From an uncultured archaeon (lineage in GTDB: Archaea; Asgardarchaeota; Lokiarchaeia; Sigyniarchaeales; SOKP01), in contig CAZALK010000010.1 in assembly GCA_964486045.1 (NCBI GenBank), positions 32,001-96,000 on the forward strand: a DNA stretch of 64,000 nt, written 5' to 3'. Within the stretch, counting starts at the first letter, position 1. The number at the start of each line of letters is the position of its first letter. Shown one piece after another: positions 1 through 64,000 of this stretch. Made by a program: the position numbers and the translations under genes. The notes under the pieces are model-generated. The model was not told the origin of the DNA, made no database searches, and saw nothing but the letters and a program-made list of their open reading frames with translations.

Positions 1-784
1 TTATGGAGATATGACAAGTTCAGGTTTTATTGGATTTACACCAACAAAATGGCTTGAATACGCTGATCCAGAAGTGTTAAAGTATGCTTATCTTAAAACA
101 CCACCTAGAAGAAGAATGGTCCTCGGGTTAGACAAAATTTCAAATTATATTTCTGAATTTGACCGAGCTCAAAGGATTTATCACGGAATAGAAAAATTTG
201 AAGACCCCAACGAGCTTCTATCAATTAAAAGAAGCTATGAAATGGTATTTTATAACAATATCCCTGAATATAGGGGATTCCAACTAGATTTTCAGCATGC
301 AATCATACTTTCTCAATTAACAACTTCTGACCAAAAAGGAGCTTCACAAGCCATTGAAAAATTAATTGAAACTGAAATTTTAAAGAAGAAACCTTCAAAT
401 GAAATTAAATCTCATATTCAAATGCGCATAACTCAGGGGAGAAACTGGATAAATTCGAAATATGCTCCAGATCATTTAAAAATTCAATTAGATGGTCACA
501 TATCAACAGATATTTTAGAACAATTTGATTTAAAGATCCGTAATCTTCTAATAGATTTAGCTAGTGCACTCGAAAAAATAAAATGGACTGAGGATGGAAT
601 AAAAAAAGAAATGATGACGTTAAGAGAAAAGGCAGAGTTATCTCGAAAAGAAATGAATCAATTCTTCCAAATTTTGTATCAAATTTTTCTTGGAGATTCA
701 AGAGGACCTAGATTTTCGCCGTTTATAGCAACGCTGGATAAAAATTGGGTCATTAATAAACTTCAAGATGTCAAAAAGATCTAA
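1..784 (+). CDS. lysS: Class I lysyl-tRNA synthetase, C-terminal part (5' end outside the window)
   Basis: Frame is open from the window edge. KMSKS-equivalent region followed by 'TPTKWLEYADPEVLKY'; C-terminal anticodon-binding domain ends 'YQIFLGDSRGPRFSPFI', typical of archaeal LysRS1. Confidence 0.85.
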   Translation, partial: YGDMTSSGFIGFTPTKWLEYADPEVLKYAYLKTPPRRRMVLGLDKISNYISEFDRAQRIYHGIEKFEDPNELLSIKRSYEMVFYNNIPEYRGFQLDFQHAIILSQLTTSDQKGASQAIEKLIETEILKKKPSNEIKSHIQMRITQGRNWINSKYAPDHLKIQLDGHISTDILEQFDLKIRNLLIDLASALEKIKWTEDGIKKEMMTLREKAELSRKEMNQFFQILYQIFLGDSRGPRFSPFIATLDKNWVINKLQDVKKI

Positions 785-820
785 TTAATCCGATGAAATC
801 TGAAAAAGGTGAAAAAAAAA

Positions 821-1183
821 TTATAAAAGCTTTCTGAGTACAGTACTAGCAGCATCCAGTTTTAAATTAATTATACCAAGTTTAGCTTCTTTTGTGGTAA
901 TAATTGTTAGAATATTTCCCTCGATCTCACTAAAAAGTATTTTTCCTTTCTCAGACTCAATAATCGCACTGAAAAATTGTCCTTGTTCTAATTCTTTTGT
1001 GGCTCTTTGGCTTGCTTTCAAAATTAAAGTGACCATAGCAGCCACTGCTTCTGGGTCTACCCAACCTGGTAGAGCACTTCCCTTAATTAAACCAAATTTC
1101 TCAATAAGTGCCGCACCATGAACACCTTTAATTGCTTTTAAAGAATCTAGGATTTCTGTTAACCTTTCACTCATCTGACTCAT
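821..1183 (-). CDS. Roadblock/LC7 (MglB-like) domain protein
   Basis: 120 aa; 'GVHGAALIEKFGLIKGSALP...VAAM...ELEQG...IIESEKGKILF' fits the roadblock pattern. Confidence 0.85.
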   Translation of the reverse strand: MSQMSERLTEILDSLKAIKGVHGAALIEKFGLIKGSALPGWVDPEAVAAMVTLILKASQRATKELEQGQFFSAIIESEKGKILFSEIEGNILTIITTKEAKLGIINLKLDAASTVLRKLL

Positions 1184-1486
1184 ACCAACTTTGTTTTAGT
1201 GAGATTAAATTTTTATTAAGATGTAATTATATATACAAATCCTTATTAAAAAAGCTATTTGTCATTCTTTGACTTATTTTATTTATGAGATTATCTTAGA
1301 AGTTTCTAATATTCAGAAAGTGTCAATTATTTTAAAGAAAATAAGTCATGAATGCTATAAAAAATATTTTTTACCTCTATTTTTTTTCTATTTACATATC
1401 CTTATCATTCCATGAAAGACATAAGCATAAATATTCTATTTATGATCTTAAATACAGTTTAGGCTTAATTAACACAATTTTAGAAG

Positions 1487-2278
1487 GTGGGGATAATAGG
1501 AAAAGAAATAGATTTAGCAAAAAAAGTGTTTAAAGATGGTTTTGATGCATTAAGCGATTATTTTAATGAAAGACGATCAGATACTGTTGTAGAAAATCAA
1601 AAGAAAGCTAAGAAAGGTAAAGTAGCATTAGCAAAATTCTCTAAGGGTTTAATAGGTAAAACAGATAAGATTAATTTTAGAATTTTAATAGGTTATAAAA
1701 AAGTCCTCGGGGACTTCATTTATGAGGCGGTTTATTTAACCAATAAAAAAGAACCTCGAATTTTCGTATATGAAATAAATCAAGGAAAACCATGCAATAC
1801 AATCCTAATGAATTTTAAGGAAGAAACGTGGAGTGGTTTTAAGAAAATTCAAAAATACAAATCTTTAACCAAATTTTTGCAAGTTGTATACAAAGAGGGA
1901 ATTTATTACAAAAAGAAAAAGGAAAAAAAGGAAAACGCTCTAAATATTTTGATAAAAGGCTTTAAACGCTCCTTGGAAGCTGTTGGAGATGACGAAAAAT
2001 CTAAGAAGGGAAGTAATAGTCCAATTGCTAGGAAAATCGCTAAAGTAGTTGCAATTGCAGCGGTAACAACAATAGTTTCTATAGTACTATCTCCAGCCGT
2101 TGGTGTTGTTGCTCACGAAATAGCTGGAGGTGGTACGCTTGGAACGGATGTACTCGGACATGCAGGAGAAGCAGCAATGCAGGGACTTAAAAATTTATCT
2201 GATCCTACTAAATTAGCTAAAAAAGTGGTTACCAAAATAATAACTAAAGGTAAGGATATCCCTGGTACTGACCAGTAG
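1487..2278 (+). CDS. Hypothetical protein, basic N-terminal part with a C-terminal hydrophobic/Gly-Ala-rich segment
   Basis: 263 aa ORF, GTG start; hydrophobic stretch 'VVAIAAVTTIVSIVLSPAVGVVA'. Confidence 0.6.
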   Translation: MGIIGKEIDLAKKVFKDGFDALSDYFNERRSDTVVENQKKAKKGKVALAKFSKGLIGKTDKINFRILIGYKKVLGDFIYEAVYLTNKKEPRIFVYEINQGKPCNTILMNFKEETWSGFKKIQKYKSLTKFLQVVYKEGIYYKKKKEKKENALNILIKGFKRSLEAVGDDEKSKKGSNSPIARKIAKVVAIAAVTTIVSIVLSPAVGVVAHEIAGGGTLGTDVLGHAGEAAMQGLKNLSDPTKLAKKVVTKIITKGKDIPGTDQ

Positions 2279-2355
2279 TCTTAAAAATAGTAACATACTT
2301 AACTTATTCTTTTTTCTTTTTCTTAATTTAAGCTACCTTTTAATTATTCAAGTGA

Positions 2356-2844
2356 GTGATTCAAATTTCAATTCTTAGAGAAAGAAATATAAATCGGGGT
2401 GTGTTGATATCTTCATTAATAACTGTTGGATCTTACATAATAGTTTCTATTATATCCACTGTAATGAGATTTGGTTTTGCTGGATTTTACCTTTTTGCTG
2501 ATATAAATTTTGTATTAGGAACAATTTTTGGGGTAGTCATCACATTAAACAATCGATTAGAACATCAAAGTATTTTAAAAAGTGGTGTAATTGTTGGTTT
2601 AGCTGGAGGTCTTTTGTCTTCTTTCTTTATTAGCTTATATGAAATGATTATAAGCGCAATATTTTTTAGTCCGAACGTTGCCATCTTCTTTTTTTTCTTA
2701 GGACTTTCACTTATTACGGGGATTGTTGTTGGATTAATAGGAGGAGCCCTCATTGGCACCTATTACACGTATAGAGATTTGAAAAATGTATCTGAAGAAG
2801 AAACAATAGATGATGATTTTTTTGATGATCTTATTAAAAAATGA
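2356..2844 (+). CDS. Small multi-pass membrane protein with an acidic C-terminal tail
   Basis: About 4 Gly-rich TM helices; tail 'EEETIDDDFFDDLIKK'. Confidence 0.7.
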   Translation: MIQISILRERNINRGVLISSLITVGSYIIVSIISTVMRFGFAGFYLFADINFVLGTIFGVVITLNNRLEHQSILKSGVIVGLAGGLLSSFFISLYEMIISAIFFSPNVAIFFFFLGLSLITGIVVGLIGGALIGTYYTYRDLKNVSEEETIDDDFFDDLIKK

Positions 2845-2923
2845 TGAAAACTATAGCTTTTTAGAATGTAAAGGCAAATATTTTTATTTAAAATTAAAAA
2901 AAAGTAAAGTTTAGTATTTGACT

Positions 2924-3862
2924 TTACATTAATGAAGCAAGGGAACTTCCTAAAGTCTCTTTTATTGGGTTTCCTTTTAGCAATTCCTTTTCAACTCGCT
3001 CAGCTAAGAGTTGAGGTGTAAATCGTTCTCCGTTGTTACTTATTTGTTTAAGAGTTGTCCATCCACTTAATGAAAATACACTATCACTTACTACTCTAAA
3101 AACTTCCCCTGTAATCCCTTTTGCTTCATCCGAAGCTAAAAATGTAACCATAGGGGCAACATTTGCAGGATTGAATACATCGAAACCTTTTTTATCTAAA
3201 GTGCTCATTGTTTGTACCATTTTAGGTGTTGCGTCTGTAGTGAGTCTAGTCCTTGCAACTGGTACTATACAATTTATGGTAGCATATTTTTTTAACTCCA
3301 TAGCAGCAATATTTGTAAAGGCTGCAATACCTGCTTTTGCGGCACCATAATTTGCTTGACCCATATTTCCCAATAACCCAGCGTCAGAGGCAGTATTAAT
3401 CACTCTCCCAAAGTTTCCTTTATCAGGATTTGTTTTTCCTTGTTCTCTAAAATATGCAGAAGCATGACGAGTCATGTTAAACGTACCCTTTAGATGCACT
3501 GCTACTACATCATCAAACTCTTTTTCGGTCATATTAAAAAGCATACGGTCTCTGAGGATACCTGCATTATTAACAACAATATCAAGCTTTCCAAATTCAC
3601 CAATAGCCTGATCAATCATTGCTTTAGCCTTATTAAAATCTGTTACAGAATCATAATTCCCTACAGCTTTAACACCTAATTTCGTTATTTCCTCTGCAAT
3701 TTGGTCAGCCACTTTATTTTCAGCACCACTACCATCGAAAGCACCACCCAAATCATTTACAACAATATTACAACCTTCTTTAGCAAATAATAGTGCTTCT
3801 TCTCGCCCTAATCCGCGACCAGCACCTGTGATTATGGCGACTTTTCCACTCAACATTCCCAT
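2924..3862 (-). CDS. SDR-family oxidoreductase (MFE-2/17beta-HSD4-like 3-hydroxyacyl-CoA dehydrogenase type)
   Basis: TGAGRGLG, VVNDLGG, NNAGILRD and YGAAK catalytic motifs. Confidence 0.92.
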   Translation of the reverse strand: MGMLSGKVAIITGAGRGLGREEALLFAKEGCNIVVNDLGGAFDGSGAENKVADQIAEEITKLGVKAVGNYDSVTDFNKAKAMIDQAIGEFGKLDIVVNNAGILRDRMLFNMTEKEFDDVVAVHLKGTFNMTRHASAYFREQGKTNPDKGNFGRVINTASDAGLLGNMGQANYGAAKAGIAAFTNIAAMELKKYATINCIVPVARTRLTTDATPKMVQTMSTLDKKGFDVFNPANVAPMVTFLASDEAKGITGEVFRVVSDSVFSLSGWTTLKQISNNGERFTPQLLAERVEKELLKGNPIKETLGSSLASLM

Positions 3863-3988
3863 ATTTTTTCACTTTTTATTTTTTCAGTATGATTTCTGAT
3901 AAATAAAAGTCAATTGCAAGTTTAAAAAATTTTAAGGATTTTGCTTAATAAAGAAAAAACGTCTTAAACAACTTATGAGGGATTATGA

Positions 3989-4486
3989 TTGGAAACAATT
4001 ACACACAATCTAATTGCAGTAATTATTCAAATTTTGTGTTTTAAATTTGGATTCTTTCCTTTGAATATTATTTTGACTATAATTTTTGCTTTTTTATTTC
4101 ATATTATCACTGACGCTATAGCTATTATTACATACCATACTCCAGAGATCCAGAAAAATAAATTTTGGATTGTTTGGCACGTGATAATTTATTTTCTAAC
4201 CGTTTTATCGATGATAATCTTCGTTATTTCCTTCTGGTTGGCCCTCTTATTTTCTAATATCATGGATATTTGGGATTGGTTTATTTTAAGACCTATTCAG
4301 AACAGAAAGAAGAAAATTAATCCAGAAACTAATTGGGGAGAAAAATATTATTTCCATAGAATTGTTGATGCAACGAGAAACAAAATTTTCTATTGGCTTC
4401 CTAAATGGAATTATAAGAAAGGATGAATACTTATTGAGGTTGCTTTTATGATTATTTTAATTGTATTTATAATTCTTCTTCTTTAA
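3989..4486 (+). CDS. Membrane protein; in-frame TGA at 4424-4426 separates a final TM helix (premature stop or readthrough)
   Basis: The ORF track ends at 4426, but the same frame continues ILIEVAFMIILIVFIILLL to TAA at 4484-4486. Confidence 0.6.
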
Positions 4487-4491
4487 ATACT

Positions 4492-4887
4492 TCAGAAACT
4501 GAAATTCTTAAATTCCTTAATATAAAATAAATGGCTCTGGCAGCTACAATCAGAAGAGCCAAAATCTTTAATACTGTTATCAGCGAACATTAATAAATCT
4601 TTAGCAATCATACATTCTAACCTTTCGCTAGAAGGAATTAAATATAATTTGGTAATAATGGACTTTTTTTGATTTAATAAATAATCTATATGCCAGTGAG
4701 TTTTTTTATCCTTTGAAGGCTTAATATGTCTTTTTACACGGTTTATTAGGGTAGAAGAACCATAATCTCCCATCGCAGATCCTATATAAAAGTAAAATCC
4801 TTGATTAAATAATATTTTACCAAGGGAACCGATATAGATTGCTTCTTTTTCAGAAATTTGAATTACTAGAATGTAAGTGCCTTTCAT
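4492..4887 (-). CDS. GIY-YIG/Uri-superfamily nuclease (DUF123-like)
   Basis: 'KGTYILVI...YFYIGSA...RVKRH...HWHIDYL...FGSSDCSCQSHL'. Confidence 0.88.
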   Translation of the reverse strand: MKGTYILVIQISEKEAIYIGSLGKILFNQGFYFYIGSAMGDYGSSTLINRVKRHIKPSKDKKTHWHIDYLLNQKKSIITKLYLIPSSERLECMIAKDLLMFADNSIKDFGSSDCSCQSHLFYIKEFKNFSF

Positions 4888-5061
4888 CTATTTACAATTT
4901 TTCTTATGATCAACATAGCAACTATCACAGTAAGAGGTGCCACAATTCTTACATATATTAGTACACACATCGCAAAGAGGATTACCGCAATCGTCACATT
5001 CAAATATTAATGTGTTAGTGTTTTCTCCGCAGTTTTCACATATAATTTCATCTTCACTCAC
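4888..5061 (-). CDS. 57-aa Cys-rich zinc-finger micro-protein (not in the ORF track)
   Basis: Manual translation: MSEDEIICENCGENTNTLIFECDDCGNPLCDVCTNICKNCGTSYCDSCYVDHKKNCK*. Five CxxC motifs; GTG start; TAG stop abuts the GIY-YIG start codon. Confidence 0.8.
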   Translation of the reverse strand: MSEDEIICENCGENTNTLIFECDDCGNPLCDVCTNICKNCGTSYCDSCYVDHKKNCK

Positions 5062-5399
5062 TTAATTCAACCTATTTAATTTAATAGAATTAATCAATAT
5101 AGTCGATTTAGGATAAAAATATCTTCTATTATTGGATAAATAAGTTAATTTTCCCGAATTGCTTCAAGGATTATTAAACAATTACTAAAACTTTTTTTTA
5201 ACTAGAAAATTCATGATTAATAATTAATCCAGAAAGCTTGTTATTTATGGAGAACACAGAAGAGTGAAAGGTACTTATAATTTCAGCCCATTAAATAAAG
5301 ATAAGATAGTTTTAGAAAAAAATAAATTAGTTTTAGTAAGAAGATAAGGAGAGCATTTTTCTTATTTTTTAATAATATTCGTAAAACCCACCCTCAATT

Positions 5400-5539
5400 T
5401 TGGATACTTTTATACGCATTATTAATGATTGTTTTATTTACATCAATAAAGGTTTTTTGTATCAATATCTTGCCATTAATTTTGTGATTCCCAAGTCCAA
5501 TTGTCCAGATCCAATTATGCCTACTTTCTAAATGTTCAC
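5400..5539 (-). pseudogene. Relic of a 3-hydroxyacyl-CoA dehydrogenase N-terminus
   Basis: Reads VNI*KVGIIGSGQLDLGITKLMARY*Y, then after a frameshift FIDVNKTIINNAYKK. This is a Rossmann-type start of 3HCDH with stops, directly downstream of a crotonase gene. The 3' limit is approximate. Confidence 0.65.
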
Positions 5540-5547
5540 AAATCTCC

Positions 5548-6342
5548 CTACTTTCTAAACTTGTTAAAATTTGGTTTCCTTTTTTCTAAAAATGCATCAT
5601 TTCCTTCCATCGCTTCCTCAGTGTCGTAATAGAGTGATAAACCCCCCATCCCTAGTTGGGTTACTCCAGCGACTCCATCTGTTTCAGCCAAAAATGAGTA
5701 TTTAAGCATTTTAAGAGCCGTAGGGCTTTTTTCCAAGATTTCCTTACACCATTGATCCACTTCTTCATCCAATTTTTCCATAGAAACCACAGAATTTACA
5801 AGTCCCATTTCCAATGCTTTTTGGGCAGTGTAACGTCTACACAAAAACCATATTTCTTTAGCTCGTTTAATTCCAATAGCTCTCATTAAATCTCCTGTAC
5901 CAAATCCTGGATCAAATGAACCCACACGGGGACCTGCTTGCCCAAACTGTGCATGATCTGCTGCAATAGTAAGATCACAGTTAACATGCCACACATGCCC
6001 ACCTCCTATAGCATAACCATTCACTCGAGCGATAACAGGTTTAGGTAAGGTCCTGATTAGCTGTGTGACACGTTGCCAACCTATCTCCAAGGGTAACTTA
6101 AATTCACCCTCTTGTGTATATCCACCCTTCTCACGAGTTTTTTGATCTCCCCCGGTACAAAATGCTTTTTCGCCGACTCCTGTAAACACAACGACACCAA
6201 TAGAATTATCCATGCACCTGGTGAAAGCATCTATTAACTCATGTACAGTTTGTTGTGTACATGCATTGTAACGTTGAGGTCGATTAATGGTTATACGAAC
6301 GGTATGATCCTTTTTTTCAAAAATTATATCTTTATATTCCAA
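5548..6342 (-). CDS. Crotonase-family enzyme, BadI (2-ketocyclohexanecarboxyl-CoA hydrolase)/MenB-like
   Basis: 'AFCTGGDQ', 'GYAIGGGH', 'GPRVGSFDPGFG', 'LYYDTEEAMEG...EKRKPNF'. The DPG and YYDTEE segments are closer to BadI than to MenB. Confidence 0.8.
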   Translation of the reverse strand: MEYKDIIFEKKDHTVRITINRPQRYNACTQQTVHELIDAFTRCMDNSIGVVVFTGVGEKAFCTGGDQKTREKGGYTQEGEFKLPLEIGWQRVTQLIRTLPKPVIARVNGYAIGGGHVWHVNCDLTIAADHAQFGQAGPRVGSFDPGFGTGDLMRAIGIKRAKEIWFLCRRYTAQKALEMGLVNSVVSMEKLDEEVDQWCKEILEKSPTALKMLKYSFLAETDGVAGVTQLGMGGLSLYYDTEEAMEGNDAFLEKRKPNFNKFRK

Positions 6343-6455
6343 ATTTTTTCCAACTCTATGTTTTTAAAAAATCTAATTTGATGATTTATGATTTAATATG
6401 ATCTTAATATATTTTTTTCGTTTTTATGACTTTTACTTCAATTTATATTAGACCT

Positions 6456-6477
6456 TCGTGAAACCCGAGTTTCACGA
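6456..6477. repeat. Perfect 9-bp inverted repeat (TCGTGAAAC-CCGA-GTTTCACGA)
   Basis: Read directly from the sequence; intergenic, upstream of the crotonase gene. Confidence 0.7.
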
Positions 6478-6557
6478 TCTGAAATTATAATATTATAAGG
6501 CTGCAGTTCTCCCTCCAAGAAGTAGAAAGATTATTTAACCGGTATATTAGTGTATTA

Positions 6558-7076
6558 CTAAAGTACTATTTTCTGCTTAATTTCTTGAACCATCTTGTAC
6601 CCATTTTCATTTATTTCTGTTATAATATCTCTTAATATTTCGTTAATAGACATACCATGTAAATCACACGATATATAAAGAAGTGATATAATTTCTTTTG
6701 CTAGCATTGAGATATTTTTAACATCACTTATCGGAATTCTAATACCAAGAGCCTTTAAATCCTGATGAGTTTCTCTTTCTTGTTGTCTAATTGTTATAAG
6801 GATATCGTTTTTTCTTCCTTTCCATTCTTCGGTTATAGCTCGTAAAGATAATATATATTTTTTAGTAGGACTTCCTACTCCCATAACATCTTTGGCAAAT
6901 TCTAATGGTTCAGAATTTCTAATGGTCTTTAAACCAAATGTTCTATTAATCTTGTAGTTCTTATCCAATTTAACTTTCATTTTTGAGATTTCATCAGTTA
7001 GTTGCTCAACTCTTAATGCTAACTTTTCAAATTTTTCAAGAAATATTTCCTCAATATTTGATTCATAGTGACTCAT
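6558..7076 (-). CDS. Hypothetical protein (N-terminal coiled coil; possible PC4-like ssDNA-binding fold)
   Basis: 172 aa; 'EEWKGRKNDILITIRQ...LGIRIP' is reminiscent of PC4/YdbC. Confidence 0.55.
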   Translation of the reverse strand: MSHYESNIEEIFLEKFEKLALRVEQLTDEISKMKVKLDKNYKINRTFGLKTIRNSEPLEFAKDVMGVGSPTKKYILSLRAITEEWKGRKNDILITIRQQERETHQDLKALGIRIPISDVKNISMLAKEIISLLYISCDLHGMSINEILRDIITEINENGYKMVQEIKQKIVL

Positions 7077-7261
7077 TATGATTACAGGAACAGAATTTAC
7101 ATAGATACTTTTTGATTATCTGTTTAATAAAATTAATTATTAAACTATTAATCTATTGAGAATTTTTAATTTTTAATCAAAAGATCAACTAATAATTACT
7201 TCATCATACACTTAATACGCAAAAAAAAAGAATTTTATTTGATAAAAAGGTCAGGTGTTAG

Positions 7262-8503
7262 TTAAGCATCCTCATTACTATTTTCAACTTTATTCCCGTT
7301 TCCTTCCTTAATCTCTCCGGAATCCAATTTCTCTTTATTATCTTCTTCCATAACGGGTTGAGATTCATATGGACTAGGTTCAAGGGACGCTATCTCTTTT
7401 TCTTCTTCTGTTCCGTCTTCCCTTGGTTTTTTTCGGTCCTTATGATATTTATGGATCTCATATATCCCGATTACGACTAACAACGCGATAAAGAAAGCTA
7501 ATACAGAAATATTTTTTATGTGGTTAATCAAGTCGTTATTCAAGGCACTTAAAATATCTGAAAAAGGAATGGTCACTACATTGAAGATTTCGTATGGGAA
7601 GTAATGTATAAATTCATAAGTAACTTTTGAAAGAATTAACCAAATGATTATTGTATCCATTCCAAATCTTTTTATTCTTTTGCTAAGAAGTTCTGCCTGC
7701 GAGCCCATGAGAGTGCTGAGTGAGTAAAAGACAATAAATAGATCGGGTAATATTAGGGCTACATAAGCCCAAATTGAAGCTAATTCCTTTGGATCTGTGT
7801 TTGTACCCACTAAACCCATATAAATTTTAAGCACTAAAAATAATGAGTATATTGATATTAAAATTGTAAATAACCCGAACCACCCATTAAAACTCTTCTT
7901 GAACATATAAATTAAACAAATTATAGCCAGTCCGATTAACACACCCCCAACAATAAGAAAAACTCCGTTCAAATACCAAGGAAAATCTATTCGTTTTTCA
8001 AGTATAATAGAGAAATCAAATATTGTGGGTCCTATAATAAATAGAAATAATAATAACAGCGCGATCGCTAAACCCCCAAAAAAGATAAGGAACCTCAAAA
8101 AAGCACTTCCGCTTCCTTTATGGACTAATTTATCATCTACCTTCTTACCAACTAAATAACAACCATAAAAGATAAACCAACTTGTAAAAAAGACGTAGGT
8201 GATTACTGCAATAGCAAACATAAAAACTAAAACTACAGATATTAAGAGCATTATTGGTAACGAAACCAGAAGAAACAATATTGTTTTCCCCACTGAATAT
8301 TCAAAGATATCTCTTTTAGAGATAAGAGAGAGTAAAAATAGGAACATTAGAAATACCAAAAAAGGCAGAAAGATCAGAATGCCAATAAATGAAACATCTG
8401 GATTGGGATAAGGAATTACCGCTACTCCTATTAACAGCCAAATTACAAGTGCTGTTAATCTCCAGTTTTTACCTATTTTCTTTAAATTATCAATAATATC
8501 CAT
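7262..8503 (-). CDS. Polytopic membrane protein with an acidic C-terminal tail
   Basis: About 10 hydrophobic segments, 413 aa. Confidence 0.75.
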   Translation of the reverse strand: MDIIDNLKKIGKNWRLTALVIWLLIGVAVIPYPNPDVSFIGILIFLPFLVFLMFLFLLSLISKRDIFEYSVGKTILFLLVSLPIMLLISVVLVFMFAIAVITYVFFTSWFIFYGCYLVGKKVDDKLVHKGSGSAFLRFLIFFGGLAIALLLLFLFIIGPTIFDFSIILEKRIDFPWYLNGVFLIVGGVLIGLAIICLIYMFKKSFNGWFGLFTILISIYSLFLVLKIYMGLVGTNTDPKELASIWAYVALILPDLFIVFYSLSTLMGSQAELLSKRIKRFGMDTIIIWLILSKVTYEFIHYFPYEIFNVVTIPFSDILSALNNDLINHIKNISVLAFFIALLVVIGIYEIHKYHKDRKKPREDGTEEEKEIASLEPSPYESQPVMEEDNKEKLDSGEIKEGNGNKVENSNEDA

Positions 8504-8587
8504 AAAAGATTAGTCAGACTTAATATATTTAAACTTTCTTATTCAATTGAGCAATTCATATATCAAGATAAAGGCTTTAAAAGCACT

Positions 8588-9391
8588 CTATTTCATAAAG
8601 TCGACTAAACTTTTTTGCGTAGTGAATTGATGAAAAGGAAGATGTAATTTCTTTTTTAACTCATTAGCTGATTCTGGTGCAAAACCAGCAAAATGATTGT
8701 TGACAATAATAAAGATTTCATGGATGTTTGGTATTTTGATTAATTTATCAATATTCTTACCTAAATCAGATAAAGATATCTTTTGTTCTCTTTGAATCCG
8801 GTTAAAAACAGTTATCTCTCGATTCCCTATGAGTCGTATATAGTAATTTCCTTGATTTTCTAAATAATATGGCATAACATCAGGTTTGTAAGTTGTTCCG
8901 AGAATAACTCTCTTACCATCAATAAAGTCAAAAAGAATTTCTGAGTTAAACCAGGAATTGTCTCTTAATTCAATTATGTATTTATATTCTAAAGGTATTT
9001 CTTTAACCAGTGATTTCAATTTTCTAAGATGACTCTCTATATAATTAAACCAAGGTGGAAATTGTAAGAGAAAATACTCAATCTTCGCGTTTAAAAGCCC
9101 CAAAGTGGAAAAAAAATTGTTAATGTTTATCTCTAAATCAGATCCCCTAAGGTTATGAGTTATTTTCTGCCATACTTTTACAACAAACCGGAAATTTTCT
9201 GGAACACGGTTTTTCCAATTTATTACCATAGTTTCAGTAGGTAAATTGTAAAAAGTAGAATTGATTTCAACAACATCAAAGATTTTTGAAAAATAGGGAA
9301 GATATCTAGACTTTTCTAACTGTTTTGGGTAAAAAGGGCCGACCCAATCTTTATAATCCCATCCTGCTGTTCCGATTTTGATTCTTACCAT
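8588..9391 (-). CDS. DUF72 (YecE-like) protein
   Basis: 'IGTAGWDYKDWVGPFYP', 'VEINSTFY', 'QFPP', 'ELR', 'NNH'. Confidence 0.92.
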   Translation of the reverse strand: MVRIKIGTAGWDYKDWVGPFYPKQLEKSRYLPYFSKIFDVVEINSTFYNLPTETMVINWKNRVPENFRFVVKVWQKITHNLRGSDLEININNFFSTLGLLNAKIEYFLLQFPPWFNYIESHLRKLKSLVKEIPLEYKYIIELRDNSWFNSEILFDFIDGKRVILGTTYKPDVMPYYLENQGNYYIRLIGNREITVFNRIQREQKISLSDLGKNIDKLIKIPNIHEIFIIVNNHFAGFAPESANELKKKLHLPFHQFTTQKSLVDFMK

Positions 9392-9553
9392 TTGAGAGAA
9401 AATGAAACCTTATGTTATTTTAATGATTCAATATTTTTCTAAACTGAAAAAATTATTTTTTATATATAATTGATTGTAGTTTTAAGATATAGATTGAAGA
9501 AAATTTATATTTATAGGTGAAGTGTGGTGATGTTTGTGATGAGGTGGGGCATT

Positions 9554-10269
9554 TGATCGATTGGGACTTAGCTGAATCAAAACCAGATAAAAATCAATCC
9601 ATCGAAGGAAAAAAACTATTAGAATTCAGAGCGAAAATTGAGAGTCTTGAAAAAAAATTTTCTCAAAGGGATAAAGAACTGGAAGATGAGTTGAAAATAA
9701 TTAAAGAAAAATTGACAGAACGAGAAAAAAGCTTAATTCAACTCACTGGAAAAAGGTCTTCAGCAAGAAAATCAGTTGATAAAATCAAGGAAGAGAAGTT
9801 GCATGCGGATATCGAAGTTACAAAATTAACCGCTGCAAAATCAGAATTAGAAAAAAAATTAGCTGAATCTACCGAAAAAATTACTGTATTGGAAGGTCAA
9901 TTAAAGAATATCATTATAAAATTTGAAGAAATAGAGAAAAAAATTTTGGCAAAGGAGAAGGACAATCAACATCGAGAAGAAGAAATGTTGGTTAAAACGA
10001 AAAAATTACTAGAAAAAGAAAAAAAAATACAGAGCATTAAAACTGCAATAGATCAACGCGATAGAGAAATTGAGTTTCTTAAAAAGAACTTAGAGGTAGA
10101 GAAAGGAAAAACATCTTATCAAATGAAAAGGGTTGAATCTATAGAAGCTCAAATAATAATGGCAGAAAATGTATTAAAGATAATAAGTAAAATCAAAGAT
10201 TCAATTGGGGTTAAGGGATTTTTATCAGACAAGGAGCTTGAATCATTTCTGACAGAAATAAATGATTAA
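9554..10269 (+). CDS. Long coiled-coil protein, paralogue A
   Basis: GAGGTG Shine-Dalgarno before the TTG at 9554. Head IDWDLAESKP...EG..LL..R.KI, heptad-rich rod, tail KGFLSDKE. The ORF track start at 9517 is probably too early. Confidence 0.75.
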
Positions 10270-10413
10270 GAAAATTGTATTGTTCTAATAATTACACAAA
10301 AGTGAATAATATTTTGATGAAAAAATTAAATATAAGAGATTTTAATAGAATTAATATATAATTAATATAAAAAAAAAAAATACCAAATTTGAATTGCCCA
10401 AAGGTGAAATAAT

Positions 10414-11181
10414 ATTAGTATTGACTGGGAAAAAGCTGAATCAAAACCAGAAAAGAAACTAGCTGTTGAGGGAAGATTTTTACTAGATCTAAGATCCAAA
10501 ATTAATAACATAGAAAAACAATTAGCTCAAAAAACTAAAGATTTAGAAAAATCTACTAATGATCTAACAACTACTCAAGAGAAATTACAAGAAATAGAGA
10601 AAATTACCAAAAATAAAAATAAAAGTTTTGAAGAAACACTGAAAAATTTTGAAAGAGCAAAAGAAGAAAAACTTTATGCTGACGCTGAAATTACTAAGCT
10701 AATAACCTCAAAATCAGAGATTGAAAAAAAAATGGCAGAGAGAGAATCTAAAATTACAGAATTGGAAAATAAACTAAAAGAGGCTTCATTAAAAGCTGAA
10801 ACTTTAGAAAAAGAAAAGGATGATGTTCAAACTAACATAGCAAAAGAAAAGGAAGATGTACAAACTAATTTGGAAAAAGAAAAAAATGATTTTAAAGAAA
10901 ATTTACAGCAAAAGGAGAATGAAATTGCAGATCTGAAAAAGCAACTACAGACAATTAATTCAAATAATTATGTTGAGATTGAAAGCCTGAAAAATGAAAA
11001 AGATTCCCAAGCAACAGAGATAACAACCTTAAAACAAAAAATCGAATCACTCGAAGATGCCATCTCTGAAGCTAAAGGAGCACCCCAACTTATGGAAGAA
11101 GTTAAAAACATTATGTCTCATAAGGGATTCTTGAGTGACCGTGAATTTGATGATCTCCTCTCTAAATTAGACATTAAATAA
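10414..11181 (+). CDS. Long coiled-coil protein, paralogue B (probable ATT start)
   Basis: Frame is open 106 codons upstream of the track's ATG at 10732 and encodes SIDWEKAESKPEKKLAVEGRFLLDLRSKI, homologous to paralogue A. AAGGTGA lies just upstream; in-frame TGA at 10405. Tail KGFLSDRE. Confidence 0.75.
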   Translation: MSIDWEKAESKPEKKLAVEGRFLLDLRSKINNIEKQLAQKTKDLEKSTNDLTTTQEKLQEIEKITKNKNKSFEETLKNFERAKEEKLYADAEITKLITSKSEIEKKMAERESKITELENKLKEASLKAETLEKEKDDVQTNIAKEKEDVQTNLEKEKNDFKENLQQKENEIADLKKQLQTINSNNYVEIESLKNEKDSQATEITTLKQKIESLEDAISEAKGAPQLMEEVKNIMSHKGFLSDREFDDLLSKLDIK

Positions 11182-11199
11182 ATTCTTTTTACTATCAGA

Positions 11200-12294
11200 A
11201 TGGTTAAGTTAACTTGGGAAGAAAAAAAAGACGTCAACATAAATCTAGTTAAACTAAAAACAAAATATTCTAATTTTTTTGAAGATCTGCTAGACAATAC
11301 ATCAATCGACAACGAGCAAGTCCCTTCTAGTTCTAAAAGTAATAGATGGAAAAATAAATTATTTTGGGGTGAAAATTTAGAAGTTTTATATTCATTGTTA
11401 AATAATTTCGAAAATAAAATAGATCTCATTTATATTGATCCCCCTTTCTTTTCGGGTGTGAATTACAAAATAGAAATTTCTATTGAAAGTAAAGCTTATG
11501 ATTCGATTGCTTACATTGATAGCTGGCAAAAAGGTTTTGATTCATATTTACAAATGCTTTATGAACGAATAATACTATTTCAAAAACTTCTCTCACAGAC
11601 AGGCTTACTATTTATTCATCTAGATTGGCATGCTAGTCATTATATCAGAATATTGTTAGATGAGGTCTTTGGTAGAAATAAGTTTGTAAATAATATTATA
11701 TGGTACTATTACAACAAATATTCTGCTGGAAAGAAAAATCTACCACGCACATATGATAACATCTTAGTCTATTCCAAATCACAACAATACACTTTTAATC
11801 AAATTAGGATACCTCGCAAAAAACCAAGAAAACAACTAATGAGAGTCAATGTTAATGGTGTTTTAAAGAATGCTAAGGATGAGAATGGTCATGTAAGATA
11901 TCGTATTGTCACAGATAAGAAGTTAGATGATGTTTGGAAAATCCCCTGTCTGCAACCGGCTTCAAAGGAATGGACGGGCTTTCCTACCCAAAAACATCAT
12001 AAATTATTGGAAAGAATAATAGAGTTAGGATCTAATGAAGGTGATTTAATAGCAGACTTTTTTTGTGGCTCAGGGACTAGTTTGTTGGCTGCAGAAAAGT
12101 TAAAAAGAAGATGGATCGGATGTGATATCTCTGAATATTCGATGTACTTAACTAGAAAGCGTCTTTTAAACCATCATAAAAATATTCAAAAATATTTTTC
12201 CTTTGATATTTTAACTCACATGAATAAAAAGAGAAAAAAAATAATCGATTCGGGTTTCTTTAGAAAGAATCTCTCAGTAAAAAGGAAAAAATGA
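11200..12294 (+). CDS. Site-specific DNA methyltransferase (N6-A/N4-C, beta class), apparently orphan
   Basis: DPPF catalytic motif precedes FPTQK and the DFFCGSGT SAM-binding motif. Confidence 0.9.
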   Translation: MVKLTWEEKKDVNINLVKLKTKYSNFFEDLLDNTSIDNEQVPSSSKSNRWKNKLFWGENLEVLYSLLNNFENKIDLIYIDPPFFSGVNYKIEISIESKAYDSIAYIDSWQKGFDSYLQMLYERIILFQKLLSQTGLLFIHLDWHASHYIRILLDEVFGRNKFVNNIIWYYYNKYSAGKKNLPRTYDNILVYSKSQQYTFNQIRIPRKKPRKQLMRVNVNGVLKNAKDENGHVRYRIVTDKKLDDVWKIPCLQPASKEWTGFPTQKHHKLLERIIELGSNEGDLIADFFCGSGTSLLAAEKLKRRWIGCDISEYSMYLTRKRLLNHHKNIQKYFSFDILTHMNKKRKKIIDSGFFRKNLSVKRKK

Positions 12295-12298
12295 AATT

Positions 12299-13735
12299 CT
12301 ACGAGTTTTGGTTGTGATATCTTATACTATACCTTAAATATTTTGATAATGCTTCATACACAGCATCTCCAATTTTATTTAATGAAGCGGCAACATGATG
12401 AGCGTATCCTTCTTCACATACAATTTTCAACAAATCTTGTAAATTAGGGATTTCAACAACCCCATATCCTCCAAATGTATTTACAGGATCATCTATGTAA
12501 TTACCTTCTGTTACTATCGCTTTAATCTCGCCAAATAAATCATCTGTATCAACTCTAAGTAATGTACAGGGTTTGGTTTTGATTCGTCCTTGAATTGCTC
12601 CAAAACTTACCTCCTCTCCCTTTAAATCAGAAATAATAGGGTGAATAGTCATTTGGCTATCTTTAAAGAAAGATTTAGGAAGGTTACTACAATGAAATAA
12701 TATCAATTTGTTAGGATTTTTACCGTAATTGTTATTCCAATCGAGAATAGCAGAAGGTGTATCAGAAGCAGTCTGTAAAATTAACATACTAATCAACCCA
12801 GGAATATCTGCTTCACAAGCGGCTGGTACTAATCCTTCGCTAAACATACTTAGTACTGCACAAGGCACGATACCGAAGTTATCTTGAATTGAAGGCCAAC
12901 ATTGAAATGCAAAACCATCTAGTTCATTTTCAAAGACCCAATTTTCAACCACTACTGCTAATTTTGCTAATTTAATGACCCCTTCTTCTGGAAATGAGGA
13001 AGTTGAGGTATAATTTTTAATAAATTGGATTTTTTCTACTACTTTTGGATCGTTATTATTTAATTTGCTAATAAAACCAAAAATTTCAGATAAGTCAATT
13101 GGTTCTATACTTATACCATTGAACTCCAGAATTTTTTCACTGTACCTTACGGTTTCAAATGCGTTAGGTCGTGTTCCAATTTGACCCAACCTAACCACCC
13201 TAAGTTTTTTCACAATTTTGCAAATTTTTTCAAACCACCTTAGATCTTTCTTAAAAATGTCTGATTTTATTGGACAAGTATGATATTCTGTAAGAGTAAA
13301 TGGAATTCCATATTGATACAATACACTAGTGACTGAAATTTTACCACAAAATGCATCTCTTCGATTTGGACGATCCATTTTATCAAGCTCATCAGATGAT
13401 GCTTGAATTAACACAGGAACATTGAGATCTGCAATTTTTAGTGTGTTAGCTACTCCCTTTTCATCACCAAAATTAGGAAGTATAACTATTACTCCGCCTA
13501 TTTTTTCCGCATTATTTTTAAATAAAAAGGCACATTTTTTAGCTTCTTTATAGGTTTCTACTGTTCCAGATTTTGTATCCTCCTCGCTTAAAATAACATA
13601 ATTGTAACCCATTTCTTCCATAACTTCTATAATTTCAAGCCTCCCTTCTTTTGCTAGATTATCTGGAAACACATCTCGGTTACCTACAATGATTCCAAAC
13701 GTTATTTTTTCAGGTGTTTTGGATTTAAATCCCAT
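12299..13735 (-). CDS. L-fucose/L-arabinose isomerase family protein
   Basis: 'NFGDE', 'RRDAFCGK', 'QCW', 'ACEAD', 'FHC', 'HHVA'. Confidence 0.88.
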   Translation of the reverse strand: MGFKSKTPEKITFGIIVGNRDVFPDNLAKEGRLEIIEVMEEMGYNYVILSEEDTKSGTVETYKEAKKCAFLFKNNAEKIGGVIVILPNFGDEKGVANTLKIADLNVPVLIQASSDELDKMDRPNRRDAFCGKISVTSVLYQYGIPFTLTEYHTCPIKSDIFKKDLRWFEKICKIVKKLRVVRLGQIGTRPNAFETVRYSEKILEFNGISIEPIDLSEIFGFISKLNNNDPKVVEKIQFIKNYTSTSSFPEEGVIKLAKLAVVVENWVFENELDGFAFQCWPSIQDNFGIVPCAVLSMFSEGLVPAACEADIPGLISMLILQTASDTPSAILDWNNNYGKNPNKLILFHCSNLPKSFFKDSQMTIHPIISDLKGEEVSFGAIQGRIKTKPCTLLRVDTDDLFGEIKAIVTEGNYIDDPVNTFGGYGVVEIPNLQDLLKIVCEEGYAHHVAASLNKIGDAVYEALSKYLRYSIRYHNQNS

Positions 13736-13826
13736 ATTTTTATTCTCGATTTATTATATTTACAAAATTTAATTAAGTAATTTAATTAAAGAATTTAAAA
13801 CTAAAATAAAAATTGGTACCTCTTCA

Positions 13827-15089
13827 ATGAATATAAGATCTAGATTCATAACTAAAATAAAACATCTTTGGGATCAAAAGATATTTCGTTTAGCAGTTGT
13901 CTTACACAGTTTTTACTTTATTCTTTCGATAATTTTATTCTTATTACTTTATAAGGAAAAAAATGATTTTTTAATTTTTTATCATGTTGGGGATATTTTC
14001 GTCAATGATATTGAAAATTTGTATGATCAAACCCATTATTTATGGGATTTTAGATATTTTCCTTTATCAGCACTTTTTTTTATTCCTTTTTCAGTCTTGA
14101 GTTTTGAAATTGCATTTATAGCTTTTAATATTTTTAATGTTCTGCTTAACGTTCTGATTTCCGTTATCCTCTATAAAGTAATTATTTTAGTCAGAGATAA
14201 AGATCATGAGAAAGATGATAAAAGAATAATAATTTATATATGTATTTACTTAATGGGTTTACCTCATATCTTAAATTATGTTTATGGGCAAATAAACTTA
14301 TACATAACACTATTTATTATAGTATCTCTCTATATATTTCTTAAATATGAAGACCTTAAATGGCAATTAATTGGAAGCGTAATCCTAGGAATTAGCATCA
14401 TAATTAAACCCACGGCATTATTCCTAATTCCATTTTTAATAGTGTTAAAATTTGATCTAGGAAAGAAGAAGTTTAGCTTTAATTTCTCTACAAGTGCTAT
14501 AAGGTTAATTGGCGTCGTTTTACCTGTCTCATTAAATTTTATACTTTTTTTTATGTATCCCCCTTTATGGGAAGGCTTCTTAAAAACAAATTTTACGGGG
14601 AGCAATCCGGTTGCATTAAATTTTTCTTTCAGCATTTCAAAACTAATTATTAATTTCTGCTATTTCTTTAATATTCCTTTTAATCAAATCTTCATATTAA
14701 TCGTAGTTATCGGTGTCATAGGTGGTCTAGGTTTTATTGTCTTTATATTAAGAAGAACTGAAAATTATTCTATAATATATGGATTTGCATTAGGTATAAC
14801 CATAATGCTCCTTGTTTATTATGATTCTTGGGACCATCATCTGTTAAATTTAATCCCTGTTTTAATTATTATTATTTTCAATCTTCCTAAGAACTCAGGA
14901 ATAACAACATCCATTAAAACAAGTTTGATTTTCTTCAGCTTTTTCGATCTTGCTTTTGTGGGCATCTGGTACCTCATTTATCCGTTGTTTCCATTCAATT
15001 TTGAAGGTACCTTCTTCCTATTAATTTCTTTTTATGCTCTCTATAAGTATTTGGTGAAAAAAGAAATGCATCAAACAATGGAGGACTAA
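13827..15089 (+). CDS. GT87-family (GT-C, DUF2029/PimE-like) membrane glycosyltransferase
   Basis: 'DF..FY', 'FRYFP', 'GQIN', 'IKP', 'N.S', 'SWDHH' within a polytopic membrane protein. Confidence 0.8.
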   Translation: MNIRSRFITKIKHLWDQKIFRLAVVLHSFYFILSIILFLLLYKEKNDFLIFYHVGDIFVNDIENLYDQTHYLWDFRYFPLSALFFIPFSVLSFEIAFIAFNIFNVLLNVLISVILYKVIILVRDKDHEKDDKRIIIYICIYLMGLPHILNYVYGQINLYITLFIIVSLYIFLKYEDLKWQLIGSVILGISIIIKPTALFLIPFLIVLKFDLGKKKFSFNFSTSAIRLIGVVLPVSLNFILFFMYPPLWEGFLKTNFTGSNPVALNFSFSISKLIINFCYFFNIPFNQIFILIVVIGVIGGLGFIVFILRRTENYSIIYGFALGITIMLLVYYDSWDHHLLNLIPVLIIIIFNLPKNSGITTSIKTSLIFFSFFDLAFVGIWYLIYPLFPFNFEGTFFLLISFYALYKYLVKKEMHQTMED

Positions 15090-15093
15090 GAAA

Positions 15094-15861
15094 TTGAAAG
15101 GAAAAAAGCTATCTCTAGGTTTTTTGATTGTTTTTATCTTTATAAACGGGATGATTTTCAATGTTTTTGGGATCAATTATGGGATTGGTGTGCATCAAAA
15201 TGATGAGTTAGTATGGGAGTGTAAAGTTAGTATTAACTCTGAAATAGATTTGATTTTTGGAAATGGGTGGGATAGTTCAGGAATTTTCACAAATTTAAGT
15301 CGAGGAACGAGGATGAAATGGAGAATAAATTCTGCTGAAATAAATGACACCATTAGCAGTATTGAATATGATATATGGTTTTGGAGTTTAAATGATGATT
15401 GGGGTACCAAAGATAATAGCTCCCAAATTAATGTTTTTATTGATCCGATTGATTATTCGGAGAACTATAGTTTTCTTAATTATACTTCACTTGTCCCATT
15501 TTGGATTCCTATTCCAGTGGGAGAGTACATAGGAGGTCTAAGTTCAAATCTAAGTTCTTGGTATGATGTAGATAATAGAGTGTTACCGACATTAAATGTA
15601 AACATTCGAAAGAATGATATTTCTCCTGGTTATCCTAACAAAGATATTAAAATCATTGCTATTTACAATGATCGTGGGCTTTTGAATTCTTACAAACTCT
15701 ATGGAAAGGGAAACACAGTAATTATTGATATAGTTCTAGATGATTTACCATTCTATGTAATACCTACATTAATAGGGTTAATAGTTGCTTTCTCTGTATG
15801 TATCATCATATATATTGTAAAAAATAAATATATACATAATTCACCAATAGTTAAGAAATGA
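15094..15861 (+). CDS. Exported/surface protein with a signal peptide and C-terminal TM anchor
   Basis: N-terminal KK plus hydrophobic segment; several N-x-S/T sequons; C-terminal TM followed by KNK. Confidence 0.75.
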   Translation: MKGKKLSLGFLIVFIFINGMIFNVFGINYGIGVHQNDELVWECKVSINSEIDLIFGNGWDSSGIFTNLSRGTRMKWRINSAEINDTISSIEYDIWFWSLNDDWGTKDNSSQINVFIDPIDYSENYSFLNYTSLVPFWIPIPVGEYIGGLSSNLSSWYDVDNRVLPTLNVNIRKNDISPGYPNKDIKIIAIYNDRGLLNSYKLYGKGNTVIIDIVLDDLPFYVIPTLIGLIVAFSVCIIIYIVKNKYIHNSPIVKK

Positions 15862-17141
15862 TTGCAAAACAAATTTTACCCAAAATTAAAAGCAGGATTA
15901 AGGTATTATGGGAGTATAAAATATTTAAATATACTTTAATAATTCATGGAGGTTATTTTATAGTTTCACTCATTTTAACACTCATTTTTTTTAGGGATCA
16001 GAGCGATTTCCTTGTCTATTATGAAGTAGGAGAAGTAGTACTTAGAGACATTAATGATCTTTATACTCAGCCCTATAAATGGCCATTTAGATACTTACCA
16101 ATTTCCTCATTGTATTTTGTTCCCTTCTATTTGATGGGGTTTGATTTAGGTTTCATAGTTTTTAACTTAATAAACTTGATGTTAAACATTCTAATTTCTA
16201 TATTTCTTTTTAGGATTATTAATTTGGTAAGAAAAAAGGATCATGAGCAAAATGATAATAGGGTTATTCTTTACATTTGTTTATACATGATTAGCCTTCC
16301 GCAGATATTTAATTATATTTTAGGACAAATTAATTTGTATGTAACACTGTTGATTTTATTGTCATTATTTATATATTTGAAATACTCTGAACTAAAATGG
16401 CATTTTATTGCTAGTATAATTCTTGGTTTAAGCATAGTGATAAAACCGATAACAATTCTCATGATTCCCTTCCTATTTGTATTGAAAATTGATTTAAGAA
16501 ATAAAAAAGTAAAACTTGATGTTACTAAAAGCATTATACGATTAATTGGAATAATACTACCCATCTCCCTTAATTTTATAATGTTTGTAATGTTTCCACG
16601 ATTATTACAGGGATTTTTAGCCACAAATTTTACGAGTTCTGAACCTTCACAAGCGAATCATTCATTTAGCATTACCAAATTAATTATTAATATCTTGTAT
16701 TTTATAGGAATTGCTGAGGAACAAGTGTTATCGATTCAATTATACTTATTTTTCATTATTTTAGTAATAGTAGCTCTATTAGGTTTCCTATCATTCATAA
16801 CAAGAAAGATTAACGAACATGCGATTATATATGGTTATAGTTTTGGGATCTTAATTATGTTCCTTTGTTATTACGATTCCTGGAACCACCATTTACTGAA
16901 CTTAACACCTTTATTAATAATTATTTTATTCAATTTATCGCGAAAATCTGAAATAACTAAAAAATTCATCAAACCCAGTTTTTTCTTTTTAAGTTTTCTT
17001 GATCTAGCGTTCATGGGGTTATATTTTGCAGTAGAAGACTATTTTCCTTTTAATTTCGCGAGCACCATCTTCCTTTTACTTGTTTTTTATGGATTAATTA
17101 AGTATTTAAATTTTAAAAATGATAAAAAAAGGCTCAATTAG
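15858..17141 (+). CDS. GT87-family glycosyltransferase, paralogue of 13827..15089
   Basis: Same motifs (DFLVYY, FRYLP, GQINLY, IKP, SWNHH) and a shared 'KDHE..D.R' loop. Confidence 0.8.
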   Translation: MIAKQILPKIKSRIKVLWEYKIFKYTLIIHGGYFIVSLILTLIFFRDQSDFLVYYEVGEVVLRDINDLYTQPYKWPFRYLPISSLYFVPFYLMGFDLGFIVFNLINLMLNILISIFLFRIINLVRKKDHEQNDNRVILYICLYMISLPQIFNYILGQINLYVTLLILLSLFIYLKYSELKWHFIASIILGLSIVIKPITILMIPFLFVLKIDLRNKKVKLDVTKSIIRLIGIILPISLNFIMFVMFPRLLQGFLATNFTSSEPSQANHSFSITKLIINILYFIGIAEEQVLSIQLYLFFIILVIVALLGFLSFITRKINEHAIIYGYSFGILIMFLCYYDSWNHHLLNLTPLLIIILFNLSRKSEITKKFIKPSFFFLSFLDLAFMGLYFAVEDYFPFNFASTIFLLLVFYGLIKYLNFKNDKKRLN

Positions 17142-17144
17142 AAA

Positions 17145-17864
17145 ATGGAAATAATTCCTGCTATAGATATTAGTAACGGAAGATGTGTTCGATTATATAA
17201 AGGGAGAAAGGGAACAGAGACAATATATTTTGAGAATCCTCTTGAAGCGTTAGAATTCTGGACAAAAAATGGAGCAAAAAGACTTCATTTTATTGATCTC
17301 GATGGAGCATGGGGCTCAGATATCAATAAAAAGTTGCTTCGAGAGATGATTAAAATTGTTCCCAATAAAACTAAAATTCAAATAGGTGGAGGAATCAGAA
17401 GTATTGAATCTGCTCTAGAGTTAATTAAACTTGGTGCCGATCGCGTTATTATAGGCACCTTTGCGGTAAAAAATCCTAAAGGTGTAAAAAATTTATTAGA
17501 AACAATTGGTGTTGATAAAGTAATTATTGCAATCGATTACCGAAAAGAAAGAGTGGCCATTCAAGGATGGACTGTACTTTCCAATAAAAATCCATTTTCC
17601 TTTGGACGAGAGCTCGAAGAATTTGGAGTAAAATACTTCATTTTTTCATCAATTGAGGCAGATGGAACTTTATCTGGTCCAGATTTTGAAAATATAAGAA
17701 AGATGATTAAATCAGTTAAGAATTCTTCAATTTATGTTGCAGGTGGGGTAAGATCTATAGAGGATTTAGAAACTTTGCAAAAAATCGGAGTTAAAGGGGT
17801 TATAATTGGGAAAGCTTTCTATGAACATTCTTTACCATTTTCTATAATCAAAAATTCTATATAG
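17145..17864 (+). CDS. hisA: ProFAR isomerase HisA
   Basis: 'IIPAIDISNGRCVRL', 'HFIDLDGA', 'QIGGGIRS', 'DGTLSGPD', 'AGGV'. Confidence 0.95.
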   Translation: MEIIPAIDISNGRCVRLYKGRKGTETIYFENPLEALEFWTKNGAKRLHFIDLDGAWGSDINKKLLREMIKIVPNKTKIQIGGGIRSIESALELIKLGADRVIIGTFAVKNPKGVKNLLETIGVDKVIIAIDYRKERVAIQGWTVLSNKNPFSFGRELEEFGVKYFIFSSIEADGTLSGPDFENIRKMIKSVKNSSIYVAGGVRSIEDLETLQKIGVKGVIIGKAFYEHSLPFSIIKNSI

Positions 17865-17949
17865 GAAAGTTAAATTATAATCAAAGAGGACCAAAAATTA
17901 GGCTCCAAAAAAGTTTTATAATTACACTTGTATTTTTATCGAATTAAAA

Positions 17950-18684
17950 ATGTTTCAAGCGTTTTATTTCCCTCCATTATTGCTTGTTTTTGCCCCTGCA
18001 TTTACTCTAGGAATTCTTCATACTGCAATTCCATGCGAAGATAAGGCAATATTTTTTTTTTGGTCGTTTGGAATATCTAAAACACCTAAAAAAAGTATTT
18101 TTATTTTAATGCTTTACGGACTAGGATTAATTTCTTCAAATTTAATAATTGCGACAGGAACGATTGTTATTAGTTTTATTCCTCAACTTCTTTTTCCGGC
18201 TATTATTCCAGAAGACCCCTTTTCAATTAATTTCTTTGGAGCTGTTACATCCATGTTTGCGGGATTTGTTTTGTTGTTTTTTATAATAAGGAAAGGATAC
18301 ATGCCCCATTCTAAACAAAGGGAAGAGATCGATAAATTTAATTGGGAAAAGAAAAAAACTCCGTATCTGTTTGGCATCTTAGCAGGATTCGCTCCTTGTA
18401 TTTTTGAGTTGCTCATATATACTTGGTGCCTACAATGGTCATTACGAGGTGGGCTTGGTTTTATAGATGGAATTTTCACTGTGTTTTACTTTTCATTGGG
18501 AACATTTATAGGACTATTCCCTCTGGCTTTAGCTAAGCACGGTACATCTCAAATAATAAAAACTAAAAAAAATGAAAGGCGCGGAGTCTTAATTAGTATG
18601 ATACTTATTATTGTGATATTTAATGCTACAGTTATGATTTTATCCTTCCTTAGGATTCCAGTTTTTCCAAAAGTCCCTTTTTAA
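17950..18684 (+). CDS. UreH/NiCoT/DsbD_2-like metal-handling membrane protein
   Basis: 6-7 TM segments; 'GILHTAIPCED' and 'GILAGFAPC', 'FSLGT' motifs. Confidence 0.6.
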   Translation: MFQAFYFPPLLLVFAPAFTLGILHTAIPCEDKAIFFFWSFGISKTPKKSIFILMLYGLGLISSNLIIATGTIVISFIPQLLFPAIIPEDPFSINFFGAVTSMFAGFVLLFFIIRKGYMPHSKQREEIDKFNWEKKKTPYLFGILAGFAPCIFELLIYTWCLQWSLRGGLGFIDGIFTVFYFSLGTFIGLFPLALAKHGTSQIIKTKKNERRGVLISMILIIVIFNATVMILSFLRIPVFPKVPF

Positions 18685-18835
18685 ATAATTTCATTGAATA
18701 ATATAATGAAAAATTTAAATATCTCTCGATTATTCAATAAAAAGTAGAAATAATAAAATTGGACTCTATAAATATTTTAAGATGTAATTTCATTATATTT
18801 ATATAGTTTTTAAAAATGCAAATGGATTTAAAATA

Positions 18836-21208
18836 ATGAATTGCTTATTCTGTGAAAGCCAAAAAATCGATCACACATGCGAAAAATGTAAATCTAGCTT
18901 TTGCATTAATCATATTGCCACTACTGAAATTCATGAATGTAAGAAGCATAATATTATTTATTCAAAAGCAAAGGCAGCAGAAAGAAATTTTAAATGTACT
19001 ATTGTCGAAGATAGTGCGTGTCCTGTTTGTAAATCTCTTTTAAGATTGGAAAGATTATCATCAGGACAATATTATTTAGAATGTACAAATCCTCAGTGTC
19101 CTGATTCATGGAATTCTTATTTGAAAACTCCAGGTTTGTTTTTCCCTTCAAAGGAAAAACTAGCAAGAGAAGCCTTAAGGTACAATCTAATAAGAGGAAA
19201 TAGATTAATTTTATGCGGAAAGAGATTAAAACATATTATAGGGAAAGAAATATGTCCTAACTGCTTTTTGGATTTGTTAAAAAGAGCTACTCTCACTAAT
19301 TTTTCCACAATAATGGATTCTTTTAATATCACAGCAGAACAAATGATAAAATTTATTAATAAATATATAGGGGAAGAGAGAATCTATGGAATAATTGATC
19401 AGAAAAATCAAATGTTCTATTATATATCCCCTGAAATACGTGAAAAATTATTGGCCAAATTCAATGATGTTGGAATTATTAAAGTAGAAGATTTAGCAAC
19501 AATGTTAGATATGAGTAGCGAAATTGCCCGAAATGTAATCTATAAGTTAATTAGCCAATTTCAAATAAAAGGATCATTTTCACAAGACAAAAATGTTTAT
19601 TACACTCAAAAGTACGTAATGGATAGATTGATAAATAGTATTAAGAAGAAGGGAAGGATCTCTTTAAAAAACCTCGCAAATGAATTTAGCCTACCGAAAG
19701 AACTGGTAAAATCATTTTGTGTCAATTTAATGAGAGCAAAAGCCGTCAACGGTTATTTTGCTGATAGAGGTAATGAAGTAATTACTGCTGGTCAAATTCA
19801 TAGGGAGATTAAAGCTTTTGCTAAAAAAGAAGGATTATTTGAGCTTAATAAACTAGCTACAAAATTGAAAATAGCCGTAGAACTAGCCAGAAAAAGTCTT
19901 CATGAATTAATTAAAACCGGTAAAATTAAAGGTATATTTACTCAACGAAGAGAATTCATGACATTTAAGCATTTAGAAACAAAAATAAAAGATCTCGCAA
20001 GAGCTTATAGAACTATGCCCTTAAGAGAGCTATCAAACAGACTTGGAGTTACTGAATCAAGCATAGAGGAGAATCTGGCGCAAATTATTGCAAGAGGAGA
20101 TATTGATGGATATATAGACATGTCGAAAAGAACTTTTGTTGCCTATTCGGTGCCAATGGAGGAGAAACATAGAGTTAAGTCAAAAGTGACCAAACCATCT
20201 AATAATGGTAAGGTTGAAGTAACACGTGCCTATGATTTCATCGGAGGTCAGTTACACATGAAAATTGTAGTAACGAATAAGAGTGATATGGCTATAAATT
20301 CAGTAAAAGTTATCTTAGATGCCCCTTCAAGTTATAACATAAAAACACCTTTGATTAGTATCCCTTTTATTGAAGCAAATAACTCTAGAGGTGTCGATTT
20401 CTACTTAGAGCCAAAAGAGTGTGGAAAATCTTCAATTGGGGGAGATGTGATATACAAAACAGCCTTGGGGGAAAAAAGTACAATTCACATAAAAAAACGC
20501 GATGTTCAGATAAAATGCCCCCTTGTTGTTTCATGTTTATCAACAATCGAGGATGTCCAGCTTTCGATTCAAGATTTACCAAACGATGCACGTGCATTTT
20601 TGGTAGCAGACTTAGACCCTAGATTGGCTTATAGAGCTGCTGTTCGGACATTAAAACGTTTTGACGTAAGCACAGTAACGTCACATGAAGGAAAAGATGC
20701 TAAGGGAAAATATGAAGCAGAGAGTTGGCATTGTTCAGAAGCAAAGATCGGTGGAGGCAGAATAATAACCAGGATTTATGTCTCCGAGGTAAATCAATCA
20801 TTAGAAGTGAGAGTTTGGTGCGGGAGCGCTTCGCAATTAACTGGTTTCCTGGCGAAAGTTATTGAACTGTTATTTGAGGAAATCAACATCATTCGGAAGA
20901 TTAAATCAGAAGAGCGTGAGAAAACTATTGATTTAATGGCTATAACTCAAAATTTAGCTGAAGTTTCAGACTATTGTATGCTTAGATGGAAGGCTCAAAA
21001 CATCAGAACTAAATTACATGACACTTTCGTGCGTGTTAGGAAAGTTATTGGTGATAAAAATGAGGCAGTCCTCGGAAGGTTAGAGTTTTGGCTCACAGAA
21101 TTAAATAAATATGGTAAAGATGAGAAAATCTCTGAAGAAAATGCTGATAAACTTGTTAACGATGTAGAGAACTTCAAAGCTGTCATTGCCCGGTCTATAA
21201 AATTATAA
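18836..21208 (+). CDS. Multidomain protein: Cys-rich Zn fingers, tandem winged-helix (PCI/DDRGK/UFL1-like) repeats, Ig-like ear (GAE)-platform and helical end
   Basis: N-terminal CxxC/H clusters; about 5 repeats of 'G.I....LA..L....I..G.I.G.....Y'; C-terminal beta-sandwich 'KIVVTNKSDMAINSVKVIL...VDFYLEP.ECG...IGG.V.Y'. Confidence 0.7.
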   Translation: MNCLFCESQKIDHTCEKCKSSFCINHIATTEIHECKKHNIIYSKAKAAERNFKCTIVEDSACPVCKSLLRLERLSSGQYYLECTNPQCPDSWNSYLKTPGLFFPSKEKLAREALRYNLIRGNRLILCGKRLKHIIGKEICPNCFLDLLKRATLTNFSTIMDSFNITAEQMIKFINKYIGEERIYGIIDQKNQMFYYISPEIREKLLAKFNDVGIIKVEDLATMLDMSSEIARNVIYKLISQFQIKGSFSQDKNVYYTQKYVMDRLINSIKKKGRISLKNLANEFSLPKELVKSFCVNLMRAKAVNGYFADRGNEVITAGQIHREIKAFAKKEGLFELNKLATKLKIAVELARKSLHELIKTGKIKGIFTQRREFMTFKHLETKIKDLARAYRTMPLRELSNRLGVTESSIEENLAQIIARGDIDGYIDMSKRTFVAYSVPMEEKHRVKSKVTKPSNNGKVEVTRAYDFIGGQLHMKIVVTNKSDMAINSVKVILDAPSSYNIKTPLISIPFIEANNSRGVDFYLEPKECGKSSIGGDVIYKTALGEKSTIHIKKRDVQIKCPLVVSCLSTIEDVQLSIQDLPNDARAFLVADLDPRLAYRAAVRTLKRFDVSTVTSHEGKDAKGKYEAESWHCSEAKIGGGRIITRIYVSEVNQSLEVRVWCGSASQLTGFLAKVIELLFEEINIIRKIKSEEREKTIDLMAITQNLAEVSDYCMLRWKAQNIRTKLHDTFVRVRKVIGDKNEAVLGRLEFWLTELNKYGKDEKISEENADKLVNDVENFKAVIARSIKL

Positions 21209-21283
21209 AATAATTCCCAATAAAAGTTTAAATATTTTGATTTGATCATTATTATTAATATAACAATATAACAAAACCTAATT

Positions 21284-21697
21284 ATGCCCATTATATCTAT
21301 TTCCATCAATGAAAGCCTTAAAAAATTCATTAATAAACTAATCTCAAAAAATCAATATGAGAATAAATCAAAATTGATAAGAGATGCATTATTGAGACTA
21401 ATGTCTACAGTAGATATTTCTAGTATTGATGATGTTAGCGATTCAGGCCCAGCTCCTAAGAATATTGTTGGAAACATGATTCTTGTCGCACCCAACGACT
21501 CGAATATTCAAAAAAAGATAAATAGGATTGAAAGTAAATATAAAGACCAAATTATAAGCAAGAACCAAAACTTTGTTGATCAAAGCGTAGTAATGTTTAT
21601 GATATTTGAGGGAAAACTTCAAGATTTCCAAAAACTGGTTGTTGAAATAAACAGTATTGAAGAACTCAAAAATTTCAGGTATCTTATTATAAATTAA
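21284..21697 (+). CDS. Ribbon-helix-helix (CopG/NikR-like) transcription regulator
   Basis: 'MPIISISINESL...YENKSKLIRDAL' followed by an ACT-like C-domain. Confidence 0.8.
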   Translation: MPIISISINESLKKFINKLISKNQYENKSKLIRDALLRLMSTVDISSIDDVSDSGPAPKNIVGNMILVAPNDSNIQKKINRIESKYKDQIISKNQNFVDQSVVMFMIFEGKLQDFQKLVVEINSIEELKNFRYLIIN

Positions 21698-21779
21698 GTC
21701 TCATACTTTTTTCATCAAAGCTGAAATACTGTTTTAAAAGCTATTAAATTATAAATTCAAGTTACATTGTGAGATTATC

Positions 21780-22139
21780 ATGGGAAAAAACAGGTATGGA
21801 AAAGTTAGACAGAAAAAAGGGAAAAATTTTCCAGGAAGATCTAGTAAAAAGGGAGATCCAATACGGAATGGGAAAATCAAGGCGAGTCATATTTTAGTTG
21901 ACAAATTTAGCAAGGCTCAAGAAATATATGAAGATTTAGGAGCGGGAGAGAGCTTTCAAAAGTTAGCTCAACAATATTCAACTTGTCCTAGTAAGAAGAA
22001 AGGTGGAAACTTAGGTGAATTTTCAAAAGGAGATATGGTCCCTGAGTTCTGGAATACTTGTACTAAATTAAAATTGGGCAATATTTCTCAACCTGTTAAA
22101 ACTCAATTTGGATATCACGTTATAAAACGAACTGGTTAG
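21780..22139 (+). CDS. ppiC: Parvulin-type peptidyl-prolyl isomerase with a basic N-terminal extension
   Basis: 'ASHILV', 'YSTCPSKKKGGNLGEF', 'MVPEF', 'PVKTQFGYHVI'. Confidence 0.92.
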   Translation: MGKNRYGKVRQKKGKNFPGRSSKKGDPIRNGKIKASHILVDKFSKAQEIYEDLGAGESFQKLAQQYSTCPSKKKGGNLGEFSKGDMVPEFWNTCTKLKLGNISQPVKTQFGYHVIKRTG

Positions 22140-22147
22140 AAGAAAAA

Positions 22148-22280
22148 TAGCCCAGCACGGAATTCCGAATAACGATAAGTTCATTAAATTTTCGAACCGT
22201 GGTCCAGGGGTTCAGGGCCCCCGATGCTTGACCTTTACACTATTGAGCAACAATCATGCTCAATTCTACACCACTGGGCT
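22148..22280 (-). tRNA. tRNA-Gln(CUG) with two non-canonical introns (D-loop ~22235-22265; T-loop ~22162-22190)
   Basis: Acceptor AGCCCAG/CTGGGCT+A; D arm GTGT...GCAT; anticodon stem GGGGG/CCCCT with loop CC-CTG-AA; T arm CACGG-TTCGAA..T-CCGTG. Both inserts interrupt loops. Confidence 0.85.
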
Positions 22281-22450
22281 GTATTAATAATTAATTATGA
22301 TTAATAATCTATTTTTTCTAAAAAATTTATGCTATTTGCTGAAATCTTGATATCTAATAGGAGAAAGCCAGCTAAAAATAGCCAATTTTTAATTACAAAT
22401 TTATTGTAAAATAGGAAAAATTTATTTACTAAGATCGATATTAATTTTAT

Positions 22451-22615
22451 GGATTACACATTCTTAATGGGAGGTCTCGAAAAGGTATCAGTTTCAAAAA
22501 CTAATTTTTAAACCCCGTGAAAGTCTCGGTATCAAGCCGTATTTCGGGAAACTGAAAAAAAAACCTAGTAAACTGTTTTACTTTTTTTACAATTTTTCCT
22601 CCTATGGTGTAATCC
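22451..22615 (+). ncRNA. Candidate ~165-nt structured non-coding RNA of unknown family
   Basis: Nested helices GGATTACAC/GTGTAATCC, ATGGGAGG/CCTCCTAT, AGGT/ACCT, TCAGTTTC/GAAACTGA. TATA-like TTTATTTA about 25-30 nt upstream; pyrimidine run downstream; no ORF. Confidence 0.55.
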
Positions 22616-22696
22616 ACCCTTTCTAAATTAAAATAGTATGTGATATTAGTATATTATCAACAGGTTAGAATTCAGAATATGGAAATCAGGCTTATT

Positions 22697-23902
22697 TTAT
22701 TCTTTATGAAATAGTTCGAATATTTCGTAAAAATACTTGTCTGACATACCTGCCATATAATCTCTAACAATTAAGGTTAGTTTATTCGTCTTTTTTAAAG
22801 GTTTAAAATATGTGCTATAATTTTTATCGTCAATATATTCAATATGATCCTTAAAAATTGGGCTATTAAAATTTTCTTCCTTTAGATCTACTAAACACTT
22901 ATCAAAGATTTGTTTAAACTTACTTTTTAATCTTTCTACAAAATTTTCATATGATAAAACTTTGTTATCTCTCCTAGTGTATATGTTTTCATAATTAAAT
23001 TTCTTCAATTCCCTTAAAGCTTGGAAAATATTATCACTGTAACCAATGACATCATTATCCAAACTGAAATTAAGTAAGTCAGTTATTAAAGTGTTAATAA
23101 TCATTGCATTTGTATCTCCAAGTACTTTTTTGCATGATTCTGGGATTTGGTCTCGATTTATAAGCTTTAGTAGTATAGCATCCTCAATATCCCTTCCAAT
23201 ATAGGCAATTGAATCACTAAGTCTTACGACAATGCCCTCAAAACTCATAGGAATTCTTTTAATTTTGTTTTCATTAAAACAATCTTTATATTCTGAAAAA
23301 TAAACTTCCCAAGTTTTTCCGTTTCGTTTATATGGCTTCAATTCTTGTTCATTTACCTCACCATCATGGCAAAGTATACCATCTAACACTTGCAAAGTTA
23401 AGTTAAGCCCTTTAGCAGGTTTATCCGGGTGTTGTTTTTCAAGATTAGAAAGCCATCTTACTCCTTGTGCATTATGCAAAAAAGTACCCATGCTGTATTC
23501 CCTACTAATGTCATCTAAGATTTCTTCACCGAGGTGACCATAAGGGGCGTGGCCTATGTCATGTCCTAAGGCTATTCCTTCGATTAAATCTGTGTTTAAT
23601 CTTAAAACTCGGCCTATTTGGCGAGCTATTCTTGAAACTATATGTACATGAAGTGAACGATGGGTAATATTGGCATTATTTATCTCAAAGAAGACTTGGG
23701 ATTTATCTATATATCGAGCATAAGCTCTCGAATGTACAATGCGGTCCACATCTCTAAAAAAAGGAGGTCTAATATCTTCACTTTCTTCTTCATGAAATCG
23801 AGTAGCTTCCGAGTCCAATATCCCATGGATCCCCACATTAACATCTCTTTTCATTCTTGCTTGTAATTGCTCAGAAATTTTCTTATCCATTACTTTATTC
23901 AA
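22697..23902 (-). CDS. dgt: HD-domain dNTP triphosphohydrolase (dGTPase-like)
   Basis: 'RPPFFRDVDRIVHS', 'KSQVF', 'THRSLH', 'GHDIGHAPYGHLGE', 'DYMAGMSD'. Confidence 0.9.
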   Translation of the reverse strand: MNKVMDKKISEQLQARMKRDVNVGIHGILDSEATRFHEEESEDIRPPFFRDVDRIVHSRAYARYIDKSQVFFEINNANITHRSLHVHIVSRIARQIGRVLRLNTDLIEGIALGHDIGHAPYGHLGEEILDDISREYSMGTFLHNAQGVRWLSNLEKQHPDKPAKGLNLTLQVLDGILCHDGEVNEQELKPYKRNGKTWEVYFSEYKDCFNENKIKRIPMSFEGIVVRLSDSIAYIGRDIEDAILLKLINRDQIPESCKKVLGDTNAMIINTLITDLLNFSLDNDVIGYSDNIFQALRELKKFNYENIYTRRDNKVLSYENFVERLKSKFKQIFDKCLVDLKEENFNSPIFKDHIEYIDDKNYSTYFKPLKKTNKLTLIVRDYMAGMSDKYFYEIFELFHKE

Positions 23903-24037
23903 ACCTTTGAGAATTTTCCTTAATATATGAGTAGAACTATTAAAATAAAGGTTTATCTTATCAAAAAATTTGATTCATCAAACTTAATTAGGTAAATCTG
24001 AAGCTTTGGCTTGAAATTTTCCTCATAAATATTGATT

Positions 24038-24985
24038 TTATCCAAATTTAATGGTAATAGCGTCATAAGGACATAATTCTTTGCATTTCAAGCAGAAATT
24101 GCATTCTCCTTTACCGGTAAAAAACTCAAATGGTTCATCTAACATTCTAATTTGTTTTGGGCAGGTTTTTTCGCATATACCGCATTCAGCCCTTCCTACA
24201 CATTTTACAGGGTTCCTTGATAACTTCAAGAATGAAAATTCTCCCACTGCTGAAGCTACTGCTCCAAATGGGCAAATATACTTACAATAAATTCTTGGAT
24301 ACCATACTGATAAGACTATTACTATTAAATAAAAGATAAAGATGATAAATGTTAGTAAATTGGAGAATAATGGTTGTAGGCTCCCTGTGAGAATCATATC
24401 TCTAAGCATATTTGGGAAGAAAACAAAAATGTATTCAGATAAAGAAAAATAGCCCATAGGTTTTTCTCCAAGAGCTCCTATATTATTTCTATAATCTATA
24501 TAGAAGAGATTGTTTGATATTTTTGAAATCCCTAAAGGAATGATGAGAATTATGATTATTATCACAATCACATATTTAACTTTTAATAATGATTTATGCA
24601 TGTTTGTTTTTATATTCTTTTTCTTTGTTGGAATAGCCGTACATACATCTTGAATAGCGCCGATTGGACAAATCCAGCCACAAAATACACGATTTGTAAA
24701 TAAAAGTATCATTATTAATAACGCGATTAGAAATAATGGAATTATTCCTTCGGTGATTGAGAAGAAAATATATTCCAGAATTCCAGCCCCATTTGAGAGA
24801 GAATTTCTTGGAGAATTTAAAATTGGAAGAACTTTAATAAGGTTGTCTAAACTTAATAGATTGATTGAAAAAATTACTTCTATAATAATATAATTGATTA
24901 ATAGAAACGCAATAACTTGAATAACTCTTCTCAATATAGTTATTGGTTGATTTTTTAACTTATTTTTAAAGCTTATTATATTCAA
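24038..24985 (-). CDS. NapH/MauN-type membrane polyferredoxin (4Fe-4S binding)
   Basis: Two 'CxxxCP' motifs (FCGWICP, YCKYICP), TM helices and C-terminal ferredoxin-type Cys clusters. Confidence 0.88.
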   Translation of the reverse strand: MNIISFKNKLKNQPITILRRVIQVIAFLLINYIIIEVIFSINLLSLDNLIKVLPILNSPRNSLSNGAGILEYIFFSITEGIIPLFLIALLIMILLFTNRVFCGWICPIGAIQDVCTAIPTKKKNIKTNMHKSLLKVKYVIVIIIIILIIPLGISKISNNLFYIDYRNNIGALGEKPMGYFSLSEYIFVFFPNMLRDMILTGSLQPLFSNLLTFIIFIFYLIVIVLSVWYPRIYCKYICPFGAVASAVGEFSFLKLSRNPVKCVGRAECGICEKTCPKQIRMLDEPFEFFTGKGECNFCLKCKELCPYDAITIKFG

Positions 24986-25177
24986 AAATTACCACATAAC
25001 ACTCTTTTAAAAAGTTTAATTAATACTGTTTAAAAAAATTAATTCTTCTGTAGAAGAAAATTCATTTGAATGATTATCGTATTATTTAATAATTCTTATG
25101 AAAAATTGAATTAAAAAATAAAGAGAAAAAGATCTTTACAACTAAATGTGATGTTTCTACTGTATTCTAAAGATAGA

Positions 25178-27088
25178 TCACTTTAAGACAACAGTTTCCA
25201 AGTTCAATGGACTTTTTGTTTGTTTTCTTAACTTTTTATGAATCATCGTTGACAAACTCACACATTTAGAAGCTTCACCATGGTTAACTATTATTGATTT
25301 TGGTCTTGGTTGAATTCTTCTTAAAAATTGGGAGATCTGGCTACGAGAAGAATGTCCGCTAAAACCTTCAAGTGTAAATACTTTTAGATTTATCTTTACT
25401 AGTTGTGTGCGTCCTTTTGCATCAATATAGTTAAATTCCTTGAATCCACGATGGATTCTATTCCCAAGAGTGCCTGAAACTTGATAAGAAACGAAGACTA
25501 ATGAATTCTTTGAGTCTTCAGCTAATGCTTTTAAGTATTGAACAGATGGACCACCTATAAGCATTCCACTTGTAGCTAAGATAATACAAGGCCCCCCCTT
25601 TATAATATCAAGTCTTTCAGATTGAGCAGAAACTGTTTCAAAGAAATCACTTAAAAAGGGATTTTTTCCTTGATGTAAAATCTTCTCTCGTAAATCACTA
25701 CTAAGAAAGTCTGGATTAGCTGTGTGAATAGCAGTAGCTTCACTTATTAAACCATCAATAAAAATAGGTACTCTATCAATAAATCCTTTAGTGATATATT
25801 CTTCTAAGACTATTAATAATTCCTGAGCTCGCCCTACAGCAAGAACGGGAATCAAGACTTTTCCACCCCTTTTAAGCGTAGAGTTTAATATCTGTTTAAA
25901 TTCTTTTTCAGATTCTTGCCTACTAGCTATACGATCTTGAGGTCCCCCATACGTTGATTCAATTAATAGGGTTTCCACTCTTGGAAATTTGGTCGCTGCT
26001 TTTTCTAATAATCGAGTTTTCTGAAATTTAAAATCTCCCGTGTATACAAAATTATAGTCACCTTTTCCAAAATGTAAATGTACCATTGAGGATCCTAAGA
26101 TATGGCCTGAATTATGAAGAGTTAATTTAATATCGGGAGCAATATCTGTCACTTTACCCCAAGAGAGAGGAATTGTATGAAGAACAGTGGTTTTAACATC
26201 TCTTTTTGAATATGGTAGGGGAGATCCTTCTTTCTCACAAATTTGAATGAAATCTAATTGCAACATTGTTGCTAAATTTCTCGTAGGTAATGTGCAATAT
26301 ACAGGACCACGATACCCGTATTTAAAAAGAAATGGAACAAGCCCACAATGATCTAAATGAGAATGAGAAATAATAACAGCATCAAGATCTCTTAGTGAGA
26401 ATTCTGGTGCCTCAAAATAGGGGAATTTATCATGAGGACTTCCGACATTCAATCCAACATCCAGTAAAACACTGCTATCTCTTGTCTGCATTAATACACA
26501 AGATCTACCTACCTCTCGAAAACCTCCTAAGGCAGTTAATCTTATGTTCAAGTTCCTAAACAGAGCTGGTCTATGAATTCTCTTACCTATTTGTAATAAA
26601 ATATCTTTTTGCGTTTGTCTCTCTTTTTTCAGCATACCCCTAATTAATTGAATGGTTCTAGATGCTAATGGAGGTGTCCTAATGGTTCTAGGTTGCCAAA
26701 ATGTATTTGCTCTTATATCCTTTAAATTCACTCCTTTTTTACCAATAACAAGCCCAGGCTTCCCTGATTCAATAATGACTTCACCCCGTGTGTGATCAAA
26801 CTCTATTACGCCAATCTCTGCATCCTTACTAACTAAATTTCTAATGTAATCTTCAGTTTCAGTTGGATCCTTGCGTTTGTCTACATTCCATCGGAAAACA
26901 ACACGTTTTCGCATAGTTTTCGCAAGATCTTTAAGCACAGTAGAATTTTCAATAGCTTCTACGTCTGCATTCTCTGAATATACAGCAATCTCAGGACCTT
27001 CGAACTCTATTTTCTTAACTTTAATTTCAGGTGGAAGAATTTCGACAATTTCATTTTTAATCCTTTGTAATTCTCCTTCAAAACTCAT
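25178..27088 (-). CDS. fttA: Archaeal beta-CASP ribonuclease aCPSF1 / transcription termination factor FttA
   Basis: KH domains (KPGLVIGKKG), SHSHLDH metallo-beta-lactamase motif, GHILGS, ESTYG, FSGHS, NHGE. Confidence 0.95.
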   Translation of the reverse strand: MSFEGELQRIKNEIVEILPPEIKVKKIEFEGPEIAVYSENADVEAIENSTVLKDLAKTMRKRVVFRWNVDKRKDPTETEDYIRNLVSKDAEIGVIEFDHTRGEVIIESGKPGLVIGKKGVNLKDIRANTFWQPRTIRTPPLASRTIQLIRGMLKKERQTQKDILLQIGKRIHRPALFRNLNIRLTALGGFREVGRSCVLMQTRDSSVLLDVGLNVGSPHDKFPYFEAPEFSLRDLDAVIISHSHLDHCGLVPFLFKYGYRGPVYCTLPTRNLATMLQLDFIQICEKEGSPLPYSKRDVKTTVLHTIPLSWGKVTDIAPDIKLTLHNSGHILGSSMVHLHFGKGDYNFVYTGDFKFQKTRLLEKAATKFPRVETLLIESTYGGPQDRIASRQESEKEFKQILNSTLKRGGKVLIPVLAVGRAQELLIVLEEYITKGFIDRVPIFIDGLISEATAIHTANPDFLSSDLREKILHQGKNPFLSDFFETVSAQSERLDIIKGGPCIILATSGMLIGGPSVQYLKALAEDSKNSLVFVSYQVSGTLGNRIHRGFKEFNYIDAKGRTQLVKINLKVFTLEGFSGHSSRSQISQFLRRIQPRPKSIIVNHGEASKCVSLSTMIHKKLRKQTKSPLNLETVVLK

Positions 27089-27470
27089 AACTCTTCATTC
27101 ATTTATTTATTTATGTTATACAATATATGCAATTATTTCTAAAAATGCAAGTTTAAAACCTATTTTCTTCTGAATTATCATTAAAAGTTCATGTTGAATT
27201 ATTGATTTAGTAAACTCAAAATTTCATTTATATATGTTTATGCTTTGACATTTGGTAAATACAATTTTTACATAAATAGGATAGTTTTCTCTCACAACAG
27301 ATTTACAATAGAAGAGAATAATTTTTAGAATGAAATAATTCTAAATTTCTATGTTAGATATAAATTAATCAAATAAAAACATTATGTTTATTGAAAAAAC
27401 AGTCATATAAATACTATTTCTCTTCTCTCGAATAGATAGATTTTTTTGAAAATAATTCTTAGATTGAATT

Positions 27471-28103
27471 ATGGGAAAAGTTAAAATTGGGGCTATTGCT
27501 AGTGGAAGTGGTTCTAACTTTGAGTCTATTGTCGCATCATGTGAAACTGGAATTTTAAAGGAAAAAGCTACTATGGAAATTCTTATTTGTAACAAACCAG
27601 GAATGTATTGCATGGCACGAGCTAAAAATCATAATATTCCATACGAACTCATTGAATCAGATAAATTTAAGGGAACAAGGGAAGAGTTTGACCAAAAAAT
27701 GATTAACGTCTTGGATAAATACGGATGTGAATTAATTGTGCTAGTAGGTTATATGAGATTTGTTAGCAAAATGTTTATTGATTATTTTAAGGGTAACGCT
27801 ATGAATATACATCCAGCACTTCTTCCTTCTTTTAAGGGAATGCACGCTCATGAAGACGCATTAACTTATGGTGTTAAAATTTCGGGAGTTACAGTTCATT
27901 TTGTCGACCCTTTAGAAGATCATGGACCAATAATTATACAACACGCTGTTCCTGTATATGACACAGATACGAAGGACACATTAGGGTCTAGAATTCTTAA
28001 ATTGGAACATAAAGCTTTTCCAAAAGCTATTGAATTATTCTGTGATGGAAGATTGCATACAGACGGGAGAATTGTTAGGATCGATGGTGAAGTTAATCTA
28101 TAA
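27471..28103 (+). CDS. purN: Phosphoribosylglycinamide formyltransferase
   Basis: 'ASGSGSN', 'NIHPALLPSFKG', 'GVTVHFV...DHGPII'. Confidence 0.95.
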   Translation: MGKVKIGAIASGSGSNFESIVASCETGILKEKATMEILICNKPGMYCMARAKNHNIPYELIESDKFKGTREEFDQKMINVLDKYGCELIVLVGYMRFVSKMFIDYFKGNAMNIHPALLPSFKGMHAHEDALTYGVKISGVTVHFVDPLEDHGPIIIQHAVPVYDTDTKDTLGSRILKLEHKAFPKAIELFCDGRLHTDGRIVRIDGEVNL

Positions 28104-28121
28104 AATCCATTAATTTATTAT

Positions 28122-28222
28122 GGGAAATGATTTTTAATCATATGATAACTCTGACCCAACTGAAATCGAGATTTTAAATTCGATAAATGTAGAAGATCTT
28201 GAGTAATGAAAAATCATTTCCC
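28122..28222. repeat. 101-bp element bounded by a perfect 14-bp inverted repeat
   Basis: GGGAAATGATTTTT (28122-28135) and AAAAATCATTTCCC (28209-28222). Confidence 0.65.
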
Positions 28223-28322
28223 TCCTTACTTTCGTTTAATCTCTGCAGTAATTAAATACTAAAGTTTTAATCAAAGAAATTATAATCTAAAATAATTAAT
28301 TAGATCACTTTTTCACAGCAGA

Positions 28323-30512
28323 ATGCCTCGTAGGAAAGAAATTACGGAAATACTAAACTTAATGAACAATACTAAATCCATTCGCAATTTTGGCTTAGTT
28401 GGGCATATAGATCATGGAAAAACAACACTTTCTGATTCTTTGTTAAGTGAAGCTGGATTTTTATCACCAGATTTAGCTGGTGAAGCCCGAGCGTTAGATT
28501 TTTTGGAGGAGGAACAGAAACGTGGGATAACAATGAAATCAGCTAATATTTCATTATATTATGAAAAATCCTTAGAAAATCATGAACCGTTTCTAATAAA
28601 TCTAGTCGACACCCCTGGGCATTTAGATTTTAGTGGAAAAGTGACTCGTGCTCTACGTCTTATTGATGGAGTAGTTGTAGTTGTTGATGCTGTTGAGGAA
28701 ATAATAACGCAATCTGAAACGGTAATTAAACAAGCATTACAAGAAGGAGTTAAACCGGTACTTTTTATCAATAAAGTCGATCGTTTAATTAGGGAATTAA
28801 AGCTCTCAGATGAAAAAATTAAGAAAAAATATATTAGAATTATAAAATCTTTTAACACTCTAATAGAAAGATATGCAGAACCTCCATTCAATAGTAGGTG
28901 GAAAGTTTCACCCCAATTGGGAAATATTGCTTTTGGTTCAGCATTACATAAGTGGGGGTACACCCTAAATATATTAGAAAAAAGTAATTTAAAATTTCAA
29001 GATATTAGAAAAAGATATCACAAAGAGACGTATACTAAAGAAAGTTATGCAGATTTAGCTGTTTATTTTCCAATCCATCAGGCTATATTAGAAATGGTTA
29101 TTGATCACCTACCAAATCCTATAAAGGCTCAAAAATATAGAATTGGGAAAATTTGGAATGGAAATTTAAATTCTGAAATAGGAAAAGCGATGATTAATTG
29201 TGATCCTGATGGGCCTTTAATAATTTGTATGAGTAAAGTTCAAGCGGATAAACACGGTTTAATAGCTACTGGGAGAATATTTTGTGGAAGTTGCACCAAA
29301 AAAAATGAAATTTTTCTTTTAAATGAAAATAGTTATGAAACTATTCAGAGAATAGCCATATTTATGGGCCAAAGACGGGAGCAAGTAGATAGAATCCCAG
29401 TAGGTAATATTCTTGCAATAGAGGGATTGAAAAATATAAAAAGCGGTGATACTATTATTGACAGAAATAATATAAATGGAATGGTGCCATTTGAAAGTGT
29501 GAAATACGTCACTACTCCAGTTGTAACAATTTCAATAGAACCTGAATCTCTAAGGGATCTTGACAAAATGAAAAAGTTAATTGAGAACATGCTGATTGAG
29601 GATCCTAATTTAAAATTCGAAATTAATGAGGAAAATGGTGAATTCTTATTATCAGGTATGGGACCCTTACATCTTGAGGTCACGGCCAATGAAATAGGCA
29701 AAAGGGGCGTAAATGTGACCATTTCAGAACCAAGAGCTGTTTTCAAAGAATCTTGCCGTTTGAGTTCCTCTTTAATAACTATATTATCTTCTAATGGGAA
29801 AAATTCTTTAAAATTAAGAGTTGAAAGACTTGATGAAAAAACAGTAAAATTCTTTCAAAATGTTGATTACAAGTCATTAAAACCTCTTGATGTCTTATAC
29901 AGGACTTTAAGAGAGGAAACCAAGTTAGGAGAAGAAGAAATTAAAAATTTTTGGATTTGTGATGACGATCAAAATGTTATAACTTATAGCAGTAATTCTG
30001 ATATAAATCCAGTTCATAAAAACACAATTCTTGAAATATTTGAAAAAATAAAATTACGAGGTCCTCTCAGTGGTGAAAAATTAACTGAAATTAAGGTCAC
30101 AATTGAAGATTTAATCATTGATAATATTTCACAAGAAGAAATTTTTACAGAATTATCCACCATGCTCTATGAGGCAATAAAGAAAGGTTTGGAGGAAGCA
30201 GAATTAATCCTTCTTGAGCCTATTTATCACACTATAATACAACTACCTCCTGATTATATTAAAAATACTCTTTCTCTACTTTCGAAATATTTGGCAAAGA
30301 TAAAAAGTGTTGATCAAGATAAAGAGTATCAAGCGATTATTGAAATCCTTTTATCAGTTAGAAATTCCCTAAAATTTTCGGAAGATATTCGAAATATTTC
30401 TTCAGGGAAAGCATTTTGGCAGAATGAGTTTTACGCTTTCATGGAAGTTCCTAAACAGGATGCTCAGCGACTGATTCAAGATTTACGTTTTCTTAAAGGA
30501 TTAACATGGTAA
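28323..30512 (+). CDS. Elongation factor 2 paralogue (aEF-2p type, lacking the diphthamide His)
   Basis: GHIDHGKT, RGIT, DTPGH and NKVD G-domain motifs and 'GMGPLHLE'. Domain IV has 'IIDNISQEEIFTEL' where canonical EF-2 has H.D..HRG. Confidence 0.85.
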   Translation: MPRRKEITEILNLMNNTKSIRNFGLVGHIDHGKTTLSDSLLSEAGFLSPDLAGEARALDFLEEEQKRGITMKSANISLYYEKSLENHEPFLINLVDTPGHLDFSGKVTRALRLIDGVVVVVDAVEEIITQSETVIKQALQEGVKPVLFINKVDRLIRELKLSDEKIKKKYIRIIKSFNTLIERYAEPPFNSRWKVSPQLGNIAFGSALHKWGYTLNILEKSNLKFQDIRKRYHKETYTKESYADLAVYFPIHQAILEMVIDHLPNPIKAQKYRIGKIWNGNLNSEIGKAMINCDPDGPLIICMSKVQADKHGLIATGRIFCGSCTKKNEIFLLNENSYETIQRIAIFMGQRREQVDRIPVGNILAIEGLKNIKSGDTIIDRNNINGMVPFESVKYVTTPVVTISIEPESLRDLDKMKKLIENMLIEDPNLKFEINEENGEFLLSGMGPLHLEVTANEIGKRGVNVTISEPRAVFKESCRLSSSLITILSSNGKNSLKLRVERLDEKTVKFFQNVDYKSLKPLDVLYRTLREETKLGEEEIKNFWICDDDQNVITYSSNSDINPVHKNTILEIFEKIKLRGPLSGEKLTEIKVTIEDLIIDNISQEEIFTELSTMLYEAIKKGLEEAELILLEPIYHTIIQLPPDYIKNTLSLLSKYLAKIKSVDQDKEYQAIIEILLSVRNSLKFSEDIRNISSGKAFWQNEFYAFMEVPKQDAQRLIQDLRFLKGLTW

Positions 30513-30611
30513 GAAAAGTTTACTTCTCTTTTGATATCTATGCTTGTTGCTTTGAATAACCTAAGTGTAACCAAACTTCATGCTATTTAACAAAATAAAA
30601 TTGAGTTAGTT

Positions 30612-31943
30612 TTAATTCTTAACAAAATCGATGATTTTTCCAGCGATTTTAAAATTTGGGAGTTTAAAATTTGCAAAGCCTTTTTCTGCTGCAAATTTAG
30701 GCATTGCATATAAAATGCATGTCTCTTCTGACTCTGCGATTGTTTTACCACCTAACTTTTGGATTACACCTAATCCTTCAACTCCATCAGCACCCATCCC
30801 TGTCAATATTATCCCTAAGGTTCTTTTTCTAAACATCCGAGCTGCTGAAAAGAAAAGGATATCAATTGAAGGCATGCAATAATTAACAGGAGTACCTACA
30901 TATATTTTAATAACTGGTTTTTTATTTTTTTCTACAATTTCCATATGATTATCACCGGGGGCAATATAACATACTCCAGCTTGGAGAGCTTCCCCGTTAA
31001 CTGCAACCTTAACTCTCATTTTGCATTCTATTCTCAAATTATCAACGAATGCATCTGTAAAGTGTGAAGAAAGATGTTGAACTACTAAAACTGGTGCACC
31101 TAAATTTCGGGGTAATTCTTTTAGTATTGTAGTTATAGTCCTAGGACCGCCTACACTTGCCCCAATAACCACAATGTTGGTTGATAGAATCACATCTCTA
31201 ACAGGAGTTAGATTTGGAACATAAGCGGGTGCTTTCTTTACGTATTTTGTTGAAATTTGTTTTTTCATTAAAGGAATTGAAGCTTTACTTTTTGTTACAG
31301 TGACTTTTCCTTTTTGTAATGTTTTTGCAATGGCTTCTTTCTTAACAATTTGTTGAGTTTCCTTTGTAGCTATTTTAGTTTTACCAATATCAATTATTTG
31401 AGTTTTTTGATCTTTCTCGATTTCTTGAACTGGTTGTAATCGATTTAGATATTGTCCAAAATTAAAAATGTCATTGATTATATCTTGTCGAATTGAAGTC
31501 CCCTTTTTTATCGGTTCACCATCTTTTCGAAATATCCTTTTGATTTGTGATTGGGAAGCTAAAAGAACTTTAGCAAGTAATTCCTCCTTGAATAACGGTA
31601 ATTTTTTGGCGCCCATTCCCCCTGGTTTTATGATATAGTCGAATGCACCCATCAATAATGCTTGTATAGAAGAATCTAGGTTTTTAGGACTTATAGCTGA
31701 AAGTATAACAGTGGGAGTGGGATGATCCTCCATTATTAATTTAAATGCCTCTAGTCCATTCATTTTTGGCATTACTAAATCTAATACTAACACATCTGGG
31801 CTGTATTTCCCAACAAAATCAACGGCCTCTTCTCCATTTTTAGCAAATTCTAAAACATTAATCAATTCATGGCCTCTAAGAATATCGGCTATACTTTTTC
31901 TTAAATACGCAGAATCGTCGGCAACTAGAACATCAATCGACAC
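30612..31943 (-). CDS. cheB: Chemotaxis response-regulator methylesterase CheB (second copy, long linker)
   Basis: REC domain (DD...DLVMP...KP) plus esterase triad GASVGG / VQH / TGMGADG. Confidence 0.9.
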   Translation of the reverse strand: MSIDVLVADDSAYLRKSIADILRGHELINVLEFAKNGEEAVDFVGKYSPDVLVLDLVMPKMNGLEAFKLIMEDHPTPTVILSAISPKNLDSSIQALLMGAFDYIIKPGGMGAKKLPLFKEELLAKVLLASQSQIKRIFRKDGEPIKKGTSIRQDIINDIFNFGQYLNRLQPVQEIEKDQKTQIIDIGKTKIATKETQQIVKKEAIAKTLQKGKVTVTKSKASIPLMKKQISTKYVKKAPAYVPNLTPVRDVILSTNIVVIGASVGGPRTITTILKELPRNLGAPVLVVQHLSSHFTDAFVDNLRIECKMRVKVAVNGEALQAGVCYIAPGDNHMEIVEKNKKPVIKIYVGTPVNYCMPSIDILFFSAARMFRKRTLGIILTGMGADGVEGLGVIQKLGGKTIAESEETCILYAMPKFAAEKGFANFKLPNFKIAGKIIDFVKN

Positions 31944-32168
31944 AAAAATCTCCTTTAAAATTTGATATAGTAATTCTTATAAATAGTCGTGTAAAGAAAT
32001 TTATACTTATTTAAATGTAAAAATCAACATTTAAGAATTAGGTTCCTTAATTATAAAAATAAAAACCGAATTTATATTGTTTAAAGGTCCTAAAGAATTG
32101 AGAAATATTTAAATAAAAAAGTTTAGAGGTAGTTTGTTTTGATCTGTTTTGTCCTTTTCTCTTTTTAC

Positions 32169-32510
32169 CTAACCAATTTGAGTCTTATAATGTTCCACGC
32201 AAAACCATGTCTTAGATTTTTTATGATAAGTCATATCTCTATTATGTTTACTACATATTGGGCACTTTACAATAGAGGCTCTTAGAGGACGTTCAATATC
32301 CCACCATTTATCAGAAAAACGCTTTAGTATTTCAATTTTTTCCTCAGATGGGTGAATATATTTTCCATTTTTATCATGCTTTAAGTTATGTTCTTGGTCA
32401 CTAATTTCCATCTGTCTTTCTGCGCATTCCTTCAAAATAATTAATCATAAATTGTTCCTAGCTCTCTGTAATTTTGGATCTTTGATCCGTATAGTTCTAC
32501 CGTTTTTCAT
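32169..32510 (-). pseudogene. Small Zn-ribbon protein with an internal TGA (32447-32445)
   Basis: ATG at 32510 gives MKNGRTIRIKDPKLQRARNNL*LIILKECAERQ, in frame with the track ORF; CPIC...WFCVEH at the C-terminus. Confidence 0.55.
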
Positions 32511-32688
32511 TTATATTCATGTTTATTTTAGTGTGTCTCAAATTTAAATCTTTGTAGAGCGACAGATTTCTAATACCTTAAATACTAAAAATTTGCCTTA
32601 AATAGTAAATATCGGCAATGCTGAATACTCTACCTAATTTATATCCTCTATAATCTGATAGTTCTGCTAATGAATTAAGCAGATCACC

Positions 32689-32838
32689 GTGCATTATACA
32701 GAAGACGCCCCTCCTATTGAAACAACAGATACTATCATCCCTAATGATTCAATCTTCGGTTATTCAACTATAGTAATTGTTATTATACTGTTCTTCAGTA
32801 TTTCAATTAGATTATTCAAAGACAGAAAAAAAATATAA
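32689..32838 (+). pseudogene. Orphan C-terminal fragment of a surface protein with a Loki-CTERM-like sorting signal
   Basis: VHYTEDAPPIETTDTIIPNDSIFGYSTIVIVIILFFSISIRLFKDRKKI*: Pro/Thr linker, I-x-GY, TM helix, basic end; upstream frame is closed. Confidence 0.5.
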
Positions 32839-32954
32839 AATTAATATCATCGTTTTTTTATTTTGATCTTGAGTAATAAAAATTTTTCTAAATGGCATTT
32901 TACTAATCTTTCACTCCTATTTTTCTTTTATAAAGATTCATATTTTTATGGTGT

Positions 32955-33209
32955 ATGGTAGAATCGATTCATCTAAAAGAAATGGAAGACCTTGGTCTTA
33001 GCACTACGATAGAAGGATATTATGTTGAAGAAGATCAAAAATCAGTATCTATTAGGTTACCAAATAGTATGTCTTTTTGGGTACCTAAACGGTTTATTGA
33101 TACTCAATTTTTTAGGGAGACTGATCTCAAGCAAGAGTTCCTTATTGACAATTGGATACTGCGAAAGATCGGACTTAGGTTAGATAAGATCAAAAAAATA
33201 GATCGTTAA
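32955..33209 (+). CDS. Small hypothetical protein (beta-rich)
   Basis: 84 aa ORF with ATG start and protein-like composition ('FWVPKRFI...IDNWILRKIG'). Confidence 0.6.
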   Translation: MVESIHLKEMEDLGLSTTIEGYYVEEDQKSVSIRLPNSMSFWVPKRFIDTQFFRETDLKQEFLIDNWILRKIGLRLDKIKKIDR

Positions 33210-33441
33210 AATCTTTTTGGGCTTCTATATCTCGTATGAATTGCTGAAGTGGAGAATCATCCTCAATATAATGAAGAACATCTGAGTGTATCCAAGTAGT
33301 TAAAGGTTTGGCTTCTCTGTACTTTGCCTGTTCATCAGGGCTTAGTGTTAAGTACTCTGAATATTCCTTACACCATCGTATAACTTTATTACTTTTTGCG
33401 CGAAAGTAGTTTCTTTTCTTATGGAGGTTTTGGTAAAGCAA
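33190..33441 (-). pseudogene. Probable gene fragment
   Basis: 83-aa protein-like frame with a weak start, in a zone of decayed ORFs. Confidence 0.35.
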
Positions 33442-33966
33442 ATTCAGCTGACATCAAAAGCACATCATAATTAAAATTTTCAAATTGCATTATTAGTTCA
33501 TTACCTAATGCACTTAGAATTAATATTCAATGGGAGAAGAAAGACGGGAACATCATTCTATATTAATTCCCCCATGTTCTTCCTTAATTTTGATATGAAA
33601 AGGGATTTTATCATTTTGTTTCTGTTCCACGCTTTGAAAAAAGAAATTTGGCATTAGTACAGGAAGGAAAAGAAAAAGGAAGTTAAGTTTTGTTCTTAAT
33701 AGATTCAATTTGAGATATTAAAGGCCACTGATTATAATTTAATTCTTTCTTATCGTATCTATTATTAAATTAGGAATTTATAAAGGGAAATCATTAATAA
33801 ATCCTCTGTCCCTTCACAAATATTGATGATTATTTCCTTCTTAAAGTCATGATAATACAAAACAAGACCAAAGGAAAAAGAACATTTACACCTGAACAAA
33901 AAGAGTAATATAAGACCAAGAAAGAAGCACAAAGTAGTGTTAAGAAATTTATACTTTATTTAATCG

Positions 33967-34926
33967 TTAAAAAAGATTTGAAATTAAATATGAAAACACC
34001 TCATCAATTCCTTCTCCTGTGAGTGCTGATGTTTCAAAAAAAGGGAAATCATATTCCTCTGCTAAATCTTGAGCTCTGGATCTAATTTCTTCCCGATCCA
34101 CTGCTATATCGATCTTATTTCCAACGAGAACAATTGGAATTGATTTATCTTTAATGAATTGATGAGTTTCTTTAATCCAATCAATTATATTATTAAAGGT
34201 CTCTATTCTAGAATAATCGAATAAAATTAGAACCGCATTTGAATAGTTATAATAATATTTTCTAACTTTAGCAAAGCTTTTTATTCCTCCTAGATCGAGG
34301 AGATATAATAATAGATTATAATTCTTTGAAATTTGTAATTTTTTTTCTATTATTGAAATTCCGATTGTAGGTTTGTAAGCTTCATTGTAAGTTCCCATAC
34401 AATACATTCGTACTAAAGCACTTTTCCCTGCTGATTCAGGTCCCACAACAACAATTTTATTTTGATTATTTTTAGTATACAGTGTCCTATTTTTAGGTTT
34501 AAATATTAATTGCATATTTTCGTTTAATTTTGGAATTTTTGATATAGACTCTTGATTATTTAGAATCAGTGATATTTTTTCTGCTGTTAAATAGGCATAT
34601 GGAATAATTTGATCAATATTTGAATAAGGATCTCCTATTAATACAAAAATTGCGGGAGTTACTTTTTTTAACTCCACAAAAAATAGTTGAAATTCATTGG
34701 TACTGAATGTTCCACATCCAAATGAAGTTTCAGCATATTGTCTAATTCTATTTATTGTTTGATCCAAAATTGACATAATAGCTCCTATCATTTCCTCATC
34801 AAATCCTCTGATTGACTGTTTAGCAATAATTAACCCATCTAAATCTAAAATAATGGTTGCTAATAATCCTTGTGTTTCATAAATTAAATCTGAAAGTATA
34901 TCTTCTAGTACTCCTAATTTTGACAT
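33967..34926 (-). CDS. Roadblock domain fused to a Rab/Ras-like small GTPase
   Basis: N-terminal roadblock ('GLLATIILDLDGLIIA...MIGAIM'); G1 GPESAGKS, G2 PTIG, G3 DLGG, G4 NKID, G5 ETSA. Confidence 0.9.
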   Translation of the reverse strand: MSKLGVLEDILSDLIYETQGLLATIILDLDGLIIAKQSIRGFDEEMIGAIMSILDQTINRIRQYAETSFGCGTFSTNEFQLFFVELKKVTPAIFVLIGDPYSNIDQIIPYAYLTAEKISLILNNQESISKIPKLNENMQLIFKPKNRTLYTKNNQNKIVVVGPESAGKSALVRMYCMGTYNEAYKPTIGISIIEKKLQISKNYNLLLYLLDLGGIKSFAKVRKYYYNYSNAVLILFDYSRIETFNNIIDWIKETHQFIKDKSIPIVLVGNKIDIAVDREEIRSRAQDLAEEYDFPFFETSALTGEGIDEVFSYLISNLF

Positions 34927-34932
34927 TAGTTT

Positions 34933-35598
34933 CTATAGATCCATATTATATTTGATGTTTAAAATTTTGAATAAATTCTTTAAAATATTCAGACTAGGAA
35001 TGAAGCACATTACACAATCTATTTTTATCTCTTTCAGTGCCAAGTTCGTTTTGATTAAAACCAAATAATCTGATATTTGAGAATATTTTGCAATAATTCT
35101 ATTTAGCATTGCATTTAATGTGTCAAGTGCTACTGTAGGAACATTAGGGACTAATTTAATTGACATTAAATCAGCTAAACCATTTGCATAATGCCCAGAT
35201 AATATGTTACCTATTTCAGTTATGATGCTTAACGAAAGCTCGTCAAGATCCTCACTAGTTCTTACGTTTTCAACAGAAAGATTAGAATCTTCATTCAGAT
35301 AATTAACTAAATTAAAGATTGATTCTTTTGTAAATATTTGAATAATTGATAAATCTGATGTAAGGTGGATTTCAGAATAGATCCCAAATACCTCAACTTT
35401 TGGGCTTTCAAATAATTCTTCTACCTTCCAGAAGGGAATAATATCAGCTGAAGTTAGTGAAACCTCTATTTCATAATTAAATAATTTTGAAAAAGCTGTA
35501 ATTGCATGCCCAGACCCGATGTTTCCAATTTCCTTTAACATGTCTAATTGTTCTGGAGTTAGGTGGAATTCTTCTGGTATCTTAAAATCGTTATTCAT
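34933..35598 (-). CDS. cheC: CheY-P phosphatase CheC
   Basis: Two E-x-x-N active sites: KEIGNIGSGHA and TEIGNILSGHY. Confidence 0.9.
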   Translation of the reverse strand: MNNDFKIPEEFHLTPEQLDMLKEIGNIGSGHAITAFSKLFNYEIEVSLTSADIIPFWKVEELFESPKVEVFGIYSEIHLTSDLSIIQIFTKESIFNLVNYLNEDSNLSVENVRTSEDLDELSLSIITEIGNILSGHYANGLADLMSIKLVPNVPTVALDTLNAMLNRIIAKYSQISDYLVLIKTNLALKEIKIDCVMCFIPSLNILKNLFKILNIKYNMDL

Positions 35599-35624
35599 TT
35601 TGTTTTTTCTCTTTTTTTTGATTT

Positions 35625-36173
35625 TTAATAAAATTTTTTAAAATCTGTTTCTCCAGTTGATTTTACATACAAGGAAAAATCGTTTGTGTCAAAAATCACG
35701 TTTCTCCCCTTTGAACCCCCAGTCTCTTCTTTGATAATTTGTATTTTTAATATATCTAATTCTTCCTTAACAGAAGCGATATTATTAAATCCCACATCAT
35801 TATTTTCTAAATCAAATATTTTTGAGCCTCCTATAATAAATGCCCTAATATTCTCTCTTACAGCACCATGATTTAGTAGTTCTTCCATTAATAATTTTAC
35901 AGAAAAGCTTGCGTATTTATGCGGATATTGGATTATTTTAGTTGGACTTGCTTTGGGTAATAAAATATGAGACATTGCGCTTAATTTGTTTATTTCGTCA
36001 AATAAAACCAGGGCAATGCACGAGCCCAATCCATAAATTGAAATAGTTGGTTTACGATTTGAAAGAAAGTTTTTGCTGTTAGAGAGTGCATAATGCCCAA
36101 TTAGTACAGATATATTTCCATTTCTATCCGTTTCCTTGATTTGATCAATTGGCTCTATAATACTCACCTTCAA
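35625..36173 (-). CDS. cheD: Chemoreceptor glutamine deamidase CheD
   Basis: 'GLGSCIALVLFD...SHILLP', 'KYA', 'GGS', 'ETGGSKGR'. Confidence 0.92.
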   Translation of the reverse strand: MKVSIIEPIDQIKETDRNGNISVLIGHYALSNSKNFLSNRKPTISIYGLGSCIALVLFDEINKLSAMSHILLPKASPTKIIQYPHKYASFSVKLLMEELLNHGAVRENIRAFIIGGSKIFDLENNDVGFNNIASVKEELDILKIQIIKEETGGSKGRNVIFDTNDFSLYVKSTGETDFKKFY

Positions 36174-36199
36174 TCATGGGTTTAAGTATTGAATATTTA

Positions 36200-37318
36200 T
36201 TATATAAATTTTGTTGCAAATTTAATCATATAATCATGAACTTTATATACTGGAAGTATTAGATTTGCTGCACCTAGCTTTGCTGCTGCTCTTGGCATCC
36301 CATAAATAACACATGTCTCCTCAGATTCAGCGATAGTTTTGCCACCATTATTTTTAATTGCTTTTAATCCCCTTGCACCATCATCTCCCAACCCTGTTAA
36401 TAGAATTCCCATTACATTATTTTTGTATATTTCTGCAGCTGAAAAAAATAAAACATCCACAGAAGGTTTGCAAAAATTGACTGGTTTATCATCAGATATT
36501 CGAATGTGAGGTCTATTTTTTATAGTTATAATCTTCGTGTGTTTTCCACCAGGACTCAAGTAAACATTACCGGGTAATATTCTCTCCCCATCGTCTGGGA
36601 TTTTTACGTTTATTTCACAAACTTGATCCAGAGATTTACTAAGTTGTTTCATAAAAAATGCATCAAGATGTTGAACGATCAAGATTGGGCTTGGAAAATC
36701 CTGAGGAATCTCTTTTAAAATAAATTTTAAAGTTCTTGGTCCACCGGTGCTGGTGCCTATTACTATTAAATTTGCTTCTAATATAAGTTGAGGAGCTTTT
36801 GGAAGATGTAACGGTTTGGGTTTTATTGGTGTTCTTATTTTTCTCTTTACTTCTAATTCATTAATAGATTGTTTGCTAATTGATTTTCTTATTAGATTAT
36901 TTCGTTTTTCATAACTTTTTTTTATTTTTGCTGCGTATAAAACACTTGAAACTAATTTTTCTTGAACCTTTGGGAATTCAGTTTTCCATAGACCTTTGGG
37001 TTTTATTATAAAATCTAATGCTCCTAAAAGTAACGCTTGAACAGAATTATCTAAGTTTTCTGGATTAAAAACTGAAAAAATTATAGTTGGTATTGGATAA
37101 TGTTCTGAAAGAAATTTTAATACTGTTAACCCGTCAACCTCAGGCATTATTAAATCTAATATTAATACATCAGGATTCAACTCTTCAATTTTTTCAATTG
37201 CCTCCCTCCCGTTTCGAGCAGTATCAACAGCAGAAATTTCATTGTGTGAAATTAGCATTTCAGAGATTAATTTTCTTTGATATGCTGAATCTTCTGCAAG
37301 TAATACTCTAACAGACAT
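36200..37318 (-). CDS. cheB: Chemotaxis methylesterase CheB
   Basis: REC domain plus GTSTGGP / VQH / TGLGDDG, 'PSVDVLF', 'YGMP'. Confidence 0.93.
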   Translation of the reverse strand: MSVRVLLAEDSAYQRKLISEMLISHNEISAVDTARNGREAIEKIEELNPDVLILDLIMPEVDGLTVLKFLSEHYPIPTIIFSVFNPENLDNSVQALLLGALDFIIKPKGLWKTEFPKVQEKLVSSVLYAAKIKKSYEKRNNLIRKSISKQSINELEVKRKIRTPIKPKPLHLPKAPQLILEANLIVIGTSTGGPRTLKFILKEIPQDFPSPILIVQHLDAFFMKQLSKSLDQVCEINVKIPDDGERILPGNVYLSPGGKHTKIITIKNRPHIRISDDKPVNFCKPSVDVLFFSAAEIYKNNVMGILLTGLGDDGARGLKAIKNNGGKTIAESEETCVIYGMPRAAAKLGAANLILPVYKVHDYMIKFATKFI

Positions 37319-37326
37319 GATAATGT

Positions 37327-38358
37327 TTAATTGACCTTCATATATATTCGATTTAATGAGTCTACTAACTTTAAATTACTCTGGGAGCTAAAAATTGTTT
37401 CTGTTTTACCTATGATTAATAAGCCCCCTGCATTTAAACGATTTTCAATGATTTTTAAGAACTTATTTCTTGCAACTCTATTAATGTATATTAGGAGATA
37501 TCGACAAAAAATGATATCATAAACCTGTGATGTTTGATGGCCTTTCATTACATCTTCCCCAATAAACTTGATATACTTTTTTATTTTTTCATTTATAGTG
37601 TATGTAAATCCGAATCCCACTTTTTTCTTCAAAAAGTAATTTTTTTCAAAATACTTTGAAACATTTTTTGTTGATTCTTCGTTATACACTCCGATATTTG
37701 CTCTTTTAATAGCGTTTTCATCAATATCAGAAGCTATAATTCTGAATTTAGGAAATTGTGGAATTTGTTTTTTAAAATTATCTAAAATTATTGCAATAGA
37801 ATATGGTTCTTCACCGTTTGCACATGGACAAGACCAAATATTAATAGTCTCCTTAAATCTTTGGAAATTCTTCAGCTTTTTATATAAAATACTTTTTGGA
37901 ACGATTTTCTTTGCTGATAATTTATTTTTTAACCTGTGTTCTAAGTCCTTCTTTCTATTGGAAATCTTTTCAATTTTATTTGGTTTCTTTTCACTTTTTT
38001 TACGATATTTTCTTTCTGGATTGGGATGTAAATTACTAATTACATCTTCTCTTTTGTAATTTCCACTTTTTAATATAATGTCTTCCAATTGGTCATAAAC
38101 TTCCCAATTTCTAAAAAAAGTAGAATAATTGATATTAAAACTAATTAAAAATTTATTTATTTCTTTAGGATTTTCTACTAAATATTTGTAATACGATTCA
38201 AAGTTAGAACAATTAACACGAATCATTCGAGATTTAATTCTTTTCTCGATATGTTTTCTTTGATAATATCCTAGTTTTAACCCAGTTGTTTTATTCAAAA
38301 ATCGAATTAATAAATCATAAAAATCCTCATCAAATTTAATATCCTCAATTAGTATCAC
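37327..38358 (-). CDS. cheR: Chemotaxis methyltransferase CheR (with a Lys-rich insertion)
   Basis: 'INYSTFFRN', 'IWSCPCANGEEPYSIA', 'ASDID', 'YDIIFCRYLLIY', 'GKTE'. Confidence 0.92.
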   Translation of the reverse strand: MILIEDIKFDEDFYDLLIRFLNKTTGLKLGYYQRKHIEKRIKSRMIRVNCSNFESYYKYLVENPKEINKFLISFNINYSTFFRNWEVYDQLEDIILKSGNYKREDVISNLHPNPERKYRKKSEKKPNKIEKISNRKKDLEHRLKNKLSAKKIVPKSILYKKLKNFQRFKETINIWSCPCANGEEPYSIAIILDNFKKQIPQFPKFRIIASDIDENAIKRANIGVYNEESTKNVSKYFEKNYFLKKKVGFGFTYTINEKIKKYIKFIGEDVMKGHQTSQVYDIIFCRYLLIYINRVARNKFLKIIENRLNAGGLLIIGKTETIFSSQSNLKLVDSLNRIYMKVN

Positions 38359-38368
38359 TTGTGAACAC

Positions 38369-38923
38369 TTATTTTTCTATTAATTTTTCAATTTCGGTAA
38401 ATCGTTCACTGATACGTTCAAATGAATACTTAATATGCATTTGGATTTCTTTAACTTCGGCAAAAAGCTTTCTTATATGAGATCTATCGGACTTTGATAA
38501 AACAAACTGATTTTTTGAATATATTTTATGAATTGGCTCATGTATAGATGGAGAAGAGACAAATGGCTCTAAAACCTCATCCCTACTAAATTCTTGTCTA
38601 GATTGCCCAGGAAAACTTAGATCAGAAACATCCTCTTTAATTTCTTTAAGTATACTAACGAATTCAGCAGGTTCAATGCCTTGTTTTATAACTTCATATT
38701 TGAAATTATAAAATTTCTTCTTAGTTTTAAGTTTTCCAGCCCAATTCGCTGCCATGTACCTATGAAACAACCGGGAGTGACTACCTGCCCAGATCCAAAT
38801 TAGTTTTAGTCCTTTATCTACAATTAAATAAACTTCAGAGGGATTGAACAACTTCTCTGGTCTGAGCTTGATTGTTTCACCGTCGACCTTATAAACATAA
38901 TCGTAATAGCTACTTTCTGTCAT
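38369..38923 (-). CDS. Single gelsolin-domain protein with a C-terminal helical/coiled-coil extension
   Basis: 'LFNPSEVYLIVD...IWIWAGSHS......A...A.....VIKQGIEPAEF' matches the gelsolin repeat pattern (L.s.dvfilD....iyvW.G..s...a...a.....v.qG.Ep.eF). Confidence 0.8.
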   Translation of the reverse strand: MTESSYYDYVYKVDGETIKLRPEKLFNPSEVYLIVDKGLKLIWIWAGSHSRLFHRYMAANWAGKLKTKKKFYNFKYEVIKQGIEPAEFVSILKEIKEDVSDLSFPGQSRQEFSRDEVLEPFVSSPSIHEPIHKIYSKNQFVLSKSDRSHIRKLFAEVKEIQMHIKYSFERISERFTEIEKLIEK

Positions 38924-39034
38924 TCTTTTGGGTTTTTAACGTATTGAGAAGAGTTTATTTTAATTTAGATTTCCTAGTAATTTGTACAAAATATAAAAAA
39001 AAATATTAGTTTGATTTATCGTTATTCAAATTTT

Positions 39035-41035
39035 CTACGAATAGAACCTTAATAGAGCATCTAATAATTCCTGGAGTGTTTCTAAGTTTGGAATAAATAA
39101 GAAAGTTCCTGTAATTTTAAAATCTGTTACAATCACGCTCGTATCTATAACTAGTGATAATTTCTTCAATAGCCCAATTTCTTCTTTTAGAATCCTAAAT
39201 AACTGTTGTCCAGTGTCTACAGACATGTCAGGAGGTTCTGTCATCAATTTTAAGCCAAGTAAATTACCAATTGCACTTACATAATGACTTCCAAGAATAT
39301 GTCCTAGTTCAGAGAGTGCACTTTTATAGAGGTCAGGAAAATCAGAAGCCTTGTTAATTTTCTTTCTTAAATCTATCTGCCTTTTACTAGTATCATCAAC
39401 TATTATTGAAGTAATGTCAACTGCATCTTTCAAATTAAATATTGTTAACACTGTAGCTCTTGCTCTTCCAACAACATTACTCCATGCAACTAAGAGTTTT
39501 TCATCTTTTCTGCTAATTGAATTTGCATAATCATCTAATTCCACCATCTGAACGGAAGGAATGTTGATATCAACTCTCTTGTTAATCATCTGAGCTAAGG
39601 CATTTGCAGCATTCCCTGCGCCTATATTACCAACTTCTTGAAGGGCATCTCTTTGAACTTCCGAGAGTTCAATTTTTGATAACTCCAGAAGTTCAGGAGC
39701 TTTTTTAGTTTTTGCTGGTGTTTCTGAAATTTCATGTCTAATTTCAAGTTTTTTAAAGATAATTGAGAGAGTTTCAATATCTGGAATAAAGAAGAACATA
39801 CCTTTTAGTTTTAAGTCAGATACTTTTATAGATGTCTGAATGATAATGAAAAAATCTGCAATCGCTTCAAATTCTTTTGAAAGAAATTCCCCTATTTCCC
39901 CAGCAGTACTCATAGTAAATTCAGGGACGTCAATCATTAGCTTTGTGCCAAGCAGATCAGCTAAGGCTGAAGCATAATGACCTGCCATAATGTTTCCCAT
40001 TTCTGTTATCGTGGATATAGCATAATCATCAAGATCCTTTTTAGTTTTAACCTTATTAGGTACAATCTTTGAATCTGGACCTGCTAAATCTGATATTAGA
40101 TGCATTAGGGGCTTCATTTCAAAGATATTCAGTATAGTTGCTGGAGAGGGCTTTTCTATATGACAAAAAATTCCACATACTTTATCATTTTTACCACCGA
40201 ATTGGCTTGGGAGTTCATCTAATGGAATTATGCCTACATCAGTGAGAGTTACGTCAATCTTCTTTTTTACTAATCTAGATAAAGCAGTGACTGCATTTCC
40301 TGTCCCAATATTCCCTAATTCTTTCAAAGTGTCTTGTTGTTCTGCTGATAAAACTACTAGCTTTTCTTTTTTAACTTTTTTAACTTTTTTGGTGGTTGTT
40401 GCTTTTGGTAGTTTTTGTTTCTTTTTTGGTGCTTGAACAATTTGTGGAATTACAAGCGTAGAATCAATATCTGGTCTATCAATTATCTTCGGTTGCACTT
40501 TAGGACGTTCTAGGCTTGTTGGCTTTATATCGATTTTTTTCTCAATTTTTCGACCCATTGATTTGATATATGGCTGAATTAAAGCATCTAAATCTAATAA
40601 TATCAAAGATTCATCCTCGAATACTCCGGTTAATTTTATTAGTTTAAAATCTATATTAGTCTTAACAATAGTTCCTTGTTTTTTGAAGATTGCAAGGGGT
40701 ATATCTCTAACACCGATTACTACATCTACTAACACTGCTATTTTAAGATTTCTGTATTCTAGCAATAAAATCCTTGAAAACTCATCGATGCCATAATCTA
40801 TATCATTCCCATATATATTATGTCTTAATGATATGATTGAGTAGATCTCCCCTCTTATACTGATAATGCCCACGATTGATTTATCTGTTAATGGTACAGA
40901 AACAATATCATCTCCGGGTACATAAATTTCCTTAATGTTTGAAACTTCGAGAAGATATTTTTCATCAAGCACTTGTATTATTACCACATTTATGTTTTCT
41001 CCAAATTCTATTTCTTCAGATTTACTTTTAAACAT
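39035..41035 (-). CDS. CheW-CheC-CheC fusion protein
   Basis: N-terminal CheW ('VPLTDKSIVGIISIRGEIYSII...AVLVDVV'), Lys/Pro linker, two CheC modules (KELGN/TEMGN; QEVGN/SELGH). Confidence 0.88.
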   Translation of the reverse strand: MFKSKSEEIEFGENINVVIIQVLDEKYLLEVSNIKEIYVPGDDIVSVPLTDKSIVGIISIRGEIYSIISLRHNIYGNDIDYGIDEFSRILLLEYRNLKIAVLVDVVIGVRDIPLAIFKKQGTIVKTNIDFKLIKLTGVFEDESLILLDLDALIQPYIKSMGRKIEKKIDIKPTSLERPKVQPKIIDRPDIDSTLVIPQIVQAPKKKQKLPKATTTKKVKKVKKEKLVVLSAEQQDTLKELGNIGTGNAVTALSRLVKKKIDVTLTDVGIIPLDELPSQFGGKNDKVCGIFCHIEKPSPATILNIFEMKPLMHLISDLAGPDSKIVPNKVKTKKDLDDYAISTITEMGNIMAGHYASALADLLGTKLMIDVPEFTMSTAGEIGEFLSKEFEAIADFFIIIQTSIKVSDLKLKGMFFFIPDIETLSIIFKKLEIRHEISETPAKTKKAPELLELSKIELSEVQRDALQEVGNIGAGNAANALAQMINKRVDINIPSVQMVELDDYANSISRKDEKLLVAWSNVVGRARATVLTIFNLKDAVDITSIIVDDTSKRQIDLRKKINKASDFPDLYKSALSELGHILGSHYVSAIGNLLGLKLMTEPPDMSVDTGQQLFRILKEEIGLLKKLSLVIDTSVIVTDFKITGTFLFIPNLETLQELLDALLRFYS

Positions 41036-41079
41036 TTTAGTTACCTATTATTTTTTGATTAAATATATAAAAAAAAAAT

Positions 41080-41940
41080 TTATTTTATCATAATTCCTTT
41101 CCAGATTAATTCTACTTCAGGATCATCCTCATTCACTTCAGTGTAAAAGTCCAATTGCTTAAAAATCGAAATTTGGCCACCACTTGTGTGTTTATAAACG
41201 TAATTTAGTAAGTCATCAATACTAATGAAATTAAATCCTGCTACTTTTAATTCTGAATCATTCACAATTAACAAGTCTTCTCGTTTGAAAAAACGATTTT
41301 CTTCAATAAATTCTACCATCAATGTAGGATCTACCTCTTTACTAATTACCTTAATTGGTGTGTCAAACGGTATATTTCGAAACGACTTACTGGTTGCAAA
41401 AATAACCTTATCTGGAAGTAGATTTTCTTGCTTAGCATAATTGGTAATTTCAGTTAATACTTTCTTGTAATTACTTAATTCTAAGATATCGTGACAAGAA
41501 ACCAACAACACTTTATTTTCACTAGTTTCAATGATAAAATCAAGAAACCGATCTGAACTAGAATTTATATTAATTTTTATTGACTCTACCTTCAAATCTT
41601 CCGTATATTTAAGATTTTGATAGAATCTCCACTTTACTGCTTTTTTATCATTTTCTTCCCTGCTGATAAAAACTTGAAAAAGTTTTTTCAATTGTTCAAG
41701 GTTTAATTTCGATAAATCTGCTATTTTATCAACATCAGTACCTATTGGAACATAATCCTTACTAGTAGTTGTCTTTGACTTTGATTTTGTGTTTTTAGTT
41801 TTTTTGGTTTTTTTAGATTCAACATCATCCAAATAAATTTGTAATTCGCTTTTTGTGAATTTTGGGAGAATTTGTTCAATAAGGTATAATAAATATTCTT
41901 TCGATTTATCATCCATTGTTTCATAAAACTGTAAATTCAT
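41080..41940 (-). CDS. Hypothetical protein within the che operon
   Basis: 286 aa, co-oriented with 26-44 bp gaps; the central 'LDFIIETSENKVLLVSC' segment weakly suggests a restriction-endonuclease-like fold. Confidence 0.65.
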   Translation of the reverse strand: MNLQFYETMDDKSKEYLLYLIEQILPKFTKSELQIYLDDVESKKTKKTKNTKSKSKTTTSKDYVPIGTDVDKIADLSKLNLEQLKKLFQVFISREENDKKAVKWRFYQNLKYTEDLKVESIKININSSSDRFLDFIIETSENKVLLVSCHDILELSNYKKVLTEITNYAKQENLLPDKVIFATSKSFRNIPFDTPIKVISKEVDPTLMVEFIEENRFFKREDLLIVNDSELKVAGFNFISIDDLLNYVYKHTSGGQISIFKQLDFYTEVNEDDPEVELIWKGIMIK

Positions 41941-41966
41941 TTTTTTTCCTCCTTTTTTTATTTTTG

Positions 41967-43982
41967 TTACCCAACGAAAAATGATTCCAATTCTGATTGC
42001 TTAACATCGCTACTACTTCCTATATTTTTTAAATAGTACATAACCTCTCTTTCTTGAAACGGTAATAAAGTATCAAATGTGAAAGAAATTTTCTGTTCTC
42101 TATTATTTTTTGATTTGCTAACTTTATAATCTAAGTTTGAAGATATAAGCTCAAAAGAATCTGGAAAAGTATCTGTAACATTGACATCACTTAATTTTAT
42201 ATTAGACCCATTTTTGGCTACAATGTAAATAGCAAATTCATTGCTACTTCTCCCTGGGAAGATCTCTTTTCCTACCATCAATTTACGCCGCTTGTGAGAT
42301 ATTTTAATAGCAGATTGATCCATCTTTGAGAGATCATCCATTATAATGAAAAATTCATTCTTATCTCCTGATCCTACATATTTTGGATAGTATGAGTGTA
42401 CTTGTAATGGAAAATTATACGCTTTTTTATAATCTGGTGTAATAGCCTTAAGAGGGTATTTTATTTCCAAGAAATCTTCTACTTCAATCACAGAATCTAA
42501 ACGATAATTCTTTAGATTGATACTTAACTCAAGAGTATGTTCATGTGAAGGATCATTATCATCAGGACTAACTTTTATTTCAAGATCGTCAACTTCTAAT
42601 GCGCCAGATGATCTATATAATTTATACTCGGAAATATCCCTAGGGGGTAAAAAGTCTTCTGGAATTGTTTCTAAAACCAGAAGTCCCTTAATTGGAATCG
42701 TTCCTTCATTGTTAATAATTATCCTAGAATTTATTTTCGTTTCTTGAAATGATTTGATTTCTCCTTCTGCTAATTTTTTCTTAATTAAAACGCGAGTTAA
42801 CTTAAATGTAGTCTCATCGTATTTTGAAATTAGCGTTGAATTACTCTCAGTTTTGTAATCTACGGAATATTCAACTTTTCTAGTAAAATTGGGTTCTTTC
42901 TCATCAATGATATCAAAATATTCTGATGTAAATTTCCCCCGAGGGAGTACAACTTTCTCATTAGCTTCACTAAAATCATATCCTAGTATTTTCTTCGATT
43001 TTGTTTTATCATAGATTAATATCGACTTCAATTTCATCTTGAAATCACTATGGTTTTCAAATATAAGTGAACACTGCCAATGATTAGGAGCATAATTTTT
43101 CTCAGATTTCTTGATTGCATGCATAGCATGAGAGTATCCTGAGAATTTATTTATTTTTACTCCAGATATGACTTTTTCTGATAGGTTAAAAGTTAATTCA
43201 TATTTACCAGTTTTTATGTTTTCTTTCTTTTTGGGAAATATTTTAGCGATAAACACTATTTCTACTTTTTCCATAGAGTTTAAGTTATTTATGGAGCATT
43301 CAATTGAATTTTGAGATATCTTAAAATCGCTATTTGAGTTACTTTTAAATTCCAAGTCATAAAAACCCTGAGAAAAATCTTTCTTTAGTTTAATTTTCTC
43401 TAGAGATGAATCTGATATATTTTCGATTGAAATCGAAAATTTTATGACATTCTCCCTTCCTATCATTAATAGATAATTATTAGCTTTACCATTGCTAGTA
43501 AGATATTCACTATCAACCGAAGAACTGCTTTTAAGATCTTCAACTTTATTTTCAATATTTTCCTGTAATTTTACCAAATCTGGTATTTCCTCCGAGTTGA
43601 CAATTTCATATTTTAAAACTTTATTTGAACTCGGTTCAAAAATCCCTAAACTGATGTTGTTTTCATCACTTTGATTATTAAATTGAGATCCAGAGAATTG
43701 TAAGTTTGCATCCCATATCCGATCCTTAATTGAATTATTGAATATTGAAATATTTCCATTACCGAGTGCTGATTTTCTACTTCCATTATTATCATAGTCA
43801 AATTCTAAAAATTCCTCATTTAATATTAAAATATCTGAAAACGCACCTGTGTAGCTTGATTCAATTTTCTTCTCTCGATATGTTTTTTCGACAAGTTTTC
43901 CTCCTTCTCTTATAGGGATACCAAGAAAATTTGGGCTCATTTTCGTTTTTAATTCTTCATAATCAACTTTTTTAAATCCCAT
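41967..43982 (-). CDS. Large cytoplasmic beta-sandwich repeat protein (DUF11/Ig-like) within the che operon
   Basis: Repeated 'I.I.N.....I....V.DT.P..F' strands; no signal peptide or TM helix. Confidence 0.65.
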   Translation of the reverse strand: MGFKKVDYEELKTKMSPNFLGIPIREGGKLVEKTYREKKIESSYTGAFSDILILNEEFLEFDYDNNGSRKSALGNGNISIFNNSIKDRIWDANLQFSGSQFNNQSDENNISLGIFEPSSNKVLKYEIVNSEEIPDLVKLQENIENKVEDLKSSSSVDSEYLTSNGKANNYLLMIGRENVIKFSISIENISDSSLEKIKLKKDFSQGFYDLEFKSNSNSDFKISQNSIECSINNLNSMEKVEIVFIAKIFPKKKENIKTGKYELTFNLSEKVISGVKINKFSGYSHAMHAIKKSEKNYAPNHWQCSLIFENHSDFKMKLKSILIYDKTKSKKILGYDFSEANEKVVLPRGKFTSEYFDIIDEKEPNFTRKVEYSVDYKTESNSTLISKYDETTFKLTRVLIKKKLAEGEIKSFQETKINSRIIINNEGTIPIKGLLVLETIPEDFLPPRDISEYKLYRSSGALEVDDLEIKVSPDDNDPSHEHTLELSINLKNYRLDSVIEVEDFLEIKYPLKAITPDYKKAYNFPLQVHSYYPKYVGSGDKNEFFIIMDDLSKMDQSAIKISHKRRKLMVGKEIFPGRSSNEFAIYIVAKNGSNIKLSDVNVTDTFPDSFELISSNLDYKVSKSKNNREQKISFTFDTLLPFQEREVMYYLKNIGSSSDVKQSELESFFVG

Positions 43983-44035
43983 TTTATTTTTCCTCCAATA
44001 TATTTCTTAATAAATTATTTTCTTTAAAAAAAATT

Positions 44036-46114
44036 TTAATTAGTTATTTGAGATACTATATTTTTATTGAACTTCGAAGAAATTATACTTAGCACATCAA
44101 TTATTAGACAAATAGCCCCTTCACCTGTTATTGTAGAACCTAAAATATCACGAGAATCTGAGTAATTAGATTTAAATGGTTTTACAACAATGTCAAGCTG
44201 CTGTAGTTGTTTGTCAGCTATAAATACTGCCGAGTTTGTTTCATCTCTTTGGCACCAAACAGCTATTTTTTTATGAGCGTTTGTTGTACTTTTCTTTACC
44301 ATCTCTAAATGCTCCTCTAAATAAATTATTGGTATTTTTTTACTACCAATTCTGTAATATTGTTCTCCATCTTCATGTTCAACCTGATTTGGGTTGAAGA
44401 AGTATATTTGTTTTATGTTTTCAGTTGGAATAGCGAATAAGTCATTAGAAATTTGCATTAGTTGTGCTCTTAGAATTGCTCGTGTAAATGGAACAATTAG
44501 TGTAAATCTTGTTCCAATATTTTTTTCAGAGTAAATTGTAAAATCTCCACCAAGTTCTCCTATTTTCTCAGCCACTATAGCCATTCCCATACCTCTTCCG
44601 GAAAGGATATCGGCCTCAGAGAGTGTTGAAAATCCAGGCATTAAAATGAATTTATGAAGCTCTTCATTATCTATCTCTTTTACCTCGTTCTCATCGTAGT
44701 AACCTTTCTCTACAACTTTCTTTCTAATTTTATCGTAATTAATCCCAGCACCATCATCTTGTACTTCAATATAAATTGAGCCTGCTCGTCTATATGTATT
44801 GATTCTCAAAGTGGCAACGTCATTTTTACCCATTTTCCGCCTTTCCTTCGGTAACTCTATTCCATGATAAATAGCATTCCTTATAAGCTGAACTAAAGGA
44901 GAATTTAGGTCTTCTAAAATTTTCCTGTCAATTTCGACATTTGTTCCTTCTAAAATCAACTTAAGTTTTTTACCAGTTTCATTTGCTAAATCGCGAACTA
45001 ATCTCTTATATTTTCTAAATGTTGACTCAACTCTGACTAATTTTAATCTGAATAGAATTTCTTGAATATCGAGAAATGGTTTATCCATTTTATCAAATAA
45101 TCGAGAGATAGTTCTATCTTGTTTTTCCTTTAAAAGTTGAGAGATATGATTCTTCATTACTATTAGTTCTCCAAAATAATTCATAAGCTCTTCTAAGTAT
45201 TCAACATTAACTTTTACACTAGAAATTCTAATAGTTTCTCCCGAAAAATCATCTACTATTTTAGAAACCCTTTCAACCTCTTCATCAAAAGTCTCTTCTT
45301 CCATATCAGTTTCATATCTTGATTCTATACTTACATCCTCAGGTTTCTCCCTTTCCCATTGTTCTTTAAGTTCGATAATTATTTTTTCAAACTCTTCAGG
45401 TTTCATTGGTTTTATGACTTTGCTTTCAATCTCTAGGATCTCAGCGATCGTGTGAGATATTTCGGTTTTATTCTTTGTAGTTATGAAGTATATTTCAAAC
45501 TCATTCTTCAAAGTTGCTTTTTCTAAATCTTCAGGAGCAGGATGAGTCCAGCATATTTTGCCATTTTCATTTAGTGCTCGAAATATTATAAATAACCTAA
45601 CTTTTTTGAAGACACATGTTTCTTCAAGCCTAATATAAATTTTAAATGGTTTGTTCTGCTTTTTTTGTAGAATTTTAGAGATTTCTTCTTGTGATAACGC
45701 TTGGATAAATGTTATATCGTAATCACTTTCAAAACTTTCAAAGCTATCTTTGATATCTTCCACAAATTTTGCGTCTAAGTCAGTTAAATCTCCAGTTTTT
45801 ACTCTTTTTATTACCATTCTTAACACATCAAGTGATTCAAAGAGCATATCAACGAAATCACTTTTCTTATTAAGACTGGCTTTTTTTTCTTTTGCATTTT
45901 CTAAAAAGGATTCAAAATGATGGCAAAATTTTGATAAGTTATCAAACCCTGCCATTGCAGTTAATCCTTTTAACGTGTGAAAAGTAAAAAAGAGTCCTTG
46001 AACTGGTTTTAGATCATCTGGATTTTCCTCTATATTTAGAATTTCATCTTCTGTTTTCTGAATCAGATCCTCTGCTTCACTAACAAATAGTTTCATATCG
46101 TCTTTGGATGACAC
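44036..46114 (-). CDS. cheA: Chemotaxis histidine kinase CheA
   Basis: Hpt 'FHTLKG', P2, dimerisation domain, HATPase (RNAIYHGIE, DDGAGI, PGFST, GRGMGM) and C-terminal CheW-like P5. Confidence 0.95.
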   Translation of the reverse strand: MSSKDDMKLFVSEAEDLIQKTEDEILNIEENPDDLKPVQGLFFTFHTLKGLTAMAGFDNLSKFCHHFESFLENAKEKKASLNKKSDFVDMLFESLDVLRMVIKRVKTGDLTDLDAKFVEDIKDSFESFESDYDITFIQALSQEEISKILQKKQNKPFKIYIRLEETCVFKKVRLFIIFRALNENGKICWTHPAPEDLEKATLKNEFEIYFITTKNKTEISHTIAEILEIESKVIKPMKPEEFEKIIIELKEQWEREKPEDVSIESRYETDMEEETFDEEVERVSKIVDDFSGETIRISSVKVNVEYLEELMNYFGELIVMKNHISQLLKEKQDRTISRLFDKMDKPFLDIQEILFRLKLVRVESTFRKYKRLVRDLANETGKKLKLILEGTNVEIDRKILEDLNSPLVQLIRNAIYHGIELPKERRKMGKNDVATLRINTYRRAGSIYIEVQDDGAGINYDKIRKKVVEKGYYDENEVKEIDNEELHKFILMPGFSTLSEADILSGRGMGMAIVAEKIGELGGDFTIYSEKNIGTRFTLIVPFTRAILRAQLMQISNDLFAIPTENIKQIYFFNPNQVEHEDGEQYYRIGSKKIPIIYLEEHLEMVKKSTTNAHKKIAVWCQRDETNSAVFIADKQLQQLDIVVKPFKSNYSDSRDILGSTITGEGAICLIIDVLSIISSKFNKNIVSQITN

Positions 46115-46138
46115 ATAATCACCTTATTTTTTATGTAT

Positions 46139-46537
46139 TTAGGCTTTTTTATACTTTAGTATACGATCCATAACCTCTAAGATTTGTTCAGTTTTGAATG
46201 GTTTTTGGATAAAATCTTTTGCCCCTTTTTTAGCAGCTTCTAGAACTAGAGCTTCCTGTCCTAGTGCTGATACTACAACGATTAATGCCTTTGAGTTTAT
46301 TTTTAGAATCTCCTCTGTAGCTTCAATTCCACCCTTTTCTGGCATTACTAAGTCCATAGTGACCAAATCTGGGCTTAATTTTTTATATAGGGAGATTGCT
46401 TCTACTCCGTTGGAGGCTTCACCGATTACTTCAATTTGTTCGATCTTGCTAATGATGTTTTTTAGCATATTTCGGGTAAATTGCGCGTCATCGACGATAA
46501 GTACCCTTTTCTTCCCATTCTTTTCATTCTTTGACAT
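46139..46537 (-). CDS. cheY: Response regulator CheY
   Basis: Single REC domain: VDD, MDLVMP, SALGQ, KPF (Firmicute/archaeal CheY type). Confidence 0.93.
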   Translation of the reverse strand: MSKNEKNGKKRVLIVDDAQFTRNMLKNIISKIEQIEVIGEASNGVEAISLYKKLSPDLVTMDLVMPEKGGIEATEEILKINSKALIVVVSALGQEALVLEAAKKGAKDFIQKPFKTEQILEVMDRILKYKKA

Positions 46538-46566
46538 TTTATTTTATTCAACTCCTATTTTTTGTT

Positions 46567-47088
46567 TTATGTTAATGATGATAAATCTTGTTGAATCCTA
46601 AATTTTTCTACCTCGCTAAAAATCTTAGATAAGTCAAGCACCACCCTTGGTCTATCCTCAAAATTAATTATACCTTTGATAAATTCAATAGCAACACTTG
46701 TTTGAAAAATAGGACTCAACCCAATAATCTCCTCAGGAAGGATGTGATCAATACTGACTATTTGATCCACATAAAAACCTATGAGATCATTTTCTACTTT
46801 TAAAATTATTATAAACTTCTTTGTCTCACTTGAATCTTGTTCAAAAGAGGACCGCTTCTCATGGTATAAGAGGTATTTATCTAAGTCTAATTTTCTTCTT
46901 AAGTTAATTACATGAATAATATCTCCCCTGTAATTGTATATACCATCTATATAGTCGATGCTTTTCGGTAATTTCCTGATTTGTCCTGCCTGAATTATTT
47001 CCTTAACATCCAGGAGGTCAATAACAAATTCTTCCCACCCTATTTTAAAAGTAAGGATGGAAATTTGATCTATTTCTTTTTGAGCCAT
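46567..47088 (-). CDS. cheW: Coupling protein CheW
   Basis: 'FKIGWEEFVIDLLDVKEII...LPKSIDYIDGIYNYRGDII.VINLR...GFYVD'. Confidence 0.92.
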   Translation of the reverse strand: MAQKEIDQISILTFKIGWEEFVIDLLDVKEIIQAGQIRKLPKSIDYIDGIYNYRGDIIHVINLRRKLDLDKYLLYHEKRSSFEQDSSETKKFIIILKVENDLIGFYVDQIVSIDHILPEEIIGLSPIFQTSVAIEFIKGIINFEDRPRVVLDLSKIFSEVEKFRIQQDLSSLT

Positions 47089-47108
47089 TTTTTATATACC
47101 TACCGTTT

Positions 47109-47921
47109 TTATATTATAAAATATTGGTTAATGTTTTTTTCAAATTCGTTAAAGGGAGTTACATCCCCATTAAAATTTTTTAAATAGTCTTTATATTGAT
47201 ATAAAAATTCATCTGCAATGAGGTACATATACCTTTGAAGCAGTGAATTCATATTGTCTACCAAAAATGCAAAAATTACATTACTTTTTGATATAACATA
47301 GAATTGTTGATTCCCAAAATTAATTTCCTTGAGCTTAGCACCAGTTTCCTCTCCTATAATTGTATTGGAAAAGGATAAAAGAGCTGAAATAAATCCACCA
47401 ATGTGAACCTCGTGGTCAGCAATATTGCTACGAGCCTTATTTATTTTTGAAATAAAAGGACTTCCCGCAGAACCAATTACGAAAATAGCAATAATTCCCT
47501 CACTTCGAGGGATTTGAACCGTATTCTCAAATACTTCTATTATCTCTGTGATTGAAGCATTCGAAACTACTTTTTGATTTATTTTTTTTGATAAGAGGTA
47601 TAGACTTCCAAAACTTACAGACTGGTCCTTTTCCTCCATATAAATAATAACTGAAATATCATCCTCACTATTTTTAAAATATTGGATGAAAATTGTAAAA
47701 TCATCTAAAGGAATGATTGAATTTCCCTGCTTTTTGTTAATTATCTCTTTTTTATATAATTCAATAATATTCTGGATAAGCGGGACACCTATTCCTTTTT
47801 GAAATCCAATGTCAAATTTAGCACTAGAGCTAATGTCTGAAATCATTAAAATGCCATAACCTAGCATCTGTAATTTTTCTGAGCCATTGTTACTATTTTG
47901 AGCATTGTTCATAGCTATCAT
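47109..47921 (-). CDS. Longin-like domain protein (first gene of the che operon)
   Basis: C-half 'AIFVIGSAGSPF...IGGFISALLSFS...LKEINFGNQQF...F...Y...L.NFNGDVTPF' is the typical Asgard longin/sigma-like pattern. Confidence 0.75.
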   Translation of the reverse strand: MIAMNNAQNSNNGSEKLQMLGYGILMISDISSSAKFDIGFQKGIGVPLIQNIIELYKKEIINKKQGNSIIPLDDFTIFIQYFKNSEDDISVIIYMEEKDQSVSFGSLYLLSKKINQKVVSNASITEIIEVFENTVQIPRSEGIIAIFVIGSAGSPFISKINKARSNIADHEVHIGGFISALLSFSNTIIGEETGAKLKEINFGNQQFYVISKSNVIFAFLVDNMNSLLQRYMYLIADEFLYQYKDYLKNFNGDVTPFNEFEKNINQYFII

Positions 47922-48375
47922 ATTTCTTACATGCTTTTTTTTTACAAAATCTAATTTTATGTTTAATGACTATGAGTTTTTTTACCTTTTTTCAATACCC
48001 ATAAAACTTTTGGTAAAAAATCATTAAGATCTTTAAGTTTTATTGTATTTTTATATATTTGAACTAAAAATCTTATATTAGAAAATATATATAAAGTTTT
48101 TGTTATAAAAAGATGTTATTCTAATGGAAGTAACAATTGTTTTTTATCATTTTAATGTTGTTCTTATTTTATTTTGATCATCGATCTTCTAGAATTTCAC
48201 TTTTTCTAGATGCATCAACGATTTTGTACTAAAAGAGCCTTCTACCCATTTATATTTGCTAATCCTCCCTTACTTATAACAAAAGTTTAAATTTCTAAAA
48301 AAAATTACATATTAAAGGTATACAAATTTATAATAAAGCACACAAAAATAAATTTGAACACATACATTTAAGACC

Positions 48376-49062
48376 ATTACAAGAAGTGAATCAGATATAA
48401 CAACAAATAATGTAAATATAGCAAAAGAAAAGTTTTTCCAAGAAATCCAAATCGTATGCCCCAAATGTAAAAGTAATAAGGAGCTGAAAATACCTGTCAA
48501 GGTAATAAATCAAAGTAAACAACTTACAACAATCTCAATACCGTCAGGATTATGTTGTGAGCATAGTTTTCAATCGTTTGTTGATAAGAATTTTATTGTT
48601 AGGGGCTATCAAAATGTAGACTTTGAGTTTTCTCATATGGAATTATATGAAAGTAGTGATTCATCTTTAGAGGATAAAGATGATCACGGAGATAAAGCAT
48701 TGGATATTTCTTCCTTACCTATTTTTCAAGGAATACTCCAAATATTAAGAGATTGTGTAGATGATAAAGAGATATTGGGGAGTGGGATATTTAGTATTGA
48801 AGGGAAAGTTTTATACTCATCTCTCCCACAAACTACGCTATTTAATACTATCCGAGAATTTGAAGTGAGGAGTGAAAGGAACTTGGTGAGTGTAAAACAA
48901 ATGTATCTTGAATTAGAGAATAATGAAAAATTTATTTCTAAATTTATGCAAATTAATGGGAGGAAATTCAATTTGGTCTTAATGTTTTCTTTTAGGGTGA
49001 AGTTTGGCATGGGGAATTTGCATTTAAGGGATTTATTGAAGAAAATCGCGAAACTAAATTAA
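48376..49062 (+). CDS. Zn-binding domain plus roadblock/profilin-like domain protein (probable ATT/ATA start)
   Basis: Frame is open upstream of the track ATG (48637) back to a TGA at 48355 and encodes CPKC...CCEHSFQSFVDKNFIVRGYQNVDFE. The C-domain 'ILGSGIFSIEGKVLYSSLP' is roadblock-like. Confidence 0.7.
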   Translation: MTRSESDITTNNVNIAKEKFFQEIQIVCPKCKSNKELKIPVKVINQSKQLTTISIPSGLCCEHSFQSFVDKNFIVRGYQNVDFEFSHMELYESSDSSLEDKDDHGDKALDISSLPIFQGILQILRDCVDDKEILGSGIFSIEGKVLYSSLPQTTLFNTIREFEVRSERNLVSVKQMYLELENNEKFISKFMQINGRKFNLVLMFSFRVKFGMGNLHLRDLLKKIAKLN

Positions 49063-49428
49063 ATTATAGCATTAAAAGTAAAAAAATCCTGATTTAAAAT
49101 TTTTTAATTCACTAATTACCCCTAATTCTGGGTTTTTTCCCATTATGACTCACAGAAATACCAATGTTACTCACAAATAAGAATTTGAGTTGGTTTCTTG
49201 ATAAAAATCAATAGTACAAGTTACTATCATTTTTATTAAAACTCTAAAAAAGTTTATCAAAATTCTATATACGTCAAATATTTTGCCTTCAAAATGATTT
49301 CAAAAAATTAGCAAAGAGTTATTTGTATGTAAACACGTTTTTTGAAAATATAAACCGAAATCATTTAAATATGGAAGTATAATATACAATTAAATAAATA
49401 AATTTGAATATAAAAGAGAAAAAAAGAT

Positions 49429-49683
49429 ATGCTTATAAGAGAGGAGGATATTAATAGGAAAATCCATACTGTCAAAAATATTTTAGACAATGTGTATGAG
49501 ATCCTTTCGTTATTTAAGCCTTTAATGGAAAAAATGCTTAAAATGGATGAAGCAAACCAATATAAGGTTAACGGCACTTTTGAAAAGGCAGCCTCCTTAT
49601 TTGGCAATATTTCCGATTTATGTATGGAAATAGAGGAAAGTTCTTTACCAACAAGTGCTTTTCTAGAAAGCTTAGGAAACTAA
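49429..49683 (+). CDS. Small helical hypothetical protein
   Basis: 84 aa ORF with ATG start, amphipathic helices. Confidence 0.6.
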   Translation: MLIREEDINRKIHTVKNILDNVYEILSLFKPLMEKMLKMDEANQYKVNGTFEKAASLFGNISDLCMEIEESSLPTSAFLESLGN

Positions 49684-49874
49684 ATTTCTAGAGAATTTCT
49701 TAATCTTTCACTAGAATACTTGAGGGTATTGTTAGTATATCAATTAGATTTTAATTTTTCATTATTCCAACCAACAAAAAAAGCACCTGTTACTTTCATT
49801 TTACTAACTTCTTAGGCTAACTGGTTAATATTTAACTAAAATCTAATTTTCAAATATCCCAAATAGCTTAAAAA

Positions 49875-49975
49875 TGCGCCCGCCGGGATTTTCCCTAGGA
49901 ATCAAATTGATTCAAAGAATTGAACCCGGGACGCTGACTTGGGAAGCCAGCATATTACCACTATACTACGAGCGC
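49875..49975 (-). tRNA. tRNA-Gly(CCC) with a T-loop intron (~49890-49919)
   Basis: GCGCTCG/CGGGCGC+A acceptor; CTGGC-TTCCCAA-GTCAG anticodon arm; CCGGG-TTCAA[intron]AT-CCCGG. Confidence 0.9.
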
Positions 49976-50312
49976 TCAATAGTTAAAAAATTATGTTTTT
50001 TCGGTTAATATTAACGTAATATTTATTATAATAATCCGAAATATTAATTAAAATTTTTTGATTTAATAGGATAAGATTATTTCGCATAAGAAGTAAGAGC
50101 AAATGTCCTATTTTAATAAAATTATATTCAATCCCAAAAAATTGATGTTATGAGGTACTAAATGAAGAAATGAGGGGATTAAATTTCACAATAAAATTCT
50201 TAAAAACTTTATTGCTTTATTTTTCGAAATCTTTATTTTGACTCGGATTTTCACAAAGATTTAATTTTTAGCGTTTGAATATAAGTCTTAATTATAATTT
50301 CAAAAATCCATT

Positions 50313-50963
50313 ATGGAAAAATTAGAACTGATCATAGAAACACTTAACCGTCATATCCCAATAAGGATCTTTGGCTTATTTTCTATCTCATTCGGAATTA
50401 TAGGGGACCTGGTTGCGTATTCAATGTATCCCGGGTATGACATAACAAGAAATGCGGTAAGTGCATTATGTGATGGATCTGGTGGAGTGCTTTTTCAGAT
50501 AGGTATTGTCTTATCTGGAATTTTTGCATTTTTCTTTACGATTTATCTAGGAAATACGTTTAGTAATGAAATTGTGAGTCAAAAACTCAGAAAAATCTCA
50601 ATACAGTTTGCAATTATTTCTTGTGTTAGTTTTATATCTTTAGGAGCCTTCTGCGGTACAAATTTGATAATAGCTCTAATCCATGGTACTTCTGCTATAA
50701 TAAGCTGGGGATTTGGTTTTTGTTACATCACCCTTTATAACATCTTAATGTTTAGGGATCCTAAATATTCAAAATATCTTAGTTATTTCGGTTTTTTTGT
50801 TTCATCTATAATTGCAACGTTGATTACTATATTTTTCTTACACCTTATACCAACTTTGAGGCAACTCATGGTTTTCCTCCCAATTCTTGAGTGGATCAAC
50901 ACTTTTACAGTTATCCTATGGTATTTCATAATCTCAATTTATATGATAAACAAAAAAATTTGA
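50313..50963 (+). CDS. DUF998/Frag1-DRAM-Sfk1-like membrane protein
   Basis: 'YPGYD...AVSAL', a conserved H in TM4 and 'EW' in the last TM. Confidence 0.7.
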   Translation: MEKLELIIETLNRHIPIRIFGLFSISFGIIGDLVAYSMYPGYDITRNAVSALCDGSGGVLFQIGIVLSGIFAFFFTIYLGNTFSNEIVSQKLRKISIQFAIISCVSFISLGAFCGTNLIIALIHGTSAIISWGFGFCYITLYNILMFRDPKYSKYLSYFGFFVSSIIATLITIFFLHLIPTLRQLMVFLPILEWINTFTVILWYFIISIYMINKKI

Positions 50964-51052
50964 TTTCTCGAAACAAAATATTTCTTTATGAAAGAGTTCT
51001 ATGAAATTTATTATGCAAATTTTTATTAGGAATAAAGCGTAGTGAGATAATT

Positions 51053-51745
51053 ATGAGAAAGTTTAATCAATTCTTTGACAAACTTTTCAGTATTATCCCT
51101 GGATACATATTTGGCTTGTTAGCATTCACAATTGGATTTTTAGGGGATATAGTGGCGTTATTATTATCTCCAGAATATCAAATGTGGAGGAATTCTATTA
51201 GCATGTTAGGTCTTGCAACGGGGGGGATTTATTTACGATTAGGCTTGATAATCTCTAATATTTTTGCGATCCCTTTTGTTATTTATTTTGGAAGAGTATT
51301 AAAAGATGAAAATGTAAACGAATTTGTAAGGAAACTCGCAATAGGATGTGGAATTTTTACTTCTGTAAGTGTTATATTAACAGGAGCTTTCACAGGTAGA
51401 GGGGTGTTTCTTGATACTATGCATGGTGTATTTGCGCTTTTGAGTTTTATTGGCGGAGCAATTTTTTGTTCACTTTACACATTTTTAGTCGTTAAAAATA
51501 GAAAATTCTCAAAATCGATCTTCTATATTGGTTTTATTATTAGTGGAATCATAGTCTCTTATTTAATACCATTCTTCATAACGAGTTTTTGCGACTTATT
51601 TCAAAATATCTGTTACTCTCTTGGGGTGGCTATATACATAATAATGCCAACTTATGAGTGGACTGGGATTTTTGCCATATTATTCTGGTATTTAACTAAT
51701 TCGATATATATAATGAGAAAAAAGATTGATTTTGTGAAAGAATAG
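51053..51745 (+). CDS. DUF998-like membrane protein, tandem paralogue
   Basis: 'PEY...NSISMLG', 'MHG.FA', 'YEW'. Confidence 0.7.
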   Translation: MRKFNQFFDKLFSIIPGYIFGLLAFTIGFLGDIVALLLSPEYQMWRNSISMLGLATGGIYLRLGLIISNIFAIPFVIYFGRVLKDENVNEFVRKLAIGCGIFTSVSVILTGAFTGRGVFLDTMHGVFALLSFIGGAIFCSLYTFLVVKNRKFSKSIFYIGFIISGIIVSYLIPFFITSFCDLFQNICYSLGVAIYIIMPTYEWTGIFAILFWYLTNSIYIMRKKIDFVKE

Positions 51746-51781
51746 AGTTTTTTTAATTTAATAACCTTAGTGGAGGATTAA

Positions 51782-52456
51782 ATGGATTCTATAGATTTTG
51801 TAAGAGATATAAATATAGAACAAACGGATGCTCTCATAGTTATTGACATCCAAAATGATTTTATCCCAGGAGGAGCTTTACCCGTGGAGGAGGGTGATTT
51901 AATAATCAATAGAATTAATGAAGTTGCAGATCTTTTCAAAAAAGTAAGCAGGAATGTGATATTGACTCAAGATTGGCACCCTTCAGGACATCTATCTTTT
52001 GCGAGTAGTCATCCAGGGATGAATCCTGGTGATGAATATCATTCTATGGATAGTGCTATAGGTCCGGTTCTTTGGCCTGATCATTGTGTTCAAGGAACTC
52101 ATGGTGCTAAATTTCATGAAAACTTAGATTTAAACCTAGCTAGCATTATTCTAAGGAAGGGAAGGAACCCAAAAGTTGATAGCTATTCTGCCTTTCTTGA
52201 AAATGATAAAAAAACAGAGACTGGTTTAGCAGGATATTTAAAATCTAATAATGTTAAGCGTATTTTTGTTTGTGGATTAGCTCTTGATTACTGTTGCTAT
52301 TTTTCTGCTATGGATGCTGTTGATTTAGGATTTAATACATATTTTATAATGGATTTAACCAGAGGAATTGATCTACCCCCAGGAAATATATTAAATTCAA
52401 TAGAAAATATGAAGAAAAAAGGGATCAAATTTACCAATCAGGGGAATTTCAAATAA
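51782..52456 (+). CDS. pncA: Nicotinamidase/pyrazinamidase
   Basis: 'DIQNDFIPGGAL', 'QDWHP', 'WPDHCVQGT', 'KG...DSYSAF', 'GLALDYC'. Confidence 0.95.
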   Translation: MDSIDFVRDINIEQTDALIVIDIQNDFIPGGALPVEEGDLIINRINEVADLFKKVSRNVILTQDWHPSGHLSFASSHPGMNPGDEYHSMDSAIGPVLWPDHCVQGTHGAKFHENLDLNLASIILRKGRNPKVDSYSAFLENDKKTETGLAGYLKSNNVKRIFVCGLALDYCCYFSAMDAVDLGFNTYFIMDLTRGIDLPPGNILNSIENMKKKGIKFTNQGNFK

Positions 52457-52492
52457 TAATAGTTATTTTATATCTTTCTTTTCAATCAAATA

Positions 52493-52972
52493 ATGGAAAA
52501 AAAGTTTCCCTATAAGTCAATTTTAGTTGTATGTAGTGTCAACACTGCTAGAAGTGTCATGTGTGAGGGTTTCTTAAAGGATTTCTTTCTTAAGCATAAT
52601 CTGAATGTCAAGGTTAATTCTGGGGGAATTTCATCTTACGCTAGAGATGGGATGTTAATATCGATGGATGCCAAATTAGCGATGAGGGAGATAGGATTAA
52701 AATTATCAGAAGATTATTTATCAAAGGATTTAAAAAAGCATCCAGAATTAATTAAAGGAACAGATTTGATTCTTACATTAACAGATAAACATAAAGAAGA
52801 AATTAATGCCTTCTACAATCTCAATAGTATAGAGATTTTAACTTTAAAAGAATTTGCTGGAGAAAATGGAGACATCAGGGATCCTAGCATGAAAGAGCTT
52901 GAAGGATTTAGAATAGCACGAGATGAAATATATAGGTGTTTAATAGAAGGTTTACAAAAATATACGTTTTAA
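52493..52972 (+). CDS. Low-molecular-weight protein tyrosine/arginine phosphatase family
   Basis: P-loop CSVNTARS and 'DIRDP'. Confidence 0.88.
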   Translation: MEKKFPYKSILVVCSVNTARSVMCEGFLKDFFLKHNLNVKVNSGGISSYARDGMLISMDAKLAMREIGLKLSEDYLSKDLKKHPELIKGTDLILTLTDKHKEEINAFYNLNSIEILTLKEFAGENGDIRDPSMKELEGFRIARDEIYRCLIEGLQKYTF

Positions 52973-52975
52973 AAA

Positions 52976-53821
52976 ATGATAGAGTATCTAATTATTGCAG
53001 TTCTCCAAGGATTATTTGAATGGCTCCCTATCTCATCATCGGGGCAAACTATGATTGTAGCCACAAACTTCTTTGGTATTTCTTCAGAGAATGCTTATAG
53101 TCTTGCAATTTGGTTGCATTTAGGAACAACTTTTGCAGTTTTACTAAAATTTAGAAAAAATTCCATTAAGATACTAAAAACATTAACTCATAAAGAAAAT
53201 GAATTCAATAAAATCGCTTTTAAAGAAAGAAATTGGATAATTTGGGCTACAATAGGGACGGGAATTACTGCTATTCCTCTTTATTTGTTGTTTAAAATAA
53301 TATTTTTAGAGTCCTTTACTGCTTTTCAAGGAGATTTTATAACACTCTTTATTTCTGGTTTATTAATAATTACTGGGGCAATTTTAATAGCAACGAGAAA
53401 AATTTATGGGAATCAGGAAATAGAGCATACTTCTAAAAAGATCATACAAAAAGATAGTTTTCTGTCAGGTCTTGTTCAAGGAGTTTCGATCTTACCGGGG
53501 ATATCTCGCTCTGGTGTCACTGTTGGTGCAATTTTATTAGAAAAGTACAACCAGGATGATGCGCTCAGGTTAAGTTTTTTAATGTCTGTCCCTGTCGCTA
53601 TTGCTTCTATATTAGTTGATATTATGTTAAGTAAAGGGTCAATCTTTGGAACTTTAGACATTCTTACTATTCTAATAACAACAATCGTAAGTTTTGTGGT
53701 GGGGTATTTAACAATTGAATTTTTATTTAGAATAGCACGGCAAATTAATTTTGGGTATTTTTGCATTTTATATGGAGTAATAGCCTATTTAATTATTGTG
53801 CCTTTTTTGGTTATCGCTTAG
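52976..53821 (+). CDS. uppP: Undecaprenyl/polyprenyl-diphosphate phosphatase (BacA family)
   Basis: 'QGLFEWLPISSSG', 'HLGT', 'PGISRSG.T', 'SFLMS.P'. Confidence 0.9.
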   Translation: MIEYLIIAVLQGLFEWLPISSSGQTMIVATNFFGISSENAYSLAIWLHLGTTFAVLLKFRKNSIKILKTLTHKENEFNKIAFKERNWIIWATIGTGITAIPLYLLFKIIFLESFTAFQGDFITLFISGLLIITGAILIATRKIYGNQEIEHTSKKIIQKDSFLSGLVQGVSILPGISRSGVTVGAILLEKYNQDDALRLSFLMSVPVAIASILVDIMLSKGSIFGTLDILTILITTIVSFVVGYLTIEFLFRIARQINFGYFCILYGVIAYLIIVPFLVIA

Positions 53822-54711
53822 ACGATTAAGGTATAACTTTCAATGTACTCTTTTAACTCCTTTTCAATATTAGGAATACCCCTAAAACTTGGAAAATCAT
53901 TCAGATCTACAATATAAAATTTTGATTTATCTCGTGGGCATACCAAATCAAATCCAAAAATCTTAAGATTTAACTCAGATGATAAAATTTTTGAGAAGTG
54001 CTTGATCTCTTCATTAACTTCAAATCTTTCTCGTTTAAGCTTACTCACGTCAATCGTATCTGGTTTTTCTCTTAAATAAAGATAAATAGGATTCTCTCTT
54101 TTTATCCCAAAAACCTTATCTCCTATTACATAAATTTTTATCTCAAATCCATCACATTCAATGAATTGTTGAATATATACATCATAAGAGAGGAATTGTT
54201 TATATTTTTCGCAGAATTTATCAACATCATCAATTTTTTGAACAAGAAAATTAAATCTGTTATATTTTTCATGTTGGTTATGACTTTTAATAACAATAGG
54301 CAATTTCGATAAAGCCCATTCCTTAAATTTGTTTACATCTGTTAAAGATTGGTTCCATGAATTAGGCATTAGAAACTCCTCCAAAGTACCTTTGTGCTTT
54401 TCTAATACTTTTCTTATTGAATAATCAAGAGCTATTTTATTTTTACAAACTAAAACAGTATCTACATCATGGAGAGTTGGTAAATTATAAAGTTTAGCAA
54501 AATGTAATAAATCAATTGAGCATTCATTTCTAACCTTTACAACGATTAGATCTGCATCTTTTACCGATTGAGTCATATCTGATAAGGAGAAGAAATCTTT
54601 AGTCGGGTCATGGTGTACCAATTCAACTGTTTTGGCAAGTTTAAGACTATTTATGACTTCTTTAATGACATTATGATTTTGAATAACTGAAAAAAAGATT
54701 TTTTTTACCAT
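53818..54711 (-). CDS. ATP-grasp protein, ITPK1-like inositol phosphate kinase candidate
   Basis: 'QQFI...IKIYVIGD...R', 'FGFDL...YIVDLNDFPSFRG'. Likely start is the ATG at 54711 (MVKKIFFS); the track start at 54861 is doubtful. Confidence 0.75.
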   Translation of the reverse strand: MVKKIFFSVIQNHNVIKEVINSLKLAKTVELVHHDPTKDFFSLSDMTQSVKDADLIVVKVRNECSIDLLHFAKLYNLPTLHDVDTVLVCKNKIALDYSIRKVLEKHKGTLEEFLMPNSWNQSLTDVNKFKEWALSKLPIVIKSHNQHEKYNRFNFLVQKIDDVDKFCEKYKQFLSYDVYIQQFIECDGFEIKIYVIGDKVFGIKRENPIYLYLREKPDTIDVSKLKRERFEVNEEIKHFSKILSSELNLKIFGFDLVCPRDKSKFYIVDLNDFPSFRGIPNIEKELKEYIESYTLIV

Positions 54712-55173
54712 AATTATCAATAAAAAAGGGGAATATGTTCTTAAATTTATCAGTTCCAAATGGAATATTTCGCTTATCTTTAAAAACTTGCTGATTATTA
54801 GATCGCTTTGCTCTCCCTCAGGTTGAATTTCATTTAACTTCGTCATCTCCATAAGCACCAATTAGAACATGAAATACATTATATTCGCCTAAGAAGTCAC
54901 CCCTTTTAAAATTATCAAATGATAATTTATTTAAAAATTTAATAAATTTTATCAATCTTTTTAATTAGTCAGCAAATCTGACATTCATTTAAATAGTATT
55001 TAAATAGGATACTTTAATATAAACAATAATATGGCTGATAAAATTGTCAGAATTTCGAATTATTTATAAGGTAGAAAGGATAGAAAACATAATATAAAAA
55101 ATAAGGAAAAATTATATAATAAGATTTACAATCAACAGATTTAATTTTTAAAAATTATTATTAGTCAAATTTT

Positions 55174-56268
55174 ATGACGGGATCTGAAATTAGGGTTGCT
55201 ATAGTCGGTGTAGGAGATGTTTGCTCCGCGCTCGTTCAAGGAACGGAGAATTACAAGGATAACCCAGAAAAAATTATTGGTTTACTCCCAGAAATAACCC
55301 AATATGATATCAATGATGTTAATTTTGTTGTTGGTTTTGACGTTAACTCAAATAAAGTTGGAAGAGATTTAAGTGAAGCAATATTTGTTTCACCAAATTG
55401 CAACACGAAACTGTATCATCCAGATTTTGTAAATGCCCCTATATTAAAAGGACCCGTATTGGATGGATTAGACAGCAATATTAAAAATATAGTTCCTGTT
55501 TCTGAAAACCAAATTGCTGTTGATGTTTCCCAAGAAATGAAAATACGGGATGTAGATGTAACAGTAATATTACTCCCTACTGGAAGTCATAAAGCCGTAA
55601 AATTTTATGCCTTAGCAGCTATTGACGCTGGAGCAAGTATAATTAATGGGATGCCGTCTCCTGTTGTTAATGATCCAGAGATTGTAAAAAAAGCAGAGGC
55701 TCAAAACCTTTCACTAATAGGAGATGATGTTAAATCTCAAGTTGGGGCAACAATAATTCATCGATCTCTTGCGAATCTTTTTCCCATGAGAGGAGCGATT
55801 TTGGATAAAACAATCCAGTTAGATTGGGGTGGATGTAGTGATTTCTACAACTTATTAACCCCCATGCCAAACGGTGAGTTAAGATACGAGATGGGAAAAC
55901 GTCAATCAAAAACTGAAGCAGTTATCGCTAATCTTCCAAACAAAGATACTGTGGAATGTCAGATTTCTGCTGTGGATTACATACCTTTTTTAAAAAATCA
56001 AAAAGAAGCATATATGAGACTGGAAGGAAGAATTTTTGGGGGTGCGTCAGTTCGTGTAGATATTACTATGTTTGTGGAAGATGGTAATAATTCTGCCGGG
56101 ATAATTGCGGATTGTATTAGGATTTCAAAGATTGGAAAAGATAGAAACATCGGTGGTGTATTACAATCAGCCTGCTCGTTTTTTATGAAACATCCACTGG
56201 AGCAATTGGAGGATTACATTGCGAAGAAATATCTCTCAGAATTTATAGAGAATAAAAAAGAGAGATAA
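55174..56268 (+). CDS. ino1: myo-Inositol-1-phosphate synthase
   Basis: 'VAIVGVG', 'LLPTGS', 'GDDVKSQVGATIIHR', 'QLDWGG..DF.N', 'K..SKT', 'D..NSAG'. Confidence 0.92.
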   Translation: MTGSEIRVAIVGVGDVCSALVQGTENYKDNPEKIIGLLPEITQYDINDVNFVVGFDVNSNKVGRDLSEAIFVSPNCNTKLYHPDFVNAPILKGPVLDGLDSNIKNIVPVSENQIAVDVSQEMKIRDVDVTVILLPTGSHKAVKFYALAAIDAGASIINGMPSPVVNDPEIVKKAEAQNLSLIGDDVKSQVGATIIHRSLANLFPMRGAILDKTIQLDWGGCSDFYNLLTPMPNGELRYEMGKRQSKTEAVIANLPNKDTVECQISAVDYIPFLKNQKEAYMRLEGRIFGGASVRVDITMFVEDGNNSAGIIADCIRISKIGKDRNIGGVLQSACSFFMKHPLEQLEDYIAKKYLSEFIENKKER

Positions 56269-56300
56269 AGTGAAAATAGCTAATAGTAATTGGTTTACCC

Positions 56301-57209
56301 CTAAACTGTCGCGGGAGTTTTAAATCGTACTTGTTGCATAATAACTACGTTATAGATATAATCAGATATTAAACTCACAGCTTCAGGAATTCTTCTAAAA
56401 CTTGGGAAATCATTAACATCGATAATGTAAGGTATTCCATCTTTTGTTCGAATATAATCTACACCAAAAATAGACATCCCTATTCTACGTCCTAGACGTA
56501 AAATTCTTCTTTTTAGTTTTTTTTCAATTGGAACACGGATGTGAATTAAATCTAAAGGAGTTAAATTCTGTTTTTGGAGCAACCGGTTATGTGATGTAAT
56601 AGAGACCACCCATCTATCTATTACGTATACCTTATAAATCAGATCAAATTCTCCTAAGTAATTTTGAATAAATAATGGTTTTTCTTGATGATACTTAACC
56701 AGTTTCTTTAATTGATCTGGACTTCTTGCAATTCCAATAATTCGATCATTTTTAGGTAGATTTGGTATGTTATGAGTGTCAAGTTTAATAATAACAGCCT
56801 TTTTATTGACACATACATCAAAAGCTTCATCAAGAGATGAACATGTTTCTGGAATAGTCAATTTATTATGTTTTTGTTCGATAAACTTAAATGTTTCAGT
56901 TCTACTTTCGCATAACTTAACTGATTCAAAACTATTTAACCAGGGAATATTAGGTGCTATATCTTTAACTATGCTATATATTCTCTGATTTTTTTTCTCT
57001 GATAAAAGCTTAACAATAAATAACGAAATTGGGTATTTTTTTAATTTTTTCTTTAAATACTTGGCATTAAAGGAATTGGAATCCTTTTTTAAAAGATTGA
57101 TTATTGAGATATTATAGTTCTTGTTACAGAAATTTTTGATTTTCTTACAAATTTCGAGATCCCTGTTCCAAATAGCGCCAACATAAATTGTATTGAGTTT
57201 ACCTGACAC
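56301..57209 (-). CDS. ATP-grasp protein, ITPK1-like inositol phosphate kinase candidate
   Basis: 'FIQNYL....YKVYVID', 'IFGVDY...YIIDVNDFPSF'. Confidence 0.75.
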   Translation of the reverse strand: MSGKLNTIYVGAIWNRDLEICKKIKNFCNKNYNISIINLLKKDSNSFNAKYLKKKLKKYPISLFIVKLLSEKKNQRIYSIVKDIAPNIPWLNSFESVKLCESRTETFKFIEQKHNKLTIPETCSSLDEAFDVCVNKKAVIIKLDTHNIPNLPKNDRIIGIARSPDQLKKLVKYHQEKPLFIQNYLGEFDLIYKVYVIDRWVVSITSHNRLLQKQNLTPLDLIHIRVPIEKKLKRRILRLGRRIGMSIFGVDYIRTKDGIPYIIDVNDFPSFRRIPEAVSLISDYIYNVVIMQQVRFKTPATV

Positions 57210-57391
57210 TCTAAAAACCCTATTTATTTGATAAACTATTTATAAATTATGGTATATAAATTTATTGATTCTATGCGAACAGCTTGTTATTATGTTTTAA
57301 AATCAAGATGTTTTTAGGATGTAAATTATAATATTCAATCAGCAAAAAATTTAATAAAATTGCTTGGTTTAAGGCAAATAAGGGAATTCTA

Positions 57392-58210
57392 GTGAAAAAA
57401 ATTGGGATAATTATTGATAAATACCATTTAAATAATAAAGTCACTAGTTTCTTAGAATATTTAAAATCAATAGCAAAAGTTAAGTTATACGTAGAAGAAT
57501 CATATTTTTTAATAAGTTCGAGTCACCAGTTTGATGAGGATATATTTTTCCTTAAAGGAAAAGGTGATATAATTTTAAGTTTAGCAAAATTAATTGAAGA
57601 GCATACTACTATTCCTGTAATAAATTCCTTTAAAGCAACCTGTTTAGCTATTAACAGGTTCCTAAATAGTACATACTTAAGAAAAGCAGGAATCCCTGTA
57701 CCTGATTTTTCTTTAAATCCTGACGGAACATCACCACCATTTAAAGATTATATTATTAAAAACATCGTTGATCAAGGAGTCTACAAATTTAACCCAATAA
57801 TAATTGAAAAAGATGGGAATACAAGAGTAGCCGATAAAAGAGCATTGGATGAAGTTAATGGAAAAGAACATCAATATAACTTCCTTTATTATCAGAAATT
57901 TATCAAGAGTAAATGGGAATATAAGATCTATGGCATAGGTGAGAATATTTATTATTATAAACAACTACCTGTTCTGGTAAATCCTATTAAAACTGATTCA
58001 CGGCAAAAAATAGATGAGATTTCAGACTTAGAGGAATATTGTTTAAAAGCAATGGAAATAATGGATATAAAAATTACTTCCCTTGATTTTCATAAAGATC
58101 AGGATGATAAATTTTTTCTCACAGATATAAATTGCACTCCTAATTTTAACTATATGAGAAATGGTTATAAAATTGTAGCAGATTATTTATTAAAAGAAGC
58201 AAAAAATTAA
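57392..58210 (+). CDS. ATP-grasp protein (ITPK1/RimK-like)
   Basis: 'PVINS...NRF...LRKAGIPVP', 'QKFI...EYKIYGIG', 'TDINCTPNF'. Confidence 0.72.
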   Translation: MKKIGIIIDKYHLNNKVTSFLEYLKSIAKVKLYVEESYFLISSSHQFDEDIFFLKGKGDIILSLAKLIEEHTTIPVINSFKATCLAINRFLNSTYLRKAGIPVPDFSLNPDGTSPPFKDYIIKNIVDQGVYKFNPIIIEKDGNTRVADKRALDEVNGKEHQYNFLYYQKFIKSKWEYKIYGIGENIYYYKQLPVLVNPIKTDSRQKIDEISDLEEYCLKAMEIMDIKITSLDFHKDQDDKFFLTDINCTPNFNYMRNGYKIVADYLLKEAKN

Positions 58211-58217
58211 CGGTTAA

Positions 58218-59024
58218 TTGAAAATGAATATTGGCATATTATCAAAGAGAACAACGACATTTGCAGGAAAAATAAAAAAATATTATGAAAACAAAGGCTT
58301 CAAAGCTACAATTTATACTTTAGATACTCTTGTCATCAATAAGACTCTTTTTAAAAATGATTTTTATATCCTAAAATCAAAAAATCTATTCTTTTTGTAT
58401 GCCGGGTTTTTTTTGGAAGCAAATAATATACCCGTTATACCAAATCCACAAGTTTCTTTTAGGCAAAAAAATCGAATACAATCCCATTTCCTCATAGAAA
58501 AAGCAGGCCTATTAACCCCGAGGTTTTATTTAGGTACTAAAGAAACATTACTAGATCAACTAGATTCAAAAGTTTTTCCTTTAATACTAAAACCAATTAT
58601 GGGCTCAGGAAGTATAGGTGTAAAAGTTATCAATTCTATTAAAGAATTAAAAAAAGAAGAAAACAAAATTCTATATCTTGAAGATTTTATAAAAGGAATA
58701 CATTACAATGTTTATTTTATAGATAAATGTGTCTGTACTTTAATCAAACCATCGTTATCTAATGAACATGTTGAGATGAAGGTAATAAAAACGTCCAAAG
58801 ACATTAGGGAGTTGATTAAAAAGTGGAGATTTTTCCTCACCGAGAATAATCTATTTGGACATTTGGATTTAGTTAGAGATGAATCAAGTAAAGAATTATA
58901 TGTTGTAGATCCAGGTTCATTCCCCGAATTTACAAATTGGAATTGTAATGAATCTCCAGTTAAGAAAATCTGTGATTTAATATTAAATAAATATGAGGAA
59001 AAGAAAGCTAATTTGGACAATTAA
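58218..59024 (+). CDS. ATP-grasp protein (ITPK1/RimK-like)
   Basis: 'FPLILKPIMGSGSIGV', 'YLEDFI', 'GHLDL...YVVDPGSFPEF'. Confidence 0.72.
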   Translation: MKMNIGILSKRTTTFAGKIKKYYENKGFKATIYTLDTLVINKTLFKNDFYILKSKNLFFLYAGFFLEANNIPVIPNPQVSFRQKNRIQSHFLIEKAGLLTPRFYLGTKETLLDQLDSKVFPLILKPIMGSGSIGVKVINSIKELKKEENKILYLEDFIKGIHYNVYFIDKCVCTLIKPSLSNEHVEMKVIKTSKDIRELIKKWRFFLTENNLFGHLDLVRDESSKELYVVDPGSFPEFTNWNCNESPVKKICDLILNKYEEKKANLDN

Positions 59025-59047
59025 AATTATTTTTTAACAAAATAATA

Positions 59048-60022
59048 GTGAAAATGAGCAATAAAGAAGAGTTAGAAGAATATGAGATTTTTGGAATAAA
59101 ACAAAAAGTTAGATTATATAAAATCAAAAACTTCATCTTTGATTTTGGAGGTGTATTAATTGAGAAAACCTTTGTGCTTAAAAATTTACTTGACATGCTT
59201 GAAGCGGATTTGAATATTACCATTCCTCGATTTGAAAATCCATATATCAGGAAATTGAAACGTAAATTAAGTTCTGGAAGAATTTCCTCCCGGATATTTT
59301 TAGAAAGGATTTTTAACAGATTTTATTATCCATTTCAGAAAAAGAATGGAACTCTACCTTCAAAAAAAGTGAATGTGGATTATTACTTAGAATTATGGTT
59401 TGATTTATACTCTCAAGTCACTCATGTGTCTGGAGAAATGGCAGAAATCATTGAGCGTTTACATCAAGCCGGATATATAGTAAGCTTAATGTCAAACACT
59501 CATGAAATCCATGTTAGATCAAATAATTTAAGAGGCTTTTATGATTCCTTTGATAATACTTTTCTATCAAATGAAATTGGGCTTATCAAGCCTGATATGG
59601 AGAAATATAAATATGTGATAAATAAATTAGGCACAAAACCAAAAAATTGTATCTTTATTGACGATAAAATTCAAAATTTAGTCCCAGCTAGAGAATTAGG
59701 GATTATAGTTATCAGATTTGAATCATTTGAAGATTTTAAAGTGAAATTAAATGAATTGGGAATAGGAGAAATCAGTAAGGATTTAAGAAATAAAATAAGA
59801 AAAAAATATAAGAAGTACAAAAAGACAAAAAAAAGGTATAATATAGCAAAGAAAGAATATAAAGAAGCAAAAAAAGAATACCTAAAAAAGAAAAGGAATT
59901 CTCTGAAAAGAAAATTAGAATTCCAACAAAAAAGAGCTGAATATAATAAAAGAAAAACTGAATACAAGAAAGAAAAGAAAAAGAAAAAACAAGACCTCAT
60001 TTCAAAAATAAAGATAACTTAA
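59048..60022 (+). CDS. HAD-superfamily phosphatase with an extremely Lys-rich C-terminal helix
   Basis: Motif I 'IFDFGGV', II 'MSNT', III 'KPD', IV 'FIDD'; about 80-aa polybasic tail. Confidence 0.85.
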   Translation: MKMSNKEELEEYEIFGIKQKVRLYKIKNFIFDFGGVLIEKTFVLKNLLDMLEADLNITIPRFENPYIRKLKRKLSSGRISSRIFLERIFNRFYYPFQKKNGTLPSKKVNVDYYLELWFDLYSQVTHVSGEMAEIIERLHQAGYIVSLMSNTHEIHVRSNNLRGFYDSFDNTFLSNEIGLIKPDMEKYKYVINKLGTKPKNCIFIDDKIQNLVPARELGIIVIRFESFEDFKVKLNELGIGEISKDLRNKIRKKYKKYKKTKKRYNIAKKEYKEAKKEYLKKKRNSLKRKLEFQQKRAEYNKRKTEYKKEKKKKKQDLISKIKIT

Positions 60023-60045
60023 CGATTACATATTATATTACTAAA

Positions 60046-61146
60046 TTATGTATTTTCTTCATTCTCTTCTTTTTCTTTATTAAATTCTTCAACTTTTTGC
60101 ATTATTGATTCTGATGGTGTTGTTGGTATAGGTATTTTTTCATAAACTTCAATAAATTTTACATCCTCAATTTCTTCTGCCATATGTGTTTGTAAGTCCA
60201 TGGCAAGCCCGAATTTAACATATGTTAAATTTTGGAAAAGAAGCATCTTTGGAATTATAATTTCAAGTGTTTTATCATCCTTGATGTAATTAACTTTAAA
60301 TTCAGATATATTCTCATTAGGAATTCCTTTATTTATCATAAAATACTCTATTTTTGCATTGAAATCTTCTATTTTGTCTATGATTTCTAAATTATAATCA
60401 AGATTTTGTCCTGCTAAAGGGTGATTGTAATCGATAATAACTCTTCCTTGAACAACATTAGTTATTACACCTCTTTGTCCTTTTTTATTTAAGAACTCAC
60501 GGCCTAATTCGGGATTCTTACCTTCACTTACCTTTCGAAATTTAGCAATACCCATTCTTTCTATTTTCTGGGGATCTCTTTTCCCATATGCTTTAGAAGT
60601 GGGAATTCTAACCGATTTTTTCTCAAAGTAGTTCATTTCTTTAATTATTTCTGTAAGACCTTCATTCAAAAATCCAGGCTTTCCTACAATAACAAATTCA
60701 GGAGTATAAAAACCTTTTTCAGCCTTCTTTTCATCATATGTTCCTGCTTTTTTAGCATCTTCTTCACTAGAAACTCTAAATATAATACCTTTTTGGGTGC
60801 GTCCAGTTAATTTAACTAATATAAAATCTCCTTCTTCAACTTTTTTTCCTTGTAATTTTGATTTTTTTTGTTCTAATCTTTTTAATTCTTCTTGTATCTT
60901 TTCCACTTCTTTCTCTTCTATAGATGCTTCTTCAACAGCGTTAGTAGGACTTGTTTTAGGAGTTTCTTTCAAAATTACTTTAGCATTTTCTATAATTTTT
61001 GAAGCAGTTGCTTTTCCAATTCCCTTAAGTGCAGTTAAATCGTCAGTTTTTGCATTAGCTAATTTTTCAACTGTATCAATACCGGCTTGCTTTAAAGTAT
61101 CCTCTTTTTTGCCAACGCCTTTTACATCACTTAAACTAAAACTCAT
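60046..61146 (-). CDS. slyD: Long-type FKBP peptidyl-prolyl isomerase (SlyD-like) with an N-terminal helix-hairpin-helix domain
   Basis: HhH 'VKGVGK...LKGIGKATASKI'; FKBP 'KAYGKRD...IDYNHPLAGQNL'. Confidence 0.85.
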   Translation of the reverse strand: MSFSLSDVKGVGKKEDTLKQAGIDTVEKLANAKTDDLTALKGIGKATASKIIENAKVILKETPKTSPTNAVEEASIEEKEVEKIQEELKRLEQKKSKLQGKKVEEGDFILVKLTGRTQKGIIFRVSSEEDAKKAGTYDEKKAEKGFYTPEFVIVGKPGFLNEGLTEIIKEMNYFEKKSVRIPTSKAYGKRDPQKIERMGIAKFRKVSEGKNPELGREFLNKKGQRGVITNVVQGRVIIDYNHPLAGQNLDYNLEIIDKIEDFNAKIEYFMINKGIPNENISEFKVNYIKDDKTLEIIIPKMLLFQNLTYVKFGLAMDLQTHMAEEIEDVKFIEVYEKIPIPTTPSESIMQKVEEFNKEKEENEENT

Positions 61147-61390
61147 AATTAACCCATTCAATTAAAATATAATAAATATAGAATAAAGAGTTAGGTTTTC
61201 AAATATATGATTACTTTTAGATTTTTCTAATTTTTGAATATCATTATGAGACTGGTTTATATAGTATTCCTAAACCAGATGCATAATTTTTTACTTCTTG
61301 CATTTCTTGAGATGTCGGTCTTCGATTTATTTCTGGATAATCAAAACTATGATACTGAGGTCTATATTTTTTATTATTAACCAATGAAAA

Positions 61391-62563
61391 TTAAGTCCAG
61401 AACTCTCTTTTTCTTGGCAAACTTTTATCATAAATATTTATCATCTCTCTCATTAAGTCTGCTCCTAAACTGATTTGATCTCCTTTAACAGTATATTTTT
61501 TTTTAACTGGATCGTATTGGATGGAACCGGAATTAGAGACTGGTATGTTTAAGAATGGGGAATTTAAAATATCAGCAAGAAACTTGTTACTACCAGAAGT
61601 TATTCTTGATCTCCCCATTGTCCCATCCCCATCATAATAACCAAGTAGAAACGCTAACAATAGCTTCCGATGTTTAAAATGTGGTAGTCGTATATTTTTT
61701 GATTTCTTTTTTCCTACTATAAATCCATGAGAAATAAGATAGTTACAAAATTGAGTGTTAATTAATCTAATTCTTCGAAATACATGTATCTCACCTTCAG
61801 AAGTGATATATTTTTCAATACCGGGTTCATTGTTTATAATATCTAACCCAATAGAATCGGAAAACCTCTGCAGTAGAATGAAATCATCTTCTAGACACCC
61901 TACACCTAACCTATAATATGGTTCTCCTGCCTTATTTATACTATGTAATCTAATATATGCCTCAGCAAACAACCAACCTAACCAATATGCTTTTTCATTT
62001 GTATCAATTTTTTTAAAATAATCAAGTTTTAGATTAGGGTGCTGCTCTAATATACCATTTGAACCACGAGCATATAGCTTAAGTTTATTATAATTTTTAT
62101 AATTTTTAATGATAGTTCTAATATTATTCTTTACTGAATCAATCTTATCTATTAATTTTGAATCCGATTCTTTTAATATCCAATAATTAAAAGATTTTAT
62201 AAGGATATTTTCAATTTTCGTTAATAAATTTAAGCCTAATTGCTTTCCTTTTTGACTTTTTTGACATTTGTATCTAATATAATAAGGTTTTAAACCAAGC
62301 AACAGACTAAAGAATGCTGTATTTTCATTTGCTTTTCTGATACAAAAACAAGGATTTGGAATGAAAAATATTTGTTTTTTAATTGCTTTGAAAAGAGCAG
62401 TAGCATCAACAATTTTTTGTTCTTCTTCATCATTAGTAATAGTGATTCCAAAATCATCTTCAAAATTATTTATTCCACATTCTGGATTTATATTATAATC
62501 TTTACCTTTAAGCCTTACATCCTGCCTACAACTTAAGTCGTCTTTATTGTTTTTTTCGCTCAT
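61391..62563 (-). CDS. Free-standing LAGLIDADG endonuclease-like protein
   Basis: Two motifs: 'YFKKIDTNEKAYWLGWLFAEA' and 'AFLLGYYDGDG'. Confidence 0.8.
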   Translation of the reverse strand: MSEKNNKDDLSCRQDVRLKGKDYNINPECGINNFEDDFGITITNDEEEQKIVDATALFKAIKKQIFFIPNPCFCIRKANENTAFFSLLLGLKPYYIRYKCQKSQKGKQLGLNLLTKIENILIKSFNYWILKESDSKLIDKIDSVKNNIRTIIKNYKNYNKLKLYARGSNGILEQHPNLKLDYFKKIDTNEKAYWLGWLFAEAYIRLHSINKAGEPYYRLGVGCLEDDFILLQRFSDSIGLDIINNEPGIEKYITSEGEIHVFRRIRLINTQFCNYLISHGFIVGKKKSKNIRLPHFKHRKLLLAFLLGYYDGDGTMGRSRITSGSNKFLADILNSPFLNIPVSNSGSIQYDPVKKKYTVKGDQISLGADLMREMINIYDKSLPRKREFWT

Positions 62564-62855
62564 AATATATCAGTCTCAATCAAGTGAATTTTACTGCTTC
62601 CTACCATGCCGTTTATTCATCAATTACAATTTTTTTTTTTATAATCGGCATTATTCAATATTTTTTATAAATTTTCTATAAAAATACAAATATTTTCATT
62701 CTGTTCAACTATATAAAAATTTATGCTTATAAATTTTACGGAATATTTATAAAGGAAGAATTTATAAGAGGATTTCAATAGTATATATAAAGGCAAAATC
62801 GTTAGGTTGAAAAAGGCAAAAATTTATAAACATAGATACTTATTTAACACCTTAC

Positions 62856-62930
62856 ACTACTATTAACTATTCTGAATGAATACCTAATACTACTATTAAC
62901 ATTTTTGGATGAATACCTGATATTACTATA
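62856..62930. repeat. Degenerate 33-bp tandem repeat (about 2.3 copies)
   Basis: ACTACTATTAAC......GAATACCT units start at 62856 and 62889, with a partial copy at 62922. Confidence 0.6.
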
Positions 62931-63261
62931 ATGTTTTATGACTCCGGTTTAGATTTGGTAAGTTAACTTATTCTTTTTGTTTAATCTTTATAAAAATCTC
63001 TCATTCAGAATTGAAGACTTTTGATGATGTCAATTTTTTTCCTTTAGTTTATGATTTTTATCACATTATATGATATGGGTTTTAAAAATGAAGAAAAAGA
63101 CTCAGTGTTTCATAGGTTTTAAATCATATAAAATATTCAAGAAAGATAAATTAGGAATCTAAGCAGAAAGTTGCTTATTCAATAAAAAAAACCCTTTCTA
63201 CAGGTAGCTCAAAATCATTAAAACTTATATTAAAGACACTTGGATGGTGTTATAATTAATT

Positions 63262-63942
63262 ATGAGTAATATTAATATTATTTTGAAGAGATGTAATGAA
63301 GTTATTAATCAAGCAGAAGATGTTATAAAAAAGAATGAGCCTAGGCGTGTAATATACATTATTACCTCAATACAAAATATACTTAATACAGTATATTCAG
63401 GTGAAGTTCCTGATTATTTGAATTATGAATATTTTATTGAACATGTTTTTCCAAAAATTTCAAGTCAGCCTGAATATATTTCAAAATATAAAAAAATAGA
63501 TAAACTTGTTGTTTACTTGGAAACATTTAAAGCCTTTAGAGATGACTTAGATAGTGGTTTAATTTCACACCTTTCTAATATTATATCTGTGGATATTTTT
63601 AGTAGTTTGATTGATCAAGCAACTCAACTTCGAGAAAATAATACTGAACCATTGAATCGAGCTGCATGTGTACTAACCAGAATAGTGTTGGAAGATACAT
63701 TATTAAGATTAAGTAGAAATAATAACCTCACACTTTCTAATGAAAAAGCCTCTATAGCTAATGACGAATTGAGGAAGAAAAACATCTATGGCCAGGCAAA
63801 GTGGAGAGAGATCCAATCATGGTTAGATATTGGAAATAAAGCTGCTCACCCTGATCCAGAGTTTATGACAATTAGCGAAATAGATATAGATAATATGATA
63901 AATAATGTGAGGAGATTTACTGAATTATATCTCCAGAATTAA
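63262..63942 (+). CDS. HEPN/DUF4145-like protein
   Basis: 'AACVLTRIVLEDTL' and 'IGNKAAH' resemble DUF4145-type HEPN domains. Confidence 0.55.
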   Translation: MSNINIILKRCNEVINQAEDVIKKNEPRRVIYIITSIQNILNTVYSGEVPDYLNYEYFIEHVFPKISSQPEYISKYKKIDKLVVYLETFKAFRDDLDSGLISHLSNIISVDIFSSLIDQATQLRENNTEPLNRAACVLTRIVLEDTLLRLSRNNNLTLSNEKASIANDELRKKNIYGQAKWREIQSWLDIGNKAAHPDPEFMTISEIDIDNMINNVRRFTELYLQN

Positions 63943-64000
63943 TTTAAGAAAAACAATGAGATGATAATCTGTTATACTAATAAGGAAAACTCAATAATTT

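Follow-up and report, generated by a model that had tools for sequence, protein, structure and literature searches.

Asgard archaea encode small GTPases by the dozen, hardly any of which has been assigned to a pathway, and operons of these archaea rarely pair such a GTPase with its regulators (PMC10933270). Closest in architecture to the protein considered here are the roadblock-GTPase fusions of Prometheoarchaeum MK-D1, in which a roadblock or longin domain is joined to a small GTPase and which, like it, lack a C-terminal prenylation extension (Tran et al. 2024, PMC10933270). A related combination operates in Myxococcus, where a roadblock protein, MglB, and a small GTPase, MglA, act under the chemosensory pathway Frz with an output that is not of flagellum type (PMC3199381, PMC4316618). 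MglB gives no catalytic residue: it positions Arg53 and Gln82 of MglA itself, and the replacement Q82A abolishes hydrolysis even in the presence of this GAP (PMC3199381). Known longin GAPs donate an Arg finger and not Gln (PMC12290439), and GTPases devoid of the catalytic Gln can hydrolyse GTP by means of a residue from elsewhere or potassium (PMC2848588). Rag GTPases (RagA-D, Gtr1/2; LokiRag 8yl2 and 9m28) also combine G and roadblock domains in one chain, with dimerisation through the roadblock expected.

Many Lokiarchaeia possess a full Che system and no archaellum, and it is the steering of actin-based crawling that is at issue in these organisms (PMC9834061, PMC13716822). L. ossiferum resembles the host of our locus in having cheA/B/C/D/R/W/Y together with many receptors and putative receptor arrays (PMC9834061). 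Here we analyse a fusion gene, designated RbG, that is embedded in a che cluster within a 64,000-nucleotide stretch of Lokiarchaeia DNA (the window). Through its clade, one such GTPase can be assigned to a particular genomic setting and to a few possible partners, and a precise prediction about its biochemistry follows.

RbG and the che cluster of the window

The gene and its recognizable parts are as follows:

33967..34926, minus strand: RbG, roadblock–Rab-like GTPase fusion of 319 aa with an ATG start
34555..34926, minus strand: N-terminal domain of RbG, residues 1-124, assigned to roadblock from Robl_LC7 matches in the family and secondary-structure order
33973..34464, minus strand: Rab-like G domain, residues 155-318 (Pfam Ras, E 8e-36; fold match to Rab3C)
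34420..34443, minus strand: P-loop G1, GPESAGKS, with Glu164 at the position of Ras Gly12 (family alignment)
34282..34296, minus strand: G3 box, DLGGI, with Ile215 at the position of Ras Gln61 (alignment of clade and outgroup)

A preliminary description of this DNA presented the product as a roadblock domain fused to a Rab-like G domain with all G boxes, a G3 reading DLGGI and no C-terminal Cys, and all of this was confirmed. The Ras domain occupies residues 157-317 (Pfam, E 8e-36), and the other boxes are Thr187 (G2), NKID (G4) and SAL (G5). The G domain belongs to the Ras superfamily and to its Rab-like Asgard group, not to Arf, Rag or MglA: its top sequence matches are Rab39B and a Thorarchaeota Rab, and its fold neighbours are Rab3C (Z 23.6, rmsd 1.9 A over 167 residues), LokiRagO (Z 17.7) and MglA (Z 16.3). 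The family Gtr1_RagA matched RbG only at E 0.012, below the Pfam cut-off.

The N-terminal half of RbG itself matches Robl_LC7 weakly (residues 11-54, E 0.004, 19.6 bits, below the curated cut-off of 23 bits), and N-terminal halves of 20 out of 24 aligned family members match the same family, with a best E of 5e-7. The AlphaFold model (pLDDT 83.9, pTM 0.83) consists of two domains joined by a linker, and its residues 3-122 are predicted to form helix-strand-strand-helix-strand-strand-strand-helix, which is the roadblock order, followed by the G domain. As judged from Pfam matches across the family and the modelled topology, the N-terminal half is a roadblock/LC7 domain. A sequence search of the PDB with this half returned weak roadblock matches only (E 0.13 and 0.22); a match to a designed repeat was rejected as spurious. 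In fold searches with the whole model the match lists were filled by the G domain.

The chain stops at the last G-domain helix, ending NLF, and has neither the prenylation motif nor the hypervariable tail of eukaryotic Rabs. A lone Cys within the last five residues was found in only 3 of the 28 che-linked relatives considered below, and a C-terminal Cys motif in none of the 52 small GTPases of the host genome, so its absence from RbG is not special. The host genome encodes seven full-length roadblock-GTPase fusions, RbG included; the six paralogues match RbG with E 1e-31 or better and are unlinked to che. The fusion architecture itself is ordinary, as is the presence of Che, and neither is new.

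The neighbours of RbG, listed from the head of the cluster, are:

47109..47921, minus strand: tandem double-longin protein, cluster head (model pLDDT 81)
46567..47088, minus strand: cheW
46139..46537, minus strand: cheY
44036..46114, minus strand: cheA (sequence and synteny)
41967..43982, minus strand: conserved Ig-like (DUF11) protein, 671 aa, conserved after cheA (Pfam DUF11, E 1.5e-8)
41080..41940, minus strand: conserved orphan, 286 aa, with weak PD-(D/E)xK-like features that are a lead only
39035..41035, minus strand: CheW-CheC-CheC fusion (Pfam)
38369..38923, minus strand: gelsolin-like single domain with a C-terminal helix (profile matches to 7c2f, E 4e-7, and other gelsolins)
37327..38358, minus strand: cheR (Pfam CheR, E 2e-42)
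36200..37318, minus strand: cheB, first copy, receiver and methylesterase, homologous to the second copy
35625..36173, minus strand: cheD (Pfam CheD, E 3e-22)
34933..35598, minus strand: cheC, with its stop 6 bp before RbG (Pfam CheC, E 2e-19)
32017..33964, no strand: insertion of 1,948 bp that is specific to the host genome and parts RbG from cheB2, flanked by a direct repeat of 32 nt
30612..31943, minus strand: cheB2, second cheB, last cluster gene in relatives, a long-linker methylesterase (Pfam)

The conserved order runs double longin, cheW, cheY, cheA, DUF11 protein, 286-aa orphan, cheW-cheC-cheC, gelsolin-like gene, cheR, cheB, cheD, cheC, RbG, cheB2. RbG begins 6 bp past the cheC stop, exactly as first reported, but the accompanying statement that it closes the operon holds in the host genome only: relatives run cheC-RbG-cheB2, with RbG second to last and cheB2 starting 61-74 bp after it in 15 of 16 cases (131 bp in one). 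The two copies of the direct repeat that flanks the insertion (32 nt at 31985-32016 and 33933-33964) are 84% identical, and with the insertion removed the gap between RbG and cheB2 is 75 bp. Part of the inserted DNA (~33490-33770) recurs at 75-91% in at least ten other places of the host genome. It resembles a small mobile element, and its three short ORFs belong to no Pfam family. An EF-2 paralogue at 28323-30512 converges on cheB2, and a third cheB of the host genome resides on contig C5 (237430-238137).

Two partners had been suggested for RbG. That at 47109..47921 proved to be a real double longin, whose residues 141-270 fit the longin of Vamp7 (Z 12.2) and residues 13-136 a Loki longin (8yqg, Z 11.0), while the other, 48376..49062, is a weak candidate, being encoded on the opposite strand and surviving che deletions. 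In the latter ORF (48358-49062), which is divergent from the che cluster and has a Cys-rich N-terminal part, the first ATG occurs at 48637, whereas orthologues of ~220 aa match from residue 11-21, so its start is probably non-standard. No homology between RbG and the double longin was seen when their profiles were compared, and predicted complexes of RbG with the double longin and with CheY, which scored 0.02 in runs made without control pairs, were counted neither for nor against an interaction. The best solved relative of the gelsolin-like protein (38369..38923) is the Asgard chain 7c2f. An atlas search with the 286-aa orphan gave nuclease-like leads only, all below 0.9. CheY is 88-94% identical across the genus against 55-73% for other cluster genes, which suggests many constrained contacts. 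The DUF11 protein and the 286-aa orphan follow cheA also in genomes with a distant CheA type (G053, G038 and G040), and these two orphans are the best candidates for an adaptor replacing CheF.

A clade of fusions without the switch-II Gln

Phylogenetic analysis (IQ-TREE, LG+G4) included 57 roadblock-GTPase fusions, sampled by sequence and not by context. A clade of 35 proteins that includes RbG was separated with support 100/100 from 22 outgroup fusions. The catalytic Gln of switch II is present in none of the 35 and in all 22 outgroup proteins, counts in which the rows are kin. Che-linked are 28 of the 35, with every deep branch among them, and 0 of the 22; each of these 28 genes has a che gene, or the cluster's gelsolin-like gene, on the same strand at a distance of no more than 600 bp. 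The remaining seven, nested within the clade, stem from a duplication and are 430-453 aa long, with the C-terminus extended. The link of RbG with che has a single evolutionary origin, and the loss of Gln maps to the same branch, so that catalytic rewiring coincides with che adjacency.

At the position of Gln61 che-linked members have Leu (18), Ile (4, RbG among them) or other residues, and all seven long forms have Leu; in five of these G3 has decayed further, to Ser. Ras Gly12 is replaced by Glu in 21 of 28 che-linked proteins, and Gly is retained in 18 of 22 outgroup fusions. Switch II gained basic residues (K220 in 28/28 and K or R at 216 in 28/28), and G162, G167, K168, T187, D211, G214, N270, K271, D273 and S300 are invariant in all 28. 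Among the 52 small GTPases of the host genome the Gln61 position is filled by Gln in 36, Glu in 13 and Arg in two, RbG being the sole one with a hydrophobic residue, which fits the descriptive class of HAS-GTPases. Hydrophobic residues at this position are also known in Rnd and RhoH, GTPase-deficient members of the Ras family in which position 12 is changed as well. RbG is 62% identical to its orthologues, with 63-65% for cheC, cheB and the gelsolin-like gene, and is therefore under similar constraint. The long duplicate (L104:10001-12470; also L091, L092, L100-L103 and L122-L126) usually precedes two conserved genes of ~190 and ~163 aa without Pfam match, and the three make up a separate module that is found also in genomes without cheA.

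These residues bear on the way in which RbG was originally interpreted, namely as a single-chain counterpart of MglB-MglA, a polarity switch that regulates itself with the fused roadblock as GAP. The roadblock and G domains are indeed fused and pack together in the model (pTM 0.83), and MglB is a roadblock GAP (PMC3199381). However, the G domain is closer to Rab3C than to MglA, the Gln needed by MglB is absent in all members of the clade, and the residue preceding the switch-I Thr is Pro in 28/28 che-linked members and never Arg. The same fusion is found in the six unlinked paralogues of the host. MglA and MglB, moreover, must occupy opposite poles, and a fusion prevents such placement. Taken together, this makes the one-chain switch very improbable. 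Since MglB only positions Gln of its partner, a fused roadblock acting in the same manner has no means of restoring a site that lacks Gln, and rescue by a longin partner, which had also been proposed, is not expected by the known mechanism, in which longin GAPs donate Arg. Hydrolysis by RbG may still be possible, as other Gln-less GTPases use alternative routes.

Distribution of the clade and strength of its link with Che

Distribution was estimated in 138 genomes of the class (Lokiarchaeia) with completeness of at least 80%, 38 of which have this CheA type. The short form (~320 aa) was found in 28 of these 38 and in none of the other 100. All 28 adjoin a che gene or a gene of the che cluster, so a che-linked clade exists, as the preliminary description had supposed, and none of its short forms is unlinked. 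The long duplicate occurs in nine genomes, outside the che cluster and in six cases without cheA. A gelsolin-like orthologue is present in 34 of the 38 genomes and 0 of 100 others, so this gene marks che more tightly than RbG does and is the better candidate for an actin link. No clade member was detected outside Lokiarchaeia in a draw of 301 genomes from the phylum, made with 7 candidates per genome and a strict threshold that leaves distant orthologues possible; in this draw the clade was confined to the host's own family. In the order's other sampled families it was missing except for one genome (family f4), and L. ossiferum (G055) has no clade member.

Ten genomes have this CheA type without the short form. 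RbG was cleanly lost on continuous DNA in four che-positive genomes (G024, G003, G069 and G060), while the assemblies of three others (G008, G096 and G084) are fragmentary. The gene cheR was lost about as often. RbG is thus dispensable and lineage-restricted within Lokiarchaeia. The proposal that it is a self-regulated polarity switch downstream of CheY loses ground here, as RbG disappeared from several genomes in which CheA, CheY, longin and gelsolin are all retained.

Wherever the short form is kept, it stays with che genes. Five gene orders were registered (cheC-RbG-cheB2, cheY2-cheB-RbG-cheB2, cheR-RbG, gelsolin-RbG, and cheC-RbG in another family), including those produced by rearrangements that parted RbG from the EF-2 paralogue and purN. 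In two loci (L119 and L120; G068:C18 and G078:C7) RbG-cheB2 is separated from the remaining che cluster, on the same contig, by a V-type ATPase operon; a joint move of RbG and cheB2 as a pair was considered and rejected in favour of insertion of this operon in G068 and G078. The adjacency RbG-cheB2 is the commonest one, kept despite V-ATPase insertion (L096-L098) and in another family (L105), and this would be expected if RbG regulated or localised CheB2 or CheC/CheD and thereby set receptor methylation by the GTP or nutrient state. We consider such a partnership in adaptation rather improbable, however, as cheB2 is kept without RbG in G024, G003 and G069, and RbG is parted from cheB2 in G120, G121, G142, G146 and G059.

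Joint losses were scored on a tree of the EF-2 paralogue of the genus. The che genes were lost at least ten independent times, each time together with RbG, and the test of independent pairs gave 9 concordant pairs out of 10 (p 0.004). Deletion scars, in which the cheB2 tail is fused near the longin or the cheW head, or the flanks are joined, mark these losses as local block deletions at one site beside the EF-2 paralogue. A block deletion takes an interior gene whatever its role, therefore co-loss says little on function, and for the same reason the pairs test was not taken as proof of it. Thus RbG might be a hitch-hiker, that is a paralogue which landed once in the cluster of the lineages' ancestor and is co-transcribed with it while doing an unrelated job, for instance in membrane or nutrient signalling. 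Small GTPases are so dense that ~0.17 of them (about one in six) is expected per cluster-sized stretch, and synteny is sticky here, as the unrelated, equally long-lived housekeeping neighbours (EF-2 paralogue and purN) also adjoin the cluster across genera. Moreover, the long duplicate persists without cheA, and with one origin the link counts as one evolutionary event. We nevertheless hold this explanation somewhat unlikely: the short form was never rescued in 100 genomes without this CheA, although the flanking longin sometimes survives, RbG follows che genes through rearrangements that separate EF-2 and purN, and the catalytic rewiring coincides with the che link. These three observations are the real support that remains after co-loss is set aside, and RbG probably works with the Che system.

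Neither archaellin nor CheF was found in the host genome (G000, 99% complete), which has ten receptor-domain matches, or in any genome with the short form, and positive controls worked in both searches. Among the genomes searched, G055 alone had archaellin above the cut-off and G051 alone had CheF, and neither of these two carries the clade. The archaellin-family matches of G055 (L. ossiferum) that exceed the Pfam cut-off are at C1:5215287-5217284 and C1:859980-865961, with no CheF match there; the main text of the 2022 paper on this organism does not mention archaella (PMC9834061).

The lack of archaellum and CheF in short-form genomes leaves room for RbG as the output switch itself: CheY-P, via the double longin or an orphan, would serve as a GEF or residue-donating GAP, and RbG would control the gelsolin-like protein and Lokiactin, thus steering the crawling. 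Longin dimers are platforms for GEFs or GAPs (PMC10933270, PMC12290439), and two longin domains in tandem are encoded in the cluster. The che-restricted gelsolin-like gene stands immediately before RbG in two genomes, the crawling of Asgard cells depends on Lokiactin (PMC13716822), and Che control of a small GTPase has a precedent in Frz-MglA (PMC4316618). Yet loss of RbG while CheA, CheY, longin and gelsolin stay is unexpected for an obligatory output, the cultured crawler L. ossiferum has no clade member, and the DUF11 and 286-aa orphans, more widely conserved beside cheA, are better adaptor candidates. An output switch is therefore unlikely.

Possible role of RbG and comparison with known systems

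Roadblock domains generally dimerise, and substitutions at positions 12 and 61 of Ras block hydrolysis. Tentatively, and with some reserve, we favour RbG as a slow, mostly GTP-loaded accessory scaffold of the archaellum-free Che system in one lineage of Lokiarchaeia. Its intact guanine-nucleotide and Mg-binding residues suggest that it binds GTP, which, by analogy with Ras Q61L or G12-substituted mutants, it would hydrolyse very slowly and so remain mostly GTP-loaded. Dimerised through its roadblock domain, again by analogy, RbG may serve as a localisation scaffold or a slow state marker at a cell site, placing there either Che signalling parts or the eukaryote-like proteins of the cluster (double longin, gelsolin-like). 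It would then tune the pathway and not be its fast obligatory CheY-P output. As RbG is dispensable, such an accessory part suits it better than that of an obligatory output. Against the scaffold speaks the long duplicate, which persists in six genomes without cheA, so that fusions lacking Gln can have a use where there is no Che.

As a candidate, RbG could connect bacterial-style sensing to cell machinery of eukaryote-like type. A bolder version is a long shot: a Che pathway without archaellum would signal via a dedicated, Gln-less RbG, regulated by the double longin and acting on the gelsolin-like protein as its effector, and would so steer actin-based movement. If true, it would mean that a prokaryotic receptor array is wired to a Ras-family switch and actin. 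Being lineage-restricted, dispensable and absent from L. ossiferum, RbG may also have arisen locally and say little about the origin of eukaryotes.

A literature search, outside which most subscription papers fell, found no description of the RbG clade or its che link. In L. ossiferum the CheA is of the distant type (25-30% identity), no RbG, gelsolin-like or DUF11 gene occurs in the che stretches read, and the main text of the paper contains no such gene neighbourhoods (PMC9834061). Accessory NTPases of bacterial che operons, ParC/ParP and PpfA-type, position arrays and offer a functional analogy to the scaffold favoured here, but they are ParA/MinD ATPases, a family unrelated to that of RbG (PMC11407121, PMC5706961). 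HAS-GTPases share with RbG the hydrophobic residue in place of the catalytic Gln and differ from it in family and context (PMC2848588). In comparison with the Rags, RbG has the reversed domain order, with the roadblock at the N-terminus, and its G domain resembles Rabs more closely (Z 23.6 to Rab3C, 17.7 to LokiRagO). Rags, besides, keep the switch-II Gln. Unlike MglA and MglB, RbG is fused, Rab-like and without both catalytic residues that MglB positions, and its gene is encoded beside chemosensory partners, whereas mglA is not. Finally, GTPase genes of MK-D1 are generally not in operons with regulators, and the paper describing them makes no mention of chemotaxis (PMC10933270), whereas the RbG clade is Gln-less and resides in a che cluster. 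What appears to be new here, on the basis of the papers searched, is a Gln-less, che-linked lineage among the known roadblock-GTPase fusions of Asgard archaea.

Follow-up and report, generated by a model that had tools for sequence, protein, structure and literature searches.

CheF (PF04283) is the archaeal adaptor that links CheY-P to the archaellum. In the Frz system of Myxococcus, a Che-type pathway acts on a small-GTPase polarity switch, MglA (Ras-like) with MglB (Roadblock), and on the actin-family cytoskeleton (MreB), and not on a rotary motor. Among the actin regulators of Asgard archaea, two one-domain gelsolins of Thorarchaeota have been described: ProGel, a bare gelsolin domain of ~92 aa with very weak actin affinity (PMC7444086; PDB 7C2F), and 1DGelX, one gelsolin domain with a predicted coiled-coil extension, which binds actin with a Kd of 7.7 uM and severs without Ca2+ (PMC7444086). 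Chemoreceptor arrays, a che gene set, and an actin cytoskeleton were observed in a related cultured Lokiarchaeon (PMC9834061), and for L. ossiferum the arrays, che genes, and eight gelsolin-like proteins are reported separately (PMC9834061). Papers on Asgard gelsolins (PMC7444086), L. ossiferum (PMC9834061), and Asgard GTPases (PMC10933270) leave gelsolin and che unconnected, and we found no paper in the literature on a gelsolin gene linked to che genes.

We use the name GelX for the protein (P0001) encoded at positions 38369-38923 of the window, the whole 64,000-nucleotide stretch of Lokiarchaeial DNA analyzed here. GelX shares with Thorarchaeota ProGel a single gelsolin/cofilin-type domain, the 'DWG' motif, and the loss of the canonical Ca2+ ligands (by residue substitution). 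Unlike ProGel, to which its aligned identity is ~24%, it adds a PGQSR motif, a linker, a 40-residue helix, and a fixed place in a che operon. Its architecture, a domain at residues 6-98 and a heptad helix at residues 144-183, resembles that of 1DGelX as judged from the published description, but 1DGelX is much larger than GelX (184 aa, 21 kDa), since it migrates near actin on gels, and no chemotaxis context is reported for it (PMC7444086). By analogy, 1DGelX may serve as a functional and biochemical model for GelX. The first-pass annotation had stated that one-domain Asgard gelsolins with C-terminal extensions act on actin, and this is true of 1DGelX, which binds and severs it (PMC7444086).

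The likeness between GelX and CheF is confined to the postulated role of a che-cluster protein linking CheY-P to a motility apparatus, and PF04283 had no match to GelX even at E values up to 10. The operon described here resembles Myxococcus Frz in that it carries a Roadblock-Ras fusion, a functional analogy only, whereas Frz is bacterial, has no gelsolin, and does not have its components in one operon. Within the known class of one-domain Asgard gelsolins, we regard GelX as a new variant dedicated to che.

The che operon and the GelX gene

The genes of the operon are co-oriented and encode, in order, a 270-aa protein, CheW, CheY, CheA, a 671-aa DUF11/CLIPPER-like protein, a 286-aa protein (unk286), a CheW-CheC-CheC fusion, GelX, CheR, CheB, CheD, CheC, and a Roadblock-Ras protein (Table 1), with a second CheB ~2 kb beyond the Roadblock-Ras GTPase fusion. 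The first-pass annotation had placed the GelX gene between cheW-cheC-cheC and cheR, and Pfam agrees, finding a fusion of CheW with two CheC domains upstream and CheR downstream. The motifs that it had quoted are present (VYLIVD at residues 31-36, IWIWAG at 42-47, and QGIEPAEF at 81-88), and the distance that it had given from the stop codon (38369-38371) to the GTG start of cheR (38358), a spacer of 10 bp, is correct. In relatives, the same junction is spaced by 11-14 bp or overlaps by 4-8 bp.

Table 1. Window coordinates of GelX, its parts, and the surrounding che operon
Feature	Positions	Strand	Basis or description
GelX gene	38369..38923	(-)	ORF and translation: 184 aa, ATG start; one gelsolin domain, linker, C-terminal helix
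Gelsolin domain, residues ~6-98	38630..38908	(-)	Foldseek, VIA-align, sequence matches to Asgard and eukaryotic gelsolins
Post-domain motif D-L-x-[YF]-P-G-[QE]-S-R, residues 101-109	38597..38623	(-)	Conserved, 51 sequences
Disordered variable linker, residues 110-142	38498..38596	(-)	Low pLDDT; gap-rich, unconserved columns
C-terminal 40-residue heptad helix, residues 143-184	38372..38497	(-)	AF2 and heptad/entropy analysis
Spacer, GelX stop to cheR GTG start	38359..38368	(-)	10 bp
AT-rich gap upstream of GelX	38924..39034	(-)	111 bp; T-run and TATA-like stretch
CheW-CheC-CheC fusion, directly upstream of GelX	39035..41035	(-)	Pfam and synteny
CheR, directly downstream of GelX	37327..38358	(-)	Pfam
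286-aa uncharacterized protein (unk286)	41080..41940	(-)	Single copy
DUF11/CLIPPER-like repeat protein, 671 aa	41967..43982	(-)	Pfam; conserved operon member
Operon head: 270-aa uncharacterized protein, CheW, CheY, CheA	44036..47921	(-)	Pfam
Operon tail: CheB, CheD, CheC, Roadblock-Ras-like GTPase fusion	33967..37318	(-)	Pfam

The gap upstream of GelX is the widest within the che operon and may mark an internal promoter or the boundary of a sub-operon. Most relatives retain a gap at this place (86-170 bp, with 33 bp in L006), and its alignment is only loosely conserved. The two uncharacterized proteins of the operon gave weak leads, all with named-cluster scores below 0.9: unk286 has weak language-model similarity to PD-(D/E)xK/Mrr-like proteins (scores 0.83-0.85), and the 270-aa protein has weak longin/roadblock-like leads.

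The Roadblock-Ras gene and the second cheB are separated by ~2 kb without a long ORF (31944-33966). This stretch holds only frames of 83-91 aa, one of them with CxxC...C-x-E-H, and had no match in Rfam. In the closed genome G093 the same two genes are 73 bp apart, and the ORF-poor stretch in the window may be an insertion remnant.

Fold, calcium site, and C-terminal helix of GelX

A single-sequence AF2 prediction of GelX was unusable (pLDDT 45), and we took instead the model built from a 51-sequence alignment (mean pLDDT 80). In this model the gelsolin core (residues 10-96) has a pLDDT of ~90, residues 113-139 fall below 50, and the helix at 144-183 exceeds 90. The domain comprises strands at residues 10-14, 17-20, 31-36, 41-46, and 75-80, a long helix at 52-65, and a short helix at 86-96, arranged in the gelsolin fold with a mixed beta-sheet between the long and short helices.

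Structural comparison placed this model closest to ProGel. The best Foldseek match was the Thorarchaeota ProGel/actin complex (7c2f_B; E value 2e-6, TMt 0.79), and the best VIA-align match was actin-bound ProGel (7C2F; Z 12.1, rmsd 2.0 Å, 85/88 residues), followed by the actin-bound 2DGel structures of Loki, Heimdall, and Thor. All of the best 50 matches listed by VIA-align belong to the gelsolin family (gelsolin, villin, adseverin, CapG, fragmin, and Asgard gelsolins), and no Sec23/24 chain is among the matches listed by Foldseek and VIA-align. When searched with phmmer against the PDB, GelX matched villin (4.6e-6) and Thor ProGel (4e-5) and also 2DGel3, Heimdall 2DGel, and CapG, with E values from ~5e-6 to 2e-3 and alignments spanning GelX residues ~22-95; the matches to villin, ProGel, and 2DGel fell between 4.6e-6 and 5e-5. 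The GelX family profile matched ProGel with an E value of 1.5e-6, and the whole-library phmmer matches (4e-14 to 2e-4) were multi-repeat proteins with PF00626 E values of their own from 1e-11 to 1e-42. At default thresholds Pfam called no domain in GelX, and PF00626 searched against GelX alone stayed below threshold (E 0.025, 14.8 bits against a cutoff of 21). The gelsolin fold proposed for this gene is borne out by Foldseek, VIA-align, and the phmmer and profile matches, with PF00626 alone below its cutoff, and the assignment is confirmed well above chance.

We scored conservation on 51 sequences that are 51-78% identical to GelX. D36, W45, and G47, which form the 'DWG' motif of gelsolins (so named in PMC7444086), are invariant. 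From S50 to K66, a segment that covers the long helix, essentially all positions are invariant or nearly so, and this conservation extends to the face that is exposed to solvent in an isolated domain. The long helix is the one that binds actin in gelsolin G1 and ProGel, and its conservation in GelX, including the otherwise exposed face, fits a binding interface at this canonical position. A gelsolin fold is no guarantee of actin binding, Sec23/24 being the counterexample; that GelX would bind actin is suggested by analogy with its nearest relatives, which are actin-bound structures.

With D187 and E209 taken as acidic ligands of the type-2 Ca2+ site in gelsolin G2, the phmmer alignments give as their GelX equivalents E30, which is Gly in the family consensus, and H54, which is His in at least 90% of the sequences. 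Since these ligands are replaced, canonical Ca2+ control appears unlikely for GelX, just as it is for ProGel and 1DGelX.

Beyond the domain, P105, G106, and R109 of the post-domain motif are invariant in the 51 sequences, and L102 and S108 are conserved in at least 90%. The first-pass annotation had also noted a C-terminal amphipathic helix, which the confident AF2 helix at residues 144-183 and its heptad pattern corroborate. Ile or Val recurs in GelX at positions 150, 157, 164, 171, and 178, with further hydrophobic residues at d/e positions. Q161, Y166, R174, and I178 are invariant, and the polar positions E156, E159, Q161, H163, K165, Y166, S167, R174, E177, and K180 are nearly fixed. The entropy analysis gave the helix a low conservation moment, with all faces conserved. 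This pattern suggests burial among several helices or partners more than it does a simple coiled-coil dimer or a short peptide for docking. An HMM of the helix alone matched nothing beyond GelX in its own genome.

The first-pass annotation had further proposed that this helix could be a docking site for CheY-P. The CheY-P-binding peptides of FliM/FliY (N terminus) and CheZ (C terminus) are terminal and carry an amphipathic motif of the E-I-D-x-L-L type. The GelX tail, E177-I-E-K-L-I-E, fits the pattern EI[DE]x[LIM][LIM], but the same pattern occurs in 107 of the 4634 ORFs of this genome (2.3%), 9 of which have it in their final 12 residues, and was dropped as evidence either way because it is too common. 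With this frequency and with all faces of the helix conserved, the docking proposal did not gain specific support. Elsewhere in the genome, a one-domain gelsolin ORF of 198 aa (G000:C13:159741-160337, +) has the C-terminal sequence SEIELLIEKKQI, similar to that of GelX (TEIEKLIEK); we set homology of the two tails aside, as the helix-only HMM gave it no backing.

Distribution of GelX and of motor components

The GelX family has ~197 full-length homologs of 170-205 aa, and all named ones come from Lokiarchaeia/Promethearchaeota-type MAGs. No larger fused form was found in a length-unrestricted library search. A Rosetta-stone search returned 73 whole-library matches, and Pfam scans of the 20 longest or most informative found gelsolin repeats or no confident domain, with no Che or GTPase fusion. 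The order cheW-cheC(-cheC), GelX, cheR is kept in the loci L001-L009, at GelX identities of 65, 61, 54, 51, 38, and 34%. In the closed genome G093 the che operon is split into two halves ~1.08 Mb apart (L009, G093:C1:1431500-1451400, and G093:C1:356076-361099); the break falls before cheW-cheC-cheC, and GelX remains in the adaptation/GTPase half (cheW-cheC...RB-Ras). The operon of L001-L003 keeps GelX and has no Roadblock-Ras gene. In these three loci (GelX 61% identical), GelX is followed by a 68-aa CheR_N fragment that lacks the SAM-binding domain (L001:10558-10764).

GelX occurs together with one type of CheA. Among 121 sampled genomes of the class, a threshold of E < 1e-30 gave GelX orthologs in 28, which belong to 8 genera and without exception carry the Loki-type CheA (at least 49% identical). 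GelX is missing from all 87 genomes in which CheA had no match. Three genomes (G057, G101, and G112) are CheA positive without GelX, and what is assembled of their operons sits on short contigs or at the ends of contigs. Across 201 genomes of the phylum, GelX was found only within the window's own family: it is missing from all 157 genomes of other Asgard families, and 19 genomes outside the family with other CheA types (27-35% identity) are all without it. Within its own genus, GelX was lost together with the che operon.

One genome, G010 (10 contigs; L010:9320-18889 and L015), has an intact Loki-type che operon without GelX, with a CheA that is 46% identical. Its order is CheW-CheY-CheA-DUF11like-unk286-CheW-CheC-CheR-CheB, with CheW and the single CheC as separate genes, and it has neither GelX nor a longin-like first gene nor an adjacent RB-Ras. 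This operon is a natural 'minus-GelX' comparison. An intact operon without GelX indicates that GelX is accessory and not the sole output, and as no GelX, CheF, or archaellin was found in G010, the Che system can work without GelX. By comparison, unk286 and the DUF11-like protein are present in every genome with Loki-type CheA in which that part of the operon is assembled. For unk286 this amounts to 31 of the 32 sampled genomes that have the Loki-type CheA, among them G010; in the remaining one, G101, a contig end cuts the operon short. Thus, unk286 is a stricter core member of the operon than GelX. The description of GelX as the best candidate effector is not established, given the G010 operon and the more universal unk286 and DUF11-like proteins.

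The window's own genome (5.18 Mb, 99% complete) encodes at least 5 actin-family proteins, ~9 MCPs, and a full che set; it also has weak profilin matches and 7 gelsolin-domain ORFs by Pfam, or ~9 by family HMM. No archaellin, CheF, or ArlD/E was found in this genome, with positive controls for all three families (CheF was found in the 3 archaellated archaea among the 14 control genomes). In the class sample, CheF was found in 1 of 121 genomes (G108, which has a divergent CheA type and is without GelX), and no archaellin scored above the Pfam cutoff; neither was found in the GelX-positive genomes of this sample. In the phylum sample CheF was found in none of the 201 genomes, including the 19 with other CheA types. 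This general absence removes any phylum-level complementarity argument, and we dropped the idea that GelX replaces CheF across Asgard archaea.

A paralogous family of 165-182 aa (L011:8034-8570, L012:8212-8727, L013:8185-8682, and L014:7846-8394) matches the GelX profile with E values of ~1e-20. In these proteins an acidic linker joins the single gelsolin domain to a C-terminal helix. Their gene context is conserved and is not a che operon: a ~135-aa protein and a ~330-aa protein, then the paralog, then a FIST sensor-domain protein, LuxE, and LuxC. The FIST-adjacent paralog is a second one-domain gelsolin beside a sensory-type gene.

Possible roles of GelX in the Che system

The best explanation of these data is that GelX is a dedicated, lineage-specific part of the Lokiarchaeial Che system. 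Its observed basis is the fold, the architecture, the operon position, the strict co-occurrence with CheA, and a genome in which no archaellin, CheF, or ArlD/E was found. Our reading of its role, tentative and somewhat short of probable, is that GelX is the actin-binding adaptor by which the Che system acts on Lokiactin. GelX would couple the chemosensory apparatus to Lokiactin by binding actin independently of Ca2+, while the family-specific 40-residue helix at the end of its flexible linker would dock into a helical assembly that a partner from the Che system provides. Through GelX, the activity of the Che system (CheY-P level or array state) would then alter actin capping, severing, or bundling locally, and the altered actin dynamics would bias protrusion growth or cell polarity, in place of a switch in archaellar rotation. 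Here we infer the actin binding, the helix partner, and the direction of information flow. The wider proposal, that the MCP-CheA-CheY pathway is wired to actin and not to a rotary motor, with GelX as the link and possibly the operon GTPase and longin-like proteins taking part, is possible, if on the whole doubtful.

A gelsolin-fold protein that is fixed in the che operon and co-inherited with it makes the Che output in these Lokiarchaeia directly testable. If the link is true, this would be the first two-component chemotaxis pathway acting on the actin cytoskeleton. Chemosensing of a prokaryotic kind would then steer protrusion or polarity through actin in the archaea that are closest to eukaryotes, and the link would bear on the origin of directed, actin-based cell behavior before eukaryotes. 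As a candidate for connecting the sensing of chemicals to the actin skeleton, GelX is concrete though unproven.

The same evidence from fold, synteny, and co-occurrence would also be explained if GelX passed no signal and instead anchored or positioned the chemoreceptor array on actin filaments, for example in protrusions or during division. Such a GelX would have functional counterparts in bacteria, namely the array-positioning proteins encoded in the operon itself (ParC/ParP in Vibrio, PpfA/TlpT in Rhodobacter). GelX always directly follows the array-associated CheW-CheC fusion, its long helix, conserved on all faces, would be suited to entering the helix bundles of receptors or of CheA, and its dispensability in G010 fits accessory positioning better than a sole output. 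However, GelX has no homology to ParA/ParP-type proteins and the output of the Che system would stay unexplained, and we consider this role unlikely. Similarly improbable, in our view, is a gelsolin fold repurposed for a partner other than actin, with GelX as an adaptor or regulator of a GTPase/longin module or of a Che protein. The precedent is Sec23, whose gelsolin-like domain touches Sar1 and supplies an arginine finger. The operon does encode the 270-aa protein with its weak longin/roadblock-like leads and the Roadblock-Ras GTPase, and the GelX arginines R51, R55, R109, and R174 are invariant in the 51 sequences; in G010, also, the longin-like gene and an adjacent RB-Ras are missing along with GelX. 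On the other hand, the top structural matches are all actin-binding gelsolin-family proteins, most of them solved with actin and with no Sec23/24 among the matches listed, and the closest sequence relative is actin-bound ProGel. The L001-L003 lineage, moreover, keeps GelX without RB-Ras in the operon, which weakens the case for GelX as a GAP of the operon GTPase.

It is very unlikely, we think, that GelX has no functional tie to chemosensing and, as an ordinary regulator of actin, only shares a transcript with the che genes. The co-occurrence data oppose such a reading, as GelX was never found without a Loki-type CheA in the 121 and 201 genomes and was lost with the operon in its own genus. 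Its position is also conserved down to 34% identity, with a tight or overlapping cheR junction, and by the helix-only HMM the C-terminal helix is confined, within its own genome, to the che-linked family. What speaks for an unlinked regulator is that the genome has ~9 gelsolin-domain ORFs, that the AT-rich 111-bp gap with its TATA-like stretch could be GelX's own promoter, and that the paralogous one-domain family with a helical tail stands in a non-che context.

The genome also encodes a divergent T2SSE-family ATPase of 719 aa (G000:C1:641842-644001; L016:7842-10001, -), which adjoins a 507-aa uncharacterized protein. This ATPase may belong to a type-IV-filament-like system, which may be an alternative output of the Che system.
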